This document shows positions 1 to 64,000 of a stretch of DNA of 64,000 bases, piece by piece. The first letter of the stretch is position 1. Every line of letters begins with the position of its first letter. The translations under genes were made by a program, and so were the position numbers. The notes under the pieces are model-generated. The model saw nothing but the letters and a program-made list of their open reading frames with translations. It was not told where the DNA came from and made no database searches. The stretch is from an uncultured Gemmatimonadales bacterium (GTDB lineage: Bacteria > Gemmatimonadota > Gemmatimonadetes > Gemmatimonadales > GWC2-71-9): contig CAVVKJ010000005.1 of NCBI GenBank assembly GCA_963748815.1, positions 64,001 to 128,000 of the forward strand. Reading direction: 5' to 3'.

Positions 1-1
1 C

Positions 2-367
2 AACATCGAGCTGCCGTTCGAGCAGGGCAACAACCCGTACCTGACCAAGAACCTGCTCTTCAAGTTCTTCTTCGTCCGGAAGACGATGTTCGTGAAGTAC
101 GCCACCGCCTTCATCGTCTTCCCCGGCGGGTACGGGACGATGGACGAGCTCTTCGAGGCGCTGACCCTGATCCAGACCGGCAAGGTGAAGTCGTTTCCCG
201 TCATCCTCTTTGGCCGGGCCTACTGGGAGGGGATGGTCGAGTGGCTCTCGCGCACCGTGGCGGGCGCGGGGAACATCGACACCGGCGACCTGACCCTTTT
301 TCACCTGACCGACGACCCGGAAGAGGCCGTCCGGATCGTTCTCGAAGCGCGCGCCAAGCGCGCCTGA
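2..367 (+). CDS. LOG-family (TIGR00730-like) nucleotide phosphoribohydrolase, 5'-truncated by the window edge
   Basis: Open frame from base 2 (NIELPFEQ...[11 protein letters not shown]); [12 protein letters not shown] is the LOG PGGxGTxxE motif. Confidence 0.9.
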
Positions 368-392
368 CCTTTCGTCCACACCGGAGCACGGC

Positions 393-1538
393 ATGACGCG
401 TCCCTCGGGCCCCTACCTGCGCGGCCAGCGGATCGATCCCACCGCCATCACCGGCACGGAGCAGATCGCCGACCTCGTGGACAACGCCTTCCTGGCCTAC
501 AACGCCGGGCGACTCCGCGAAGGATGCCAGCTCTTCACCACCCGGATGCTGCAGCCCGACACGACTGTGGGCATGAGCCTGACGGGTGCCATGACCCCGG
601 CCGGCATCGGGATGAGCTGCCTCATCCCCCTGATGGAAGCGGGGTTCGTGGACTGGATCATCTCCACCGGGGCCAATCTCTATCACGACGCGCACTTCGC
701 CCTCGGGCTGGCGCTCCACCGCGGCCGCCACGACGCCGACGATGTGGAGCTGCGCGACAAGGGCGTGGTGCGCATCTATGACATCTTCTTCGACTACAAC
801 GTGCTGCTTTCCACCGACGCCTTCGTGCGCGAGGTGTCGGCGCGACCGGAATTTCAGCGCGCGATGAGCTCGGCGGAGTATCACTTCCTGCTCGGCGGCT
901 ACCTCCGTGAGCGCGAGGCGGCGCTCGGCCTGTCGAAGCGGTCCGTGTTGTCCACCGCACACGAGCTGGCGGTGCCGATCTACACCAGCTCCCCCGGCGA
1001 CAGCTCGATCGGGATGAACGTGGCGGAGCAGGCGCTGGCCGGGAGCCAGCTGCGGTTCGACGTGAGCGCCGACGTGAACGAGACGGCGGCCATCGTCCTC
1101 GAGGCCAAGCGCACCGGCGGGAAGAGCGGCGTGCTGATTGCCGGCGGCGGCAGCCCGAAGAACTTCATCCTCCAGACCGAGCCGCAAATCCAGGAAGTGC
1201 TCGGCATCGACGAGCGGGGGCACGACTACTTTCTGCAGATGACCGACGCCCGGCCGGACGTGGGCGGCCTGTCCGGCGCCACGCCGAATGAAGCGGTCAG
1301 CTGGGGAAAGATCGACCCCGACCAACTGCCGGGCACCGTGGTGGTCTATGCCGACAACACCATCACCCTGCCCCTCCTGACCGCGTACGCGCTCCAGCGC
1401 ATGCCACCCCGGCCCCTCAAGCGCCTCTACGACCGGCGCGGGCCGATGATGGAACGATTGGTGACGGAATACCGCGCCGCGCTGGCCTTCCGCAATCAGC
1501 GGGCCGACGACGCCGTGGGAGAACGGAGTGGAGACTAG
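393..1538 (+). CDS. Deoxyhypusine synthase-like protein (bacterial DHS/homospermidine synthase-type)
   Basis: [22 protein letters not shown] and [16 protein letters not shown] (active-site Lys) motifs. Confidence 0.9.
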
Positions 1539-3081
1539 CCCGACCCCGCTCCCCGAGCCCACCCGCCGTTACGCCTGGTACGCGCTCGCGCTCCTGGCGG
1601 TGCTGAAGCTGCTCAGCTACGTCAACCGCAATGTCATCTTTGCGCTTGTCCCCCCCATCGAACTCGATCTGCACCTGACCGACGCGCACATCGGGTGGAT
1701 CGCGTCGGCGTTCGTCCTGCTCTTTTCCGTCGCGGTCTTTCCCTTCGGCGTGCTGAGCGACCTCCGCTCGCGCCGGGCGGTGGCCGGCGTGGGCGTGGTG
1801 ATCTGGAGCGCGTTCGCCTTCCTCGCGGGATTTTCGCAGGGGTTTTGGGGCCTGTTCATGACGCGGGCCGCCGTGGGCATCGGGACCGCCGCCTTCACCG
1901 CCGCCGCCGCCTCCCTCGTCGCGGACTATTTTCCCGGTCGCCGCCGCGCCCTCGCCATGGGCATCTTCTCCGCCGGCATTCCCGTGGGGGGAATCCTCGG
2001 GATCACCCTCGGCGGGCAGCTCGAGGCGGTCTACGGATGGCGGATCTCGATGATGGCCGTGGCCGTGCCGGGGTTCCTGCTGGCGGCGCTGGTGGTGCGG
2101 CTGACCGACCCGAACCGGCCTCCGCCGGTCTTCACCGTGCGCCAGTACTGGCGCCGACTCGAACTGGGCATGACCGGTGCCTTCAAGGCGGCCTGGCCGC
2201 TCCTGCTCGGCTCGGGGGTCGGGGCGATCGTCGCCTGGCTGCTCGACACGCGGTACGGGGCCACGTCGAGCCTCGACATCGCGGCCCTCGCCACTGGCAT
2301 TGGGCTCGGCCTGGCGGGGAATATCGTCCTGCTTGTCCGGGCGAACCGCCGCCAGGAGGATGTGTTCGACTTCCTTCCGGCCGCGAGCATGACCGATGCA
2401 ATCGGCGAGACGCGAATCGCCGTCCACACCGTGTTTCGCACCCCCACGCTCAAGTATCTGTTCGTCGGTGGGGCGCTGGTGGCGTTCGGCGTGAATGGGC
2501 TGGTCGGATGGGCCCCCACGTTTATGTCCCGCACGCTGGGCCTGAGCGTGGCGCAGGGAACCCTGCTGCTCGGGCAATGGGGGCTGCTGTCGGGCACCGC
2601 GGGCACCTTGGCCGGCGGGTTTATCGCCGACTGGCTGGGGAAGTACACCGGCCGCGCACGGATGATCGTCTCCACGCTGGGACTGTGCGTCGGGGGGCCG
2701 CTGGCCGTCTGGTTGCTGGCGGTGCGGGATCTGGACCTGTTCGTTCCGGTCTTCGCGGCGGCGTTCTTCTTCCTGACCCTCTACAACGGACCGGTCATCG
2801 CAGCGGTGTTTGACGTCGTGCCGGCGCGGATCGGTGCCACGGTGATGGGGGCCTACCTCCTCTTCATCCACGTGGCCGGCGACGCCATCGCCCTGCCCCT
2901 CGTCGGCATCCTCTCCGGCCGGTTCGGCATCGATCGGGCGATCTTCATCCTGCCCGTGGCGGTCATTTTTGGCGGGATCGCGCTCTTCTTCGGGGTGGGG
3001 ACGGTGGTGCGGGACATGGCCTTCGTGGCGGCGCGGACCACGGCGTCGCATCCGGTCATCAGGGCGAGTCCGCAGAACTGA
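1528..3081 (+). CDS. MFS transporter (spinster-like)
   Basis: 12+ hydrophobic segments; motif A-like [10 protein letters not shown] and [12 protein letters not shown] start overlaps the upstream gene. Confidence 0.85.
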
Positions 3082-3086
3082 AACCA

Positions 3087-3112
3087 TGGACCCCGGCTTT
3101 CGCCGGGGTGAC
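3087..3112. repeat. CGTC-type REP palindrome, copy 1 (TGGACCCCGGCTTTCGCCGGGGTGAC)
   Basis: Identical 26-mer at 3087, 25092 and 62486; stem ACCCCGGC/GCCGGGGT with a TTTC (GAAA) loop. Confidence 0.85.
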
Positions 3113-3144
3113 GATCCATCGATGTTTTTCCCCGCTTCCCCGCC

Positions 3145-3516
3145 CTATCTGGCATTCCTGTACAACAACTCCACCAGTTCGTCGTACATCGCGCCGGTTT
3201 GCTCTGGATCGCCCGAGCGAATCGCGCTGGCGGCGCAGTGCTCCAAGTGGTTCCGGAACAGGATGCGTGCGACGCCGCGCAGCGCCTCGTGCACCGAGGA
3301 GACCTGCGTCAGCACATCCGCGCAGTAGCGCTCCTCCTCGAGCATGCGTTGCAACCCCCGCACCTGGCCCTCGATCCGTTTGAGCCGGTTCAGCGCCGCC
3401 TCCTTGAGCGCGGGGTCCACCGCCACGGCGTGCGTGCCGTCGCCCGGGCGAGCGCAGGCGCAGGGCGCCGTGGGCTCGCTGCCGGACATGCCGGGCTCGG
3501 ACGTGGGTGCAGGCAT
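3145..3516 (-). CDS. csoR: CsoR/RcnR-family copper-sensing repressor
   Basis: RLKRIEGQVRGLQRM...YCADVLTQ...HLEHC carries the Cys/His/Cys ligands; last gene of the cop operon. Confidence 0.9.
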   Translation of the reverse strand: MPAPTSEPGMSGSEPTAPCACARPGDGTHAVAVDPALKEAALNRLKRIEGQVRGLQRMLEEERYCADVLTQVSSVHEALRGVARILFRNHLEHCAASAIRSGDPEQTGAMYDELVELLYRNAR

Positions 3517-5840
3517 CAGGCCCTCCGCAGGCGCAGACTGTTGGTCACCACCGACACGCTGCTCACCGCCATCGCGGCGGCGGCAATGGTCGGGGTGAGC
3601 AGGATGCCGAAGACGGGATACAGCGCGCCGGCCGCCACCGGGATGCCGACGACATTGTAGGCGAAGGCCCAGAAGAGGTTCTGCTTGATGACGCGGAGGG
3701 TGCGCCGCGCGAGGCGCACGGCTTCGGGGACGCCGGCGAGGTCGCCGCGCATCAGGGTCACGTCGCCCGCCTCGACGGCCACGTCGGTGCCGGTGCCGAG
3801 GGCGATGCCGACATCGGCCTGGGCGAGCGCCGGCGCGTCGTTCAGGCCGTCACCCACCATGCCGACCACCTTGCCGTCCGCCTGCAGCCGCTGCACCACC
3901 TCGCGCTTGTGCTCCGGCAGCACCTCCGCCACGACGACGCTGATCCCGACCTGGCGCGCGACGCTCTCCGCCGTGCCACGGGCGTCGCCGGTGAGCATCA
4001 CCACGTCGAGTCCGAGCGCACGCAGCGCCGAGACGGCGGCGGCGCTCGTGGGCCTGATCGGATCCGCCACGGCAATGACGCCGGCCGCCGCGCCGCCGAT
4101 GGAGACGAGGACCGGTGTGGCGCCGAGGCCGGCCAGCTCGTCCGCCAGTGCGTGCAGCGCGGCACTGTCGATGCCCCAGTCTACGAACAGCGCCCGATTG
4201 CCCGCGAGCACCCCGTCGCCGTTGACGACCCCGACGACCCCCTTGCCCGGAAAGACCTGGAACGACTCGACGGCGGGAATCACGAGGTGCCGGTCGGTGG
4301 CGGCGGCCACGATGGCCTCGCCCAGCGGGTGCTCGCTCATCCGTTCGAGCGCGGCGGCGGACGCCAAGACGGTGGCCTCGTCCCCTGCCCCGACCAGCCG
4401 CACCTGCGTCACTGCCGGGCGCCCTTCGGTGATGGTGCCGGTCTTGTCGAGCACCACGACGTCGAGTTCGGCGGCGCGCTGCAGGACGTTGCCGCCCTTG
4501 AAGAGGACGCCGCGCTCCGCGCCGCGGCCGGTGGACACCATCACCGCGGTGGGCACCGCCAGCCCCATGGCGCAGGGACAGGCGATGATGAGCACGGTGA
4601 CGGCGGCGGCGAGCGCGCGGACCACGCGGGGATCGGGGCCGAGGAAGTACCAGAGGGCGAACGTGCCGAGGGCGATGACGATGACCACCGGCACGAAGAC
4701 GGCGGCGATCCGGTCGGAGAGCTGCTGGATCGGCGCCTTGGCGCCCTGCGCCTCGCGCACCATCCGGATGATCTGCGCGAGGACGGTGTCCCCGCCGACG
4801 CGCGTGGCGCGGACGCGGATCGCGCCGGCCCGGTTGAGGGTGGCGCCGACGACGGCGCTCCCCGGCTGCTTGGCCACCGGCGTCGGCTCGCCGGTCAGCA
4901 TCGCCTCATCGACGGAGGTGGTGCCTTCGAGCACCACGCCATCCACCGGGATCGTCTCGCCGGGGCGGACGAGCAGTTCGTCGCCGCTCCGCACCTGGTC
5001 GAGCGGAACCTCGAGCACGTCCCCGCCCCGCACCACGTGGGCGCTGTCCGGACGAAGCGCCACGAGCTTCCGGATGGCCGCGGAGGTGCGGCCCTTGGCG
5101 CGCGCCTCGAGGTAGTTGCCCAGCAGGATGAGCGCGATGATCCAGACCACCGCCTCGTAGTACACGTGCGGCTCGACGCCGCGGGCCAGGAAGAACGGCG
5201 CGCCCACCGTCATGGCCAGGCTGAAGAGGAAGGCGGCCCCGGTGCCGACGGCGACCAGCGTGTTCATGTCGGCGCCGCCGTGTCGCGCCGCCGCCCAGGC
5301 GCGCACGTAGAAGTGTCGCCCGGCCCAGAAGACGATCGGGAGGGTGAGACCGAGGAGGGTCCAGCGCCAGGTGTCGGCGCCGACGTCAAAGAGGGCGGGG
5401 GCCACCGACCGCAGCGCTTCGCTGAGCGGCATCATGAGGTGCATCAGCGGGTCCGCCGCTCCCTGCGCGGCGGCCGCCTCGCCGAGGGGGAGGCCGATGA
5501 GCATGGCCAGCGCGGCGGCGACCAGGCTGACGGTCACCTTGCGCCGCAGGGTGCCCAGCTCGACGGCCAGGCGCAGCTCGTCCGCGGTTTCCTCGTCGCC
5601 CGGTGCGACCTCGGGGCGGGGAAGCTCGGCGCCGTAGCCGGTGTCGCGGATGGTGCTCACCAGCGCGTCGAGCGAGGCGACCGAGGCGTCAAATTCGACG
5701 GTGGCCGAGTTGGTCATCAGGTTGACGTTGGCGGAGGCCACCCCGGGGGTGCGCTCGAGCGTGCGCTGGATGCGCGCACTGCAGGCGGCGCAGGTCATTC
5801 CCGTGACGGGAATGGTCGCGCGTTCGGGGGTGGCTGGCAT
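3516..5840 (-). CDS. copA: Cu(I)-exporting P1B-1 ATPase
   Basis: GMTCAAC metal-binding domain, TGE, CPC, DKTGT, HP, GDGLND, YN and MAVSS motifs. Confidence 0.95.
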
Positions 5841-5852
5841 CGCGCTATCCGG

Positions 5853-6071
5853 TCACGCCGCGCTCGGCGCGGGGGTGGCGCGGTATCCCTCTTCGGAGAC
5901 CGCGGCGGCGATGGCGGCTGCGCTAATCTGGGTGGGGTCGAAGCGGAGTTCAGCCCGGCCGATCTTGACCGAATCGACTTCCACCCCCGTGAGGGTGGAG
6001 AGAGCTTTGTTCACGGCGTTCAGGCAGTGTCCGCATGACATGCCTTCGATGTGGAGGATGAGGTTTTCCAT
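5853..6071 (-). CDS. copZ: Copper chaperone (HMA domain)
   Basis: 72 aa, GMSCGHC motif, directly upstream of copA. Confidence 0.9.
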   Translation of the reverse strand: MENLILHIEGMSCGHCLNAVNKALSTLTGVEVDSVKIGRAELRFDPTQISAAAIAAAVSEEGYRATPAPSAA

Positions 6072-6186
6072 GGTTCCAAGGCGTAGTAGTGAGTACTACT
6101 AACTAGATCTGCTGGTCCAGGGCATCCAATTCCAGCCGCTCGAACTAGGTGCCGAATCCCGACCTGCAGCGACGAAAACAGCGTTC

Positions 6187-6215
6187 AATTTATATAGGGG
6201 TGGGGGGTATGTCAA
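6187..6215 (-). promoter_or_regulatory. sigma70 promoter of copZ-copA-csoR with a CsoR-type operator in the spacer
   Basis: Minus strand TTGACA-N17-TAAATT; the spacer TACCCCCCACCCCTATA is a C/G tract flanked by TAC/TATA, as in CsoR/RcnR operators. Confidence 0.85.
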
Positions 6216-6385
6216 TGGGCTCGCCGAATACGGCTGAAGTTCTTTCCCCGCAGGCATTTGCAAGATGAGGTGATGCCGGGGGCACGAAAGACTGCCGACG
6301 CGTTTGGCAGTTAACCGCTTTTTTAGCATGACGTTACGTCATAGTACTGCAACTCGGGGCATGCAAAGTGCACTAGGCAGCAGCC

Positions 6386-8026
6386 ATGAACGACCACCGC
6401 GACTCATTCCGCTCATCCTCCGATGGGGGGGAGATCGAAGCCCTGGATGTCCGGGTTCCGCTCCTCCGCCTCAAGGGGAGTTCGTGGGATGCCGTCGCGC
6501 TGGAGACCTGGCTGGAGGCCGTCTCAGGGCTGCTCGCGCCGGAATTGCCGCATGACCTGATGGCACTCTGGGTGTATCCGCCGGAAGGTCCCGCCATCCT
6601 CGTGGGCCCCTCGGCGCTAGCACAGGACCATCTGGAGGTGCCGGCGCCCGCCCCCCATCTCGGGCAGGACGAGCTCTACACGATGGAGCAGCGCATTCGT
6701 TCGGCGGGATATGCCTCCGTCGTCTGCATGGCGGTCCCGCACGGCGACCGGGATGTCGGCCTCCTCCTCCTCGCCGACCTGCGCTCGGCCCGCTACGGGC
6801 TGCCGGAGGCGGTGCTGCTCCGAAACGTCGCCGATTCGCTCGGTCCGACGCTGGCGCGGGTGGCTCGGCAGGGCAGGGGACCGGAACTCGAGCCGCGAGA
6901 GGACGGGTCTCCACCGCCTCCCGAGCGCCGCCGCTCGGAGCCGGGCCGCAAGCTCGTGGAGCTGCACGAATTGCTCGCGAAGCTGGGACTCGCCGAGTCG
7001 GCGTCCCGCACGCCGCGGGAATTCTCGGAATTTGTTTCGCAGGCGCTCCAGCCGATGCTGCCGCACGACCGGCTCCAGGTCCTGGTACCCGACGCGTCGG
7101 CGCAGGAGCACTATCGCTTCGATCGACATGGTCCGGGCACCTTCTGGTCCGACCCGGCGCTCGTCGTCACCCGTGATCAGTTCAACCCGGCGGCGCAGTT
7201 CGGCGATGCCGACGACATCCTCGTCGGCGACACCCAGCAGCAGGCCGGGGCTCCGGCCTGGTGTCCCGACGCCCCCGGGCCCGGGCGTGAAGGCGACCCC
7301 GCGCCGGCCCGCTCTGTCGTGGGCGTACGCCTCCTCTCCCAGACCCGGGTCGCGGGCTACCTCCTCCTGGGCGGAAACGGCCCGGAATTCTTCCGGCAGG
7401 ACGACCTGGAGCTCCTGCGCCAGGTCGCACCCCTGGTCGCGGTGCGTGTCGACAGCTTCCTCCTCGCCTGGCAGGTGCAGGTGATGCGCTCGCACCTGAG
7501 CGTGCTTCGGAACGTCCCGGCGCACCTCGGGCGCATCGCGGAAGTGCTTGCCACCACGGCGCACCTCGGCGCGGCCACGCGGCTGTTCGCGCGTGAAGCG
7601 TCAACGGTACTGCCGTTCGACCGCATGGAATTTTCGCTGAAGCTGGGCGACGCCGATGAGGTGGTGGTGGTCGCGCCGGGTGATGCACACCCGTTGCCCG
7701 ACTTGCCGCTGATGTCGGTGGCGGGCACCGAGCTGGGACGTGTGCTCCGCGGGGAATTGCCCCACGCCTACGCCTCCGCGCGGCGGCATCTCGAGACGGA
7801 GCTCGGGGCGGGCCAACCGACCGCCGCCCTGGTGGTACCCCTCCGCGTGGCCGGAAGAATCTTCGGATGCCTGACGCTGCTCGCCGCCGGGGCGGACGCC
7901 TTCACTCGCGCGGACATTGCCCTGGCGCAGCAGCTGGCCGACCTCCTGGCTCCGCATCTCGAATTGCTCCGCCGTGCGTCCATGTCGACGCCGCCGGTGG
8001 CGCCGGGGTGGAGGCGGCGGCCGTAA
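6386..8026 (+). CDS. Tandem GAF-domain protein with no recognisable output domain
   Basis: Three GAF-like C-terminal signatures (SVVCMAVPHGDRDVGLLLL; SVVGVRLLSQTRVAGYLLL...FRQDDLELL; ALVVPLRVAGRIFGCLTL...FTRADIALAQQLA). Confidence 0.7.
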   Translation: MNDHRDSFRSSSDGGEIEALDVRVPLLRLKGSSWDAVALETWLEAVSGLLAPELPHDLMALWVYPPEGPAILVGPSALAQDHLEVPAPAPHLGQDELYTMEQRIRSAGYASVVCMAVPHGDRDVGLLLLADLRSARYGLPEAVLLRNVADSLGPTLARVARQGRGPELEPREDGSPPPPERRRSEPGRKLVELHELLAKLGLAESASRTPREFSEFVSQALQPMLPHDRLQVLVPDASAQEHYRFDRHGPGTFWSDPALVVTRDQFNPAAQFGDADDILVGDTQQQAGAPAWCPDAPGPGREGDPAPARSVVGVRLLSQTRVAGYLLLGGNGPEFFRQDDLELLRQVAPLVAVRVDSFLLAWQVQVMRSHLSVLRNVPAHLGRIAEVLATTAHLGAATRLFAREASTVLPFDRMEFSLKLGDADEVVVVAPGDAHPLPDLPLMSVAGTELGRVLRGELPHAYASARRHLETELGAGQPTAALVVPLRVAGRIFGCLTLLAAGADAFTRADIALAQQLADLLAPHLELLRRASMSTPPVAPGWRRRP

Positions 8027-8066
8027 GTCACTGTCCTTCCGCAGGTTATCAGGCAGCTCCGCGGTC

Positions 8067-8131
8067 CTGATGCATTTCTAACACCCGCATCACCCTTCCT
8101 TACCAATCCCTGATACACAGAGCCCTAGCTT
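8067..8131 (+). promoter_or_regulatory. Putative kdp promoter with phased direct repeats (candidate KdpE sites)
   Basis: CTGAT/CTAAC/ATCAC/CTTAC/CTGAT at 8067, 8078, 8089, 8099 and 8110 (10-11 bp period), then -10-like TAGCTT at 8126. Confidence 0.4.
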
Positions 8132-8160
8132 GTTCCGTGTCTCCCACACGGACCCGGTTC

Positions 8161-8256
8161 ATGTCGGACATTGCCGTCATTGCACTCACCGCGCTGCTGC
8201 TGGCGCTGACCCGCGTCTTCCTCCGCGTGTGCGAGCGGCGTGGAGGCGCCCGATGA
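8161..8256 (+). CDS. 31-aa hydrophobic micropeptide upstream of kdpF (MSDIAVIALTALLLALTRVFLRVCERRGGAR)
   Basis: Read directly from the sequence (absent from the ORF track); one TM-like segment; ATGA overlap with kdpF. Confidence 0.65.
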   Translation: MSDIAVIALTALLLALTRVFLRVCERRGGAR

Positions 8257-8345
8257 CCATCCTCTATTGGGCCGCGGGCATCATCGCCCTCGGGCTCTTC
8301 GTCTACCTCCTGGTGGCACTCCTGAACCCGGAGGCGTTCGAATGA
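8253..8345 (+). CDS. kdpF: K+-transporting ATPase subunit F
   Basis: MTILYWAAGIIALGLFVYLLVALLNPEAFE with the YLxxALxxPE.F signature; GGAGG RBS; ATGA overlap with kdpA. Confidence 0.9.
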   Translation: MTILYWAAGIIALGLFVYLLVALLNPEAFE

Positions 8346-10084
8346 CCTCCTTCGCCTGGCTGCAGCTCGGTACGTACTTGGCGCTGCTCGTCGGCCTCGG
8401 CCTGCCCCTCGGCCATTACATGGCCCGGGTGTACACCGGGGAGGCCCGGCTGAGCCAACGGATCCTCGGCCCGGTGGAGCGGGTCTTCTATCGCCTTCTC
8501 GGCATCGACCCGGGGCGGGAAATGGGATGGCGGGAATACACCCTCGCCGTGCTGGCGATCAGCATCGTGAGTCTCGTGGCGGTCTACGCCATCCAGCGGC
8601 TGCAGGGCGTGCTCCCCGTCAATCCCGCCGGCCTGCCCGGCGTTCCCGCGCTCCTCGCCTTCAACACCGCGGTCAGCTTCACGACCAACACGAACTGGCA
8701 GGCGTACGGCGGCGAGACGACGTTGAGCCACCTGACGCAGCTGCTGGCGCTCACGGTGCAGAACTTCGTGTCGGCAGCGGTCGGCATGGCCGTGCTTGCC
8801 GCGCTCATCCGCGGCCTCACCCGCCAAACGGCCTCCACGATCGGCAACGCCTGGGTGGATATCACCCGCAGCGTGCTCTATATCCTCCTGCCGCTCGCGG
8901 TAGTGCTGTCGCTTCTGCTGGTGTCGCAGGGCGTGGTGCAGACCATGGCCGCCTCCCGGGACGTGACGCTGGTCCAGCCGTTCCAGGCCGACTCGACGGT
9001 CGTCCGCACCCAGATGGTGGCGGTCGGGCCCGCCGCCAGCCAGGTGGCCATCAAGCAGCTGGGCACCAACGGCGGCGGCTTCTTCAACGTCAACTCGGCG
9101 CACCCACTCGAGAACCCGACTCCTTTCAGCAACCTCCTCGAGGTGCTGGCGATCCTCCTCATCCCCGCCGCGCTCTGCTTCACCTTCGGCCGGATGGTCA
9201 AGGACGACCGGCAGGGGTGGGCCATCTTCGCGGCGATGGCGATCATCTTCGCGGCGCTGACCATCCCGACGATGGCGGCGGAGCAGGCGGGGAACCCCGC
9301 GCTCACAGCGGCGGGCGCCGACCAGGTCGCGACCGCCCTGCAACCGGGCGGCAACATGGAGGGCAAGGAGGCGCGCTTCGGGCCGGTGGCCTCGAGCCTG
9401 TGGGCCACGGCGACCACCTCCGCCTCGAACGGCTCAGTCAACTCGATGCACGATTCCTTCACCCCGCTGGGCGGCCTCTGGCCGCTCTGGCTGATGCAGC
9501 TCGGCGAGGTGGTCTTTGGCGGGGTGGGCTCCGGGCTCTACGGCATGCTGATCTTCGCCATCCTGGCGGTGTTCATCGCCGGGCTGATGGTCGGCCGCAC
9601 GCCGGAGTACTTGGGCAAGAAGATCGAGGCCCGCGAGGTGACGTTGTCCGCGCTGATCGTGCTGCTGCCCTCCGCGCTGCTGCTGATCGGCACCGCGATC
9701 GCCGTGGTGCTCCCCTCGGCCGCGGGCTCGATCTCCAATCCGGGACCGCATGGCTTCACCGAGGTGCTCTACGGGTTTTCGTCCGCCTCGAACAACAATG
9801 GCAGTGCCTTCGCCGGGCTCAACGCCAACACCCCGTTTTTCAACGTGGCCCTCGGCATCGCGATGTTCCTCGCCCGGTTCTGGATCATCGTGCCGACGCT
9901 GGCCATCGCGGGGTCGCTCGCCGCCAAGAAGTCGGTGCCGCCGGGCCTCGGCACCCTGCCGACCCACACGCCGCTCTTCGTGGCGCTGCTGATCGGCACC
10001 GTGCTGCTCGTGGGTGCACTGGCGCACCTGCCGGGGCTGGCCCTGGGCCCGATCGTCGAACATCTCATGCTGATGGGACACTGA
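8342..10084 (+). CDS. kdpA: K+-transporting ATPase subunit A
   Basis: TNTNWQAYGGE, KQLGTNGGGFF, SNGS, GRTPEYLGKKI and NNGSAFAG motifs. Confidence 0.97.
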   Translation: MTSFAWLQLGTYLALLVGLGLPLGHYMARVYTGEARLSQRILGPVERVFYRLLGIDPGREMGWREYTLAVLAISIVSLVAVYAIQRLQGVLPVNPAGLPGVPALLAFNTAVSFTTNTNWQAYGGETTLSHLTQLLALTVQNFVSAAVGMAVLAALIRGLTRQTASTIGNAWVDITRSVLYILLPLAVVLSLLLVSQGVVQTMAASRDVTLVQPFQADSTVVRTQMVAVGPAASQVAIKQLGTNGGGFFNVNSAHPLENPTPFSNLLEVLAILLIPAALCFTFGRMVKDDRQGWAIFAAMAIIFAALTIPTMAAEQAGNPALTAAGADQVATALQPGGNMEGKEARFGPVASSLWATATTSASNGSVNSMHDSFTPLGGLWPLWLMQLGEVVFGGVGSGLYGMLIFAILAVFIAGLMVGRTPEYLGKKIEAREVTLSALIVLLPSALLLIGTAIAVVLPSAAGSISNPGPHGFTEVLYGFSSASNNNGSAFAGLNANTPFFNVALGIAMFLARFWIIVPTLAIAGSLAAKKSVPPGLGTLPTHTPLFVALLIGTVLLVGALAHLPGLALGPIVEHLMLMGH

Positions 10085-10087
10085 GCC

Positions 10088-12154
10088 ATGACCCGCTCCG
10101 CGACTTCCCTCGTGCCGCCCGGCACCGCCCGCCGGGCGCTCCGCGAGTCCTTCACGAAGCTCCATCCTCGCCACCAGCTCCGGAACCCGGTGATGTTCGT
10201 CGTCCTGGTCGGCAGCGTGTTTACGCTGGTCCTCGCCGGGGCCTCCTTCCGCGGCATCGGGGAGGAGAGCCCGTGGTTCATCCTCGGTGTCAGCGCCTGG
10301 CTCTGGCTCACGGTCCTGTTCGCCAACTTCGCCGAGGCGCTCGCCGAGGGGCGGGGGAAGGCCCAGGCCGACGCCCTGCGGCGGACCCGGACTGCCCTGC
10401 AGGCCAGGCGCCTCGCCGATCCGTCCAATCACCTCGACTTCGAGATGACGCCCGCCGCCGACCTCCGAAAGGACGATGTCGTCTTCGTGCCGGCTGGTGA
10501 ATACATCCCGGCGGACGGCGAGATCGTCGAGGGGGTGGCCTCGGTGGACGAGAGCGCCGTGACCGGCGAGAGCGCCCCCGTGATCCGCGAGAGCGGCGGG
10601 GATCGGAGCGCCGTGACCGGCGGCACGCGCGTGCTGTCCGACTGGCTGGTGGTACGCGTGACCGTCAACCCCGGCGAGTCGTTCCTCGACCGGATGATCG
10701 GTCTCATCGAGGCCGCGCATCGGCGGAAGACCCCCAACGAGATCGCGCTCGAGATCCTGCTGGCCGGGCTCACGCTGATCTTCCTGCTCACCGTGGCCAC
10801 ACTGCTCCCGTTCTCCATCTACAGCGTCGGCGCGGCGGGCCGGGGCTCCCCGATCACCCTTACCGTCCTGGTAGCGCTCCTCGTGTGCCTGATTCCCACG
10901 ACGATCGGCGGGCTGCTCTCGGCCATTGGCATTGCCGGCATGGACCGGATGATCCGGAAGAACGTGATCGCCATGTCGGGCCGAGCGGTGGAGGCCGCGG
11001 GTGACGTCGACGTGCTGCTCCTCGACAAGACCGGGACCATTACGCTGGGCAACCGCCAGGCGGTGGCGTTCATGCCGGCGGAGGGGGTGAGCGAGCATGC
11101 GCTGGCGGATGCGGCGCAACTGGCCTCACTGGCCGACGAAACCCCCGAGGGACGGAGTATCGTGGTGCTCGCCAAGTCGAAATTCGGCATCCGGGAGCGC
11201 GACGTGCACGCCCTGGGCGCCCATTTCGTCCCGTTTTCCGCCGAGACCCGCATGAGCGGCGTGGACCTCGAGGGCCGCCGGATCCGGAAGGGAGCCGCGG
11301 AGACGATCGTGAGCTGGGTGCGCCAGATGGGCGGTCAGGTGCCGGCCAACGTGGACACGGCGGTCACCTCCATCGCCCGGACCGGCGGCACGCCGCTCGT
11401 CGTGGCGGAGGGAGACCGGGTGCTCGGCGTCATTCAGCTCAAGGACGTGGTGAAGGGCGGGATCAAGGAGCGCTTCGGCGAACTCCGCTCGATGGGGATC
11501 AAGACCGTTATGATCACCGGCGACAATCCGCTGACGGCCGCGGCCATCGCGGCGGAAGCCGGGGTGGACGACTACCTGGCACAGGCCACGCCGGAGCAGA
11601 AGCTGGCGCTGATCCGGCAGTACCAGGCCGAGGGCCGGCTGGTGGCGATGACCGGCGACGGGACCAACGACGCCCCGGCGCTGGCGCAGGCCGACGTGGC
11701 GGTGGCTATGAACTCGGGCACCCAGGCGGCCAAGGAAGCCGGCAACATGGTGGACCTCGACAGCAACCCGACGAAGCTGATCGAGGTGGTCGAGACCGGC
11801 AAGCAGATGCTGATGACCCGCGGCGCGCTGACCACCTTCAGCACGGCGAACGACGTGGCGAAGTACTTCGCCATCATCCCGGCCGCGTTCGTCAGCACCT
11901 ATCCCGCGCTCGGTGCGCTCAACATCATGCGCCTCGCCACGCCGCAGAGCGCGGTGCTGTCGGCGGTCATGTTCAACGCGCTCATCATCGTGTTCCTGAT
12001 TCCGCTGGCGCTCAAGGGCGTGGCCTACCGGCCACTGGGCGCCGCGTCGCTCCTTCGACGAAACCTGCTGGTTTACGGCCTGGGCGGCATCCTGGCGCCG
12101 TTCGTCGGGATCAAGCTGATCGATCTTCTGCTCGTCGCCCTGCACTTGGCGTGA
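10088..12154 (+). CDS. kdpB: K+-transporting ATPase subunit B
   Basis: [20 protein letters not shown] and GDGTND motifs. Confidence 0.97.
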
Positions 12155-12163
12155 GGACCTGAC

Positions 12164-12739
12164 ATGCGTTCCCTGATGCGCCCCGCGCTCATGTTCGTCG
12201 CCCTGATGACTCTGCTCACGGGCGCGCTGTACCCGGCCGCGATCACCGGCCTGGCGCAACTGCTCTTTCCTTCCCAGGCCAACGGGAGCCTGATCGTGGT
12301 GGACGGCACGGCGCGCGGTTCGCGCCTCGTGGGCCAGCCCTTCAGCGCGCCAGGATATCTCTGGTCGCGTCCCTCGGCCACCGGCCCGACGCCCTACAAC
12401 GGGGCCGCCTCGAGCGGCTCCAACCAGGGTCCCAGCAACCTGGCACTGCACGACGCGGTGGCGGCCCGCATCACCGCGCTCCGCGCCGCCGACAGCACGC
12501 TGACCGGGCCGGTGCCGGTGGACCTGGTGACCGCGTCGGGGAGCGGGCTGGACCCGCACCTGTCGGTGGCCGCGGCGACGGTGCAGGTGCCGCGGATCGC
12601 CCGGGCCCGGGGGATGACCCCAGATGCGGTGCAGGCGGTCATCGCCGCCAATACCGAGCAGCGGTTCCTCGGGGTGTTCGGTGAACCGCGCGTCAACGTC
12701 CTCCTGGTCAATCTGGCCCTCGATCGAGGGACCCCATGA
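12164..12739 (+). CDS. kdpC: K+-transporting ATPase subunit C
   Basis: QANGSLI, SRPSA, VTASGSGLDPH and EPRVNVLLVNLALD motifs. Confidence 0.95.
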   Translation: MRSLMRPALMFVALMTLLTGALYPAAITGLAQLLFPSQANGSLIVVDGTARGSRLVGQPFSAPGYLWSRPSATGPTPYNGAASSGSNQGPSNLALHDAVAARITALRAADSTLTGPVPVDLVTASGSGLDPHLSVAAATVQVPRIARARGMTPDAVQAVIAANTEQRFLGVFGEPRVNVLLVNLALDRGTP

Positions 12740-13806
12740 TCTCGCTCGCGCTGGCGGCCCTCGTGCTGACCTCGCAGGATACGACACCGAAGTCGGCTGT
12801 GGCCTTCGGGGCGTTCATCGACACCTACTTCGCCTGGGACTTCGGCCAGCCGGACGCCTTCGACCGGCCCTTCACCACCCAGCCGGCGCGGCACGACGAG
12901 TTCAATGTGAACCTGGCCTTTCTCGAGGCGAAACTGGCCGGTGAAAAGGTCCGCGGGCGCGTGGCGCTGCAGGCCGGCACGTCGGTGCAGGCCAACTACG
13001 CCGGCGAACCCAACGTCGGGAGCGTCAGCGGGGACGACCTCGCGCGCATCATCCAGGAGGCCTGGGTGGGCGTGCGGGTGTCGCCGAAGCTCTGGGTGGA
13101 CGGCGGCATCTACTTCTCGCCCATCGGGTGGGAGAGTTTCATTTCCTGGGACAACCCGACCTACACCCGCTCCCTGCTGGCGGAGTACACGCCCTATTTC
13201 GTGACCGGCGCCAAGGTGACGTGGGCCGCCTCGTCCAAGGTGACGGCGCAGTTCCACGTGGTGAACGGCTGGCAAATCGTGTCGGAAAACAACCCCGACA
13301 AATCGTTCATCGCCCGGGTGGACTGGCAGGCCACGCCGGCGCTGGCCCTGGCGTACGCGTTCTACGCGGGCAACGAGCAGCTCGACACGCTGCCGGCCCG
13401 TACCCGGTACTACAACCAGCTGCTGGCCAAGGTGGCGGCCGGGCACGGCTGGGATTTCTGGGGGACGTTCGACGTCGGGGCGCAGACGGTTCCCGATGCG
13501 TCCACCCAGACCTGGTACGGCGCGGTGCTCATCGGCCGGAAGGCGCTCTCGAAGAAGGTGGCCGTGGTCGGCCGGGTGGAGGGGCACTCCGACCGGGATC
13601 AGGTGTTAATCTTCACCGGCACCCCGGACGGCTTCCGGACGATCGGCGGTTCGATCGGTGTCGACGTGCAACCCGAGGAGTACGTGAAGTGGCGGACGGA
13701 ATTGCGCGGGTTTTCCTCGTCGGACCCGGTCTGGCCGGATCAGGGCGCCCCTGCCGGATCGGAGACGGGTGGGTTCATCGTCACCTCGCTCTCGCTTCGG
13801 TTCTGA
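12736..13806 (+). CDS. Outer-membrane beta-barrel porin within the kdp operon
   Basis: Signal peptide, amphipathic aromatic beta-strands, C-terminal Phe; ATGA overlap with kdpC. Confidence 0.75.
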   Translation: MISLALAALVLTSQDTTPKSAVAFGAFIDTYFAWDFGQPDAFDRPFTTQPARHDEFNVNLAFLEAKLAGEKVRGRVALQAGTSVQANYAGEPNVGSVSGDDLARIIQEAWVGVRVSPKLWVDGGIYFSPIGWESFISWDNPTYTRSLLAEYTPYFVTGAKVTWAASSKVTAQFHVVNGWQIVSENNPDKSFIARVDWQATPALALAYAFYAGNEQLDTLPARTRYYNQLLAKVAAGHGWDFWGTFDVGAQTVPDASTQTWYGAVLIGRKALSKKVAVVGRVEGHSDRDQVLIFTGTPDGFRTIGGSIGVDVQPEEYVKWRTELRGFSSSDPVWPDQGAPAGSETGGFIVTSLSLRF

Positions 13807-13834
13807 TGTTCTTCAACTCCTGCGGCGGCGACGC

Positions 13835-16537
13835 ATGACGGGAACGCGCCCCGATCCCGACGCGCTGCTGGCCCGTGTTCAGCAGGAAGAGAGCCGCTCC
13901 CGACGGGGGCGGCTCAAGGTGTTTGTGGGCGCCTCGCCCGGGGTGGGGAAGACCTTCAGCATGCTGGAGGCGGCGCGCGCCGCACGGCTCGGCGGGCAGA
14001 ATGTCCTCGTCGGCGTGGTGGAGACCCACGGTCGGCGCGAGACCGCCGCGCTGGTGGAAGGGCTCGACGTGCTGCCGCGGAAAGTGTTCACCCACCGGGG
14101 TACCAACCTCGAAGAGTTCGATCTCGACACCGCGCTCGCCCGCCGGCCCGATCTGATCCTGATGGATGAGATGGCGCACTCCAACGCGCCGGGCGCGCGG
14201 CATGCGAAGCGCTACCAGGACATCGACGAGCTGCTGCGCGCCGGCATCCACGTCTTCACGACGCTCAACGTCCAGCACCTCGAGAGCCTCAACGACGTCG
14301 TGGCTCAGATCACCGGCGTGACCGTGCGCGAGACCGTGCCGGATGCCGTCTTGGACGAGGCTGACGAGATCGAACTGGTGGACGTGACGCCGGAGGTGCT
14401 GGAACAGCGGCTCCGCGAGGGCAAGGTGTACCTCCCGGAGCAGGCCCAACGGGCACTCGATCGCTTCTTCCGGCGCGGCAACCTGATCGCGCTCCGCGAG
14501 CTGGCGCTCCGCCGCACGGCGGAACGGGTGGACGAGCAGATGCGCGGCTATCGCGCCTCGGCCGGGATCGCGGAACCGTGGGCGGCGGCCGAGCGATTAC
14601 TGGTGTGCGTGTCCCCGTCCGAACGAAGCCTCCGCCTGGTACGGAGCGCTCGGCGCCTGGCCGGGCTGCTTCGGGCGCCCTGGACGGCGCTCTATGTCGA
14701 GCTGCCCCGCCACGCGACCATGCCGGCCCGAAGCCGCGAAGCGGCGCAGGAGGCGCTGCGCCTGGCGGAGGAATTGGGTGGCACCGCCGTGGCAGTACCG
14801 GGCCACGATGCCGCGGAGGAGGTCCTCGCCTACGCCCGCAGCCACAATGCGACGCGCATCATGGTCGGTCGCTCGAGGCGAGGTTGGTTGGGTCGGTGGT
14901 TCCCGATGTCCGTGGCGGGCCGTCTGGTGCGCGGTGCGGAGGGGATGCACGTCTGGGTCGGCGCCGACGACGACCAGGGCACCGAGGAGGAACGCCGGCC
15001 AACGGGCGCGCTCACCATCGCCCCGGTGCGAGACTACCTTGGCGCGACGGTGATCGTCGCGTTGATGACCGCCCTGGCCCTGCCGTTCCATGGCACGCTG
15101 GCCGAGATCGACGCCGCCATGCTCTACCTGCTCGCGGTCGTCATCACCGCCGCGCGTTATGGGCGAGGCCCCTCGGTGCTGGCCGGCCTCCTCTCGGTGG
15201 CCGTGTTCGACATCTCGTTCGTTCAGCCCTACGGGACCTTCGCCGTGACCGACGTGCGATACCTGCTCACTTTCGTGATGATGCTGGTCGTGGCGCTGGT
15301 CATGGGTGGCTTGACGAACCGCGTGCGCGAGCAGGCCAGCGTGGCACGGCTCCGCGAGCGTCGGGCATCCACGCTCTACGCGGTCAGCCGGGACCTAGCC
15401 GGCGCGCGGACCCGGCCCGAGCTCGCCCGGGTGACGCTGCGCCACCTGCAGGATCTCTTCGGTGGCTCGGTCATGCTCATCCTGCCGGACGTGGAAGGAG
15501 GTCTCGGTGTGGTGGCCGAGATGCCGCCGCAGGACGGGGACCGGCGGGACCTCGGTGTGGCGAAATGGGTGTTCGAGCATGGGGAGTGGGCGGGGCGGAG
15601 CACCCAGACGCTCCCGGCGGCCGATGCGGTCTATGTGCCACTGGCGACGCCCGACCGGGTGCTGGGCGTCGTGGGGATGCGCCCGGAGCCCCCCGATCGA
15701 CTCGCTGATCCCTCGCAGCGCCACCTGCTCGAATCCCTGCTGGGCCAGGCCGCCGTGGCGCTCGAACGCACGAAGCTGGCGGAGGAGAAGCGGGTGGTGC
15801 ATCTCGAGTTCGAGGCGGAGCAGCTGCGCACCTCGCTGCTCAGCTCGCTCTCGCACGACCTGCGCACCCCGCTGGCTGGCATCGAGGGCGCGGCGAGCAG
15901 CCTCGCCGCGGACGACGGTCGGCTCACGGGCCCGACGCGACGCGAACTCGCGCAGACTATTGTGGACGAGTCGCGACGGATGACCCGGCTGGTGGCGAAC
16001 CTGCTGGACATGGTACGGGTCGAGAGCGGGGCGCTGGCGGTGCACCGGGGCTGGCATGTGCTCGAGGAGGTGGTGGGCGTGGCGCTGCTCCGCGCCGGGG
16101 AACGGCTCGCCGGGCGCCCGGTCACCACCGATCTTCCTGCCACGCTCCCGCTGGTCCCCATCGACGACGTCCTGATTGAGCAGGTGCTGATCAATCTCCT
16201 GGAGAACGCCGCCAAGTACACGCCGGCCGGCAGTCCCATCGAGATCAGCGCCAGCGCGCGGCGCAGCGAAGTGCTCGTGACGGTGGCCGACCGCGGCCCG
16301 GGCGTCCCGACCGAGGAATCCGAGAAGATCTTCGAGAAATTCCACCGGGCGGCGCGGGGGGCGGGCGGTGTGGGCCTCGGCCTCGCCATCTGCCGAGGCA
16401 TCATCAAGGCGCACGGCGGCCGGCTCTGGGTGGACGCCCGGGAGGGCGGCGGCGCGGCATTCCGCTTTACGCTCCCGATCATCGGGACCCCACCCGACTT
16501 CGAGCGGGAGCACGGGGAACTCGAGGCGGCGGGATGA
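13835..16537 (+). CDS. kdpD: Sensor histidine kinase KdpD
   Basis: RPDPDALL, GASPGVGKT, Usp-like domain, 4 TM, GAF, SHDLRTPL H-box and HATPase boxes. Confidence 0.95.
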   Translation: MTGTRPDPDALLARVQQEESRSRRGRLKVFVGASPGVGKTFSMLEAARAARLGGQNVLVGVVETHGRRETAALVEGLDVLPRKVFTHRGTNLEEFDLDTALARRPDLILMDEMAHSNAPGARHAKRYQDIDELLRAGIHVFTTLNVQHLESLNDVVAQITGVTVRETVPDAVLDEADEIELVDVTPEVLEQRLREGKVYLPEQAQRALDRFFRRGNLIALRELALRRTAERVDEQMRGYRASAGIAEPWAAAERLLVCVSPSERSLRLVRSARRLAGLLRAPWTALYVELPRHATMPARSREAAQEALRLAEELGGTAVAVPGHDAAEEVLAYARSHNATRIMVGRSRRGWLGRWFPMSVAGRLVRGAEGMHVWVGADDDQGTEEERRPTGALTIAPVRDYLGATVIVALMTALALPFHGTLAEIDAAMLYLLAVVITAARYGRGPSVLAGLLSVAVFDISFVQPYGTFAVTDVRYLLTFVMMLVVALVMGGLTNRVREQASVARLRERRASTLYAVSRDLAGARTRPELARVTLRHLQDLFGGSVMLILPDVEGGLGVVAEMPPQDGDRRDLGVAKWVFEHGEWAGRSTQTLPAADAVYVPLATPDRVLGVVGMRPEPPDRLADPSQRHLLESLLGQAAVALERTKLAEEKRVVHLEFEAEQLRTSLLSSLSHDLRTPLAGIEGAASSLAADDGRLTGPTRRELAQTIVDESRRMTRLVANLLDMVRVESGALAVHRGWHVLEEVVGVALLRAGERLAGRPVTTDLPATLPLVPIDDVLIEQVLINLLENAAKYTPAGSPIEISASARRSEVLVTVADRGPGVPTEESEKIFEKFHRAARGAGGVGLGLAICRGIIKAHGGRLWVDAREGGGAAFRFTLPIIGTPPDFEREHGELEAAG

Positions 16538-17235
16538 GCCAGAACGGCCCGGTGGTGCTGCTGATCGAGGACGAGGTGCCGATGCGGCGGTTCCTCCGCG
16601 TGGCGCTCGCCTCGGAGTCGTACCGGCTGGTCGAAGCCGGCACGGCTCGTGACGGGTTGGCGGAAGCCGCCAGCCGGAATCCCGATCTGATCCTGCTCGA
16701 CCTCGGCCTGCCCGACGCAGACGGCATCGACGTGACCCGCCGGCTCCGGGAGTGGTCAACCCGGCCGATCATCGTGCTCTCGGCCCGCGGGCAGGAGCGC
16801 GACAAGATCGATGCCCTCGACGCCGGAGCCGACGACTATCTCACCAAGCCGTTCAGCGTACCGGAATTGCTCGCGCGCATGCGTGTCGCCCTGCGGCATG
16901 CCGCCCGCGGCCCCTCCAGTGCGGAGGAGCCGGTGTTCACGGCAGGCCAGCTCTCGATCGATCGGGCCCGGCGCATCGTGACGGTCCGCGGCCAGGCGGT
17001 GCACCTCACGCCGACCGAGTACCGGCTCCTGCTCGCGCTGGCGAAGCATGCGGGTCGGGTGCTCACGCATCGACATCTCCTGCGCGAAGTCTGGGGCCCG
17101 GGCCGCATCGGGCAGGATCACTATCTGCGGGTGTACATGGCACAATTGCGCGCCAAGATCGAGCGCGACCCGGCGAGGCCCGAATACCTGCGGACGGAGC
17201 CGGGCGTGGGGTATCGGATGATGGAGGGCGACTAG
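16534..17235 (+). CDS. kdpE: Response regulator KdpE
   Basis: Receiver domain (LLDLGLPD, DYLTKPF) plus OmpR winged helix (YLRVYMAQLR, TEPGVGYR). Confidence 0.95.
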   Translation: MSQNGPVVLLIEDEVPMRRFLRVALASESYRLVEAGTARDGLAEAASRNPDLILLDLGLPDADGIDVTRRLREWSTRPIIVLSARGQERDKIDALDAGADDYLTKPFSVPELLARMRVALRHAARGPSSAEEPVFTAGQLSIDRARRIVTVRGQAVHLTPTEYRLLLALAKHAGRVLTHRHLLREVWGPGRIGQDHYLRVYMAQLRAKIERDPARPEYLRTEPGVGYRMMEGD

Positions 17236-17269
17236 GGCGGGGCAGCGGGGCAGGGAGGCAGCAAATGAA

Positions 17270-17293
17270 ACGGGCGCACCAAGGTGCGCCCGT
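17270..17293. terminator. Hairpin between convergent genes (probable bidirectional terminator)
   Basis: Perfect inverted repeat ACGGGCGCACC-AA-GGTGCGCCCGT flanked by complementary G-rich/C-rich octamer arrays. Confidence 0.6.
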
Positions 17294-17334
17294 CTGCATT
17301 CCTGCCCCACGGCCCCGCCGCCTCCCGGCCCCGC

Positions 17335-18604
17335 CTAGTTGGGGGCGTGCACCCCCGGCCCGCCGTAGTCCCGATCCCCACCGAGCGTCGGCCCGCGGAA
17401 CTCGAAGGAGTTCGCATTGTCCATCCTGGCCACGACCTGGCGCACCGCGCCGGGGAATGCGGTGGTCCGCCCGTTCCGCCCGAACGGATCGGTATACCAT
17501 ACCTCGGGGCCGTCCGCGTTCCGGATGCGGTTGCCGTTGATGTCCACCTGCCGCCGTACGCCGTTGAAGGGGGAGCGGGGGTCGTCGTAGGCCAGGGACG
17601 TCAACGTGCCGTTGGCTGTCGCCTGGTCGCAGAGCCACCCCTTGGCGCGATCACCGTTGGTCTCGGTCGCGAAGCACATGTCCACCGTGCGCCCGGTGAT
17701 GCCCGGGCAGCGTCGGGTCGTAGAACCGGCTCGGATAGAACACCTGATAGTAGGGGTCGATGCTTGCCAGGGTCTGCCCCGAGACGGTGCGGAGGCTCGC
17801 GCTGATCTGCCAGCTCTCGTGGAGTGCGGAGCCGAAACTGGAGGACTGGCCCGGCGGCACCAGCATGTGACGCTCGATGCACGCCCGGTCAGGGACGGTC
17901 CGCTTTCCGCCGCCACTCGGGCTGTTGAGCGGCGTCGGCGCGCCGACCGGCACGTGCACCTCGTGGTCACACGACTCGACCATCTCTCCCGGCACGCCGA
18001 TGGCGGCCATGACGGTCATGCCGATCCGGGTGCCGCCGGTGCAATCCACCTGGTAGACCAGCTCGTGCAGGTTGTTGGTGAACGCATCCTTGGAGTGCGT
18101 CCCCTGGTGCAGCTTGGTGAGGACATCGCACTTGATCTCCAGGACGGAGCTGGCCACGCCGTCGCCGAGGTCGAAGGGGACGTCGTTCTCCCACTCGATC
18201 TTGTGGCCGACGTGATCCTCGTTGCGGACGCCGGTGGGGTCCCAGATGGCCAGCTGCTCGTTGGCGTAGCCAAAGGGGATCGGCCCGACGCGCCGGTAGA
18301 GGTCGGACCCGCGCGGGTCGCGCCCGTGCTCGTGCCCGAAGTGGCATCCGGTGGCAGGATCCACTGGGGGGTGCCAGGTCGGGTAGAGCTTCCCGTCGGG
18401 ACCCACCGTCGAGTACTGGTTGTGAATCTCGGCGGTACAGTCGTCGTTCGGGCCGGGTTGCCAGAGATTGTAGGCCACGCTCACGCCGGTGGCGACCGGG
18501 GTGGACGGCGCACCGGCGTCCTCGGCACAGCCCGCCAGGGCCGTCACCGAGAGGAGCGCGGCCGCGAGGGTTCCAACGGGGAAGGGCAGGGTGGGGTGTC
18601 GCAT
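17335..18604 (-). CDS. His/Cys-rich lipoprotein of unknown function, split by a +1 frameshift near 17704
   Basis: Lipobox LAGC, GGAGG RBS; frames join as ...RFYDPTLPG/ITGRTVDMCF... after removing one base. Confidence 0.7.
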
Positions 18605-18615
18605 GACTCCTCCGC

Positions 18616-19206
18616 TCAATGAATCACCAGCGCCAGGCCAAACTGGAATGAGGAGACGCTGGCGTCTCCCGCGATGATCGATGTGGTGACGGTGTTGTCT
18701 TCGGTGTGCTCGAACTGGAGGTCACCAGACAGGGTGTACTGGTAGTTGAAGTACGGGTTGAGGGAGTAGTTCTTCCCGACCCGCCACTCATATCCCAGGC
18801 CGATGATACCGCCCGGCTGGGTCGTGGAGATGACATCCACCGAGTCGCTCGCGCTGTACCCGGTGATGCCGAACCCGCCCTTCACATAGGCGCCGCGTGC
18901 AGGCCAGGGATACCAGAGCGCGATGGCGTTGGCGCTCCAGGAGCGGCGGGTTGCGACGTCCTGCGAGTTGGTCCATCCCGCGAGTTCGGCGCCGAGGAGC
19001 CAGGATTTTGACAGCACCCCGCCGGCGCGGATCGCCGCGGAGAGGTCGGTCCCGCTCTGGTCGTTGCAGATTTCGCAGTGGAGCTGGCTCGAGCCCGCGC
19101 CGAACCCGAACCCGTACCAGAAACCTTGGCGGGTGTTGGGATGCTGGGCGGTGACGGGCGTCACGAAGACCGCCAGCGCCACGGCGGTGAGCAGCAATCG
19201 GTTCAT
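18616..19206 (-). CDS. Small outer-membrane beta-barrel protein
   Basis: Signal peptide; Gly/aromatic amphipathic strands (GFWYGFGFGAG, GAYVKGGFG, IGLGYEWRV). Confidence 0.7.
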   Translation of the reverse strand: MNRLLLTAVALAVFVTPVTAQHPNTRQGFWYGFGFGAGSSQLHCEICNDQSGTDLSAAIRAGGVLSKSWLLGAELAGWTNSQDVATRRSWSANAIALWYPWPARGAYVKGGFGITGYSASDSVDVISTTQPGGIIGLGYEWRVGKNYSLNPYFNYQYTLSGDLQFEHTEDNTVTTSIIAGDASVSSFQFGLALVIH

Positions 19207-19402
19207 GAATGGAATCCTCCTGGGAGCGTGCTACCGTGCAGGTTGGGGGCCAGTGGAGGGCGGGGCCGCGGGGCAGGGGGGCAGGGGGGCAGGGACGGCT
19301 AAGGTGATGTGCGGTGGGGTGTTCCGGGGCCCTATCGATTCGTCAGCCACCATTACCGATCGAGGCGACAGGAATTGCACAGGCGAAGCGCGAAATTGCA
19401 TG

Positions 19403-19435
19403 AAAAAACGCGGGAGGGCCGAGGCCCGCCCGCGT
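19403..19435 (-). terminator. Intrinsic terminator of the metal uptake operon
   Basis: Minus strand ACGCGGGCGGGCCTCGGCCCTCCCGCG followed by TTTTTT. Confidence 0.75.
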
Positions 19436-19467
19436 GTGGGGTCGCACGCAAAGCACGCGCGGATGGC

Positions 19468-20286
19468 CTATGCCGATTTGGGCACGAACCGCCGGAGCAG
19501 GAACGCCAGCAGGAGCATGAGGCCGAAGGCGCAGACGATGACCGGTCCCGTGGGGAGGTCGTACCGGAACGACACCGCGATGCCGGCGGCCGATGCGAGG
19601 ATGCCGGTGAGCCAGGAGATGATGGCCAGGTACTTCTGGTTGGAGCTGAACTGGAACGCCGCCGCCGCCGGCACCACGAGGAACGAGAAGACCAGCAGCA
19701 CGCCGGCGATCGGCACCGACAGCGTGATCACGACGCCGAAGCTCAGGTAAAACCAGAAATCCCACCAGCGGATGCTCCACCCGTTGGCCAGGGCGGTGTC
19801 CGGTTCGAACGAAATGGTCAGGAACCGCTTCCGCAGCACGAAGTGGAAGACGCCAAGCGCAGCGTACACCGCCGCCATCTTGACGATGGCCGGCCAGGTG
19901 ACCCAGAGCAGGCTCCCCACCAGGATGTCCTTGATCGCCTCGCCGCCTCGCGGCACCCGGTCGGCCACGAGAATGGCTGCCGCCGAGGCGACGACGTACA
20001 CGATGCCGATGATCGCTTCCTGCGGGACCCGCCCCTTCTCGTGGGTGCGGGTCAGCGCAAAGAGGGCCGCGCCGAGGGTCGTGAACCCGAGCGCATAGAC
20101 GTAGGACATCGTCGAACCGGGCTCGGAGCCGGCAAAGATGGCCACCGTGGAACCGAGCGCCGCCATCTGGGCGAGCGAGAGGTCCACGAAGATGACCTCG
20201 CGCGCGATGATGTGGAGCCCGAGGTAGGAGTGGATGGCCACGATCACCATGCAGGCCGCCAGCGGCGGCAGGATCAGGTCGAGCAT
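19468..20286 (-). CDS. Metal (Zn/Mn-type) ABC-3 permease
   Basis: GLHIIAREVIFVDLSLAQ, GVLLVFSFLVVPAAAA and DLPTGPVIV motifs. Confidence 0.88.
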   Translation of the reverse strand: MLDLILPPLAACMVIVAIHSYLGLHIIAREVIFVDLSLAQMAALGSTVAIFAGSEPGSTMSYVYALGFTTLGAALFALTRTHEKGRVPQEAIIGIVYVVASAAAILVADRVPRGGEAIKDILVGSLLWVTWPAIVKMAAVYAALGVFHFVLRKRFLTISFEPDTALANGWSIRWWDFWFYLSFGVVITLSVPIAGVLLVFSFLVVPAAAAFQFSSNQKYLAIISWLTGILASAAGIAVSFRYDLPTGPVIVCAFGLMLLLAFLLRRFVPKSA

Positions 20287-20290
20287 CGGC

Positions 20291-21316
20291 TCATCCCTTC
20301 TTTCGGAAAGCGATGGCGAGGCCGTTCACCCAGCTGTCCACCAGCTCGAAGTAACTCGTGACGCCCGGGGCACCGAAAGTGTTCTCGGGGACGACGACCG
20401 CGGTGGCGCCGGTCTTCGCCGCCACCTGGTCGATCTGCGACTTGGGAAAGTAGTTGGAGGCAAACAGTGCCGGAATCTGCCGCTCCTTCATCAGGGCAAT
20501 GACCTCCTCGACGTGCCCCGGCGTCGGCGGAATCCCGGGCTTCGCCTCCACGTAGGCCACGCAGGTCACCTGGAAGCGAACGCTGAAGTACGCCCACTCC
20601 TTGTGGTAGCAGGCCATCTCCTTGCCGCGGAAATCGCTGCCCGCCCTCAGCCAGCCGCCGAGCTGGTCGGCGAGCGGCTTGCCGTGGAGCATCGTCCTGG
20701 CGATGAACCCGTCGAACTGGCCCGACTTGAGGAGGCTGAACGCCGTGGCCGGCGTCAGCACGTCCACCAGCTCCTTGCCGATGGTGGCCTCGAGGACCTT
20801 TCGCTCGAACTCGAGCTCCCGTGCCCGGTAGTAGTCGGCATTGGCCGGATCCACCTTCGTCAGCCCGGCGAGGATGTTCCGCCCGATGATGATCCCGTTC
20901 ACCGGGTCCGTGTGAATGTGCGGATTGCCCTCGGCGTGGATGTCGCCGCCGGCGCGGCTGAGCGAGGTGGGGACCTCCAGCAGCGTGATGCCGGTGTAGG
21001 CCGCGACGTATCCCGGTCCCCCCGACATGATCTTGCGGTTCCCCGCGCGGTCGAGGAGGGTGGGCACCCAGAGCTCGAGGTCGAGGCCGGTGGTCACGAA
21101 GAGATCGGCGTCGCGGAGCAGCGCCACGAAGCTTGGCTTCGGCTGGACGAAGTGCGGATCCTCGTCGCCCTGGGCGATCGAGGCGACCGTGCCGTGGTCG
21201 CCCACGATTTCCCGGGCGATGGATCCATAGGTGGTCAGGCTGGTGACGACCTTCACCTGGGCGGCGGGTGGTGCAGCCCAGAGGGTGGTGAGGAACAACA
21301 GCGCCGTGGAGAGCAT
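20291..21316 (-). CDS. Metal ABC substrate-binding protein (ZnuA/TroA cluster A-I)
   Basis: DPHF, GNPHIHTDP, YH and KPGIPPTPGH motifs. Confidence 0.9.
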   Translation of the reverse strand: MLSTALLFLTTLWAAPPAAQVKVVTSLTTYGSIAREIVGDHGTVASIAQGDEDPHFVQPKPSFVALLRDADLFVTTGLDLELWVPTLLDRAGNRKIMSGGPGYVAAYTGITLLEVPTSLSRAGGDIHAEGNPHIHTDPVNGIIIGRNILAGLTKVDPANADYYRARELEFERKVLEATIGKELVDVLTPATAFSLLKSGQFDGFIARTMLHGKPLADQLGGWLRAGSDFRGKEMACYHKEWAYFSVRFQVTCVAYVEAKPGIPPTPGHVEEVIALMKERQIPALFASNYFPKSQIDQVAAKTGATAVVVPENTFGAPGVTSYFELVDSWVNGLAIAFRKKG

Positions 21317-21317
21317 G

Positions 21318-22712
21318 TCAGTAAGTCTCGTGTTTGTGGGGACCCATCGCCCAGACGACCTGGAGTGTCAGGTTGTCGAGCGATCCGGTGGAGTCGAGAT
21401 AGTTGCGAAAGGCCTGGAGCCGAAGGTACACGAACTCGCTCTGCCACCAGGTGGCGACGGCGGTGGCGCGCCAGGTTGCGTCGTCGGGGCCCACGGGCGC
21501 CTCGACGTAGTCGTACCGGCCGCCCACCACCCAGCGCTTGCTGAGGCGCCAGCTGAGGTCGGAGTACATCCCGTACCGGGTGGTCGTCGGCTCGTCGCCG
21601 ACCCGCTGGAGCCGATACCCCTCGGTGCGCCAGGTGATGTCCTGGCGAGTGCCGGCGTTCGGAGGCCGGTAGGTGAAGCGCAGGTCGGCGCCGAGAAGGT
21701 TGCTGGTCAGGCCGGAATCGCTGTTCTGCGCGCCGACACCCGTGAAGCCGATTTCCATATACGTACTGCGCCCGAGTTGCCAGAAGTTCTGCAGCCGCCC
21801 GAGCAGGGCGGGCTGGAGGCTTCCGTCGTTCAGCGGCTCACTCTCGACGGCCGCGCCCTGCAGGAAGATCTCGGATGTTCCCTTGGCGACGGAGACCGGC
21901 AGCGTGGTGTACAGGCTGACGCCGGTGCCGGCCAGCCCGTCCTCGCCCAGGAACGCCTGGTAGACGAGGGGATAGTTGGTCTCCGGCAACGCGTGGGGGT
22001 GCCACCGGTTGAGTTCACCCACGGACATGCGGAACTTGCCGAGGTCCGCGCGGACCTTGCCTGGGAGCCCGGTCCAGTAGATGTACGCCTCCTCGACGCC
22101 GATTTCCTCCGCACCCCAGGTGAGGAAGATCTTCGTGGCGGAATACGGGTCGAGCGCCGCCTGCAGCGAGACCTCCACCTCCGCCAGCTGGAGGTCGAGC
22201 CCCTGCTGGCCGGTCTCGGCGGAGAACTGCACGTCACCAGTGGCGCTGATTTCGGGGTTCATCGACGACTGATTGCCTTGCCGACTCACGAACTGGGTCG
22301 GCGCGGCGGGCACGGAATCGGGGGTGACGGGGACGCCACCGGCCGCGGCGGCGCTGTCGGCTGCCGCGCGAATGGCGGCCAGCGGGTCCGCCGCCGCATC
22401 GGCCGCCGGCGGAGTCGCCGCGAGATCACACCGTGCGGCCACGGTGGCGTTGACGCGAGCGGTGAGCGACGCGACGGTGAGCGCCAGCGAGTCCACTGCG
22501 GCGTTGCCGGTCTTTTTCGGCGGGGCCGGTGGAGGCAGCGGGGCTGGGGGGCAGAATCCGGCGTCGAGTGAATCGAGCCGGGCCGTGAGCATTTGAACTG
22601 CCCGCTGCAGCGAGTCCACCGTGGCGGTGGGGACTCCCTGCGCTGCGGCGCGGGGCGCGATGCCCGCGGCAAAAGTGGCGATCACGACAGCCACGCGGAA
22701 TACCAACCGCAT
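21318..22712 (-). CDS. Outer-membrane porin-like protein of the metal uptake operon
   Basis: Signal peptide, N-terminal coiled-coil/low-complexity region, NPEIS...DPY...EEAY...NRWHPH, C-terminal GPHKHETY; GAGGAGG RBS before ATG 22712. Confidence 0.75.
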   Translation of the reverse strand: MRLVFRVAVVIATFAAGIAPRAAAQGVPTATVDSLQRAVQMLTARLDSLDAGFCPPAPLPPPAPPKKTGNAAVDSLALTVASLTARVNATVAARCDLAATPPAADAAADPLAAIRAAADSAAAAGGVPVTPDSVPAAPTQFVSRQGNQSSMNPEISATGDVQFSAETGQQGLDLQLAEVEVSLQAALDPYSATKIFLTWGAEEIGVEEAYIYWTGLPGKVRADLGKFRMSVGELNRWHPHALPETNYPLVYQAFLGEDGLAGTGVSLYTTLPVSVAKGTSEIFLQGAAVESEPLNDGSLQPALLGRLQNFWQLGRSTYMEIGFTGVGAQNSDSGLTSNLLGADLRFTYRPPNAGTRQDITWRTEGYRLQRVGDEPTTTRYGMYSDLSWRLSKRWVVGGRYDYVEAPVGPDDATWRATAVATWWQSEFVYLRLQAFRNYLDSTGSLDNLTLQVVWAMGPHKHETY

Positions 22713-22715
22713 AGG

Positions 22716-22786
22716 CCTCCTCATTCCTGTTGGAAGGAGCCATTGTCCACGGCTCCTGATGTCAGTGGCAGGACGATCCGAGGAGG
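22716..22786 (-). promoter_or_regulatory. Predicted RBS-sequestering structure between the leader ORF and the porin gene
   Basis: mRNA CCUCCUC (22786-22780) pairs with SD GAGGAGG (22722-22716); UCCUG pairs with CAGGA; internal hairpin AGGAGCCGU/AUGGCUCCU. Confidence 0.75.
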
Positions 22787-22787
22787 G

Positions 22788-23123
22788 TCAGGCGGGTGGG
22801 GCGCGGGAATGCTGGTGGGAACGTGGTGTTGCGTCGGCAGGCGCCATCGGGGCGGCGATCAGCGCCCGCAGCGATTCCGGTGGCGCCGTGCGGACGATCT
22901 CGATGCTGCCGAGCGCCTCGCGCTGCGCCACGACCGGCTGCGCCAGGGTGCAGCGGTCGGCGTGATGCTGGCCGCCGTGCGCCTCGACGTGCGTAACGCC
23001 GGCGCAGGGATCCTGCCCAGCCACGTGGAACATGGCGCCATCGGCCAGGGGCACACCCAAGGCGCCGAGCAGGAAGAGCCCGGAGAGGAGCGAGGCGCGG
23101 AGGCGGACGGTGAGGCGGATCAC
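22788..23123 (-). CDS. Exported His/Cys leader protein ending in RAPPA (DUF2946/CruR-like putative arrest peptide)
   Basis: GTG start (uncertain), hydrophobic signal, C..HVEAHGGQHHADRC, C-terminal HQHSRAPPA*. Confidence 0.7.
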   Translation of the reverse strand: MIRLTVRLRASLLSGLFLLGALGVPLADGAMFHVAGQDPCAGVTHVEAHGGQHHADRCTLAQPVVAQREALGSIEIVRTAPPESLRALIAAPMAPADATPRSHQHSRAPPA

Positions 23124-23186
23124 AGGCTGGAATGTGCCGGGTCGGCGCGCGCGGGACAAGGCGCGCCGACCCGGCGTCGGTTCAGG

Positions 23187-23783
23187 TCAGTGCGCGTGGC
23201 CGCCGACCATCTTCGGCGCGTCTCCCGAGAAGCTGTACCCGTTCTTCGGGCACTTGAGGTCGGGATTGGTCGGGGAAAACACCCCCGCCGGGTTGTTCTT
23301 CCAGAGCCAGACGTGCAGGTCGTAGTGGTGCAGCCCCGACGGCATGATGGGGGGATGCCCTTCCATCGGTCCCTCGAGCTGCTTGCCGAAGACACTCGGC
23401 GGGTTGTCGCCCACGGCGGCGACGGGCGCGAACCACTCCGCGGCCACGAGTTTCAGGTGGTCCCCGTCAGGCTCGTAGATCAGCACCTGCGGCTTCAGCG
23501 GGTCCATCGTCGGGCCGATATTTCCCAGATTCAGGAAGTGCACCCCCATACCGCCCGCCACATAGCTCATCGTGCCCTCGCTGTGCCCCTTTGGAAAATC
23601 GATGCAGGCGACGGTGGAGAGGAAGCCGTCGGCCACCGCCACCATCGGGTCCTGGTACTTGTCGAGGGCGGCACGGGCGCTTGCGAGATCGGGTGCGAGC
23701 GTCGGTTGCCCCTTGGCGGGGGCCTGGGCGTTGGCGACAGACACCGAAGCAACGATCAGGGTGGCAATTGCAGCGAGTTTCAT
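23187..23783 (-). CDS. Secreted hypothetical protein
   Basis: Signal peptide; GGMGVHF, PQVLIYEP and HYDLHVWLWKNNPAGVF segments look conserved. Confidence 0.7.
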   Translation of the reverse strand: MKLAAIATLIVASVSVANAQAPAKGQPTLAPDLASARAALDKYQDPMVAVADGFLSTVACIDFPKGHSEGTMSYVAGGMGVHFLNLGNIGPTMDPLKPQVLIYEPDGDHLKLVAAEWFAPVAAVGDNPPSVFGKQLEGPMEGHPPIMPSGLHHYDLHVWLWKNNPAGVFSPTNPDLKCPKNGYSFSGDAPKMVGGHAH

Positions 23784-23895
23784 GGGAGCCTCAGATGGAG
23801 AGTGAGGAATTCTTCAGGCACATCACAGTACCCTCAGCTGTGCAGAAAGCAATACGCGGCGGCCGCGCCCGCCCCTTGCCCGATTCCTCCAGTTA

Positions 23896-23914
23896 TGTAT
23901 ATTCATTGTATACA
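23896..23914. promoter_or_regulatory. Putative MazEF autoregulatory operator
   Basis: AT-rich inverted repeat TGTATA-N7-TATACA just upstream of mazE. Confidence 0.6.
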
Positions 23915-23933
23915 CCTCAACTGGACCACCGAA

Positions 23934-24173
23934 TTGCGAACGCATATATCAAAGTGGGGCAACAGTTTAGCCGTCAGACTGCCCAAGCCGTTCATGGATG
24001 AGCTGGGGCTCTGCTCAGGTGCCGAGGTTGACCTCACCCTGAGGGACGGCCGGCTCATCCTGGTGGCTGCGAGCCGGGAATACGCCCTGGAGGAACTGGT
24101 GGAAGGGATCACCCCGGAGAATCGACACCGGGAATCCGACTGGGGACGTCCCAGGGGCCGGGAGGTTTGGTAG
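23934..24173 (+). CDS. mazE: AbrB/MazE-family antitoxin
   Basis: TTG start; KWGNSLAVRLPK...YALEELVEGITPENRH...DWG.PRGREVW. Confidence 0.88.
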   Translation: MRTHISKWGNSLAVRLPKPFMDELGLCSGAEVDLTLRDGRLILVAASREYALEELVEGITPENRHRESDWGRPRGREVW

Positions 24174-24487
24174 CGCCGGATCGAGGCGACCTCGTGTGGG
24201 TGAACATCGAGCCGGCCGATGGGGGCGAAGCTTTCCGGCGTCCGGCGCTGGTGGTCTCACCCGCACTCTACAACGCGCGCTCCGGCCTCGCACTGATGTG
24301 CGCCATCGCGCGGCATCCGAAGGGATATCCCTTCGAGGTGGCGCTCCCGGCCGGCCTCGCCGTGGAGGGCGTCGTCCTGGCCGACCACCTGCGGAGCGCC
24401 GACTGGAAGGCCCGTGAGGCCGAGCTGGCCGGGCGGGTGCCCGCCGCCGTCGTCACCGACGTGCTTGCGAAGTTGAAGCCGCTGTAA
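24167..24487 (+). CDS. mazF: MazF/PemK-family toxin (active-site residues altered)
   Basis: PDRGDLVWV, RRPALVVSP..YN, KGYPFEV and DWKAR motifs; overlaps mazE. Confidence 0.85.
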   Translation: MVAPDRGDLVWVNIEPADGGEAFRRPALVVSPALYNARSGLALMCAIARHPKGYPFEVALPAGLAVEGVVLADHLRSADWKAREAELAGRVPAAVVTDVLAKLKPL

Positions 24488-24531
24488 CAGGTGCGAGGAC
24501 TGAGGACTGAGACGAGGCGGAGGCCCATTCT

Positions 24532-25080
24532 GTGGCAAGTGACAACTTGATCCAACTGACGAACGGCGCGTCGCGGGTCCGCGGGACGTTTCGCGTCAAC
24601 GGCGAGTCGCGTGAGGCGCTCTACAAGCCGCACACCACCCTGCTCGAGCTCCTGCGCGAGGAGCTGCAACTCACCGGCACCAAGCACGGGTGCGAGCTCG
24701 GCGAGTGCGGGGCCTGTACCGTCCTGGTCGACGGGGTGCCGGTGCTCTCCTGCCTGGTGCTGGCACAGGCGGTGGAAGGACAGGCGGTGTCCACGGTCGA
24801 GGGAATGGCCGACGGACCCACGCTGCATCCCCTGCAACAGGCGTTCATCGAACTGGGCGCGGCGCAGTGCGGTTATTGCACGCCGGGCGTCCTCCTCGCC
24901 GCGGAGGCGCTCCTCGTGGAAACCGCCGCCCCCACGCGGGACGACATCAAGCTGGCGCTGTCCGGCAACCTCTGCCGCTGTACCGGCTACATCAAGATCT
25001 ACGAAGCGATTGAGCTGGCCGCGGCGCGCATGCGGGGAGAAGCGGCCGAACCGCGGCGGGAGACGCTGCATGGCTACTAA
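24532..25080 (+). CDS. Molybdenum hydroxylase small 2x[2Fe-2S] subunit (HcrC/CoxS-like)
   Basis: GTKHGCELGECGACTV, QCGYCTPG and GNLCRCTGY motifs. Confidence 0.92.
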   Translation: MASDNLIQLTNGASRVRGTFRVNGESREALYKPHTTLLELLREELQLTGTKHGCELGECGACTVLVDGVPVLSCLVLAQAVEGQAVSTVEGMADGPTLHPLQQAFIELGAAQCGYCTPGVLLAAEALLVETAAPTRDDIKLALSGNLCRCTGYIKIYEAIELAAARMRGEAAEPRRETLHGY

Positions 25081-27514
25081 GGAGAAGACCGTGGACCCCG
25101 GCTTTCGCCGGGGTGACAGCCAGGATAGCGCAGCCTACGCGGTCATCGGAACCGCCAGGCCCAAGACCGACGCGCCGGGCAAGGTCGCGGGCCAGACCCT
25201 CTTCGCCGATGACATCGTGCTGCCGCGCATGCTCTGGTCCAAGCTGCTGCGGAGTCCGCACCCGCACGCGCGCATCGCGTCGATCGACACGTCGCGGGCG
25301 CTGGCGCTGCCGGGGGTAGAGGCGATCATCACCGGTGCCGACCTCCCCATCCCCTTCGGCATCCTCCCGGTCAGCCAGGACGAGCATGCGCTGTGCCCTG
25401 ACGTGGTGCGGTTCGTTGGCGATCCTGTGGCCGCGGTGGCGGCCATCGACGAGGAGACGGCGCTGGCCGCCTGCGGGCTGATCGAGGTGACCTACGAGCC
25501 GCTGCCGGTCGTCTCCTCCGTCGATGACGCGGCGGCCATGCCGTCGCCGCAGCTGCACGCATACGCCGACGAGGGCAACTGGCACAAGCTGGTGCACCTG
25601 CAGTTCGGTGAGCTGGAGGAAGGGTTCCGGCGCGCCGACCTGGTGCGGGAAGATCTCTTCTTGTACGAGGGCAACACCCATCTCCCGATGGAGCAGCACG
25701 CCAGTATCGCGCACGCCACCCCCGACGGGCGCGTGACGATCTGGTCCAGCACCCAGACGCCGCACTACCTCCATCGGGCGCTCTCCAAGGTGCTCGAGTT
25801 CGCGCCAGCCCGGATTCGCGTCATCGCCACACCCAATGGCGGCGGCTTCGGCGGCAAGAGCGATCCGTTCAACCACGAAATCGTGGTGGCCAAGCTGAGC
25901 CTCGTGACCGGCCGCCCCGTCAAGATCGGCTTGACCCGAGAGGAAGTGTTCTACTGCCACCGCGGCCGGCACCAGGCGCTGATGAAGATCCGGACCGGGG
26001 TGACACGGGACGGCGCCATCACCGCCATGGACTTCGAGTCGTACCTCGACGGTGGCGCCTACGGGTCGTACGGCGTGGCGTCGCTCTACTACACCGGCGC
26101 GCTGCAGACCGTCACCTACGACGTGCCCACCTACCGGTTCCGTGGCGCGCGGGCCTTTACCAACAAGCCGCCGGGCGGCCCGAAGCGCGGGCATGGCACC
26201 ACGCAGCCACGCTTCGCCGTCGAGGTGCATCTCGACAAGATTGCCGAAGAGCTGAAGGTGGACCCGGCGGAACTCCGGCTTCGGCACCTGGTCAAGCCGA
26301 ACGAGGTCACGGCGAACTGGCTGCAGCTCGGCACCGTCGGGCTGGCAGCCTGCATCGACCAGGTGGTGGATGGCTCGCGCTGGAAGGAGCGTTTCCGGAA
26401 GCTGCCCTACGGGCGCGGTCTTGGGCTCGCCTGCTCCTCCTACATCACCGGCGCGGGGTTACCTATCTACTGGAACGACATGCCGCACTCCGGCGCGCAG
26501 ATCAAGTGCGATCGCGGCGGCGGCGTCACGATCTTCTGCGGTTCCACCGACATCGGCCAGGGTTCCGAGTCGGTGCTCGCCTACGTGACCGCCGAAGTAC
26601 TGGGCATCGAGCCGGCCGACATCAAGGTGGTCACCGCCGACACCGACCTCACCCCGGTGGACCTCGGCAGCTACTCCTCGCGCGTCACGCTCATGACCGG
26701 TCAGGCGGCGATGCAGGCCGCCACCCGGGTGCGCGACCTGATCGCCTCGGCGGTGGCGACGAAGCTCGACGTGCCGACGGACCGCCTGGTCTTCGGCGGG
26801 GGGCGGGTGTTCGACGCGCAGGACCCCGACACCGGGATCACCTTTCGCGAGGCGATCGGCGTCGCGGAGGCAAGGCACGGCACCCTCGGCGCGGTGGGGA
26901 GCTACACGCCGCCACGCTCCCCCGGCCGGTACCGGGGCGCCGGCGTCGGGCCGTCCGCGGCGTACAGCTATTCCGCCGCCGTGGCGGAGGTGGAGGTGGA
27001 TCCTGACACCGGTGTCGTCCGGGTCCCGACCATCTGGATCGGCCACGACATCGGGCAGTGCATCAACCCGGCGCTGGTGATGGGCCAGGTCGAGGGGGGC
27101 GTCTATATGGGCCTCGGTGAGGCGCTGATGGAGGAGATGGCGTACCGCGAGAAACTGGGGCTGGTGCACAAGTGGCCCTCAATGCTCGAATACAAGAGCC
27201 CGACCACGATGGAAATGTGCGATGTCATCACCTACCTGATCGAGGACCCCGATCCCAACGGCCCCTTCGGCGCCAAGGAAGCGGGACAGGGGCCGCTCAA
27301 TCCGGTCATGCCGGCCATCGCGAACGCGATCTACGATGCGGTGGGAGTGCGGATCGACGAGGTGCCGATGAGCGCGCCGAAGGTGCTGAAGGCGATCCAG
27401 GCGAAGCTGAAAGGCAGGGATCCACGCTACGGACCGAGCGGCACGCCGACAGTGCAGTGGCCGGAGCGGACGTACGTCAGGACGCCGGCCCAGGGTGGGA
27501 ACGGGAGGGATTGA
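25070..27514 (+). CDS. Molybdenum hydroxylase large Moco-binding subunit (HcrA/XDH-family)
   Basis: LRSPHPHARI, GGGFGGK, RGHG, DIGQG, GSYSSR and GQVEGG motifs; ATG 25070 overlaps the small subunit. Confidence 0.92.
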   Translation: MATKEKTVDPGFRRGDSQDSAAYAVIGTARPKTDAPGKVAGQTLFADDIVLPRMLWSKLLRSPHPHARIASIDTSRALALPGVEAIITGADLPIPFGILPVSQDEHALCPDVVRFVGDPVAAVAAIDEETALAACGLIEVTYEPLPVVSSVDDAAAMPSPQLHAYADEGNWHKLVHLQFGELEEGFRRADLVREDLFLYEGNTHLPMEQHASIAHATPDGRVTIWSSTQTPHYLHRALSKVLEFAPARIRVIATPNGGGFGGKSDPFNHEIVVAKLSLVTGRPVKIGLTREEVFYCHRGRHQALMKIRTGVTRDGAITAMDFESYLDGGAYGSYGVASLYYTGALQTVTYDVPTYRFRGARAFTNKPPGGPKRGHGTTQPRFAVEVHLDKIAEELKVDPAELRLRHLVKPNEVTANWLQLGTVGLAACIDQVVDGSRWKERFRKLPYGRGLGLACSSYITGAGLPIYWNDMPHSGAQIKCDRGGGVTIFCGSTDIGQGSESVLAYVTAEVLGIEPADIKVVTADTDLTPVDLGSYSSRVTLMTGQAAMQAATRVRDLIASAVATKLDVPTDRLVFGGGRVFDAQDPDTGITFREAIGVAEARHGTLGAVGSYTPPRSPGRYRGAGVGPSAAYSYSAAVAEVEVDPDTGVVRVPTIWIGHDIGQCINPALVMGQVEGGVYMGLGEALMEEMAYREKLGLVHKWPSMLEYKSPTTMEMCDVITYLIEDPDPNGPFGAKEAGQGPLNPVMPAIANAIYDAVGVRIDEVPMSAPKVLKAIQAKLKGRDPRYGPSGTPTVQWPERTYVRTPAQGGNGRD
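25092..25117. repeat. REP copy 2, lying in-frame inside the 5' end of the Mo-subunit gene
   Basis: Same 26-mer as 3087 and 62486; translates as VDPGFRRGD. Confidence 0.8.
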
Positions 27515-27518
27515 GGTG

Positions 27519-27800
27519 TTGGGCCGTTCACCCCTCGACCGGACTGCTCCTTCGGCACTGGAGGTCCACCTGCAGGTGGGCTCCCGGAAAGGCGAGGGAC
27601 CTCACGTGCCTCCGGAACAGCCCGGTCTTCGAGGGTCAAGTAACGTGAGCAATAGAGGCTGCGGGGAGGCCGGCAAGGGGAATGGTCCGGAGGGCAGTCA
27701 GTTCGCGGCCCGCGGGGCGCGACGCACACGCCCCGTACGCGAACTGTCCTGCCCGGAGGACTATCCCGAGCCGGCCAACCAGTCCACTGATCTGGCCCGA
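27519..27800. ncRNA. Highly structured non-coding element (two ~105-nt rod hairpins); ncRNA or non-autonomous mobile element
   Basis: Hairpin 1 at 27532-27635 and hairpin 2 at 27668-27776, each with 5-6 stacked helices; outer TTGGGCC/GGCCCGA pairing. Confidence 0.55.
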
Positions 27801-27819
27801 GGGCCGAGGACCTGACTTC

Positions 27820-28809
27820 ATGCTGAGACTGCCACCACACGAGACTTCGTTTCCGACCTCGATTCGAGAAGCCGTGGCGCAGCGAGTGCGCGCCGGTGCC
27901 GCGGGTGCCTACGTGGCCGGGGGGACCGATCTCTATCCCAACATGAAGCGTCGGCAGCAGGAGCCGACGCGCGTCATCGACGTACGGCGGATTCCAGAAT
28001 TGAACCGGCTCGATGTGGCGGCCGATGGCTCGCTGATGATCGGGGCCGGGGTGACGCTGACGCGATTCATGCGGGACGCACGGGTCCGCGCGGGGTGGCC
28101 GGCGCTGGCGCACGCCGCGAGCGAGATCTCCACACCCCTCCTCCAGAACATGGGCACGGTCGGTGGCAACCTCCTCCTCGACACCCGGTGCAACTACTAC
28201 GATCAAGGCTACGAGTGGCGGAAGGCGATCGACTTCTGCATGAAGAAGGACGGCGACACCTGCTGGGTGGCGCCGTCGAGTCCGCGCTGCTGGGCGGTGC
28301 AGTCGAGCGACCTGGCGCCGGTGATGGTGGCGCTGGACGCGCGGGTCGTGCTGGCCGGCCCCGACGGGGAGCGGACGATTCCCGCGGCCGCGCTCTATCA
28401 CGACGACGGGATCGCGTTCCTGACCAAGCGGGCGGACGAACTGCTGGTGCGGGTCGAGGTGGCCCCGCTCACGGGCGCGCGCGCCAGCTACCGCAAGCTG
28501 CGCCGGCGTGGCGCCTTCGACTTCCCGGTGCTGGGGGTGGCGGCGTGGGCGTCGTTCGATGGGACGGGGCAGGTGACGGGGGCGCGGATCGTCCTCGGTG
28601 CGGTCGGGTCGTACCCGAAGCCGGTACCGGAGGCGGCGACACTCCTCGTCGGGGGCCCCCTGACCGACGAGCAGCTCGACGAGGCAGTGCGGCTGGCTGG
28701 CAAACTCGCCAAGCCGCTCGACAACACCGACTTCACCATCGGATGGCGAAAAGAAATGGCCTCGGTGTTCGTGCGCCGGGCGCTCGAAGCGCTGCGCCCG
28801 GACCGCTGA
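27820..28809 (+). CDS. Molybdenum hydroxylase FAD subunit with [4Fe-4S] insert (HcrB-like)
   Basis: AGGTDL and NMGTVGGNL motifs; C-X15-C-X7-C-X8-C cluster insert. Confidence 0.9.
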   Translation: MLRLPPHETSFPTSIREAVAQRVRAGAAGAYVAGGTDLYPNMKRRQQEPTRVIDVRRIPELNRLDVAADGSLMIGAGVTLTRFMRDARVRAGWPALAHAASEISTPLLQNMGTVGGNLLLDTRCNYYDQGYEWRKAIDFCMKKDGDTCWVAPSSPRCWAVQSSDLAPVMVALDARVVLAGPDGERTIPAAALYHDDGIAFLTKRADELLVRVEVAPLTGARASYRKLRRRGAFDFPVLGVAAWASFDGTGQVTGARIVLGAVGSYPKPVPEAATLLVGGPLTDEQLDEAVRLAGKLAKPLDNTDFTIGWRKEMASVFVRRALEALRPDR

Positions 28810-28810
28810 C

Positions 28811-29275
28811 CTAGGTGCTGCTCTCGAGCGTCACGGTGATGGTATAGGTCCCGCCGTCGAAGGTGCCGGTCAGTTGCGTGCCCTTCGCGTGCAGGATCGT
28901 GTCGCGCAGGAAGGTGTCCGCCGCGTGGGAAAGCGTCGCGATGCCGGTCGTCGCATCGTAACTGTAGGTGCCGAGGAGGGAGAGGATCTCCTCCTCGCCG
29001 GACTCGGAGTAGGCTGCCGGAATGGTCATGCTTCCGGTCGTCGCGCCAGCCGGAGTCAGCACGAGCGTAATGACGGCGCCCTCCGCGAGCAGGTCGGTCG
29101 TGCCTGCGGGCTCGGTCAGGGTCAGCGCCGATGCGAAATACGAGCCGTCGATCGTGGCCGGATAGGAGGCGCCGCCGCTGATCCCGGTGGTGTTGGAACC
29201 GCCGTCCCCGCAGGCCACCTGCGCGAGGAGCAGCGCCAGGGCGCCGATTGACCGGGTCAGGATGGGTAGTCGCAT
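28811..29275 (-). CDS. Hypothetical lipoprotein
   Basis: Signal peptide with VAC lipobox; beta-rich mature part. Confidence 0.65.
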   Translation of the reverse strand: MRLPILTRSIGALALLLAQVACGDGGSNTTGISGGASYPATIDGSYFASALTLTEPAGTTDLLAEGAVITLVLTPAGATTGSMTIPAAYSESGEEEILSLLGTYSYDATTGIATLSHAADTFLRDTILHAKGTQLTGTFDGGTYTITVTLESST

Positions 29276-29341
29276 CTGCGTGCTCCCAGGTAGGTATGGT
29301 GCACCGTGGAAAGGGTCCGCGATCTCGCCAGCTGCAGCAAT

Positions 29342-31816
29342 CTAGAACATGAACCCGGTACTTAACCAGAGCGACGAGCCCTGCGGGCTCCCGACGACGG
29401 TCATCACCCCGCCAAGCGAGCGGTCGGGCAGCGCAAACCAGATGCCGCCACCGGCGCTGCCGTGCCAGATGTTGTCATCGTCGTCCGTGTTGAAGACCCG
29501 CCCGAGATCCCCGATCCCCACCACGCCGAACTGCCACGGGACCACGAAGGGGAAGGTCGCGACGTGCACGCGCAGTTCGGCGTTGCCGAACGCCGACGCC
29601 TCGCCGGCGTAGCGCCCCGACTCGTATCCCCGCACCGTGTTGGAGCCGCCGATGAACGCCGCCTCGTGCACCGGCGGATCGCCCATGGTCAGGCGGCCGC
29701 TCACGCGCGTGGCGAGCGTGATCCGGGACAGTTCGGGAAGGGTCAGGTACGTGGCGACGGAGGCCTGCATGGCGCCGAACGGGGTGCCGGATCCGAAGAC
29801 GAACGGATAGAAGCTCCCGCCCGCGGAGAGGTACATCCCGGTGCGGGTGAACCCGGCGGCATCGCGCGTGTCGTAGATGGCGGTCGCCGCCACCCCCAGC
29901 TGGGCAAACTCCGGCACGCCGTAGGGCCGGGTCAGGTTGATGTAGTTGTAGGAGACCGTGTCCGTCCGCACGTGCTTGTACACCGGACCGACCGCGACGT
30001 GGCTGTTCGGGGTCATGCGGTAGTTCCACGCCGGGTACACGTAGAGCTGGCGCTGCCGCGCGAGGTAGAAATCGGCGGGTTGCGTGAACGGGGTCTCGTT
30101 GCCGTACCCGAAGAAGTGGAGCACGGCGATCTCGGACAGTCCCGCGTTGAGGGTGAGCGCCTCGCGCGACCGCCAGCGCCGGAATTCCCCCTTGACCTCG
30201 ATCGCGTAGTTGTTCGTCGCGGTCGCATAGCCGGACCGGAAGACCAGCTTGCGATAGTACGGATTGAACCCCGACCGATAGGTGGTGAGCGTGATGCCCC
30301 CGCCGATCAGGAGTCCGACGTCCGAATTGACGTCGAACCAGATGTTCGGGCCGACATCGGTCCCGTGCAGCGGCACCGGGGGAGGGCGCGTGAGGTCGAG
30401 ATCTTCCGCTTCCGGCACCCGGAGGGTGTCCAGTACCACCTCGGCGCGGGTCTTGTCGAATTTCGAGGTGGCGCCGTAGACCGTCGTGCGCTGGCCGGAG
30501 CCGCGCGCCCCCGTCACCGTGAGTCCCGGCCGCCAGGCGATGTCCAGCAGCGGCCCCGCCAGGCCCGGCCCCTCGAGCTCGATTCTGTCGGCGCCCCCGC
30601 CCAGGTAGAGCGCCACGGCGTCGGTCTCCCCCGGGCCGTACCACCGCCGGTAGCCAGCCCGAAACGCGAGCGTGAGCGATCCGTCGCTCCCGCGCGTCAC
30701 CGTGACCGTGTCGGCGTCCGGCGTGCCGAAGAAGGCCGCCTCCTGGTTCACCAGTCGATAGAGTCCCCATGCGGCCTTGGGCAGCAGGTCGCGCCGTGCG
30801 CGCAAGGCGGACGCGAGCGGTTTGGCGCCAGCCCGGGCGTAGGCCGTGGGGAGCCGCGCCACCGCGGCATCGATCGCAGAATCGGTCAGTGCCGCCTGGA
30901 ACGCGACCGTCACCGAATCCCATGCCGCCCAGTCGAGCAGCGCGAGCAACTGCCGGTCGAGGGTGCGCTGGTAGCTCATCACGCCGAGACGTTCCTGGTA
31001 GTCCACGCCGAAGTTGACGAAGGCCGGCACCTTGCCGCGGGCCAGCCCGGCCAGGAATCCGTCGTACCTGGCGAACGCCCGCTCGCGATCCCGCGGCGCC
31101 GGAGTCCACCGCCCGGAGGGTTCCTGCCGCGTCCAGCGCCATTCCGCGGGACGATCATCAACCGAGCCGACGTAGGTGTCGAAGAGGCGCTCGCGCAGAT
31201 ACGCCAGGGCGTCCACGCCACGCCCGCCGCCGGCGCGGAGGCTGTCGAGCACCTCGCCGGTGGATCGGCCCTCCGTGGCGGCCGCGACCAGGTACCCGAG
31301 TTCGCCGGCTGCAGCAGTGGGGGTCGTGTCGACCAGTCGCACCAGCTCCGTGCTCGCGACCTGAAGGCCGACCGCCTCGGCGAGCGAGGCGACGACTGGC
31401 CCCGCGCCGGGGTGCCGGGACGCGTTCAGGCCCTGGATGACCGACGGCAGGAGATTCTGGCGGATGACGGCGGGGGTCGCCGCGACGAGGTCGCGGTCCA
31501 GCGGGCGGTATTCCCAGAGCGTCCCGTCCGGGGACCAGAACCAGCGGGTGCCGGTCCGAGCCGCGGTGTCCGCGCTGCCCGCCGAGAAGTCCCGCGGCAG
31601 GGCGGGCGCCGCGACCGGGGTGGCCCAAAGTGATCGGTAGCGGCTGCCGTACAGCACTTGCTCCACGCCCGCGAACATGCCATGGAACCGGTACTCGGTG
31701 CCGGCCGGAACAAGGCTATCGGCGCGGTCCTGCGCCGCCGAGTCTGGGGGAGCGATGAGCAGGAGGAGCAGCACGCCCGGGAGCCACTTCCACATCGCGC
31801 ACGAGGGGGCCGGCAT
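29342..31816 (-). CDS. Omp85/BamA-TamA-family outer-membrane protein with a large N-terminal domain
   Basis: C-terminal barrel with YDTRD, GGSNTVRGY and terminal Phe; TGATG overlap with the upstream OMF gene. Confidence 0.75.
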   Translation of the reverse strand: MPAPSCAMWKWLPGVLLLLLIAPPDSAAQDRADSLVPAGTEYRFHGMFAGVEQVLYGSRYRSLWATPVAAPALPRDFSAGSADTAARTGTRWFWSPDGTLWEYRPLDRDLVAATPAVIRQNLLPSVIQGLNASRHPGAGPVVASLAEAVGLQVASTELVRLVDTTPTAAAGELGYLVAAATEGRSTGEVLDSLRAGGGRGVDALAYLRERLFDTYVGSVDDRPAEWRWTRQEPSGRWTPAPRDRERAFARYDGFLAGLARGKVPAFVNFGVDYQERLGVMSYQRTLDRQLLALLDWAAWDSVTVAFQAALTDSAIDAAVARLPTAYARAGAKPLASALRARRDLLPKAAWGLYRLVNQEAAFFGTPDADTVTVTRGSDGSLTLAFRAGYRRWYGPGETDAVALYLGGGADRIELEGPGLAGPLLDIAWRPGLTVTGARGSGQRTTVYGATSKFDKTRAEVVLDTLRVPEAEDLDLTRPPPVPLHGTDVGPNIWFDVNSDVGLLIGGGITLTTYRSGFNPYYRKLVFRSGYATATNNYAIEVKGEFRRWRSREALTLNAGLSEIAVLHFFGYGNETPFTQPADFYLARQRQLYVYPAWNYRMTPNSHVAVGPVYKHVRTDTVSYNYINLTRPYGVPEFAQLGVAATAIYDTRDAAGFTRTGMYLSAGGSFYPFVFGSGTPFGAMQASVATYLTLPELSRITLATRVSGRLTMGDPPVHEAAFIGGSNTVRGYESGRYAGEASAFGNAELRVHVATFPFVVPWQFGVVGIGDLGRVFNTDDDDNIWHGSAGGGIWFALPDRSLGGVMTVVGSPQGSSLWLSTGFMF

Positions 31817-33255
31817 CAATCCCGCGCGGTACCCAGCTCCGACCACGGTCCACCGAGCGCCTTGTAGAGCCGCACCCCGCTGGCCAGCTGCAACGCCTGC
31901 ACCTGGGCGAGGCTCAGTTCAGCGTTGAAGAGCGTCCGCTGGGCGTCCAACACTTCGAGATAGGTGGACAGTCCGTTCTCGTAGCGGTGCTGGACCAGCA
32001 GGAGGGACGTGGACAGGGTCTCGACCTGCGCGGACTGCGCCGCGACCTGTTCCCGGCTGGTCCGGATGGCCACGAGCGCGTCCTCCACGTCCTGCAGCGC
32101 CCGCAAGATCACCTGCTGGTATCGCGCGCTGGCCTGCTCGGACTGTGCTTCGGCGACGGTGACCTCGCCCTGAAGCCGACCGCCGGTGAAGATCGGCACG
32201 GCGATGCCGAGGAAGAGGCGGTTGGTGTTGTTCTGGCTCTCAAACAGCGTCGAGAGATCGTTGCTGACGTAGCCGTACTCGCCGGTGAGCACGACCTGCG
32301 GCATGCGATTTCCCCACGCGACCCCGATCCGGGCGTTGGCGGCGCGGAGGTCTTCCTCGGCGGCCCGCACGTCCGGGCGGCGGGCGAGGAGATCCGAGGG
32401 CAACCCTTCCGGAACGTCGAAGTTGGACACCTGCTGGTCGAGCGGCATGCCGCGCGGCAACCCGCGGGGCGGCAGGCCGACCAGCACGCTGAGGGCGTTT
32501 TCCTGCTCTGATCGAAGCCGGGCGATGGCGGCCAGCTGTGCCTGCGTCTCCTGGACCTGCGATTCGAATTGGAGCACGTCCAGCCGCGATACCTGGCCCT
32601 CGCGGAACCGGGCGCGGGAGAGCGCCGCGGTTTCCTGGCGCGACGCAAGCGTCCGCTCGGCGACGGCCAGCTGCCGGTCGTACTGGAGCAACGCGAAGTA
32701 GCCGGTCGCGACGGCAGCGGCGAGACTCAACTCCGCCCCGCGCAGCTCTTCGGTCCGCGCCAGGTACGAGGCCTTGCCGGCCTCGCTGGTCCGGCGGACA
32801 CGGCCCCACAGGTCGAGTTCCCAGGCGGCGTCCGCGGAGGCGGAAAAGAGGTCGCCGCTGACGCCGGGGATCTTCGAGTCGATCGTCCCCCCCACGCCGG
32901 TGACGTTCACCTGGGGGTAGAATCCGCTCCGGTCGATGGCGTAGCGCGCCTGGAACTCACGCGTGACGGCGATGGTCGCGATCAGGTCCTGGTTGTGAGC
33001 GCGGGCCGTGTCCATCAGGGCGAGCAGCACGGTGTCGCCGAGCGTCTGGTTCCAGGTCGGGGCAACGGTGTCGGCCGGGGTGGCAACCGGTGGCACCAGC
33101 GGCGGAATCGCGGCGGCGGTGTCCCGGACGACCTGCAGCGTATCGCCGCGGTAGGCGGTCGGCACCGGCGTCGGCGGACGCTCGTAGCCGGGACCGATGG
33201 CGCAGGCGCCGAGCGCGAGGGCCGCGGCGGCGGAGATGAGGGGCCGGCGCATCAC
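31816..33255 (-). CDS. RND outer-membrane factor lipoprotein (OprM/NodT-like)
   Basis: LGAC lipobox; WELDLWGRVRR, PSDLLARRPDVRAAE and LYKALGG motifs. Confidence 0.92.
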   Translation of the reverse strand: MMRRPLISAAAALALGACAIGPGYERPPTPVPTAYRGDTLQVVRDTAAAIPPLVPPVATPADTVAPTWNQTLGDTVLLALMDTARAHNQDLIATIAVTREFQARYAIDRSGFYPQVNVTGVGGTIDSKIPGVSGDLFSASADAAWELDLWGRVRRTSEAGKASYLARTEELRGAELSLAAAVATGYFALLQYDRQLAVAERTLASRQETAALSRARFREGQVSRLDVLQFESQVQETQAQLAAIARLRSEQENALSVLVGLPPRGLPRGMPLDQQVSNFDVPEGLPSDLLARRPDVRAAEEDLRAANARIGVAWGNRMPQVVLTGEYGYVSNDLSTLFESQNNTNRLFLGIAVPIFTGGRLQGEVTVAEAQSEQASARYQQVILRALQDVEDALVAIRTSREQVAAQSAQVETLSTSLLLVQHRYENGLSTYLEVLDAQRTLFNAELSLAQVQALQLASGVRLYKALGGPWSELGTARD

Positions 33256-36200
33256 GCCTCCGCCTCGTCCGCAGGCTTCTTGCTGCCCGCGCTGGCGATC
33301 AGGTAGAAGAAGAGCGGGATGAAGAGCACGCCGATGGCGGTGGCGATGAGCATCCCGGCAAAGACGCCGGTCCCGAGGGAGTGGCGGCTCTGGTCGCCAG
33401 CCCCGCTGGCAATCACCATCGGGACGACGCCGAGAATGAACGCGAACGAGGTCATGAGAATCGGGCGAAACCGGTCCTTGGCGGCTTCCAGGGTCGCCTC
33501 GCGCACGCTATGCCCGGCGACCCGGAGGGCGTTGGCGAACTCGACGATCAGGATGGCGTTCTTGGCTGCCAGTCCGATGACCGTGACCAGGCCGATCTGG
33601 AAGTAGATGTCGTTGGGGACGCCGCGGATGAGGATGCCGATGAGCGCGCCGATGACGCCGAATGGCACTCCGAGAATGACGCCGAACGGGATAGACCAGC
33701 TCTCGTACTGCGCGGCGAGCACCAGGAAGACCAGGATGATGCCGAGGAGGAAGACGGTGTTCCCCTGGCCCTGGGCGAGTTTCTCCTGGTACGACTGGCC
33801 GCTGTAGGCGTAGGCGATGCCGCGGTCGGCGAACGGGACGGCCGCTGCCTCCACCGCGTTCATCATCTGCCCGGTGCTCTTGCCGGGGGCCGGCTCCGCC
33901 GTGATGAGGGAGGAGGTGAAGCCGTTGAAGCGGCTCACGACCGACGGGCCGCCGATGAACTCGGTGGTGGTGAGGGAGGAGATCGGCACCATCGCGCCGC
34001 CCGGAGCCGCCACGTAGAGCTCGCCGATGTCCCCGGGGTTGACCCGGAACTGGGGCTGCGCCTCGGCCTGCACCCGGTAGGTGCGACCGAAGAGGTTGAA
34101 GTCGTTGATATACGACGCCGAGAGCATGGTCTGGAGGGTCTGGAACACCTCGGTCAGCGACACGCCGAGGCTCTTCACCTTTTCCCGGTCCACGGTGACG
34201 TACACCTGTGGCGTGTTGACGCTGATGAGGGCGCGCGGCCGGGCCACGTCCGGCGACTGCCGCGTGGCGGCGACGTACTCGCCGACGACCCCGGCAAACT
34301 CCTTGACGCTGCCGCCCGACCGGTCCAGCAGGTTCATTTCGAGGCCGGCGGTGGTGCCCATGCCGGTGATTTCCGGCAGGTTGAACGCGACGGCCGTGGC
34401 CTCCGGCAGCTGGGAGAGGTCGCGGTTGACGGCGGCGATGATGGCGTTGATCCCGGTGGCTTCGTCGGTGCGTTCGTCCCAGGGTTCGAGCATCACGAAG
34501 ATCGTCGCCATGTTCGTCAGGTTGGCGTTCATGATGAAGTCGAAGCCGACCAGGGAGATGACGTTCTTGACGCCGGCTTTTGCCGCCACGACGCGTTCGA
34601 CCTTGGCCACAACCGAGTCCGCCCGCTGCCGCGAGGCACCCGACGGGAGGGACACCGCGAGCGCGAAGTACCCCTTGTCCTCGGTGGGGACGAACCCTCC
34701 GGGGATCGTCTTGAAGAGCGCCACGATCAGGACCAGAATGACGGCAAACGTCGCGAGGAAGGTCTTGGGCCGGCCGAGCACGCCGCGCACGCCACCCAGG
34801 TAGGTCTCGGTAAACCGGTCGAAGATCTCGTTGAACTTCGTGAAGAACTTTCCCTTGGTCGGGTGCTCGTCCTTGATGAGCATGGTGCAAAGCGCGGGCG
34901 TCAACGTGAGAGCCACGACACCCGACAGGATGACCGACACCACGATCGTCACCGCGAACTGCATGAACATCGCGCCGGTGACGCCCCCCATGAACCCGAC
35001 CGGGATGAACACGGCCGCGAGCACCAGGACGATCGCGATGAGCGCGCCGGCGACCTGGGACATCGCCTTGTCGGTGGCTTCGACCACGCCCACATGCTCC
35101 GTGGCCATGATGCGCTCGACGTTCTCGATGACGATGATCGCGTCGTCCACCACGATGCCGATGGCCAGCACCAGGCCAAAGAGCGTCAGGATATTGATCG
35201 AGAAGCCGAGCATGGCCATGCCAGCGAAGGTGCCGACGATCGACACCGGGACGGCCAGGAGGGGGATCAGCGTGGTGCGCCAGCTCTGGAGGAACAGAAA
35301 CACCACCAGGGTGACGAGCAGCATCGCCTCGGCGAGGGTGTGGATCACTTCCTCGATGGAGGCGGTGATGAACGGAGTCGTATCGTACGCCACGGTGTAG
35401 CCGACGCCGGGAGGGAAGTTGGCGGCCAGCTCGTCCAGGCGCGCCAGGAGGTTGTCCTTCACCTCGAGCGCATTGGCGCCGGCGCGGAGCTTCACGAGCA
35501 GCAGAGCGGTGGGCTGACCGTTCAGCCGGCCCTGCAGGTCGTAGTTGCGGGCGCCAAGCTGCACGTTGGCCAGGTCGGACAGCCGAAGTACGGCGCCGTC
35601 TCGGCCGGTGCGCAGGATGATGTTCCCGAATTCCGCCGCGGTCTTGAGGCGGCCCTTGGCGGTGACCGGGAGCGTCAGGTCGGTGCCCGGCGGCGACGGT
35701 TCCCGCCCTACCCGTCCTCCCGGATTGGTGGCGTTCTGCTCCCGAACGGCGTTCTGGACGTCGGCCACGGTCACGCCGAGCTGCGCCATCCGGTCGGGGT
35801 CGAGCTGCAGCAGCATCGAGAACTCGAGCTGCCCGAAGGTGTAGGCGTCGCCGACGCCATTGACGCGCTTGGCCTCGTCCTCGAGGTTGATCTTCGAGTA
35901 ATTGCTCAGGTATTCCGCGTCGTAGCGCGGGTCGTCCGAGCTGAGGGCGATCATGAGCAGGATGTCCGGCTGTGACTTCTTGACGGTGATGCCCTGGCGC
36001 CGGACCTCTTCGGGGAGCTGCGGTTCGGCCAGCTTGACCTGGTTCTGGACGTCGACCGCGGCCAGGTCCTGGTCCCGGCTGATGTCGAAGAAGATCGACA
36101 GGTTCATCGTCCCGTCGCTGCCATTCGACGACTTGAAGTAAAGCAGGCCGTCCATGCTGGAGAGCTGCTGCTCGATCGGCGCGGCCACTGACTCCGCGAC

Positions 36201-36413
36201 GTCTTCCGCCGTGGCGCCTGGGTACACCGCCGTCACGTCGACGCTGGGCGGACTGATGCGGGGATAGAGCGTGATCGGCAGGCTGACGATGGATGCCACG
36301 CCGAGGAGGAGGATGACGATCGAAATCACCGACGCCAGGATCGGCCGCCGGATGAAGAGGTTCTTCGCGACGTACGGCGCACGGTCCCCCGATGCCGGAG
36401 GGTGTCCGCTCAT
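33252..36413 (-). CDS. HAE1 multidrug RND permease (AcrB/MexB-like)
   Basis: FIRRPI, GIVVDDAIIVIENVER, AKNAILIVEFA and RFRPILMTS motifs. Confidence 0.95.
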   Translation of the reverse strand: MSGHPPASGDRAPYVAKNLFIRRPILASVISIVILLLGVASIVSLPITLYPRISPPSVDVTAVYPGATAEDVAESVAAPIEQQLSSMDGLLYFKSSNGSDGTMNLSIFFDISRDQDLAAVDVQNQVKLAEPQLPEEVRRQGITVKKSQPDILLMIALSSDDPRYDAEYLSNYSKINLEDEAKRVNGVGDAYTFGQLEFSMLLQLDPDRMAQLGVTVADVQNAVREQNATNPGGRVGREPSPPGTDLTLPVTAKGRLKTAAEFGNIILRTGRDGAVLRLSDLANVQLGARNYDLQGRLNGQPTALLLVKLRAGANALEVKDNLLARLDELAANFPPGVGYTVAYDTTPFITASIEEVIHTLAEAMLLVTLVVFLFLQSWRTTLIPLLAVPVSIVGTFAGMAMLGFSINILTLFGLVLAIGIVVDDAIIVIENVERIMATEHVGVVEATDKAMSQVAGALIAIVLVLAAVFIPVGFMGGVTGAMFMQFAVTIVVSVILSGVVALTLTPALCTMLIKDEHPTKGKFFTKFNEIFDRFTETYLGGVRGVLGRPKTFLATFAVILVLIVALFKTIPGGFVPTEDKGYFALAVSLPSGASRQRADSVVAKVERVVAAKAGVKNVISLVGFDFIMNANLTNMATIFVMLEPWDERTDEATGINAIIAAVNRDLSQLPEATAVAFNLPEITGMGTTAGLEMNLLDRSGGSVKEFAGVVGEYVAATRQSPDVARPRALISVNTPQVYVTVDREKVKSLGVSLTEVFQTLQTMLSASYINDFNLFGRTYRVQAEAQPQFRVNPGDIGELYVAAPGGAMVPISSLTTTEFIGGPSVVSRFNGFTSSLITAEPAPGKSTGQMMNAVEAAAVPFADRGIAYAYSGQSYQEKLAQGQGNTVFLLGIILVFLVLAAQYESWSIPFGVILGVPFGVIGALIGILIRGVPNDIYFQIGLVTVIGLAAKNAILIVEFANALRVAGHSVREATLEAAKDRFRPILMTSFAFILGVVPMVIASGAGDQSRHSLGTGVFAGMLIATAIGVLFIPLFFYLIASAGSKKPADEAEA

Positions 36414-37564
36414 GGCGTCGTGCCCGCGGAGGCCGCCGCCGAATCCGAGCCGGTCACGATCGTGACCGGCTGCCCGGGAATGACCCGCTGGGTCCCGTCT
36501 ACCACCACCCGCTCACCGGCGGTGAGTCCGCTGTCGATGACCCAACCGCCGCCTTCCCAGGTGGTGGCTTTCACGGTACGGGCGCGCGCGGTGTCGCCCT
36601 CCGTGGCCACGTACACGAACGCCCCTCCAAGGCCCTGGAGCACCGCCCGTTGCGGCACCAGGATGGCGCCCCGTCGCGTCAGGCCCAGGAGGCGCACCCG
36701 CACGAATTGTCCGGGCAGGAGGGTCCGGTCAGGATTCCGGAACTCGGCCCGGTACTGCTGCGTGCCGGTGCGGGAGTCGAGCGACAGGTCGGCGAAGTCC
36801 AGCTGCCCCTTCGAGGGGAGCGGGGTGCCATCCGAGAGGCGGACCTCCACCTGCAGCTTCCCCTTGGGAAAGATCAGCTTCCCCTCCGCGCGCTCGCGCC
36901 GGAGCCGCAACAGCTCGAGGTCGGAGGGGCTGAAGTAGACGTAGATCGGGTCGATCTGCTGCAGGTCGGTCAGGATGTCGGCGGGGCCGGTCACCCGCGC
37001 GCCGAGCGGCAGCGCCGCCCGGCCGGCGCGACCGGGGATCTCGGCGCGAATGAAGGTGTCGTCGAAGTCCTTCTTGGCGCGATCCGCATTGCCCTGAGCC
37101 TCCGCCAGGGCGGCCTGGGCCTGCTGGAGCTCGGTCGTCGCGTCGTCGACGTCCTTCTGGGACACCGCCCCCTCCGCGAGCAGGGGGGTCAGCCGCTTGA
37201 GCGTCCGCTGGGCGTTATCGAGCCGGGCCCGCGCGTTGTCAGCAGCGGCCTGGGTGCTCCGGTACGTCGCCTCGTACGTGGTGGGATCGAGCCGAAAGAG
37301 CAGGGTCCCCTTGGCGACGTCGCTTCCCTCGGCGTAGGGCCGCTCGATGATGACTCCGTTGAGCTGCGAGCGCACCTCGATGAACTTGGACGCCGCGCCC
37401 TGACCGACCAGTTCGATGCTCGCCGGGATGTCCTGTGGCGCGGTCGTGACGACGGTGACGTTGGGCGGGGGCAGTTGGGGCGCGCCCTTGTCGCCGCAGG
37501 CCGCGAGGCCCAGCGCCAGCCCGAGCATCGCACTGCGCCGGCCGGATTGTGTCAGAAGTGGCAC
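36410..37564 (-). CDS. RND membrane fusion protein (AcrA-like); start uncertain
   Basis: LAAC lipobox; EGSDVAKGTLLFRLDP, NPDRTLLPGQFVRV and GLTAGERVVVDG motifs. Confidence 0.92.
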   Translation of the reverse strand: MPLLTQSGRRSAMLGLALGLAACGDKGAPQLPPPNVTVVTTAPQDIPASIELVGQGAASKFIEVRSQLNGVIIERPYAEGSDVAKGTLLFRLDPTTYEATYRSTQAAADNARARLDNAQRTLKRLTPLLAEGAVSQKDVDDATTELQQAQAALAEAQGNADRAKKDFDDTFIRAEIPGRAGRAALPLGARVTGPADILTDLQQIDPIYVYFSPSDLELLRLRRERAEGKLIFPKGKLQVEVRLSDGTPLPSKGQLDFADLSLDSRTGTQQYRAEFRNPDRTLLPGQFVRVRLLGLTRRGAILVPQRAVLQGLGGAFVYVATEGDTARARTVKATTWEGGGWVIDSGLTAGERVVVDGTQRVIPGQPVTIVTGSDSAAASAGTTP

Positions 37565-37689
37565 GCGAACTTCCTCGGGTGAGGTGCGATCCGCCCCCGC
37601 CGGAGGCGGTTACGTTTCGTGGGTGCGGCGAGAGGACCTGCGAACAGAGAAAAGTGCCCTTCCGGCGGAGTGCCGTCAAGCACAAAACC

Positions 37690-38506
37690 ATGGAGAGAAT
37701 CCGGGAAATGACGGGGATGTTGCTCGTTTTGACTGCCACGCTCTGGACGGCGCCATCGGGATGGGTCGCCGTGGGCACCGGCGTCGCCTGCCGGGACACC
37801 GGGCGGACCGGAGTCTACGGGACGTTCGTCGCCTATGGCGGGTGGGGGGTCAAGGAGGCGTGGGCCCGCGCCTGGGTGGACGAGGTCTACCGGGCGGCCC
37901 TGGCCAGCCGCGGCATCCGGTATCTCTGTGCGGTGCGCGGGCCCGGAGGCGGTGGACTATGCCGGCCGTGAAATCGGGAATGCGGCGCTCGCCACGCACC
38001 TGCTGACCCGACCGCGCGGGCTCGTCATTGTGGCGGCCCACTCGAGCGGGAGCTTTGTGGCCCACGAACTTTTCGCGGAGCTGGAGCAGATGGGGGCGCC
38101 AGGCGCAGGACTGCTCGGACGCACGGTGTACTACGACCTCGACGGCGGCGAGTCGGGGTTGACGCCCGCGATCGTCGGCCACCTGCGCCGTGCCTATTTC
38201 GTCTATGCAGAAGACAGCACGACCGGAACCCGGTCGGCGAATGCCGCGACGATGCTCGCGCTCGGCGCGCGGTACGCCGCCGCCGGGGGTGTGCTGGCCG
38301 TGAACGCCTCCCGATCCGGGTGCAAGGCGGGCGCCAAGTGGTGTCTCCACGACGCGCTCGTCACCGAGCGTCCCCACAACCCCGAGACGTTCGATCTTGA
38401 ACGGGACTACCAGGGATTTCTCCCCGACCGCCCCGCGGCGATCGCCTACCTCTCCGCCCCCTGGAATCCGCCGGCCCCCGGACCGGCGACCAGCTCACCA
38501 CACTGA
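37690..38506 (+). CDS. Secreted hypothetical, possibly alpha/beta-hydrolase-like, split by a +1 frameshift near 37945
   Basis: Frames join as YLCAVRGP/EAVDYAGREIGN; AHSSG nucleophile-elbow-like motif. Confidence 0.5.
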
Positions 38507-38515
38507 ACCGGCACC

Positions 38516-40831
38516 CTAGCGGCCGGGCGACGCCTCGAGCCGCTGGAGCAGCTGCTGCATCTCCGCATTGCCGGGATTCAACGCGGCAAGCCGCCGTGCG
38601 GCGGGCAGCGCCACATCCCGCTCCCCGGCCGCGGCGGCGATGGAGGCCAGCCCATACAGCAGTTCCTGGTCGTCGGGCGCGGCCGCAAGCGCCCGCTGCA
38701 GCTCCACGATTGCCGGTCCCGGCTGGCCCGACTCGTACAACGCGACCCCGTAGACATAGCCGTAGCGCGGGATGCCCGAGCCGGCCGCCGCCTTGAGATA
38801 GGTCAGCGCGTCGGCGACGCGCTTCTGCCGGATCAGCGCGAGGCCCAGCTGGTATTGGAGGTCGGCCGCGCCGGGGACCCGGTCGAGCCCAACCCGAAGG
38901 ACGGAATCGGCCGCGAGTTCTTCGCCGGTGGTGCGGTACACCTCGGCGAGCTGGAGGTACGCCGGCACGAACTGCGGGGCGAGGGTGAGCGCGCGGCGGT
39001 AGTTGGCGGCCGCTTCGGTCGGGTTGCCGAGTCGGCGCTCCAGGTTGCCGAGGTTGGCCCACGATTCGGGACGATCCGCGTTGAAGTGCTGGGAGGCACG
39101 GTACTCCGCGAGCACCCGTGCAAACGCCTCACGCTGAGGTGCGGTCCAGCCGGAGTCTGGCAGGCCGGCCAAGGCCGGGAGCGCGGCGAGCCGGACCGTG
39201 CGTACCGTGTCAGTGAGCAGCGGAAGCGCCATCCGTTCGCGCATCTGCGGCTCGATCATTTCGAGTCGCTCCGCGGCGGCCCGCCGGATGAGGGGATCGC
39301 GCTCGCTGAGGGCCATCTGGGTGGCGCTGAGGGAGTAGCGGGACGGATTGCCGGTCATCAGCGAAACGGCGGTGGCGCGGGTGATTGCCGACCGCGTGCT
39401 GTCCCGCGACATCGCCACCAGGGCCTCACCGGCATCCGGCGCCTGCGCCCAGGCCTCGGCGATGGCCACGGCCGCGGGAATCGGCGCGCTGTCGGGGACG
39501 CCGTACCACGCTTCCGCCGTCGCGGCCGCCCACGCCACCGGCCGGTCGGCGTGGCAGCCGGTGCAGGCGTTCGGGGCGCCGGTCGCCGCGGTGAGGTCGG
39601 GCCGGGGAATCTTCATTCCGTGGTCGCGCCGCGCATCGACGACCATGTAGTTGCGCGGCGTCATGTGGCAATCCACACACGCCGCGCCGGGGGTGCCGGC
39701 CCGGTGGTGGGTGTGCGACTCGACGTCGAACCGGGTGGCGAGGTGGCAGGTGGCGCACACCGCATTGCCCGCCAGCCGGGGGGTGCTCCGGTGCGCGTCG
39801 TGACAGTCGCTGCAGGTAACACCGGCGCGGTACATCCTGCTCTGCACGAAGGAGCCGTACTCGTACACTTCATCCCGCTGATGGCCATCGGCGTAGTAGA
39901 GCTCGTCGTCGAGCAGCGACACGCGCTGGGTCTGCGCCAGGATCTGCCCGGCGGCGGAGTCGGGCCAGACCTGTCCTCGCCGAGCGTGGCAGAGGCCGCA
40001 GGTCTCGACTTCCATCCGATTGGCCTTCGGCGAGGACCGTCGGGCGATGCCCGTGACCGTGTCCATCGTCCAGGTCGCCGCCGCGGAGTCGCGGAAGGAG
40101 ACGGTCAGTCCGCTGGTCCCTGCCCACCTGCCGGCCTTGCCCTGGCGACGCTCGGCGAGCGCCACGTGCGCGCTGCCGGGGCCGTGGCAGGCTTCGCACG
40201 ACACGTCGATCTCCGACCAGGTTGTCGCGTAACTGTCGGCCGCCTCGACGTATCCCTTCTGCAGGTTGGTCGAGTGGCACTGGGCACACATGAAGTTCCA
40301 GTTCTGCAGCATCCCGGTCCAGTGCAGGACGTCGCGGTGATCCACTCTTTCGTCGGGGTACAGGTGGTACCACCGCTGCCCTCCCTCCCCCTTCGGGCGG
40401 GCGTCCCAGGCGATGCCGAGCGCCTGGTAGCGCCCGCGCGGAAAGGCGATGAGGTACTGCTGGAGAGGATACACGCCGAAGGTGTAGCTGATCGGATAGT
40501 CGACCAGGGCGCCGTCCGGGCCGTCGGTCCTGACCCAGTATTGGCCGTCGCGACGCGAGAATCGCGAGGTGACGCCGTTGTACGTGTAGGTGGCGTCCGC
40601 GAAGTCGCCCAGGACGGTCGTACTGTCCGCGACCGCCATGGCGAGGGCGTGGTGCGAGCCCTGCCACAGCGAGTCTTCGGCGACGTGGCAGGAGGCGCAC
40701 GCGGCTCGGCCGACGTACTCCGGCTTCGCCGCGGGCGCCGAGGCGCAGGCACCGAAGGCCAGGACGCAAACCGCCCCGGCAATGGCCCGAAGGCCACGCC
40801 GGGGCGTGCTGACGGTCTTCGCTCTGATCAC
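38516..40831 (-). CDS. Octaheme c-type cytochrome lipoprotein with HEAT/TPR C-terminus
   Basis: Eight CxxCH motifs (CASCH, CAQCH, CEACH, CGLCH, CSDCH, CATCH, CVDCH, CTGCH); TPR repeats. Confidence 0.88.
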   Translation of the reverse strand: MIRAKTVSTPRRGLRAIAGAVCVLAFGACASAPAAKPEYVGRAACASCHVAEDSLWQGSHHALAMAVADSTTVLGDFADATYTYNGVTSRFSRRDGQYWVRTDGPDGALVDYPISYTFGVYPLQQYLIAFPRGRYQALGIAWDARPKGEGGQRWYHLYPDERVDHRDVLHWTGMLQNWNFMCAQCHSTNLQKGYVEAADSYATTWSEIDVSCEACHGPGSAHVALAERRQGKAGRWAGTSGLTVSFRDSAAATWTMDTVTGIARRSSPKANRMEVETCGLCHARRGQVWPDSAAGQILAQTQRVSLLDDELYYADGHQRDEVYEYGSFVQSRMYRAGVTCSDCHDAHRSTPRLAGNAVCATCHLATRFDVESHTHHRAGTPGAACVDCHMTPRNYMVVDARRDHGMKIPRPDLTAATGAPNACTGCHADRPVAWAAATAEAWYGVPDSAPIPAAVAIAEAWAQAPDAGEALVAMSRDSTRSAITRATAVSLMTGNPSRYSLSATQMALSERDPLIRRAAAERLEMIEPQMRERMALPLLTDTVRTVRLAALPALAGLPDSGWTAPQREAFARVLAEYRASQHFNADRPESWANLGNLERRLGNPTEAAANYRRALTLAPQFVPAYLQLAEVYRTTGEELAADSVLRVGLDRVPGAADLQYQLGLALIRQKRVADALTYLKAAAGSGIPRYGYVYGVALYESGQPGPAIVELQRALAAAPDDQELLYGLASIAAAAGERDVALPAARRLAALNPGNAEMQQLLQRLEASPGR

Positions 40832-41295
40832 TTCACCGGCACGAGCGGGATTTCCGAAGCCATGGCGGCCTGGATGATCAAGTCGAGACGGGTCTCGATC
40901 TGGTAGAAGCGCAGCGTGCCCTTGGCGCCGAGGACCGGCACGAACTTCTTGATCCAGTCACCCTGCAGCTTGCTGTACTGGCCACCGAGGGAGACCCACT
41001 TGGTCAGCCGGTCCTCGATTTCCTTCGAGGTGGCGGTGTCAGCGGCGGTCGGCGTCGTAATCAGGGAGATCCGCTGATCGGCGAGCTTGCCGACAGCGAT
41101 CCGGTACTCCTGGTAGAGCGGCCAGAACGCGGTGGCCTGCGCATCGGTCAGGGGCAGGTTCTGGGCGACGATGGCCTGGCGGTCGGCCTGGACCTGCTGC
41201 TTGGTGACGGCGATATCAGTGGCGGCCTGCGCGGATACAGCGGCCGGAGCGGCCAGAAGGGCCGCGAGGGCGAGCAATGAGGTGGCGCGACGCAT
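40828..41295 (-). CDS. Periplasmic helical hypothetical protein
   Basis: Signal peptide; LTDAQATAFWPLYQEY; overlaps the cytochrome start. Confidence 0.75.
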   Translation of the reverse strand: MRRATSLLALAALLAAPAAVSAQAATDIAVTKQQVQADRQAIVAQNLPLTDAQATAFWPLYQEYRIAVGKLADQRISLITTPTAADTATSKEIEDRLTKWVSLGGQYSKLQGDWIKKFVPVLGAKGTLRFYQIETRLDLIIQAAMASEIPLVPVK

Positions 41296-41379
41296 GGGAC
41301 AATCTCCGTGGGGGATGACGATTGGTGGACAGCCCGAAAGATAGCCTCGCGGCGGGGGGAGGTACAATCGGCAGTCATC

Positions 41380-42012
41380 CTACCCCGGCCGCCCCCGGCG
41401 CCGGGCGATTTCCGTCGCCACCCGCGCCTCGAGCATCTGGATGGCGATGGTATTCCGCCCCCCTTCCGGCACGATGATGTCGGCATACCGTTTCGAGGGC
41501 TCCACGAACTCCAGGTGCATCGGGCGGACCGTGCCCAGGTACTGGGTGACGATCGATTCCACCGAGCGGCCGCGCTCCGAGACGTCGCGCTGCATCCGCC
41601 GGATGAAGCGCAGGTCGTCGGCGACATCGACGAACACCTTCACGTCGAAGAGTTGCCGGAGCCGAGCGTCGGCGAAGATGAGAATGCCGTCCACCAGGAT
41701 CACGTCCCGGGGTTCCACCCTGACGGTGGCGGGGGCGCGGGTGTGCTGGGCAAAATCGTAGGTGGGCTTGTCGATTGCGCGGCCCGCGGCCAGCGCCTCG
41801 AGGTGCGCCACCATCAAGTCGGTGTCGAGGGCGTCGGGGTGATCGAAGTTGGTCCGAATCCGGTCCTCGAGGGGGAGGTGCCCGAGGTCGGCGTAATACG
41901 CGTCCTGGTCGAGGAAGACCGCGTCCACGCCGAGCCGGGCGTGGATGGCCAGGGCCACGGTCGTCTTGCCGGACCCTGACCCGCCGGCGACGCCGATGAT
42001 CAGCGGGCGCAT
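41380..42012 (-). CDS. udk: Uridine kinase
   Basis: GVAGGSGSGKTT, NFDHPDA, PTYDF and FVEPSKRYADIIVP motifs. Confidence 0.95.
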   Translation of the reverse strand: MRPLIIGVAGGSGSGKTTVALAIHARLGVDAVFLDQDAYYADLGHLPLEDRIRTNFDHPDALDTDLMVAHLEALAAGRAIDKPTYDFAQHTRAPATVRVEPRDVILVDGILIFADARLRQLFDVKVFVDVADDLRFIRRMQRDVSERGRSVESIVTQYLGTVRPMHLEFVEPSKRYADIIVPEGGRNTIAIQMLEARVATEIARRRGRPG

Positions 42013-43565
42013 CAGGTGGTCGCGAGCTGCACGGGGAGGGGGCCGTCCACGGGGAGGATGAACCAGAAGGTGCTCCCGCGCCCGAAGATCGACTCGGCGC
42101 CGATCGTCCCGCCGTGGAGTTCGACGAAGCGCTTGCTCAGCGCCAGGCCGAGCCCGGTGCCCTGCTGCTGGCGGCTGGCGGAGCTGTCCACCTGGCTGAA
42201 CTCGAGGAAGAGCCGGGCGGCGTCTTCCGGCCGGAAGCCGATGCCGGTGTCGCTGACCGAAATCCAGACTGCATCGCGAGAGAGGAGGCGCGTGCCCTGG
42301 CCGTCCGCGCCCGCGGGAATGGGGAGCGGGGCACGGGTGCGGACCACGGCCAGACGAATCTGCCCCGCCTCCGGCGTGAACTTGGAGGCGTTGGAGAGGA
42401 GATTGATCAGCACCTGCTTGACCCGGAGTCCGTCGGACATGGCGACGAGGGCGCCGTCGTCGATCTCGAGGGCGCAACTCTGGCGCCGGACGGTGCGGAG
42501 GCTCGCGGTGTCGGCGACCGCTTCGGTCACCGCTTCCCGCAAGTCGGTCGGCGCGAGCTGCAGGCTCATGGCGCCGGCCTCGATCTTGGAGAGGTCGAGC
42601 ACGCTGTTGATCATCTCGAGGAGGTGCTGGCCGTTGCGCAGGACCGCCTCGAGAAACTCCCGCTGCTCCGGATTGACCGGCCCGACCGCTTCCGTCAACA
42701 GCAGGTCGGAGAAGCCGTTGATGGCGTTGAGCGGGGTGCGCAGTTCGTGCGACATGTTGGCGAGGAACTGGCTCTTGAGCTGGGTGGCGCGGACCAGTTC
42801 CCGGTTCTTCAGGGCGAGGGCGTGCTCGTTCCGGCGGCTCTCCTCGAGCACGTTGGTGCGGTCGATGGCCACGACCACCTGGTCGCCGAGGGTCTGGAGG
42901 AGCTGCAAGGCGTCGTCGTCGTAGCGGCGACCGTCCCGGCGGTTGTGCACGCTGATGGTCCCGATGACGAGCCCGGCGGAGCGGAGCGGCACGAGTGCGG
43001 CGGTGCGCAGCGACGCCGGGGTCCCCTCCGGACGGAAACTCCGCGGGTCGGCGTCCATGTTTTCGCTGAGGAGCGGCTGGTCATTGACCACGACCCATCC
43101 CGAGAGGGACTGGTCCATCGGGAGCAGTTGCCCGATGACGGGGGCGAGCGGGCCCGTGCCGGCGGCAATCCGGAGGAATCGCCCCTCCTCCACCACGAGG
43201 GCCACGAGTGCGGCCTCGCTCTCGAGCAGGTCCGCCGCGGCCTGGGTCACTTCGGTCAGGATGTCCTCGAGCCGACGGCCAGCGAGGAGGCTGGCGGCCA
43301 GTCGGCGCAACCGCTCCAACTCCCGGTTGCGGGCCGCGGCCGACGCAAGGGCATGGCGGAGCGACCGCGCCTGACGATCGGCCACCGCCTTGACCTGGAT
43401 GAACCCGGCCCAGGCGAGCACCGTCGTCAGGAGGGCGAGGAGGATGCCGACCAGGCTCTGGTGCCAGACGAGGTAAATGCCCACCCAGCCACAGACCGTG
43501 GCGACAATCGTGAGCGCGGCCGGTGTCGGGCCGCGGCGCAGCGCCTTGGGCAAGGTGGATGGCAT
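42012..43565 (-). CDS. Membrane GAF-sensor histidine kinase
   Basis: 2 TM, GAF, KSQFLANMSHELRTPL, NLLSNASKFT, DTGIG and GTGLGL motifs. Confidence 0.9.
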   Translation of the reverse strand: MPSTLPKALRRGPTPAALTIVATVCGWVGIYLVWHQSLVGILLALLTTVLAWAGFIQVKAVADRQARSLRHALASAAARNRELERLRRLAASLLAGRRLEDILTEVTQAAADLLESEAALVALVVEEGRFLRIAAGTGPLAPVIGQLLPMDQSLSGWVVVNDQPLLSENMDADPRSFRPEGTPASLRTAALVPLRSAGLVIGTISVHNRRDGRRYDDDALQLLQTLGDQVVVAIDRTNVLEESRRNEHALALKNRELVRATQLKSQFLANMSHELRTPLNAINGFSDLLLTEAVGPVNPEQREFLEAVLRNGQHLLEMINSVLDLSKIEAGAMSLQLAPTDLREAVTEAVADTASLRTVRRQSCALEIDDGALVAMSDGLRVKQVLINLLSNASKFTPEAGQIRLAVVRTRAPLPIPAGADGQGTRLLSRDAVWISVSDTGIGFRPEDAARLFLEFSQVDSSASRQQQGTGLGLALSKRFVELHGGTIGAESIFGRGSTFWFILPVDGPLPVQLATT

Positions 43566-43584
43566 GGGGGACAATATAAGGGCG

Positions 43585-43605
43585 GGGGACTGGGGACTGG
43601 GGACT
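43585..43605. repeat. Heptamer tandem repeat (GGGGACT)x3 in a purine-skewed spacer
   Basis: Three direct copies followed by a G/A-rich run to about 43675. Confidence 0.7.
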
Positions 43606-43677
43606 GAAGGAGAGGAGGAAAGAGAAAGGGACTTGGGACTTGGAGGGGGGAAAGGAGGAACGGGAAAGGAGGGGTCC

Positions 43678-43881
43678 CTACTCCCAGAGCACCTCGTGGA
43701 ATTCGGTGGTGCCGGAGGCGAGCATCTCTCGCAGGTAGGGGCGACAGAGCCCGCATTGATCGCCGCAGCCGGTTTCACGCATCACGTCCTCGAGGGTCCA
43801 GCCGCGCGCACGGGCCAGCGGAGCCAGCTCGGCAAACGGGAACCGCTGGCACACACAGCGCGTGATGCTGATTGTCGGCAT
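43678..43881 (-). CDS. BFD-like [2Fe-2S] small protein
   Basis: CVC...TGCGDQCGLC pattern. Confidence 0.75.
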   Translation of the reverse strand: MPTISITRCVCQRFPFAELAPLARARGWTLEDVMRETGCGDQCGLCRPYLREMLASGTTEFHEVLWE

Positions 43882-43906
43882 GCTGGAGGATAACTAGGAT
43901 TGGGGG

Positions 43907-44452
43907 ATGCGCCGACGCCTGACCTCCACCATCGCGATGGTACTCTGGTCCACCCTGTGCGCCAGCGCCCTGGCGGCGCAGGGGCCTGCGCCCGCTCACT
44001 TCGAGACCTGGCGTCTCCCTCCCACGGAACTCCTCCCTCACACCCCGGCGCGTGACAGTGGCCACGCCGCTGCCAACGGCAGCGGGATGGTGCTGGGCGG
44101 GATCACGGGCTGGGTGCTCGGGTGGATGGCCGGGGCGCTGGTGGGTAACGCCATCGGGTGCACCGGCGGCTCCTCGAGTGAGTGCGACTTCGGGCCCGCC
44201 TTGGGGGGCGCGCTGGTGGCGGGCTCGTTCTCGATCCCGCTTGGGGTGCACATGGGCAACCATGGGCGTGGCGACCTCCTCAAGGACGTGCTCGTCTCCG
44301 CCGCGATCGGCGGCCTCGGCATCGCGGTCGGATCGTCGGTGGACGACACGGGGGTATGGCTCCTCCTCGTCCCCGTCGGCCAGATCGTGGGATCCATCTG
44401 GATGGAATCGAAGAGCACCCCGCGGAGCCCGCCCCATGAAGCTTCACCCTGA
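43907..44452 (+). CDS. Hypothetical exported/membrane protein (glycine-zipper-like)
   Basis: Signal peptide and Gly-rich hydrophobic segments. Confidence 0.6.
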   Translation: MRRRLTSTIAMVLWSTLCASALAAQGPAPAHFETWRLPPTELLPHTPARDSGHAAANGSGMVLGGITGWVLGWMAGALVGNAIGCTGGSSSECDFGPALGGALVAGSFSIPLGVHMGNHGRGDLLKDVLVSAAIGGLGIAVGSSVDDTGVWLLLVPVGQIVGSIWMESKSTPRSPPHEASP

Positions 44453-44477
44453 ATTCATCGAGTCTTCCGGCTTCCGT

Positions 44478-44506
44478 TTGACAACGCCCCGTCCGGCCTC
44501 CAAACT
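44478..44506 (+). promoter_or_regulatory. sigma70 promoter of the EF-G paralog
   Basis: TTGACA-N17-CAAACT, followed by a GAGGAGG RBS. Confidence 0.65.
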
Positions 44507-44537
44507 CCCTTGACCCGATCAAGAGGAGGTGCAGACC

Positions 44538-46577
44538 ATGCGTGTCTATGGTTCGGATGCGATCCGCAACGTGGCGTTCGTCGGCCACGGCGGGAGCGGC
44601 AAGACCACCCTGGTTGACGCGCTCGCGTTTGTGTCTGGTGCCAGCCGGCGCCACGGGAACATCAAGGACGGCACGACCCTCACCGATTACACTCCCGACG
44701 AAATCTCCCGCCAGCATTCGATCAGCCTCGGCCTGGCGTACGCCGAGTGGATGGACACCAAGCTCAACCTGCTCGACAGCCCCGGCTACCTCGATTTCTT
44801 CGGCGAGGCCGTGACGGCGCTGCACGCCGCGGACGCGGCGGTCGTGGTGCTGAGCGGCGTGAGCGGCGTCGAAGTCGGCACGGAAAAGGTCTGGGAAGTA
44901 TGCGACCAGCTCCACCTGCCGCGACTGCTCTTCGTGGGCCAGATGGACAAGGACAACGCCGACTTCGAGCGGGTCTTCGCTGACGTCAAAGCGCACCTGA
45001 CCCCGAAGGTCCTGCCGGTGGAAGTTCCGATCGGGGGCGGCTCCCAGTTCGGCGGGATCGTCAACCTCTTTTCCGGCAAGGCACACCTCTACACCTCGGG
45101 CACCAAGTCGGGGGACTACGAGGAAGTGGACGTGCCGGCGGAATACCAGGCGCGGGTCAAGGAGTACACCGAACAGCTGATCGAGACGGTCGCCTCGACC
45201 GATGATTCCCTGATCGAGCGGTACCTCGGCGGGGAGGAGATTCCGCGGAGCGAGGTGACGGCCGCGCTCAAGAAGGCGGTGGTCGCGGGCGCGATCGTGC
45301 CGCTCTTCGTCGGCAGCGCCCAGTTGACCTACGGCATGCGGGCGCTCCTGACCGAGATGGTGGACCTATTGCCGTCGCCGGCCGAGGTGCCGCCGCCGCT
45401 CGACGTCCCATTGCTGGGGCGGGTGTTCAAGACGACGTCGGAACCCCACGTCGGCGACGTGACGCTGTTCCGGCTCTACCGCGGCAGCCTGAAGAACGGG
45501 GCCGAAGTCTGGAATGCCGAGCACGAGGTGGCCGAAAAACTGAACCACCTGTCGGTGCAGCAGGGGCGGGAGCGGACCGAGGTCAGTGAATTGCGCGCCG
45601 GTGACATCGGCTCCGTCGCCAAGCTGCGCGACACCCACACCGGCGACACCTTCTGCCTCCGGGATGCCCCGGTGCATCTCTCACCAATTCCGTTTCCCGA
45701 GGCGGTGGCCTCGGCGGCGGTCGTGGTCAAGCAGCGGGGCGAGGAAGACAAGCTGGCGGCCGGGCTGCACAAGCTGCACGAGGAAGACCCGACCTTCCAC
45801 TTCGAGTACAACTCCGAATTGCGGCAGACGCTCATCCACGGCATGGGAGAGCGGCACTTCGAGATTCTCCTCGGCCGGCTCACGCAGAAGTACGGTGTGC
45901 ACGCCGACCTGGCGCGACCCCGGATTGCGTACCGGGAGACGTTCAAGGGGAAGGCGGAGGGGCAGGGGAAGCACAAGAAGCAGAGCGGCGGCCGCGGGCA
46001 GTATGGCGACTGCAAGATTCGCATCGCGCCGATGCCGCGCGGCGCGGGCTACGAATTCGTCGACAAGATTGTCGGGGGCGTCATTCCCAACAAGTACATT
46101 CCCGCGGTGGATCGCGGCATCCAGGAGTCGGCCGAACGGGGCGTCGTGGCGGGGTACCCGGTGGTGGACTTCAAGGTGGAGTGCTTCGACGGGTCATACC
46201 ACGATGTGGACTCGAACGAAATGTCGTTCAAGATGGCCGGGATCCTGGCGTTCCGGACCGTGGCGCCGAATGCGCGTCCGGTGCTGCTCGAGCCGCTGGC
46301 GGACCTGGAGGTCTGGACCCCGGAAGATGTGCTGGGCGACGTCATGGGCGACCTCAGCGCGCGCCGCGGACATATCCTGGGCACCGAAATCGACGGTCGG
46401 CTGACCAAGGTGCAGGCCGTGGTGCCGGAGGCGGAGCTCTACCGGTACACCACGACGCTGTATTCGATCACCCACGGACGGGGGACGTTCCGGCACAGTT
46501 TCCACGGGTACGTGGAAGCGCCGCCCGACGTCGCCGCCCGGGTGGCGGAGGAGCACAAGGAGGAGCAGGGCCACTGA
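44538..46577 (+). CDS. fusA: Elongation factor G-like protein (EF-G II paralog)
   Basis: GHGGSGKTT, EEDPTF, GMGERH, HKKQSGGRGQYG, DGSYHDVDSNEMSF and LLEP motifs; not in an rpsL-rpsG context. Confidence 0.9.
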   Translation: MRVYGSDAIRNVAFVGHGGSGKTTLVDALAFVSGASRRHGNIKDGTTLTDYTPDEISRQHSISLGLAYAEWMDTKLNLLDSPGYLDFFGEAVTALHAADAAVVVLSGVSGVEVGTEKVWEVCDQLHLPRLLFVGQMDKDNADFERVFADVKAHLTPKVLPVEVPIGGGSQFGGIVNLFSGKAHLYTSGTKSGDYEEVDVPAEYQARVKEYTEQLIETVASTDDSLIERYLGGEEIPRSEVTAALKKAVVAGAIVPLFVGSAQLTYGMRALLTEMVDLLPSPAEVPPPLDVPLLGRVFKTTSEPHVGDVTLFRLYRGSLKNGAEVWNAEHEVAEKLNHLSVQQGRERTEVSELRAGDIGSVAKLRDTHTGDTFCLRDAPVHLSPIPFPEAVASAAVVVKQRGEEDKLAAGLHKLHEEDPTFHFEYNSELRQTLIHGMGERHFEILLGRLTQKYGVHADLARPRIAYRETFKGKAEGQGKHKKQSGGRGQYGDCKIRIAPMPRGAGYEFVDKIVGGVIPNKYIPAVDRGIQESAERGVVAGYPVVDFKVECFDGSYHDVDSNEMSFKMAGILAFRTVAPNARPVLLEPLADLEVWTPEDVLGDVMGDLSARRGHILGTEIDGRLTKVQAVVPEAELYRYTTTLYSITHGRGTFRHSFHGYVEAPPDVAARVAEEHKEEQGH

Positions 46578-46602
46578 CCTGCCGAACGACACGGGGCGCC
46601 GC

Positions 46603-47496
46603 TCAGGCGCCCCACTCGTTGGTGAACCGGGCGAGCAATCCGGCGGCCCCCAGCCGCGTCAGCGCCGCCTCCGCTTCCGTCCGCAGCGACTCCGCCTGGT
46701 CGCGCCGCCCGAGCGCGCGCGCCGCGCGCGCGGCCACCGTGGTGCATTCCGCCTCGAGGAGGGCGGTGCCGAGGCTCCGGGCCTCCGCGCGTGCGGCCTC
46801 GGCCTCGTCGAACGCGGCGGCGGCGTGGCCCATTCCCAGATGCAGCAACGCACGCAGTCGGCGCGCCTCCACCACGCCGGCCGGATCGTCGCCCTCGGCC
46901 GCCAGGACCGCCGCGCGCTCGATTTCCCGCTCCGCCAGCGGCCACCCCTTCAGTTCCAGGTGCAGTTCGGCCAGCCCCACCAGCGCCAGCCCGCGGAGAG
47001 CCGCGTCGCCCAGCTGCTCCGCGTGGCGCACGGCTTCTTCCGCGGCCCGTTCCGCGTCGGTCCACTGGCCCAGTTGCCGGAACGCGATGCCGAGATTGTG
47101 CGAGGTCTCCGCCATCCCGCGGCGATCGCCGAGGCGCTGGTAGGAGAGCAGCGCGGTCCGGTACAGGCTGAGCGCCAGGTCGGGGCGTCCGGTCAGGTGC
47201 GCCACCGAGGCGAGATTGTTCGAGGCACGGGCCGTCATCAGGCTGTCGTCGAGGACATGCGCCAGCTCCAGCGCCGTGCCGAAGTACCGTTCGGCGTCCA
47301 CGACCTGCCCGGTTTCCCACGCCACCGCCCCCAGGAGGTTTTCCGCCCGCATCCGCCCGTCCGCGTCGCCGCGGGCGCGGAAGCGCGCCTCCGCCGCGGC
47401 CGCCAGCGCGGCGGCGCCGGGCAGGTTGCCCTGGCGCATCGCGGCGGTGGCGTCGCGGAGGACGGTGCCGGGATCGGCGGCGGGAGGCGTGGTCAT
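46603..47496 (-). CDS. Tetratricopeptide-repeat protein
   Basis: Repeated A...NLG/NLA...G....A helical repeats. Confidence 0.8.
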   Translation of the reverse strand: MTTPPAADPGTVLRDATAAMRQGNLPGAAALAAAAEARFRARGDADGRMRAENLLGAVAWETGQVVDAERYFGTALELAHVLDDSLMTARASNNLASVAHLTGRPDLALSLYRTALLSYQRLGDRRGMAETSHNLGIAFRQLGQWTDAERAAEEAVRHAEQLGDAALRGLALVGLAELHLELKGWPLAEREIERAAVLAAEGDDPAGVVEARRLRALLHLGMGHAAAAFDEAEAARAEARSLGTALLEAECTTVAARAARALGRRDQAESLRTEAEAALTRLGAAGLLARFTNEWGA

Positions 47497-47503
47497 CAGG
47501 GCG

Positions 47504-48118
47504 TCAGTAGGCGATCGCGTACCGGGTGAAGCCGAGGATGTCCGCCTCGATCTCTTCGAGTTCCTCGATCTTCACGCCGCCGACCTTGAGGTACGACTCG
47601 CCCAGCTGCTCCTGACGCCAGAGCGTCATGATCTGCTCGATGCTGCTATCCTCGGCGTCGACGTCGCCGTCGTCGTCCAGGTCGCCACCGGTCTCGCCGT
47701 ATTCAATCTTCAGTTGGGCCGGGACGCTCGGATTGAAGGTGAGCCCGGCGGGCTGGAACTCGAACTGCACCACCGCGGGGTCCGGTACGCGAACCGTGAT
47801 GAGCACCGAGTCGCCGACGGCAATCGGGGTGCCGTCGGGGTAGTTGAGCAGGCTCGCGGCGTCCACGCGGAGCCGCAGGTACTCCTCGCCGGGGCCATTG
47901 CCATTCGAATTGGTGAAGGAGATCCGCAACTCGCGGTCGGTGCCCTTCTTGGCGTAGAAGGAGTCCACCGGATTCCAGATCGGCGCGCTGCCGGCAGGGA
48001 GACGGATGATCGTGAGTTCACCGGGCGGCCTCACGCCGCCGTTGTCCGGCCCGCCGGAGTCGCTGCACGCCGCGAGGGCGCCTGCGAGGAGGAACGGAAG
48101 GAGTCGGGCGGGTCGCAT
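47504..48118 (-). CDS. Hypothetical lipoprotein with a DxDxDG-like acidic loop
   Basis: LAAC lipobox; GDLDDDGDVDAED; AAGGA RBS. Confidence 0.7.
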   Translation of the reverse strand: MRPARLLPFLLAGALAACSDSGGPDNGGVRPPGELTIIRLPAGSAPIWNPVDSFYAKKGTDRELRISFTNSNGNGPGEEYLRLRVDAASLLNYPDGTPIAVGDSVLITVRVPDPAVVQFEFQPAGLTFNPSVPAQLKIEYGETGGDLDDDGDVDAEDSSIEQIMTLWRQEQLGESYLKVGGVKIEELEEIEADILGFTRYAIAY

Positions 48119-48147
48119 GAGAAGTCCTTTCACGGAGTCGAATCGCA

Positions 48148-49485
<1,338 letters not shown>

Positions 49486-49502
49486 GCGGTGTCGCGGTCA
49501 GG

Positions 49503-50273
49503 TCAATCGTCTCCGTGGTCGTCGTGGCCGTCGTGATCTTCGTCTTCGAAGACATCGAAGGACTGGGTGATATTGCTGTTGACGACGCTCTCGTTCGGCC
49601 CGCCGGTGTTGGCGCTCGACGGATCGATGAGCGAGGTGTCGCTGGCCCGGAACCAGCTGCCGATATCAATGTACAGCGTGAAGTCGGCGGTGCCGGCATC
49701 GGTGACGACGAGCGGCGGCACCAGGTCCATCTCCTGTTCGGCGCTGACGTCGGTCTCGTAGGTGAAGGCCGCGCCGTTCCAGGTGCCGGTCACGCGGATG
49801 CTCACGCCGTCGAAGTCGGGGTGGGCGGCCAGAAAGGCGGCGTCTTCCGCGTCGTCCGACGGCTTATGGACCTTGAACTCGAACTCGTCGTAGGTGCCCG
49901 GCAGCACGTCGACCGTGATCACCGACGTGGCGCCGGCCGAGAGCGGCAGGTCGAGCAGGTAGGGACCCGACTCGAGCTCCTCGCATTCGTCGTGCGACGC
50001 CGTGCTGTCGCACTGGCTGTTGAACTCGGAGCGCTTGAGCTCCAGCTCCTTCACCACCATCTCCACGCTGTTGATCACGAGGGTGTTGGTGCCGTCGGTG
50101 TATTCCACCGGGCCCCCGCTCAACTGCAGGCCAGGCGCCGCGGCGGCGGCGGTCCCGCGCGTGGCGATGTTGAGCGAGACCGCAGGGTTCTGGCTGGCCG
50201 GGCCGGCGGAATCGCACGCGGCGAGCGCGCCGGCAACGATGAGGGCACCGACCAAGCGACGATTGCGTGACAT
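49503..50273 (-). CDS. Hypothetical lipoprotein with an Asp/His-rich tail
   Basis: LAAC lipobox; GGAGG RBS; C-terminal FEDEDHDGHDDHGDD. Confidence 0.75.
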   Translation of the reverse strand: MSRNRRLVGALIVAGALAACDSAGPASQNPAVSLNIATRGTAAAAAPGLQLSGGPVEYTDGTNTLVINSVEMVVKELELKRSEFNSQCDSTASHDECEELESGPYLLDLPLSAGATSVITVDVLPGTYDEFEFKVHKPSDDAEDAAFLAAHPDFDGVSIRVTGTWNGAAFTYETDVSAEQEMDLVPPLVVTDAGTADFTLYIDIGSWFRASDTSLIDPSSANTGGPNESVVNSNITQSFDVFEDEDHDGHDDHGDD

Positions 50274-50326
50274 GCTATGACCTCCTGAGGAAGCGCGAAG
50301 CTGCATTGGTTTCGCCTCCCTCAAGG

Positions 50327-50341
50327 GCAACCCGGGTGCCA
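50327..50341 (-). promoter_or_regulatory. sigma54 (-24/-12) promoter
   Basis: Minus strand TGGCACCCGGGTTGC matches TGGCAC-N5-TTGC. Confidence 0.85.
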
Positions 50342-50435
50342 CTCGGGGTGTAAGGTCCAACGCGTTGTTACACAACAGGTTATGATAACTTCCGAGACCG
50401 GAGGCCTCCGAGAATCGCATCGGAAGATTACTGGC

Positions 50436-50452
50436 TGTAACGATACGTTGCA
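50436..50452. promoter_or_regulatory. Candidate upstream activator (bEBP) site
   Basis: Near-palindrome TGTAACG-ATA-CGTTGCA about 100 bp upstream of the sigma54 promoter; IHF-like CAACAGGTTA lies in between. Confidence 0.5.
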
Positions 50453-50518
50453 ACAGGATTCATCGCTCAGTTGCCAGTCGTCCTTATATTGCCTCCCATT
50501 CCCCACAAGGATCATCCG

Positions 50519-50728
50519 ATGTCCAGCTCGACCCGCCCCCTCCACCGGTCCACCGGGAACCGCATGATTGCCGGCGTTCTCGGCGGGCTCGCCGAGTACT
50601 TCGATCTCGACCCGACGCTGGTGCGCGCGGGATACGTGGTGGCCTCCATCGTCTCCGCCGCGTTCCCGGGCATCCTGGTGTACATCGTTCTCTGGATGGT
50701 GATCCCGGCCGAGGGGAGCGACGCGTGA
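50519..50728 (+). CDS. PspC-domain membrane protein
   Basis: LHRSTGNRMIAGVLGGLAEYFDLDPTLVR...YIVLWMVIP. Confidence 0.88.
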   Translation: MSSSTRPLHRSTGNRMIAGVLGGLAEYFDLDPTLVRAGYVVASIVSAAFPGILVYIVLWMVIPAEGSDA

Positions 50729-52336
50729 AGTGGTGGCGCAGCGGTTGGATCGGGATGGGGCTGATCGCGTCCGTGGCCGCCTGCGCCCGCGAGTCCGCCA
50801 CGGCGTGCGACGAGTGCGGCACCATCGTCATCGCCGCCGCGGGCGAGCCCTCTTCGCTCTTCCCGCCGCTGGTCTACGAGACCGTGGGGCGCGACATCAC
50901 CGACCAGGTCTTCGAGCGGTTGGCGACGCTGGCGCCGGATGCCGCGCCGATCGATCCCGCCGGCTACCGTCCCGCCCTTGCCGAGCGCTGGGAGCGGGTG
51001 GACAGCCTGACCCTCCGCTTTCACCTGCGCGCTGGGGCGCACTGGCAGGACGGCGCGCCCGTCACGGCGCACGACGTGGCGTTCTCGTTCCACGCGTATG
51101 CCGATCCCGCGCTCGACACCGAGGCGGGACAAATGCTTGCGGACCAGGTGACGGTCGAGGCGGTGGACTCCTCGACCGTATTGGTGCGGTTCGCGCGCGC
51201 CTATCCGGAACAGTGGTACGACGCGACCTGGCATGTGCGGATTCTTCCGGCGCACATCTGGGAGGCCATTCCACGCGAGCAATGGGAGGGCGACACCGTC
51301 CTCGGCCACGTGGTGGGGAGCGGCGACTTCCGCGTGGTTGCCTGGGAGCCGGCGCAATCGCTCCAGCTCGAGGCTGTTCCCGGCGCCTCCACTGCCGTCA
51401 AGCGGGTCGTGTGGCGCTTCGTGCCCGACCCCGACGCGGCGGTCAACCTCCTCCTCTCCGGCGAGGCCGACCTCGTCGAGCAGCTCGGGCCACCCTCCCG
51501 CGTCGCCCGTGTCGCGGGGGACACCGCGGTGCAGCTGATCCCGTATCCGTCGGCGGCCTACGGCTTTCTTGGATTCCGCGTGCAGGGCGCCACGGGACAG
51601 CCGCCCCTCCTGCTCGGAAATCGCACGCTGCGTCGCGCGCTGGCCATGGGCATCGACCGGCCGTTGCTTGCGGCCGGCATTTTCGGCGAAGGCACCGTGG
51701 CGCCCGCCGGCCCGATGTCGCAGCTGCTCTGGATCAACAGCCCCGACATTCACGTCCTGCCCTATGACACCACCGCGGCCGCGCGCCTGCTCGACTCGCT
51801 CCACTGGGCGCGCGGTGCCGACGGCGTGCGGCGGCGTGGCGGCCAGGTGCTGGGATTCGACATCCTGGTGCCCGGCACCAGTCCTCACGCGGCGGGACCT
51901 GGCCCAGGCACTGCAGCAGTCGTGGAAGCTCCTGGGCGTGACGGTCACGATCACGGCGGTCGATTTTCCGGTCTTCAATCAGCGGCTCGCGGCTGGCGCG
52001 TTCGACAGCTACATCGGGGCCTGGCTCGACGAGCCGAGCCCGAGGGGGCTGGCCGACCAGTGGACTCGGGGCGGCTGGGACAAGCTGAATTTCGGGCACT
52101 ACGCGAATCCCGCCTTTGACGCCCTCTTCAGCCGCGCGGTCGCCGCGCCGGACACCGCCACGGCCGGCCCCCTCTATCGCGCGGCCATGGACACGCTCAA
52201 CGCCGACGCCCCGGCGCTGTTCCTCTACGCGCCGATGCAGGTGGCGGGCGTCGCTCGGCGGATCGAGGGGGTCACGATCAATCCCTACTCCTGGCTGAGC
52301 GACCTGTCGTCCTGGCGCGCCGGACCGCGTCCATGA
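50725..52336 (+). CDS. Peptide/nickel ABC substrate-binding lipoprotein (family 5), +1 frameshift near 51885
   Basis: AAC lipobox; PALAERW and WQDGAPVTAHDVAFS motifs; the C-terminal half (NFGHYANPAFDAL) is in the next frame. Confidence 0.85.
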
Positions 52337-53226
52337 CGAACCAGCTCGAAGCGCTTGCCGCGCAACTCGACGCCTCTCCCGACTACCGGGTGCTGCGCCG
52401 CTTCGTGCCGCCGTCGCGGTATCACGAGGGCGACGGCTCGGCGACGGCCAGGGGGGTCGTGGTCGACGTGGAGACGACGGGGCTCGACACCGTGCGCGAC
52501 AGGATCATCGAGTTCTGCGGCGTGCCGTTCGAATTCGAAAAGGAGAGCGGACGGATCCTGGCAGTCGAAGAGCCGGTCACCTTCCTTCAGGACCCGGGCC
52601 GCCCGATTCCCGCGGAAGTGACTCGACTCACCGGCATCACCGACGACATGGTCGCGGGAAAGGCAATCGACGAGGAGGCGGTGGGCGCGATGCTGGCCGA
52701 TGTCGGGCTGGTGATTGCCCACAACGCCGGGTTCGACCGGCCGTTCGTGGATCGTCGACTCGCCGGCGTTCAAGGGCAAGGCGTGGGCCTGTTCCCAGCG
52801 CGAGGTGCCGTGGAAGGCCTTGGGGGTCAGTTCCGGCGCGCTCGAGTTCCTGATGATGAAGCGGTGCGGACTGTTCTTCGACGGGCACCGCGCCGACGCC
52901 GACTGCCACGCCGTGCTCCGGTTGCTCCAGGAGCCGTTTGACGATGGCAGGCTGCCGATGCAACTTCTGCTGGACTCGGCCCGGACTCCGTCCTTCAGGG
53001 TGTGGGCGCTGAATTCGCCCTACGACAAGAAGGACGTGCTGAAGCAGCGGCGGTACCGCTGGAGCGGCGGCGAGGGCGGGTTGCCGAAGGCGTGGTACAC
53101 CTCCGTCCCGGAAGCAAGACGTCGCGGACGAGCAGGCGTGGCTGTCGGCGGAGGTGTACGACGGAGGCACCGGGTGGGAAGGTCGAGCGCATGGATGCGC
53201 GGACGAGGTACGCGGAAGAGGGTTGA
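52333..53226 (+). pseudogene. DnaQ-like DEDDh 3'-5' exonuclease with three apparent +1 frameshifts (about 52762, 53117, 53177)
   Basis: VDVETTG, AHNAGFD and HRADADC motifs are spread over successive frames; may be intact in the real genome. Confidence 0.7.
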
Positions 53227-53293
53227 GCCGCGTCGTCGTCGCGCGTCGACATGGACAGTGGAGTGGCACGCACCCAATTTCCGAGAGGCCGGA

Positions 53294-53785
53294 ATGTCGC
53301 ACGACAACAGAGTGATCCGCGAAGGACTGCAGGTGGGGCTGATCGCTTACGCCTCGGTGGCCATCTTCTACGCCGTGTTCGATTTTCTGGCCGCGCGGGG
53401 GCCGCTCTTCACCGTCAACCTCCTCGGCCTGGCGGTGTTCGAGGGGGTGCGGGACCCGGGCATCCTGCAGGGGCCCATCGCGCTGGACCTGGCCGGCATC
53501 TTCTGGTACAACGCTCTCCACCTGGTCTTCTCGCTGGTCATCGGGTTCGTGGTGGTCCGGCTGATCGCCCAGGCCGAGGGACATCCCTCGCAGGCCAAGG
53601 CGATGCTGTTCACCATCGTGGCGGGATTCGTCGTGACGATCCTGGCGGTCGGCCAGCTCACCGAGGCGATTCGCGGGCTCCTGCCGTTCTGGTCGATCGT
53701 GATGGCCAATTCGCTGGCGGTGGCCGTGGCGGGGCGGTTCCTGATGAAGCGGCATCCGGGGGTGGGGCGGACGTTGCTGGCGTAA
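53294..53785 (+). CDS. Hypothetical 4-TM membrane protein
   Basis: ATG after GAGAGG; four hydrophobic segments. Confidence 0.7.
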   Translation: MSHDNRVIREGLQVGLIAYASVAIFYAVFDFLAARGPLFTVNLLGLAVFEGVRDPGILQGPIALDLAGIFWYNALHLVFSLVIGFVVVRLIAQAEGHPSQAKAMLFTIVAGFVVTILAVGQLTEAIRGLLPFWSIVMANSLAVAVAGRFLMKRHPGVGRTLLA

Positions 53786-53864
53786 CCGCCGACGGGGTGG
53801 GTGTACGGATCGGGGTGGACGGCACCTCCGATGCCGGTGGGCCGGGGTCGGGTGGGCGCACCGA

Positions 53865-53888
53865 AGGGGTGGGCTTACGCCCACCCCT
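53865..53888. terminator. Hairpin between convergent genes
   Basis: AGGGGTGGGC-TTAC-GCCCACCCCT, preceded by several degenerate GGGTGG half-copies. Confidence 0.5.
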
Positions 53889-54012
53889 ATTCAAAGGGCC
53901 TCAACCAGAGGCGCCGGATGCCAGGAATCCCTGCGGTTGACCAATTCGATGAGGCTGTCGCTCGACACGATCGGCGGCGGCGCGCACCTTGGGCCCCGCT
54001 TCCCCGCCTTCG

Positions 54013-56061
54013 TCAAATCTTCGCCCGCCGCAACGACACCGCGTTCACCGCCACGATGATCGACGACGCCGACATCAGCAGCGCCGACACCTCCGGCCGG
54101 AGTGACCAGCCCAGGGAATTGTAGAACACGCCCGCGGCCACGGGAATGGCCAGGAGATTGTAGACACTCGCCCACGCCAGGTTCTGCTTCATCTTCCGCA
54201 CGGTGGCCTTGCTGAGCCGGATGGCCCGCGCGATGTCCGCCGGGTCGGAGCGCATCAGCACCACCTGCGCCGCCGCGACGGCCACGTCGGTCCCCGAGCC
54301 GATCGCGATGCCGATGTCCGCCTGCGCCAGCGCCGGCGCGTCGTTGACCCCGTCGCCTACCATCGCGACAAACCGCCCCTCTCCCTGCAGCGTCTTCACC
54401 TGTTCGGCCTTCTGCTCCGGTCGCACCTCTGCCAGCACACGGGCGATGCCGACGCTCTTCGCCACGCGCTCGGCGGTTTCCCGCAGGTCGCCACTCATGA
54501 GCACCGGTTCGATCCCCATGGCCTTCAGCTCCTCGATCGCCTCGGCCGAGGTCGGTCGTATCGCGTCGGTGATGCCGATGACGCCCACTACCTCGCCTCC
54601 GGAGGCAACCCAGACCAGCGACCGCCCCCGCGCCGCCAGGTCGGCGGCCTTGTCGGCCAATCGACCGGTATCGACGCCTGCTTCGTCGAGCAGGGCGCCA
54701 TTGCCGAGGAGCGTTCGCGCCCCCTCCACCACGCCTTCCATCCCCTTGCCGGGACGGTCGGCCACGTCGGACACCTGGTCGGAGACGGCGAGCTGCTTCT
54801 CCTCCGCGGCGGCGGCAATGGCGCGCGAGAGCGGGTGGGTCGATTTGTTCGCGAGCGCCGCTGCCCGGGAAAGGGCGTCGTCCGCCGAGTGTCCGTCGGC
54901 CGGGAGCACATCGGTCACACTGGGCTTCCCCTCGGTGAGGGTGCCGGTCTTGTCCAGGACGAGGGTCTCGATCCGGCTGAGTCCCTCCAGGGTGGCCGCG
55001 TCCTTGATGAGGATGTTGTGCTTCGCGCCGAGCCCCGTGCCCACGGCCACCGCCGTCGGGGTGGCGAGACCGAGCGCGTCGGGACAGGCGATGACGACGG
55101 CGGAAATCGAGAAGGTCAGGGCAGTGAGGAAGGGGACGTCGGCGAGCAGGCTCCAGCCGGCAAAGGTGAGGACGCCCGCCCCCACCGCCACGACCACCAG
55201 GATCGCGGCCGCCTTGTCGGCCAGGCGCTGACGGGGTGCCTTGGAATTCTGTGCCTTGGACACAAGGTCGGCGATCTGTGCCAGCACGGTATCCTTGCCG
55301 ACCCGCGTGGCGCGCATGGTGACGGCGCTGGTGACGTTGATCGCCCCACCGACGAGGGGATCCCCCGGGTTTCGCTTGACCGGCAGGCTCTCGCCGGTCA
55401 CCAGCGCCTCGTCGACGTCGGTCGCTCCCTCGGTGAGTTCGCCGTCCACCGGGATCTTGTCGCCGGGGCGGAGCCGGAGCAGGTCGCCCACGACCACCTC
55501 ACTCGTCGGTACCTCCACCTCCCTGCCGTCGCGCAGCACCCGCGCCGTGGGCGGCACCAGGTCGAACAGGGCGCGCAGGGCGTCCGAGGTTCCGCGCCGC
55601 GACTTCATCTCCATCCAGTGCCCGAACAGCACGAACGTGACGAGCATGCACGCCGCTTCGTAGTACGACGTCGGCTCGGCGATAATCGTCAGGTAGAGGC
55701 TCGAGAGCCAGGCGGCCAGCACGCCGGTGGCAATCAGCACCGACATGTCGAGTTTGCTGTTCTTCAGTGCGTGGTAGCTGCCGCTGATGAAGATCCAGCC
55801 TGCCCACCAGACCACCGGAATGGAGAGTGCCAATTCCACCCAGCTGGCCAGTGGCGGGTGAATGAGCATCGGCACGCCGGGGACATGTCCCGCGAGCAGG
55901 GCGACCGGGATGGTGAAGGCAAGTGCGACCCAGAAGCGGCGTCGCATATCCCGCTCCATCTCCTTGGCCATCCCCGGGTCGGCCATCATGGAGGCGTGGT
56001 CGTGGCCGCTGGCGCGCTCCGGTTCGGGCGCGTGGTCGTGGTGCTGGTGGTCGTGATTCAT
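54013..56061 (-). CDS. Copper-type P1B ATPase with a His/Met N-terminus and a CPD motif
   Basis: MNHDHQHHDH, TGES, CPDALGLATP, DKTGT, HP, GDGVND, YN and MSASS motifs; ATGA overlap with cusA. Confidence 0.9.
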   Translation of the reverse strand: MNHDHQHHDHAPEPERASGHDHASMMADPGMAKEMERDMRRRFWVALAFTIPVALLAGHVPGVPMLIHPPLASWVELALSIPVVWWAGWIFISGSYHALKNSKLDMSVLIATGVLAAWLSSLYLTIIAEPTSYYEAACMLVTFVLFGHWMEMKSRRGTSDALRALFDLVPPTARVLRDGREVEVPTSEVVVGDLLRLRPGDKIPVDGELTEGATDVDEALVTGESLPVKRNPGDPLVGGAINVTSAVTMRATRVGKDTVLAQIADLVSKAQNSKAPRQRLADKAAAILVVVAVGAGVLTFAGWSLLADVPFLTALTFSISAVVIACPDALGLATPTAVAVGTGLGAKHNILIKDAATLEGLSRIETLVLDKTGTLTEGKPSVTDVLPADGHSADDALSRAAALANKSTHPLSRAIAAAAEEKQLAVSDQVSDVADRPGKGMEGVVEGARTLLGNGALLDEAGVDTGRLADKAADLAARGRSLVWVASGGEVVGVIGITDAIRPTSAEAIEELKAMGIEPVLMSGDLRETAERVAKSVGIARVLAEVRPEQKAEQVKTLQGEGRFVAMVGDGVNDAPALAQADIGIAIGSGTDVAVAAAQVVLMRSDPADIARAIRLSKATVRKMKQNLAWASVYNLLAIPVAAGVFYNSLGWSLRPEVSALLMSASSIIVAVNAVSLRRAKI

Positions 56062-59000
56062 TTGACCTCCCGTTCCTTCCAGAGCGAGTAGATGGCTGGA
56101 ATGACGAGCAGTGTCAGCACCGTGCTGCTGACCATGCCGCCGACCATCGGCGCGGCAATCCGCTTCATGACGCTGGCGCCCGCTCCCGTCCCCCAGAGGA
56201 TGGGGAGGAGTCCGGCCATGATGGCCGTCACGGTCATCAGCTTGGGCCGGACCCGCTCCACGGCACCCTCCATGACGGCATCGTACAAGTCCTGGAGTGA
56301 GGGCACCCGCCCGCGGGATCGCTTCGCCTGCCACGCCTGGTCGAGGTAGATGAGCATGATGACTCCAGTTTCTGTGGCGACTCCCGCGAGTGCGACGAAG
56401 CCGATCGCCACCGCCACGGACCAGTTATAGCCCAGCAGCCAGATGAACCAGAGGCCGCCAATCAGCGCGAAGGGCAGCGAAAGCATGACGATGGCGGTTT
56501 CGCCCAGCCGCCCGAAATTGAAATAGAGGAGCAGGAAGATGATGGCAAGCGTCGTGGGGACGACCACCTTCAATTTTGCCGCCGCGCGCTGCATGTACTC
56601 ATATTGTCCGCTCCACACGATCGTATATCCGGTGGGCAGCTTCACCGCTTGAGCCACCATCGCACGCGCCTCCGCGACATAGCTGCCGATGTCTCGGTCC
56701 TCGACGTCGACATATACCCAGGCGGTCGGCTGGGCGTTCTCGGTCCGCACCACCATCGGTCCGGCCTCCTGCCGGATGGTGGCAATCTGGCCGAGCGGCA
56801 CGAACGTTTCTCCCCCGACCGCCCGCGCTCCACCCGCGCCGTCCGACATGCCGCCGGCCATGGGTCTGCCCGGGGCACCGCCAATCCCGTGACTCACGGG
56901 GATCAGCACCGACGCCAGACGCTCCGGGCTGTCCCGGAGCTCGTGTGGGTACCGGATCCGGACGCCGTACCGCTCCCGCCCCTCGACCGTCTGGGTGACG
57001 GTCATCCCCCCCACTGCGGTGGCGATGACCGTTTGCACGTCGCCGACGTTCAGGCCGTGGCGGGCGGCCTCGGCGCGGTCGATGTCGATGTCGAGGTAGT
57101 ACCCCGACACCGCGCGCTCGGCGAATGCGCTGCGCGTGCCGGGAATCATGCGGACCACGTCTTCCACCTCTCGGCCGAGCCGCTCGAGCTCGCCGAGGTC
57201 GGGACCGAAGATCTTGACGCCGACCGGGGTGCGGATGCCGGTGGCCAGCATGTCGATCCGCCCCTTGATCGGCATCGTCCAGGCGTTCGTGGTGCCCGGC
57301 AGGCGCAGCGCAGAGTCCATCTCGGCGACGAGCTTGTCGTTCGTCATCCCCAAACGCCATTCGGATTCGGGTTTGAGGGTGATGGTCGTCTCGAACATGT
57401 CGAGCCCGGCCGGGTCGGTGGCGGTGTTGGCGCGCCCCGCCTTGCCCCAGACATGCTGAACCTCCGGAAAGCTCGTCAGGATCTGGTCCTGGATCCGCAG
57501 GAGTTCCCGTGCCCGTGCCACGCTGATGCCGGGCAGGGTGGTTGGCATGTAGAGAATCGTGCCCTCGTGCAGGGGAGGCATGAACTCGCTCCCGAGGCGT
57601 GTCCAGGGGATCCAGCTTAACATCACGGCCATGACGGCCACGGTCACGACGGCCCAGCGATGCCGCAGCACGAGCTCGATCATCGGTCGGTACCACCGGA
57701 TCAGGACCCGGTTGATCGGGTTGGCCGACTCGCGGTACAGCCGTCCGCGAACGAAGAGCCCCATCGTGACCGGCACCAGCGACACGGCCAGCAGGCTCGC
57801 GGCGGCCATGGCGAAGGTCTTGGTGAATGCGAGCGGGTGAAAGAGCCTCCCCTCCTGGCCTTCGAGGGTGAAGACCGGGATGAACGACACCGTGATGATC
57901 AGCAGCGAGAAGAAGAGCGCCGGCCCGACCTCCCGCGCCGACTCCCCGACAATGCGCCACCGCTCGGAGGTGGAGAGCATGGAAGTTTGGTAGGACGACT
58001 CCGTGACCGGTCGACCGGCCTCGCGGAGCTTGATGTCGACCGCGCGCTCGAGATGTTTGTGCATGTTCTCGATCATGACGATGGCGGCGTCGATCATGGC
58101 CCCGATGGCGATCGCGATCCCGCCCAGCGACATGATGTCGGCACCGACCCCCAGCCACCGCATGGCGATGAACGCCATGAGAATCCCGACCGGCAAGGTG
58201 AGAATGGCCACGAGGGCCGAGCGCGCGTGCAGGAGAAAGAGGATGCAGACCAGTGCCACGATCAGGCTCTCCTCCAGCAATTTCTCGCGGAGGGTGGCGA
58301 TGGCCCGTTCGATCAATTCGCTGCGGTCGTAGACCGGACGCACAATCACCCCCGGTGGGAGGCCCGGCTGCACCTCGGCCAGCTTCGCCTTGACCCGCTC
58401 GATCGTGGTCAGCGCATTCTGGCCGGATCGCATGATCACGATGCCACCGACGGCGTCGCCCCGCCCGTCGAGTTCGGCAATGCCCCGCCGGACGGCGGGG
58501 CCGACACTCACCCGCCCCAGCTCGGCGACGCGGATCGGGGTGCCGCTGCGCGTCGCGCCGACCACCACGTTCTCGATGTCACTCGAGGTTCTTGAGGTAC
58601 CCCAGTCCGCGCACCATGTATTCGCGCTCGGTGAGTTCCACCACCATGGCGCCGACGTCGGAGTTGGCGTTCTGGATGGCGCTCATGACGGCGGTGATCG
58701 GGACGCGGTAGGCCAGGAGGCGCGCTGGATCGAGGTCCACCTGGTACTGCTTCTCGAACCCGCCGATGGAGGCGACCTCGGACACGCCAGGGACGGCCGT
58801 CAGGGCGTAGCGCAGCTGCCAGTCCTGGAGACTGCGCAGCTCCGCGAGCGTCATCGTCCCCGTGGTATCCTCGATGCTGTACTGAAAGACCCACCCCAGG
58901 CCGGTGGCATCGGGCCCGAGAATCGGCGTGACGTTGGCCGGCAGCTTACCCTGAATCCCGTTCAGGTACTCCAGCACCCGGGACCGGGCCCAGTACAGGT

Positions 59001-59304
59001 CGGTGCCGTCTTCGAAGATCACGTACACGAACGAGACGCCAAAAAACGAGTAGCCGCGTACCACCCGCGCGCCCGGCACCTTGAGCATCTCGGCCGCGAT
59101 GGGATAGGTGACCTGGTCCTCGATGATCCGCGGCGCCTGCTCGTTGAACTCCGCCTGGACGATCACCTGCACGTCGCTCAGGTCGGGCAGCGCCTCCAGC
59201 GGGGTGGACCGGACGGCAAAGATTCCGCCGATGATCGCGGCCGCGGTGAACATCACCACCACGAGGCGGTTCCGAAGCGACCAATCAATGATTCGTGTGA
59301 GCAT
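56058..59304 (-). CDS. cusA: CusA-family heavy-metal RND permease, +1 frameshift near 58582
   Basis: LPDLSDVQVI, GPDATGLGWV, IGAMIDAAIV, LYMPTT, DMFET and RPKLMT motifs; frames join as YLKNL/SDIENVVV. Confidence 0.9.
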
Positions 59305-60604
59305 CGGCCCCTCCCGTCTCCGGCGCCGGCATCGCCATGCCCGGCATGGTCGGGGTCGGCGATGCAGTGGTGTCACGCGGGACGCCGCGCCGGCTCGGGG
59401 CCTTCATGTCCATTCCCGGCATGTCGCCCATCCCCCCCATGGCCGCGCCGAGGTTCGACTCGGCGTCGAGCAGGAAGGTGCCCGACGCGACGACGCGTTC
59501 GCCGGCGGTCAGTCCGCCGAGGATTTCGATCCGATCGTCGGTCGCGGCGCCCAGCGTCACGTTGCGCGGTGTGAACATGCCGTCGGCGTCGGCGACGAAC
59601 ACGAAGTTCCGTTCCCCGGTGGCGAGGACCGCCGAGCGTGGAACAGTGAGCGCCTGGCGAACCGGCCCGCGAAACCGGATCGTGGCGTACATCCCCGGCT
59701 TCAGGGCAAGGTCGGCGTTGGGGAGTTCCACCCGAATGCGCCCGGTTCGGGTTTCCGGGTCGAGGGTCGGGTACACATAGGTGATGCGCCCCTTCCGCTC
59801 CGTGCCCGGCAGCGCGGGAAATTCCGCTGTCACCTCAAGTCCCTCGTGCGCGGCACGAAGGTCGGGTTCGAAGACCTCGCCTTCCAGCCAGACCTGGCTG
59901 AGGTCGGCGATGGTGAAGAGCGATTGTCCCGCCATGACGCGCTGGCCCACCAGGACGGGCTTCTCGACCACGACGCCGGAGACCGGTGAGCTGAACGGCA
60001 TCGCCTTTCGGATGGTACCGGTCTGCTCGATGGCGGCGATGACGTCGGGGGAGACGTCCCAGTACGCCAGGCGGCGGCGGGCCGATTGCAGCACGTTGTC
60101 GGCGCCCTGCTGGGCGGAAGGCGTGCCGGCCGCGACCTCGGCCGAGAGCCGGTGCGCGATGAGGAGCTCCTCCTGCGCGCTGACCAGCATCGGCGAATAG
60201 AGATCCAGCAGGGGCTGTCCCTTCCGCACCGGCTGTCCGGTGATGTTGACGTACAGCTGCTCCACCCAGCCGTCGATCTTGAGCGCGACGGTTGTCACGC
60301 GTGTTTCGTCGTATGACACTTGCGCCACGGTGCGCACCTCGCGCGCCATCGGACCCCGGAGCACCGCCGCGGTGGTGATGCCGATGCGGCCGGCCTCCTC
60401 GGCCGATAGCATGATCGGCTCCCCGCCGGCACCGGTGGTCGCGGCAGCGTGGTCGTGCGTAGCCGGCGCCTCGGGTGGAGTGCCCGCCCGGGTGAGGAGG
60501 TAGACGAACCCCGCCGTCGCCACCAGGGCCAGCACGCCCAGTCCGGCGACGAGCCGGCCCCGGCGCGGGGAGGTCGGAGGACCCGAGAAGGGAGAGGTCG
60601 TCAT
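59285..60604 (-). CDS. cusB: CusB-like membrane fusion protein
   Basis: GWVEQLY, YSPMLVSAQEE, YPTLDPETRT, LKPGMY and FLLDAES motifs; Met-rich tail. Confidence 0.88.
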   Translation of the reverse strand: MTTSPFSGPPTSPRRGRLVAGLGVLALVATAGFVYLLTRAGTPPEAPATHDHAAATTGAGGEPIMLSAEEAGRIGITTAAVLRGPMAREVRTVAQVSYDETRVTTVALKIDGWVEQLYVNITGQPVRKGQPLLDLYSPMLVSAQEELLIAHRLSAEVAAGTPSAQQGADNVLQSARRRLAYWDVSPDVIAAIEQTGTIRKAMPFSSPVSGVVVEKPVLVGQRVMAGQSLFTIADLSQVWLEGEVFEPDLRAAHEGLEVTAEFPALPGTERKGRITYVYPTLDPETRTGRIRVELPNADLALKPGMYATIRFRGPVRQALTVPRSAVLATGERNFVFVADADGMFTPRNVTLGAATDDRIEILGGLTAGERVVASGTFLLDAESNLGAAMGGMGDMPGMDMKAPSRRGVPRDTTASPTPTMPGMAMPAPETGGADAHTNH

Positions 60605-61965
60605 GGGGCGCCTCCTGGCGCGGAAGTGTCAGGCGCGTCGGCAGTCACGACGATCGGGTGCGCGGTCACCATCTCGAGTTCGGCGAGCGCCTGCCCCTGC
60701 GCGGCGTCGAGGCGGATGACCTGGATGCGGTAGCCGTACACCGTCGTGAATGCGTCGAGAAAGGTCATGAAGTCCACGCTTCCCACCTGGTAGGCGGCGC
60801 GGGCGGCGTGGAGCGTCGCGTCCGCCTGCGGCAGGAGCGTTCGGGCGTAGATGGCACGGAGGGCACGGGTCCGCTCGAGTTCGGCGACGAGCTCGGCGAC
60901 CCGGCCCCGGGTGTCGGCCTGCATGGCCTTGAGGTCCTCGGCGGCCATCTGACGCATCGCGGCCGTCTCATCCCGCATCTTCATTTGGCGGCTTCCCGCC
61001 CAGAGCGGCACGGAGGCCCCGAGCATGAAACTCATCATCTGGCCGGTACCGCCGTCCGCCATCGGCTGCCATCCGTAGGCCACCCCGAACTCGAGGTCCG
61101 GCCAGATGTCGCGCCGGGCGAGCTGTTCCGCGGCGGTGGCGGCGCGCACCTGCTCGGCCCCGGCTTGCAGCATCCCCCGGGACCCCATCGCCTCATGGAT
61201 CAACGAATCGGTCAACGGGATGCTGTCGGGAAACCGGGGCAGCACCGGACTGCCGGTCGCTGTGTCCGGCGGGCGATCCAGCGCCGTGTTGAGTCGGGTG
61301 GCCATGGTCCGGCGCATCGCCTCCATCTCCGCGACCTGGCCGGTCATCCGGCCGATCTCGAGTTGCGCCCGAAGGACGTCGGCCTGCTGCGCCTCTCCCA
61401 CCGCGTACATCCCGTTCACCGTCGAGGATACCGCCTCGAGCAGCTGCAGCGTCTCGCGCATGATGGTCAGCGTCCCCTCGGCCTGGTACAGGTCGTAAAA
61501 GGCCATGGCCGCCCGGGCGCGTTGCTCCCAGGTCGACTCGCCCACCCAGGCGCGTTGCGCATCCGCCCGGGCCTGCGCGACATCCTCGGCCAACCCGAGC
61601 TTGCCCGTCCCGGGGATCGGGAACATCTGGCTCAGCTGGATCTGGTTCATGCCGAGCGGCGGCTGGAGCTCGAAACCGGGAAGCTGCCGGTTCATGGTGG
61701 CCAGCTGCAGGCGGGGGTCGGGGAGGCGGCGGTTGCCGGGAACACGGGCGAGCGCGGCATCGGCCGAGGCACGAGCCGACGCGATTCGTGGATTGAGACT
61801 GTCCACCGCGCGGTAGAGCGCGTCGATGGTCAGTGAATCAGCGGCGGTCTGACCCCTGAGTGGGAGCGCCAGCGAGAAGCTGACGAGAACGATCGGGAGG
61901 AAGCGTCGCAGGGCGTGACCCGGCCATGCGAAGCGAAACCCCGGGAAGGGCAATCGCGTGTTCAT
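60601..61965 (-). CDS. TolC-family outer-membrane protein of the cus-like operon
   Basis: Signal peptide; LPDP, SQMFP..GK, DVLRAQLE and AYQVGSVDF motifs. Confidence 0.85.
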   Translation of the reverse strand: MNTRLPFPGFRFAWPGHALRRFLPIVLVSFSLALPLRGQTAADSLTIDALYRAVDSLNPRIASARASADAALARVPGNRRLPDPRLQLATMNRQLPGFELQPPLGMNQIQLSQMFPIPGTGKLGLAEDVAQARADAQRAWVGESTWEQRARAAMAFYDLYQAEGTLTIMRETLQLLEAVSSTVNGMYAVGEAQQADVLRAQLEIGRMTGQVAEMEAMRRTMATRLNTALDRPPDTATGSPVLPRFPDSIPLTDSLIHEAMGSRGMLQAGAEQVRAATAAEQLARRDIWPDLEFGVAYGWQPMADGGTGQMMSFMLGASVPLWAGSRQMKMRDETAAMRQMAAEDLKAMQADTRGRVAELVAELERTRALRAIYARTLLPQADATLHAARAAYQVGSVDFMTFLDAFTTVYGYRIQVIRLDAAQGQALAELEMVTAHPIVVTADAPDTSAPGGAP

Positions 61966-61967
61966 TT

Positions 61968-62041
61968 CCTGATCCTGGTTTGCGTGGTGCCGCGTGCGCA
62001 GGCAGCGCAGGAGGCGAAATCACCAACACATGCGGATCAGG
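61968..62041 (-). promoter_or_regulatory. Predicted RBS-sequestering structure between the leader ORF and the TolC gene
   Basis: mRNA CCUGAUCC (spans the leader UGA) is perfectly complementary to GGAUCAGG 2 nt before AUG; inner UGGUG/CACCA stem. Confidence 0.75.
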
Positions 62042-62414
62042 CGATGGGAGGGGGTGTTTCCGGGGTGGAGATGACGGAGCGGAGGTTCGGGGACTCTGGA
62101 TCGACCGCCTGGCGCGCCATCGGGGGAGCGACGACATCGGGCACGCTAAGTGACCCGAGTCCGGCCGGGGCGCACCCGGCCATGGCGAGGCAGCTCTGTG
62201 GAGAATGCCCGGGAGGGGCGTCGGGCGTGGTCGGGGTGCATGGATCCGTTGGCCCGTGGTCCATCGGGCCATCGTGGGCCATGTCACTCATGGTGCTCGC
62301 GCCGGCGGGCGCCGCACCGTGATGATCGCCGGCGCACATCGGCTGCGCCCCGAGGGCGGCGAACTGCACCGCCATCAGGGTCATCAGGCCGGAGACCAAT
62401 CTGCGTCTGATCAT
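62037..62414 (-). CDS. Exported His/Met/Cys-rich leader protein with a Pro-rich C-terminus (CutF-like putative arrest peptide)
   Basis: Signal peptide, MCAGDHH..MSDMAHDGPMDH..C..CLAMAGC, ends PETPPPIA*. Confidence 0.7.
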   Translation of the reverse strand: MIRRRLVSGLMTLMAVQFAALGAQPMCAGDHHGAAPAGASTMSDMAHDGPMDHGPTDPCTPTTPDAPPGHSPQSCLAMAGCAPAGLGSLSVPDVVAPPMARQAVDPESPNLRSVISTPETPPPIA

Positions 62415-62438
62415 AGGTGCAAGGTATGCTGCGGTACC

Positions 62439-62466
62439 GTGAAGTGCCAGTGAAGCGCGGATGAAA
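62439..62466 (-). promoter_or_regulatory. Three direct repeats with 11-bp period upstream of the cus leader
   Basis: GTGAAG (62439), GTGAAG (62450), ATGAAA (62461); -10-like TACCTT lies 6 nt before the ATG. Confidence 0.5.
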
Positions 62467-62485
62467 CGATTCATGGACTAATCAC

Positions 62486-62511
62486 TGGACCCCGGCTTTC
62501 GCCGGGGTGAC
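62486..62511. repeat. REP copy 3
   Basis: Identical to the 26-mer at 3087 and 25092. Confidence 0.85.
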
Positions 62512-62529
62512 GACCTTGTCACATTCCTG

Positions 62530-62575
62530 CCCCGCTTCCCCGCTTCCCCGCTTCCCCGCTTCCCCGCTTCCCCGC
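62530..62575. repeat. Octamer tandem repeat (CCCCGCTT) x5.75
   Basis: Perfect tandem copies ending at the rhomboid TAG stop codon. Confidence 0.9.
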
Positions 62576-63332
62576 CTACCGCTTGCTGAACCGCTCCAGG
62601 AACTCCTTCTCGCCGTCCGTCAGCCGCGCCACCCCTTCCTGCTGCAGCTTCGCCATGACCCGGTCGAGCTCCTCGAGGTTGACGGGGTGCAGCCCCTCCC
62701 GCTGGATGTGGGACCACCGGGCGACCGCGGCCGAGGATGAGAGCGACGGGGCCGCGACGGTGGCCTGCGCCTGGAACCGTCGCGCCCCGCTGGTCCGTTC
62801 CATCACTTTCAGGTAGATCCACGCGCCCGGCCATGCCGCCGAGGTGCGCGAAGTGGGCGATGCCGTCGCCCGCGCCGCCGAAGCCGGACACCAGTGACAT
62901 GACCGTGAGCGCGACGACCAGCCAGCGGACCTCGACCGGCAGCACCCCCCAGATGTGGACCACTTCGCGGGGCCAGTAGTACGCGAAGGCGAACATCACC
63001 CCGTACACTGCGCCTGAGGCGCCGATGACGCCGATCGCGGGGCTGGTGAACGACAACAATCCCCCCATGACGCCGCTCGCGAAGTACAGGCCGAGAAAGC
63101 GCCGACCGCCCAGCCGCGCCTCAAGCCGCGGCCCAAAGAAGAAGAGCGCGAACATGTTGAAGAAGATGTGCCCGAGTCCACCGTGCAGGAACATGTAGGT
63201 GACGATGGTCCACGGCCGGACGAGGAAGAGCGCCGGCACGAACATCAGCGCATCGCCCAGCGGACGGACGACGATCGTCAGGCCGTACATCAGGACGTTC
63301 AGGAAGATCAGGCGGGCGACCCAGGGTGTCAT
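62576..63332 (-). CDS. Rhomboid intramembrane serine protease, +1 frameshift near 62828
   Basis: HIFFNM, GASG and AHFAHLGG motifs; the C-terminal tail (ELDRVMAKLQQEG...LT..EKEFL) is in the next frame. Confidence 0.88.
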
Positions 63333-63406
63333 GCAGCCTCAGGGAATGGCCGGCGCGGCGCGCCGGCGGACCCGGGAAGGTATGTCGGGGTCGCGGATAG
63401 ACGAAC

Positions 63407-63430
63407 GCCCCGGACCGGTTGGCCCGGGGC
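63407..63430 (-). terminator. Probable terminator hairpin
   Basis: Minus strand GCCCCGGGCC-AACC-GGTCCGGGGC followed by GTTCGT. Confidence 0.5.
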
Positions 63431-63446
63431 AGGAGGGCGGGATGCG

Positions 63447-63926
63447 CTACTTCGACGGCGCAGGCGGCGCGTTGTCGCTGTTCCAGATGTCGTACTTCAT
63501 CAGCCAGGTGCCGTTCACCTTGGTCCACATGGCCATGTACTTGCCGTTGTCGTTGTACACCCCGCCGTTCGGCGTCGGGATGCTGAGCGCCCAGGTCCCG
63601 ACGTCGACCGCCTGGTCGCCGGAGGCGGCGATCACGATTTCCACTGGAGTCACGCTCATCGTGATGCCCAGCTGCTCCAGCCCGCTGAAGTAAGCGTTGA
63701 GGTCGTCGGGGCCGGTCATGCGTTCCTGGTTCGGCGCCAGGAGCACGGCATCCGGGGCGTAGGTCGCGACGATGGCCGCCTCGTCGTAGGCCTGGACTCC
63801 GGCGTTGAACTTCACGACCTGGGCCAGGATCGCCTCCTCCTCGGCCGCCAGGTCGACCGCGGGTGCGGCTGGCTGGCAGGCAGTGAGGGCGGCCACGAAC
63901 GAGACAGCGGAAACGAGACGGCGCAT
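63447..63926 (-). CDS. NTF2/SnoaL-like (DUF4440-type) lipoprotein
   Basis: LTAC lipobox; YAPDAVLLAPN, ASGDQAVDVG and GKYMAMWTKVNGTW..DIWNSD motifs. Confidence 0.8.
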   Translation of the reverse strand: MRRLVSAVSFVAALTACQPAAPAVDLAAEEEAILAQVVKFNAGVQAYDEAAIVATYAPDAVLLAPNQERMTGPDDLNAYFSGLEQLGITMSVTPVEIVIAASGDQAVDVGTWALSIPTPNGGVYNDNGKYMAMWTKVNGTWLMKYDIWNSDNAPPAPSK

Positions 63927-64000
63927 GCGGGCTCCGAGAGGGAAAGTGAAGGAGAGATTATGCACTGTCCGGAGCCCCTTGACCACCCCCCCGGCGGCTT

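Follow-up and report, generated by a model that had tools for sequence, protein, structure and literature searches.

The window, i.e., the whole analyzed stretch of 64,000 nucleotides, contains a short open reading frame that ends in a RAPP motif and lies directly upstream of genes for an outer-membrane porin, a ZnuA-family binding protein, and a ZnuB permease. In our preferred reading, which we hold with about even confidence, the ORF encodes an arrest leader of the CruR/CutF type, which senses metal and controls in cis the translation of the porin-ZnuA-ZnuB zinc-type uptake operon. The components of this reading differ in firmness. It is very probable that the ORF is a real cis-acting arrest leader. 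Metal sensing by the leader is likely, and the same degree of confidence applies to a release, rather than an induction, of the stall by metal. Occlusion of the ribosome binding site is a probable output and, given that a metal is sensed, zinc is the favored ion.

A conserved leader ORF with a C-terminal RAPP motif

The preliminary description of this DNA had pointed out an ORF of about 111 codons with a signal-like N-terminus and the ending HQHSRAPPA*. This ORF was recovered by ORF prediction and translation as 111 aa from GTG 23123 to TGA 22788 on the minus strand, which is the strand of all features discussed here; its host belongs to the Gemmatimonadales. Compared with 12 orthologs of the genus, the identities at the three codon positions were 0.72/0.77/0.56, and 0.89/0.91/0.60 for residues 34-62. 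A profile search retrieved 1,227 representatives at E<=1e-3, and 142 of the best 150 ended in RAPP, RSPP, or RGPP. Of 151 genomes from the phylum Gemmatimonadota, 88 contained the family, often in multiple copies, and neither Pfam nor NCBIfam contained a family for it. The ESM Atlas yielded clusters from Gemmatimonadota and Nitrospirota, one of them with 11% DUF2946, which is a lead only.

The region upstream of homologous porin genes was inspected in 110 fetched loci, from which 16 duplicates were removed and 10 terminated before the leader region. RAPP-type leaders were found in 81 of the 84 evaluable loci, and the expected conservation of RAPP among homologs was thus borne out. The leader was absent from three loci (L023, L076, and L104), while the leader of L046, undetected in the initial tblastn, was found on a later check. 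All counts out of 74 refer to a strict set, in which the locus of the window and a frameshifted leader (L072) are counted; seven further loci (L010, L024, L038, L042, L046, L107, and L109) have leaders that failed the strict filter and are outside these counts. A whole-genome screen for ORFs that have RAPP or RGPP near a stop codon, start with a hydrophobic segment, and carry a Cys in register had a single match, the leader locus itself, and the same screen with three control motifs had 0 matches for each of them.

The putative arrest motif comprises R107-P110 (22794..22805). Following the placement of the P- and A-sites in PMC10951233 and PMC12992588, the P-site codon is predicted to be 22799-22797. 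The R and both P residues were invariant in 68/68 aligned leaders, from loci that had been selected on RAPP, and their codons varied freely. At the other end, residues 1-29 (23037..23123) form a predicted signal peptide or signal anchor with an Arg-rich start, a hydrophobic helix predicted at residues 4-34, and a conserved P-x-x-D-A c-region (P25 in 46/68, D28 in 50/68, and A at position 29 in 48/68 aligned leaders).

Between the two lies a putative metal site of the His3-Cys type, H33/H45/E47/H53/H54/C58 (22950..23027), which is proposed on the basis of conservation. C58 was present in 68/68 aligned leaders, H33 in 52, H54 in 50, E47 in 49, and H45 in 46, and within the genus D28, H33, H45, E47, H53, H54, and D56 were all kept in 13/13. 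The Cys/His patch described earlier (C40..H45..H49..H53H54..C58) is present, and its last Cys proved universal, but C40 and H49 were kept in only 8/13 and 5/13 genus members and were rejected as core ligands. The distance from the Cys to RAPP was 45 residues in 55 of 74 leaders, including the query, 44 in 12, and 42-43 in 6, with no value for one; the spacing is kept although the linker has only 38% amino acid identity within the genus. The AF2 model of the leader consisted of the N-terminal helix alone (pTM 0.41), and a folded metal site was absent from it. Of the 74 leaders of this operon, 16 carry a CxxC motif in the same register, its first Cys aligning with C58, and so does 1 of the 142 top profile matches. 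The query has C58-T-L-A61, so that the earlier remark on a missing CxxC is correct for this leader, but the contrast drawn from it is soft in view of the 16 leaders that keep the motif.

A predicted promoter upstream of the leader start

A -10-like hexamer, CACATT (23131..23136), is situated 7 nt upstream of the GTG, and a -35-like hexamer, TTGTCC, lies at 23154..23159. A hexamer of the type TTGT(C/T) was found 17 nt upstream of the -10 in 11/14 genus loci, even where the spacer sequence differed. The pattern [TC]AnnnT at -5 to -8 occurred at 57 of 73 leader starts, which had been picked blind to the upstream DNA, compared with 0/74 porin starts and 16/810 internal ATG/GTG codons, and an SD motif preceded only 1 of the 73 leader starts. 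A consensus promoter scanner did not list the leader promoter (4/6 and 3/6 matches, with the -35 under threshold), and therefore the promoter claim is based on the comparative counts. These suggest that the leader mRNA is leaderless and starts from a conserved promoter, and the position of the leader as the operon's first gene is backed by this promoter of its own.

Predicted base pairing between the leader end and the porin SD motif

The porin gene has the SD motif GAGGAGG (22716..22722), 3 nt upstream of its ATG at 22712. As had been noted before, a fully complementary CCUCCUC begins one base past the leader stop codon (22780..22786, +14 to +20 from the P-site); 22786-22780 pair with 22722-22716 at a computed probability of about 1.0. 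The inner hairpin (22735..22757; 9 bp, 22757-22749 with 22743-22735), which shortens the loop between anti-SD and SD, was also present in the minimum free energy (MFE) structure, and in the genus its stem is conserved and its loop variable. The proposed reinforcement by a UCCUG/CAGGA helix had to be abandoned, as it did not form in the SD-closed MFE structure and was not consistently conserved in the genus. In turn, a conserved basal stem had been overlooked. Its 5' strand (22789..22795, +5 to +11 from the P-site) consists of bases of the last Pro, Ala, and stop codons of the leader, whose partners are the AUG and initial codons of the porin gene (22713-22707); six pairs are kept in 15/15 genus sequences, the same bases being also codon-constrained. 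The segment 22700-22830, which had been singled out for folding, was only moderately stable (z = -1.90; 9/200 shuffles equally stable), whereas the tighter segment 22705-22800 had z = -3.18 and was matched by 0/200 shuffles. A search of Rfam over 17000-25000 gave no match, and therefore no known riboswitch is present there; according to the available part of the CruR paper, none is known for Cu or Zn (PMC9426467).

The pairing recurs across the porin loci, in which the gap between leader and porin gene is 44-107 nt (median 75, as in the query). The best complement of the SD motif was located at +1..+21 in 50/74 loci, compared with 4-16/74 in six control windows, and with the Pro codons excluded (+7..+21) the numbers were 44/74 and 4-11/74. 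The anti-SD shifts by clade, from past the stop codon here to within the last codons elsewhere, while its position in the ribosomal footprint is kept, and within the genus its changes are mainly C-to-U with retention of G-U pairs. In a clade of 18 sequences, position +16 switches from U-A (10) to A-U (5), a compensatory change, and after anchoring on RAPP and GGAG 56 of 72 cells were Watson-Crick, which 9/5000 shuffles reached, the relatives being non-independent. When this clade was aligned with MAFFT, the anti-SD helix was missing from the RNAalifold prediction and pair counting showed no more covariation than shuffles, because indels misregister the SD motif; the signal is visible only after anchoring. 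The covariation foreseen in the preliminary description is therefore supported, by pairing that tracks the footprint and by compensatory changes after anchoring.

SD accessibility was modeled with hand-curated porin starts. The cost of opening the SD motif dropped by at least 2 kcal/mol in 48/74 loci with a footprint to +15 and in 55/74 with one to +18, compared with 3/74 when the ribosome was placed ten codons earlier. Without a ribosome, the cost exceeded the shuffle mean in just 55/74 loci, and a median of 17% of the shuffles were as high. For the query locus the opening cost was 11.0 kcal/mol in the ribosome-free RNA and decreased to 8.2 with the +15 footprint and to 3.9 with the +18 one. 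Its SD bases were unpaired with a probability of at most 0.19 (0.51 for the first G) at +15; at +18, other pairings arose and most values were 0.1-0.3. The porin AUG was re-buried in the model by a downstream hairpin. As modeled, the query locus does not switch cleanly, and the anti-SD of this genus sits at the edge of the footprint (+14..+20). By computation, an SD-shielding stem-loop of the CutF type is within reach of the stalled ribosome.

The cargo genes and their relation to a zinc uptake module of Vibrio

The first gene downstream (21318..22712) encodes an outer-membrane porin of 464 aa with 16 predicted barrel strands, an OprP-like fold, and no TonB plug. Its AF2 model matched OprP (2o4v) with Z 20.2 and rmsd 3.2 over 268 residues (Foldseek E 1e-9). 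The strand number and the missing plug ruled out a TonB-dependent receptor, and an upstream in-frame ATG at 22724 was rejected as the porin start, as it is not conserved. No Pfam or NCBIfam family included the porin, and tblastn against plasmids gave no match.

The second gene (20291..21316; PF01297, E 4e-45) encodes a cluster A-I solute-binding protein of the ZnuA family, with H55, H133, and H238 kept in 65-66 of 66 homologs and E311, a candidate fourth ligand, in 57/66. Its best PDB relatives included YfeA and MntC as well as ZnuA, and the best NCBIfam score was AztC with 84 bits, all families remaining under their cut-offs. Cluster A-I proteins also transport Mn, Fe, or Co. The third gene (19468..20286; PF00950, E 6e-33) encodes a ZnuB/ABC-3 permease, the sole ABC-3 protein of the genome. 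As expected of a ZnuABC system, the PF01297 and PF00950 scores were over their cut-offs, and ZnuA was present in 68/68 loci and ZnuB in 56/56 loci with room for it. An ORF with a Walker-A motif followed ZnuB in 0/53 loci. In this genome (86% complete), the best ZnuC model score was 91 versus a cut-off of 306, and no match at E<=1e-30 was obtained in 16 other genomes of the genus, for each of which up to 49 candidates were scored. The operon contains no copper gene.

A homologous module exists in Vibrio. The porin aligned with the barrel of Vibrio campbellii (hhalign 95.8%, 25% identity), and the binding protein with the V. campbellii Vpa1307-like protein (28% identity, His residues aligned), which carries the Vpa1307/ZnuAII motifs. 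According to the available parts of the respective papers, Vpa1307/ZnuAII is a His-dependent zinc transporter (PMC3794297), and the V. parahaemolyticus operon omr-znuAII(vpa1307)-znuBII, like the present one a three-gene barrel, binding protein, and permease module with no ATPase in the operon (PMC3794297, PMC9817125), is induced 283-1034-fold in zinc deficiency (PMC9817125). The indication of zinc by the cargo has thereby become firmer than could be known when the locus was first described. The relationship is distant, with only 25-28% identity, and the V. campbellii module differs in having two Zur-like palindromes and no leader ORF. Here, a Zur-like box was found upstream of 1/74 leaders. 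One Fur-family match each was found in this genome and in 15/16 genomes of the genus; the protein of this genome reached 98 bits for Fur compared with 39 for Zur and is therefore not Zur-like.

Comparison with characterized arrest leaders

Statements on published systems in this section refer to the available parts of the cited papers. CruR (Bp2923) of Bordetella pertussis is the prototype of Pfam DUF2946/PF11162 (PMC9426467). Both leaders head a metal-uptake operon, start with an export signal, which is a predicted one here, end with RAPP, have a Cys motif 45 residues upstream of it, are predicted to be mostly unstructured, and show a C>G bubble near the stall. In CruR this spacing is functionally required, the export signal is dispensable, and the mechanism is Rho-dependent termination (PMC9426467); arrest was demonstrated in vitro, where stalling at RAPP is intrinsic and occurs without copper (PMC12992588). 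In contrast to CruR, the present leader has a single Cys plus His/Glu instead of CxxC, precedes a TonB-independent porin and ZnuAB instead of a TonB copper receptor, is followed by a short intergenic region with an anti-SD instead of a Rho-terminated one of 162 nt, and is found in Gemmatimonadota, apparently leaderless. PF11162 did not match the query leader at E<=1, and its gathering cut-off of 23.7 bits was not reached; 16 of the 68 aligned leaders gave weak matches (best E 0.023), 5 of the 16 CxxC leaders aligned with almost the entire model at 11.8-15.8 bits, and a search of the own genome returned only a chance match elsewhere (E 0.76). The presumed kinship to DUF2946 is therefore upheld by the Cys-RAPP spacing and not by the Pfam score: RAPP and the spacing of about 45 are present, while CxxC is missing and the leader heads porin-ZnuA-ZnuB instead of a copper operon. 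Because RAPP and the spacing are shared and 16/74 leaders retain CxxC, the leader is, judged from its sequence, a divergent CruR/CutF-like leader.

CutF of Rhodobacter capsulatus is an exported nascent sensor, as the present leader may be, and its stall melts an SD-shielding stem-loop of the next gene (10.1101/2022.11.11.516240 = PMC9973294; 10.1101/2025.02.05.636593). The published size, PP-tail, and intergenic filters for CutF-like proteins admit the present leader (111 aa, PP 109-110, 75-nt gap; 10.1101/2022.11.11.516240). CutF has CxxxC, a PPP tail, and a Cu-responsive stall, and it turns on a detoxification enzyme, whereas RAPP, a putative His3-Cys site, an uptake operon, and probably the opposite polarity are found here. 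The CutF signal peptide is essential, His-only CutF-like leaders are predicted ahead of the Ni/Co genes HupE/UreJ, and ZnuA-type neighbors are not named for CutF-like proteins in the available text (10.1101/2022.11.11.516240). Given those predicted leaders and the CutF mechanism of SD-hairpin gating, the novelty of the locus is smaller than originally stated. Sensing in the periplasm, as first proposed, is a weaker part of the interpretation, since the export signal is dispensable in CruR and essential in CutF.

ApdA/ApdP and the metal-linked Streptomyces lividans uORFs SLIV_16130 and SLIV_18480 share RAPP a few residues before the stop codon and a localization signal (PMC10951233, PMC12992588). 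The two S. lividans uORFs also have conserved Cys/His residues, metal sensing being putative there (PMC12992588), whereas ApdA and ApdP are Sec/YidC monitors; residues upstream of RAPP modulate stalling (PMC10951233). Published source data, in their available part, contain RAPP uORFs ahead of similarly annotated genes. The word zinc had 0 occurrences in the available text of PMC12992588, terms for ZnuA or Gemmatimonad had no match in the available supplements of PMC9426467, and no characterized zinc variant of an arrest leader was found in the literature searched, which covered few subscription papers.

A model for the control of the uptake operon

Judging from the conserved -35 and -10 hexamers, a sigma70-type promoter would produce a leaderless mRNA starting at the leader GTG. 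As in ApdA, ApdP, and CruR, the RAPP motif would stall the ribosome when Pro109 occupies the P-site and Pro110 the A-site. The stalled ribosome would cover the strand that, according to the computed and conserved pairing, buries the porin AUG and SD motif, and would thereby permit translation of the porin. In this state the distance to the P-site would be 51 residues for C58 and 55-76 residues for the His ligands, all of them being beyond the exit tunnel. Under zinc-replete conditions, the His3-Cys site may bind the metal and fold, and the resulting pulling would free the stall, as CruR and the uptake cargo lead us to expect. Termination would follow two codons later, the stem would re-form, and the uptake genes would be off. 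The leader would do for the module here what Zur does in Vibrio.

A more far-reaching version is tentative: a zinc-sensing, leaderless, exported arrest leader might replace Zur in Gemmatimonadota, read zinc with its His3-Cys site, and gate an ATPase-less porin-ZnuA-ZnuB importer, and one leader family might run the whole zinc regulon post-transcriptionally, with uptake off and efflux on, using nearly the same motif and RNA geometry. The characterized metal-sensing arrest leaders that we found, CruR and CutF, both sense copper. If the present leader is tuned to zinc, nascent-chain sensing would take in the transition metal that ranks second in usage, and the control of zinc uptake in a phylum without an evident Zur would be explained. 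A likely role emerges as well for a porin family without annotation, and a ZnuAB pair lacking an ATPase has come to notice.

Alternative explanations and leaders at efflux genes

The H-x3-C motif recurs in ten paralogous leaders that precede TolC genes, with CzcB/CzcA shown to come next in three cases, and the geometry in which a stall opens the SD motif is shared by 6/7 of those modeled. As this geometry occurs at uptake as well as at TolC/CzcB/CzcA efflux genes, the leader family can work either way, and the direction cannot be read from motif and RNA; the shut-off of uptake by metal, as had been proposed, is weakened accordingly. It is quite unlikely, in our view, that the polarity is that of CutF, with metal inducing or prolonging the stall and activating an operon that handles or loads metal in the periplasm instead of scavenging it. 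CutF itself works in this way, with an SD-shielding stem-loop and a required signal peptide; the near-identical leaders at TolC/CzcBA efflux genes have the same geometry, and the operon has no ATPase, a ZnuC-like gene not having been found. However, the operon encodes an uptake module, which in Vibrio is induced by starvation, and the RAPP of CruR arrests intrinsically in vitro without copper, unlike the PPP of CutF, according to the available text (PMC12992588). The same leader and RNA switch could also respond to Ni, Co, Mn, or Cu, which has a low probability but fits several observations: the His-only CutF-like leaders ahead of HupE/UreJ, the CxxC that is Cu-responsive in CruR and kept in 16/74 leaders, and the relatedness of the binding protein to YfeA and MntC, with E311 as a possible fourth ligand. 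Zinc is favored over these metals by the three-His set of Vpa1307 in the binding protein, by the Zur boxes and the zinc-starvation induction of the homologous Vibrio module, and by an operon that is free of copper genes.

We regard it as unlikely that the main output is Rho-dependent termination as in CruR (PMC9426467, available part), in which the stalled ribosome would shield a C-rich rut site and the hairpin would be secondary. A rho gene is present (688 bits), and the C>G skew is highest at -29..+30 relative to the P-site (mean 0.39-0.42; above 0.3 in 77-78% of the loci; query C32/G9). However, the skew is partly forced by the Pro codons and the anti-SD, the intergenic regions are short compared with 162 nt in cruR, and the SD pairing follows the footprint; the two outputs may coexist. 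A leader that does not sense metal at all is very unlikely: it would be a secretion monitor like SecM or ApdP, or act by translational coupling, any terminating ribosome melting the anti-SD. RAPP leaders are classically Sec/YidC monitors (PMC10951233, available part), and a terminating ribosome clears the mRNA to about +21, with a median opening cost of 4.0 versus 3.9 for the stall at +18 (rough SD calls). Yet RAPP is not required for coupling, the invariant Cys and the conserved His are at a fixed distance from RAPP, and the identified genes downstream of the leader family belong to the porin-ZnuAB module or encode a TonB-type receptor or a TolC/RND pump, and no sec gene is among them. The preferred metal-sensing leader can be approached with a natural series, CxxC versus single-Cys leaders at the same operon and look-alikes at uptake versus efflux genes, which makes both the determinants of metal specificity and the release or induction of the stall by metal testable.

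A conserved leader ahead of a porin-ZnuA-ZnuB operon

The leader ORF extends on the minus strand from a GTG at 23123 to a TGA at 22788 (111 codons, C-terminus HQHSRAPPA*). The gene for a 464-aa porin follows 75 nt past the leader on the same strand, with its ATG at 22712 behind a GAGGAGG Shine-Dalgarno (SD) motif. It is succeeded by genes for a binding protein of the ZnuA family (PF01297, E 4e-45) and a permease of the ABC-3 type (PF00950, E 6e-33). Judged by its relatives, the genome belongs to the Gemmatimonadales.

Comparative data show that the leader is a genuine, conserved gene. Porin loci were fetched (110, of which 94 were distinct), and 10 stopped short of the leader region, leaving 84 for evaluation. 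RAPP-type leaders were present at 81 of these (74 passed a strict filter, including the query, and 7 were recognized by inspection), and thus the conservation of RAPP ahead of homologous porins, for which the preliminary description had proposed a check, was borne out. In L024 (1732-2128) the C-terminus is RPPP instead of RAPP. The three porin homologues without a leader are L023, L076 and L104, and in two of them the barrel is joined to a long reading frame upstream of it, open over 765 and 882 codons. For leader residues 34-62 the codon-position identities were 0.89/0.91/0.60, the third position being the most variable, and the linker has only 38% identity within the genus, yet its length is constant. 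A profile search retrieved 1,227 representatives at E<=1e-3, and 142 of the best 150 end in RAPP, RSPP or RGPP. Within the phylum, the profile had matches in 88 of 151 genomes; in a whole-genome screen the query was the sole such leader of its genome, and three control motifs yielded none. Frameshifts in the leader or porin of a few assemblies (L009/L093, L010/L082, L072/L098) are probably sequencing errors, because several genes of the same loci are affected.

An SD motif ahead of the leader start was found at only 1 of 73 loci. Instead, a -10-like hexamer lies 5-8 nt before the start in 57/73, compared with 0/74 porin starts and 16/810 internal ATG/GTG codons, and in the genus a TTGT-type -35 element is located 17 nt above it in 11 of 14 cases. 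Because of this arrangement, the operon mRNA is probably leaderless, with its 5' end at the leader start codon. A promoter scanner scored the -35/-10 of the leader below threshold. A perfect 15-bp inverted repeat without a U-tract (23136-23175), absent from some genus members, overlaps these elements just past the stop of the upstream gene.

The porin (21318-22712) matched no family in Pfam or NCBIfam. Its predicted structure is a plug-free barrel of 16 strands, with OprP as the nearest structure (Z 20.2, rmsd 3.2 over 268 residues). The His motifs H238/H240 and C-terminal H459/H461 are invariant, as are two Cys in the N-terminal helical periplasmic region, making all of them candidate metal-conducting residues; H459/H461 match the His-rich C-terminus of a Vibrio barrel. 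No ATPase accompanies the ZnuA-ZnuB pair (19468-21316) in the operon at any of 53 homologous loci, and searches of this genome (best score 91 of 306 bits) and of 16 other genus genomes gave no ZnuC-like gene. Downstream of the permease (17651-19206, minus strand), a small beta-barrel (PF13505, below cut-off) and a 317-aa lipoprotein-like ORF with 19 His and 7 Cys, present at 6 genus loci, are possibly part of the operon. Upstream, the leader is adjoined by a gene for a 198-aa secreted His/Met-rich protein without a Pfam family (23187-23783, minus strand), found at 12/70 loci, all of a close genus group. On the plus strand, the operon is flanked by a kdp potassium-uptake operon with KdpD/KdpE-like two-component genes (about 8000-17235, recognized by translation alone) and by a MazE/MazF-type toxin-antitoxin pair (23876-24487, PemK E 4e-19).

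Peptide features and comparison with CruR

An Arg-rich N-terminus is followed by a hydrophobic helix closing with a conserved P-x-x-D-A, a putative export signal. C58 is invariant in 68/68 aligned leaders, and H33, H45, E47 and H54 are each kept in 46-52 of them. Of the C..H..H..HH..C patch described initially, C58, H45 and H54 are thus conserved, but C40 and H49 vary even within the genus. The Cys-to-RAPP distance, counted as for CxxC, is 45 residues in 55/74 leaders and 44 in 12/74. The same spacing of 45 is reported for CruR, which lost regulation upon a five-residue insertion (PMC9426467). A complete CxxC occurs at this position in 16/74 leaders ahead of the same operon, so that C58 represents the leading Cys of a CruR-type motif that has lost its second Cys. 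The suspected DUF2946 kinship is consistent with the spacing and the Cys register, but neither the query nor any scored member reached the DUF2946 cut-off, and membership was not assigned. The leader is probably a distant homologue of CruR and CutF and, by analogy, would work like them.

RNA pairing at the predicted stall site

RAPP peptides are reported to arrest the ribosome when their first Pro occupies the P-site (PMC10951233, PMC12992588); in this leader that is position 22799, which we numbered +1. CCUCCUC (22786-22780), the porin SD and the 9-bp inner hairpin were all as described previously, but the UCCUG/CAGGA helix proposed to reinforce the fold is absent from the closed structure. 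The region 22705-22800 folds with z = -3.18. In the genus, the porin AUG and its first codons pair with +5..+11, and the SD pairs with +14..+20; 15 sequences keep this arrangement, their changes mostly preserving G-U pairs. A different clade has the anti-SD within the last leader codons (+10..+16); there, U-A (10) is exchanged for A-U (5), and an anchored count reached the observed Watson-Crick total in 9/5000 shuffles. The covariation that the preliminary description had proposed to test is thus seen in this clade, but no signal was found in an unanchored alignment, and the relatives are not independent.

The position of the best SD complement was within +1..+21 at 50 of the 74 loci (controls 4-16) and within +7..+21 at 44 (controls 4-11). 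A modelled footprint lowered the SD opening cost by at least 2 kcal/mol at 48 loci (+15) or 55 loci (+18), compared with 3 loci when the ribosome was placed ten codons earlier. At the window's locus, the SD stays paired under the +15 block, because the anti-SD sits at the footprint edge, and is partly paired under the +18 block; its opening would need the unwinding activity of the ribosome. CruR-style Rho-dependent termination is a possible output: a C>G bubble covers the predicted stall site, and the genome has a rho gene.

Metal specificity and polarity

The binding-protein residues H55, H133 and H238 are kept in 65-66 of 66 homologues. A Vibrio campbellii locus contains barrel, binding-protein and permease genes in the order seen here; its barrel matches the porin profile (95.8%, 25% identity), and its binding protein is 28% identical to the window's, with the His aligned. 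The locus has two perfect Zur-like palindromes and no leader ORF. Its binding protein has the residue context of H69 and H148 of Vpa1307, reported as required for growth in zinc depletion (PMC3794297). As gene order and binding-protein motifs agree, we infer that the locus corresponds to V. parahaemolyticus omr-znuAII-znuBII, a Zur-regulon member reported to be up 283-1034-fold in zinc deficiency (PMC9817125). In contrast, a Zur-like box occurs at 1/74 Gemmatimonadales leaders, and the single Fur-family gene of the window's genome scores 98 bits as Fur versus 39 as Zur. In a Sulfurovum mangrovi plasmid record (L163:2262-2618), the three-gene module is preceded by a leader that has a His cluster, a CxxC and a terminal HAPP, albeit with a Cys-motif spacing of 69, not 45. 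One zinc-type module thus seems to be Zur-run in one lineage and leader-run in others. These comparisons favour zinc, with Ni, Co, Mn or Cu as less probable candidates. His-only CutF-like leaders ahead of Ni/Co genes have been predicted (10.1101/2022.11.11.516240).

The mechanism class is published: CruR is described with RAPP, release and Rho, and CutF with a stall and an SD stem-loop. CutF reportedly stalls in metal; CruR is released by it. As the cargo is an uptake module, release is the logical polarity here: metal would release the stall, shutting uptake. The putative ligands lie 51-76 residues from the P-site and thus outside the exit tunnel. The export signal is reported as dispensable in CruR and essential in CutF, so that metal may be sensed here on either side of the membrane. 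Literature searches found no characterized zinc-sensing arrest leader and no account of the Gemmatimonadota family. We give the full zinc-release model about an even chance.

Leaders paralogous to that of the porin operon, often grouped within a few kb of one another, precede at least 19 genes for TonB-type receptors (in 8/18, ZnuD gave the highest NCBIfam score, below threshold) and 10 TolC genes (L139, L151, L153, L154, L155, L157, L161, L176, L177 and L197), three of them shown with CzcB/CzcA next. Caulobacter czrCBA is also headed by a DUF2946 gene. The efflux leaders have the H-x3-C motif of the uptake leaders, and the modelled stall opens the SD in 6/7. Should metal induce the TolC/CzcBA pumps, then their leaders have to stall in its presence, like CutF, whereas uptake leaders would be released by it, like CruR; a similar motif would then imply opposite metal polarities. 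In L164-L175 (e.g. G008:C10, G031:C108, G180:C186, G096:C2 and G099:C8), two to four leader copies lie within about 3-12 kb, one heading porin-ZnuAB and the others TonB receptors, resembling a leader-run metal-uptake island.
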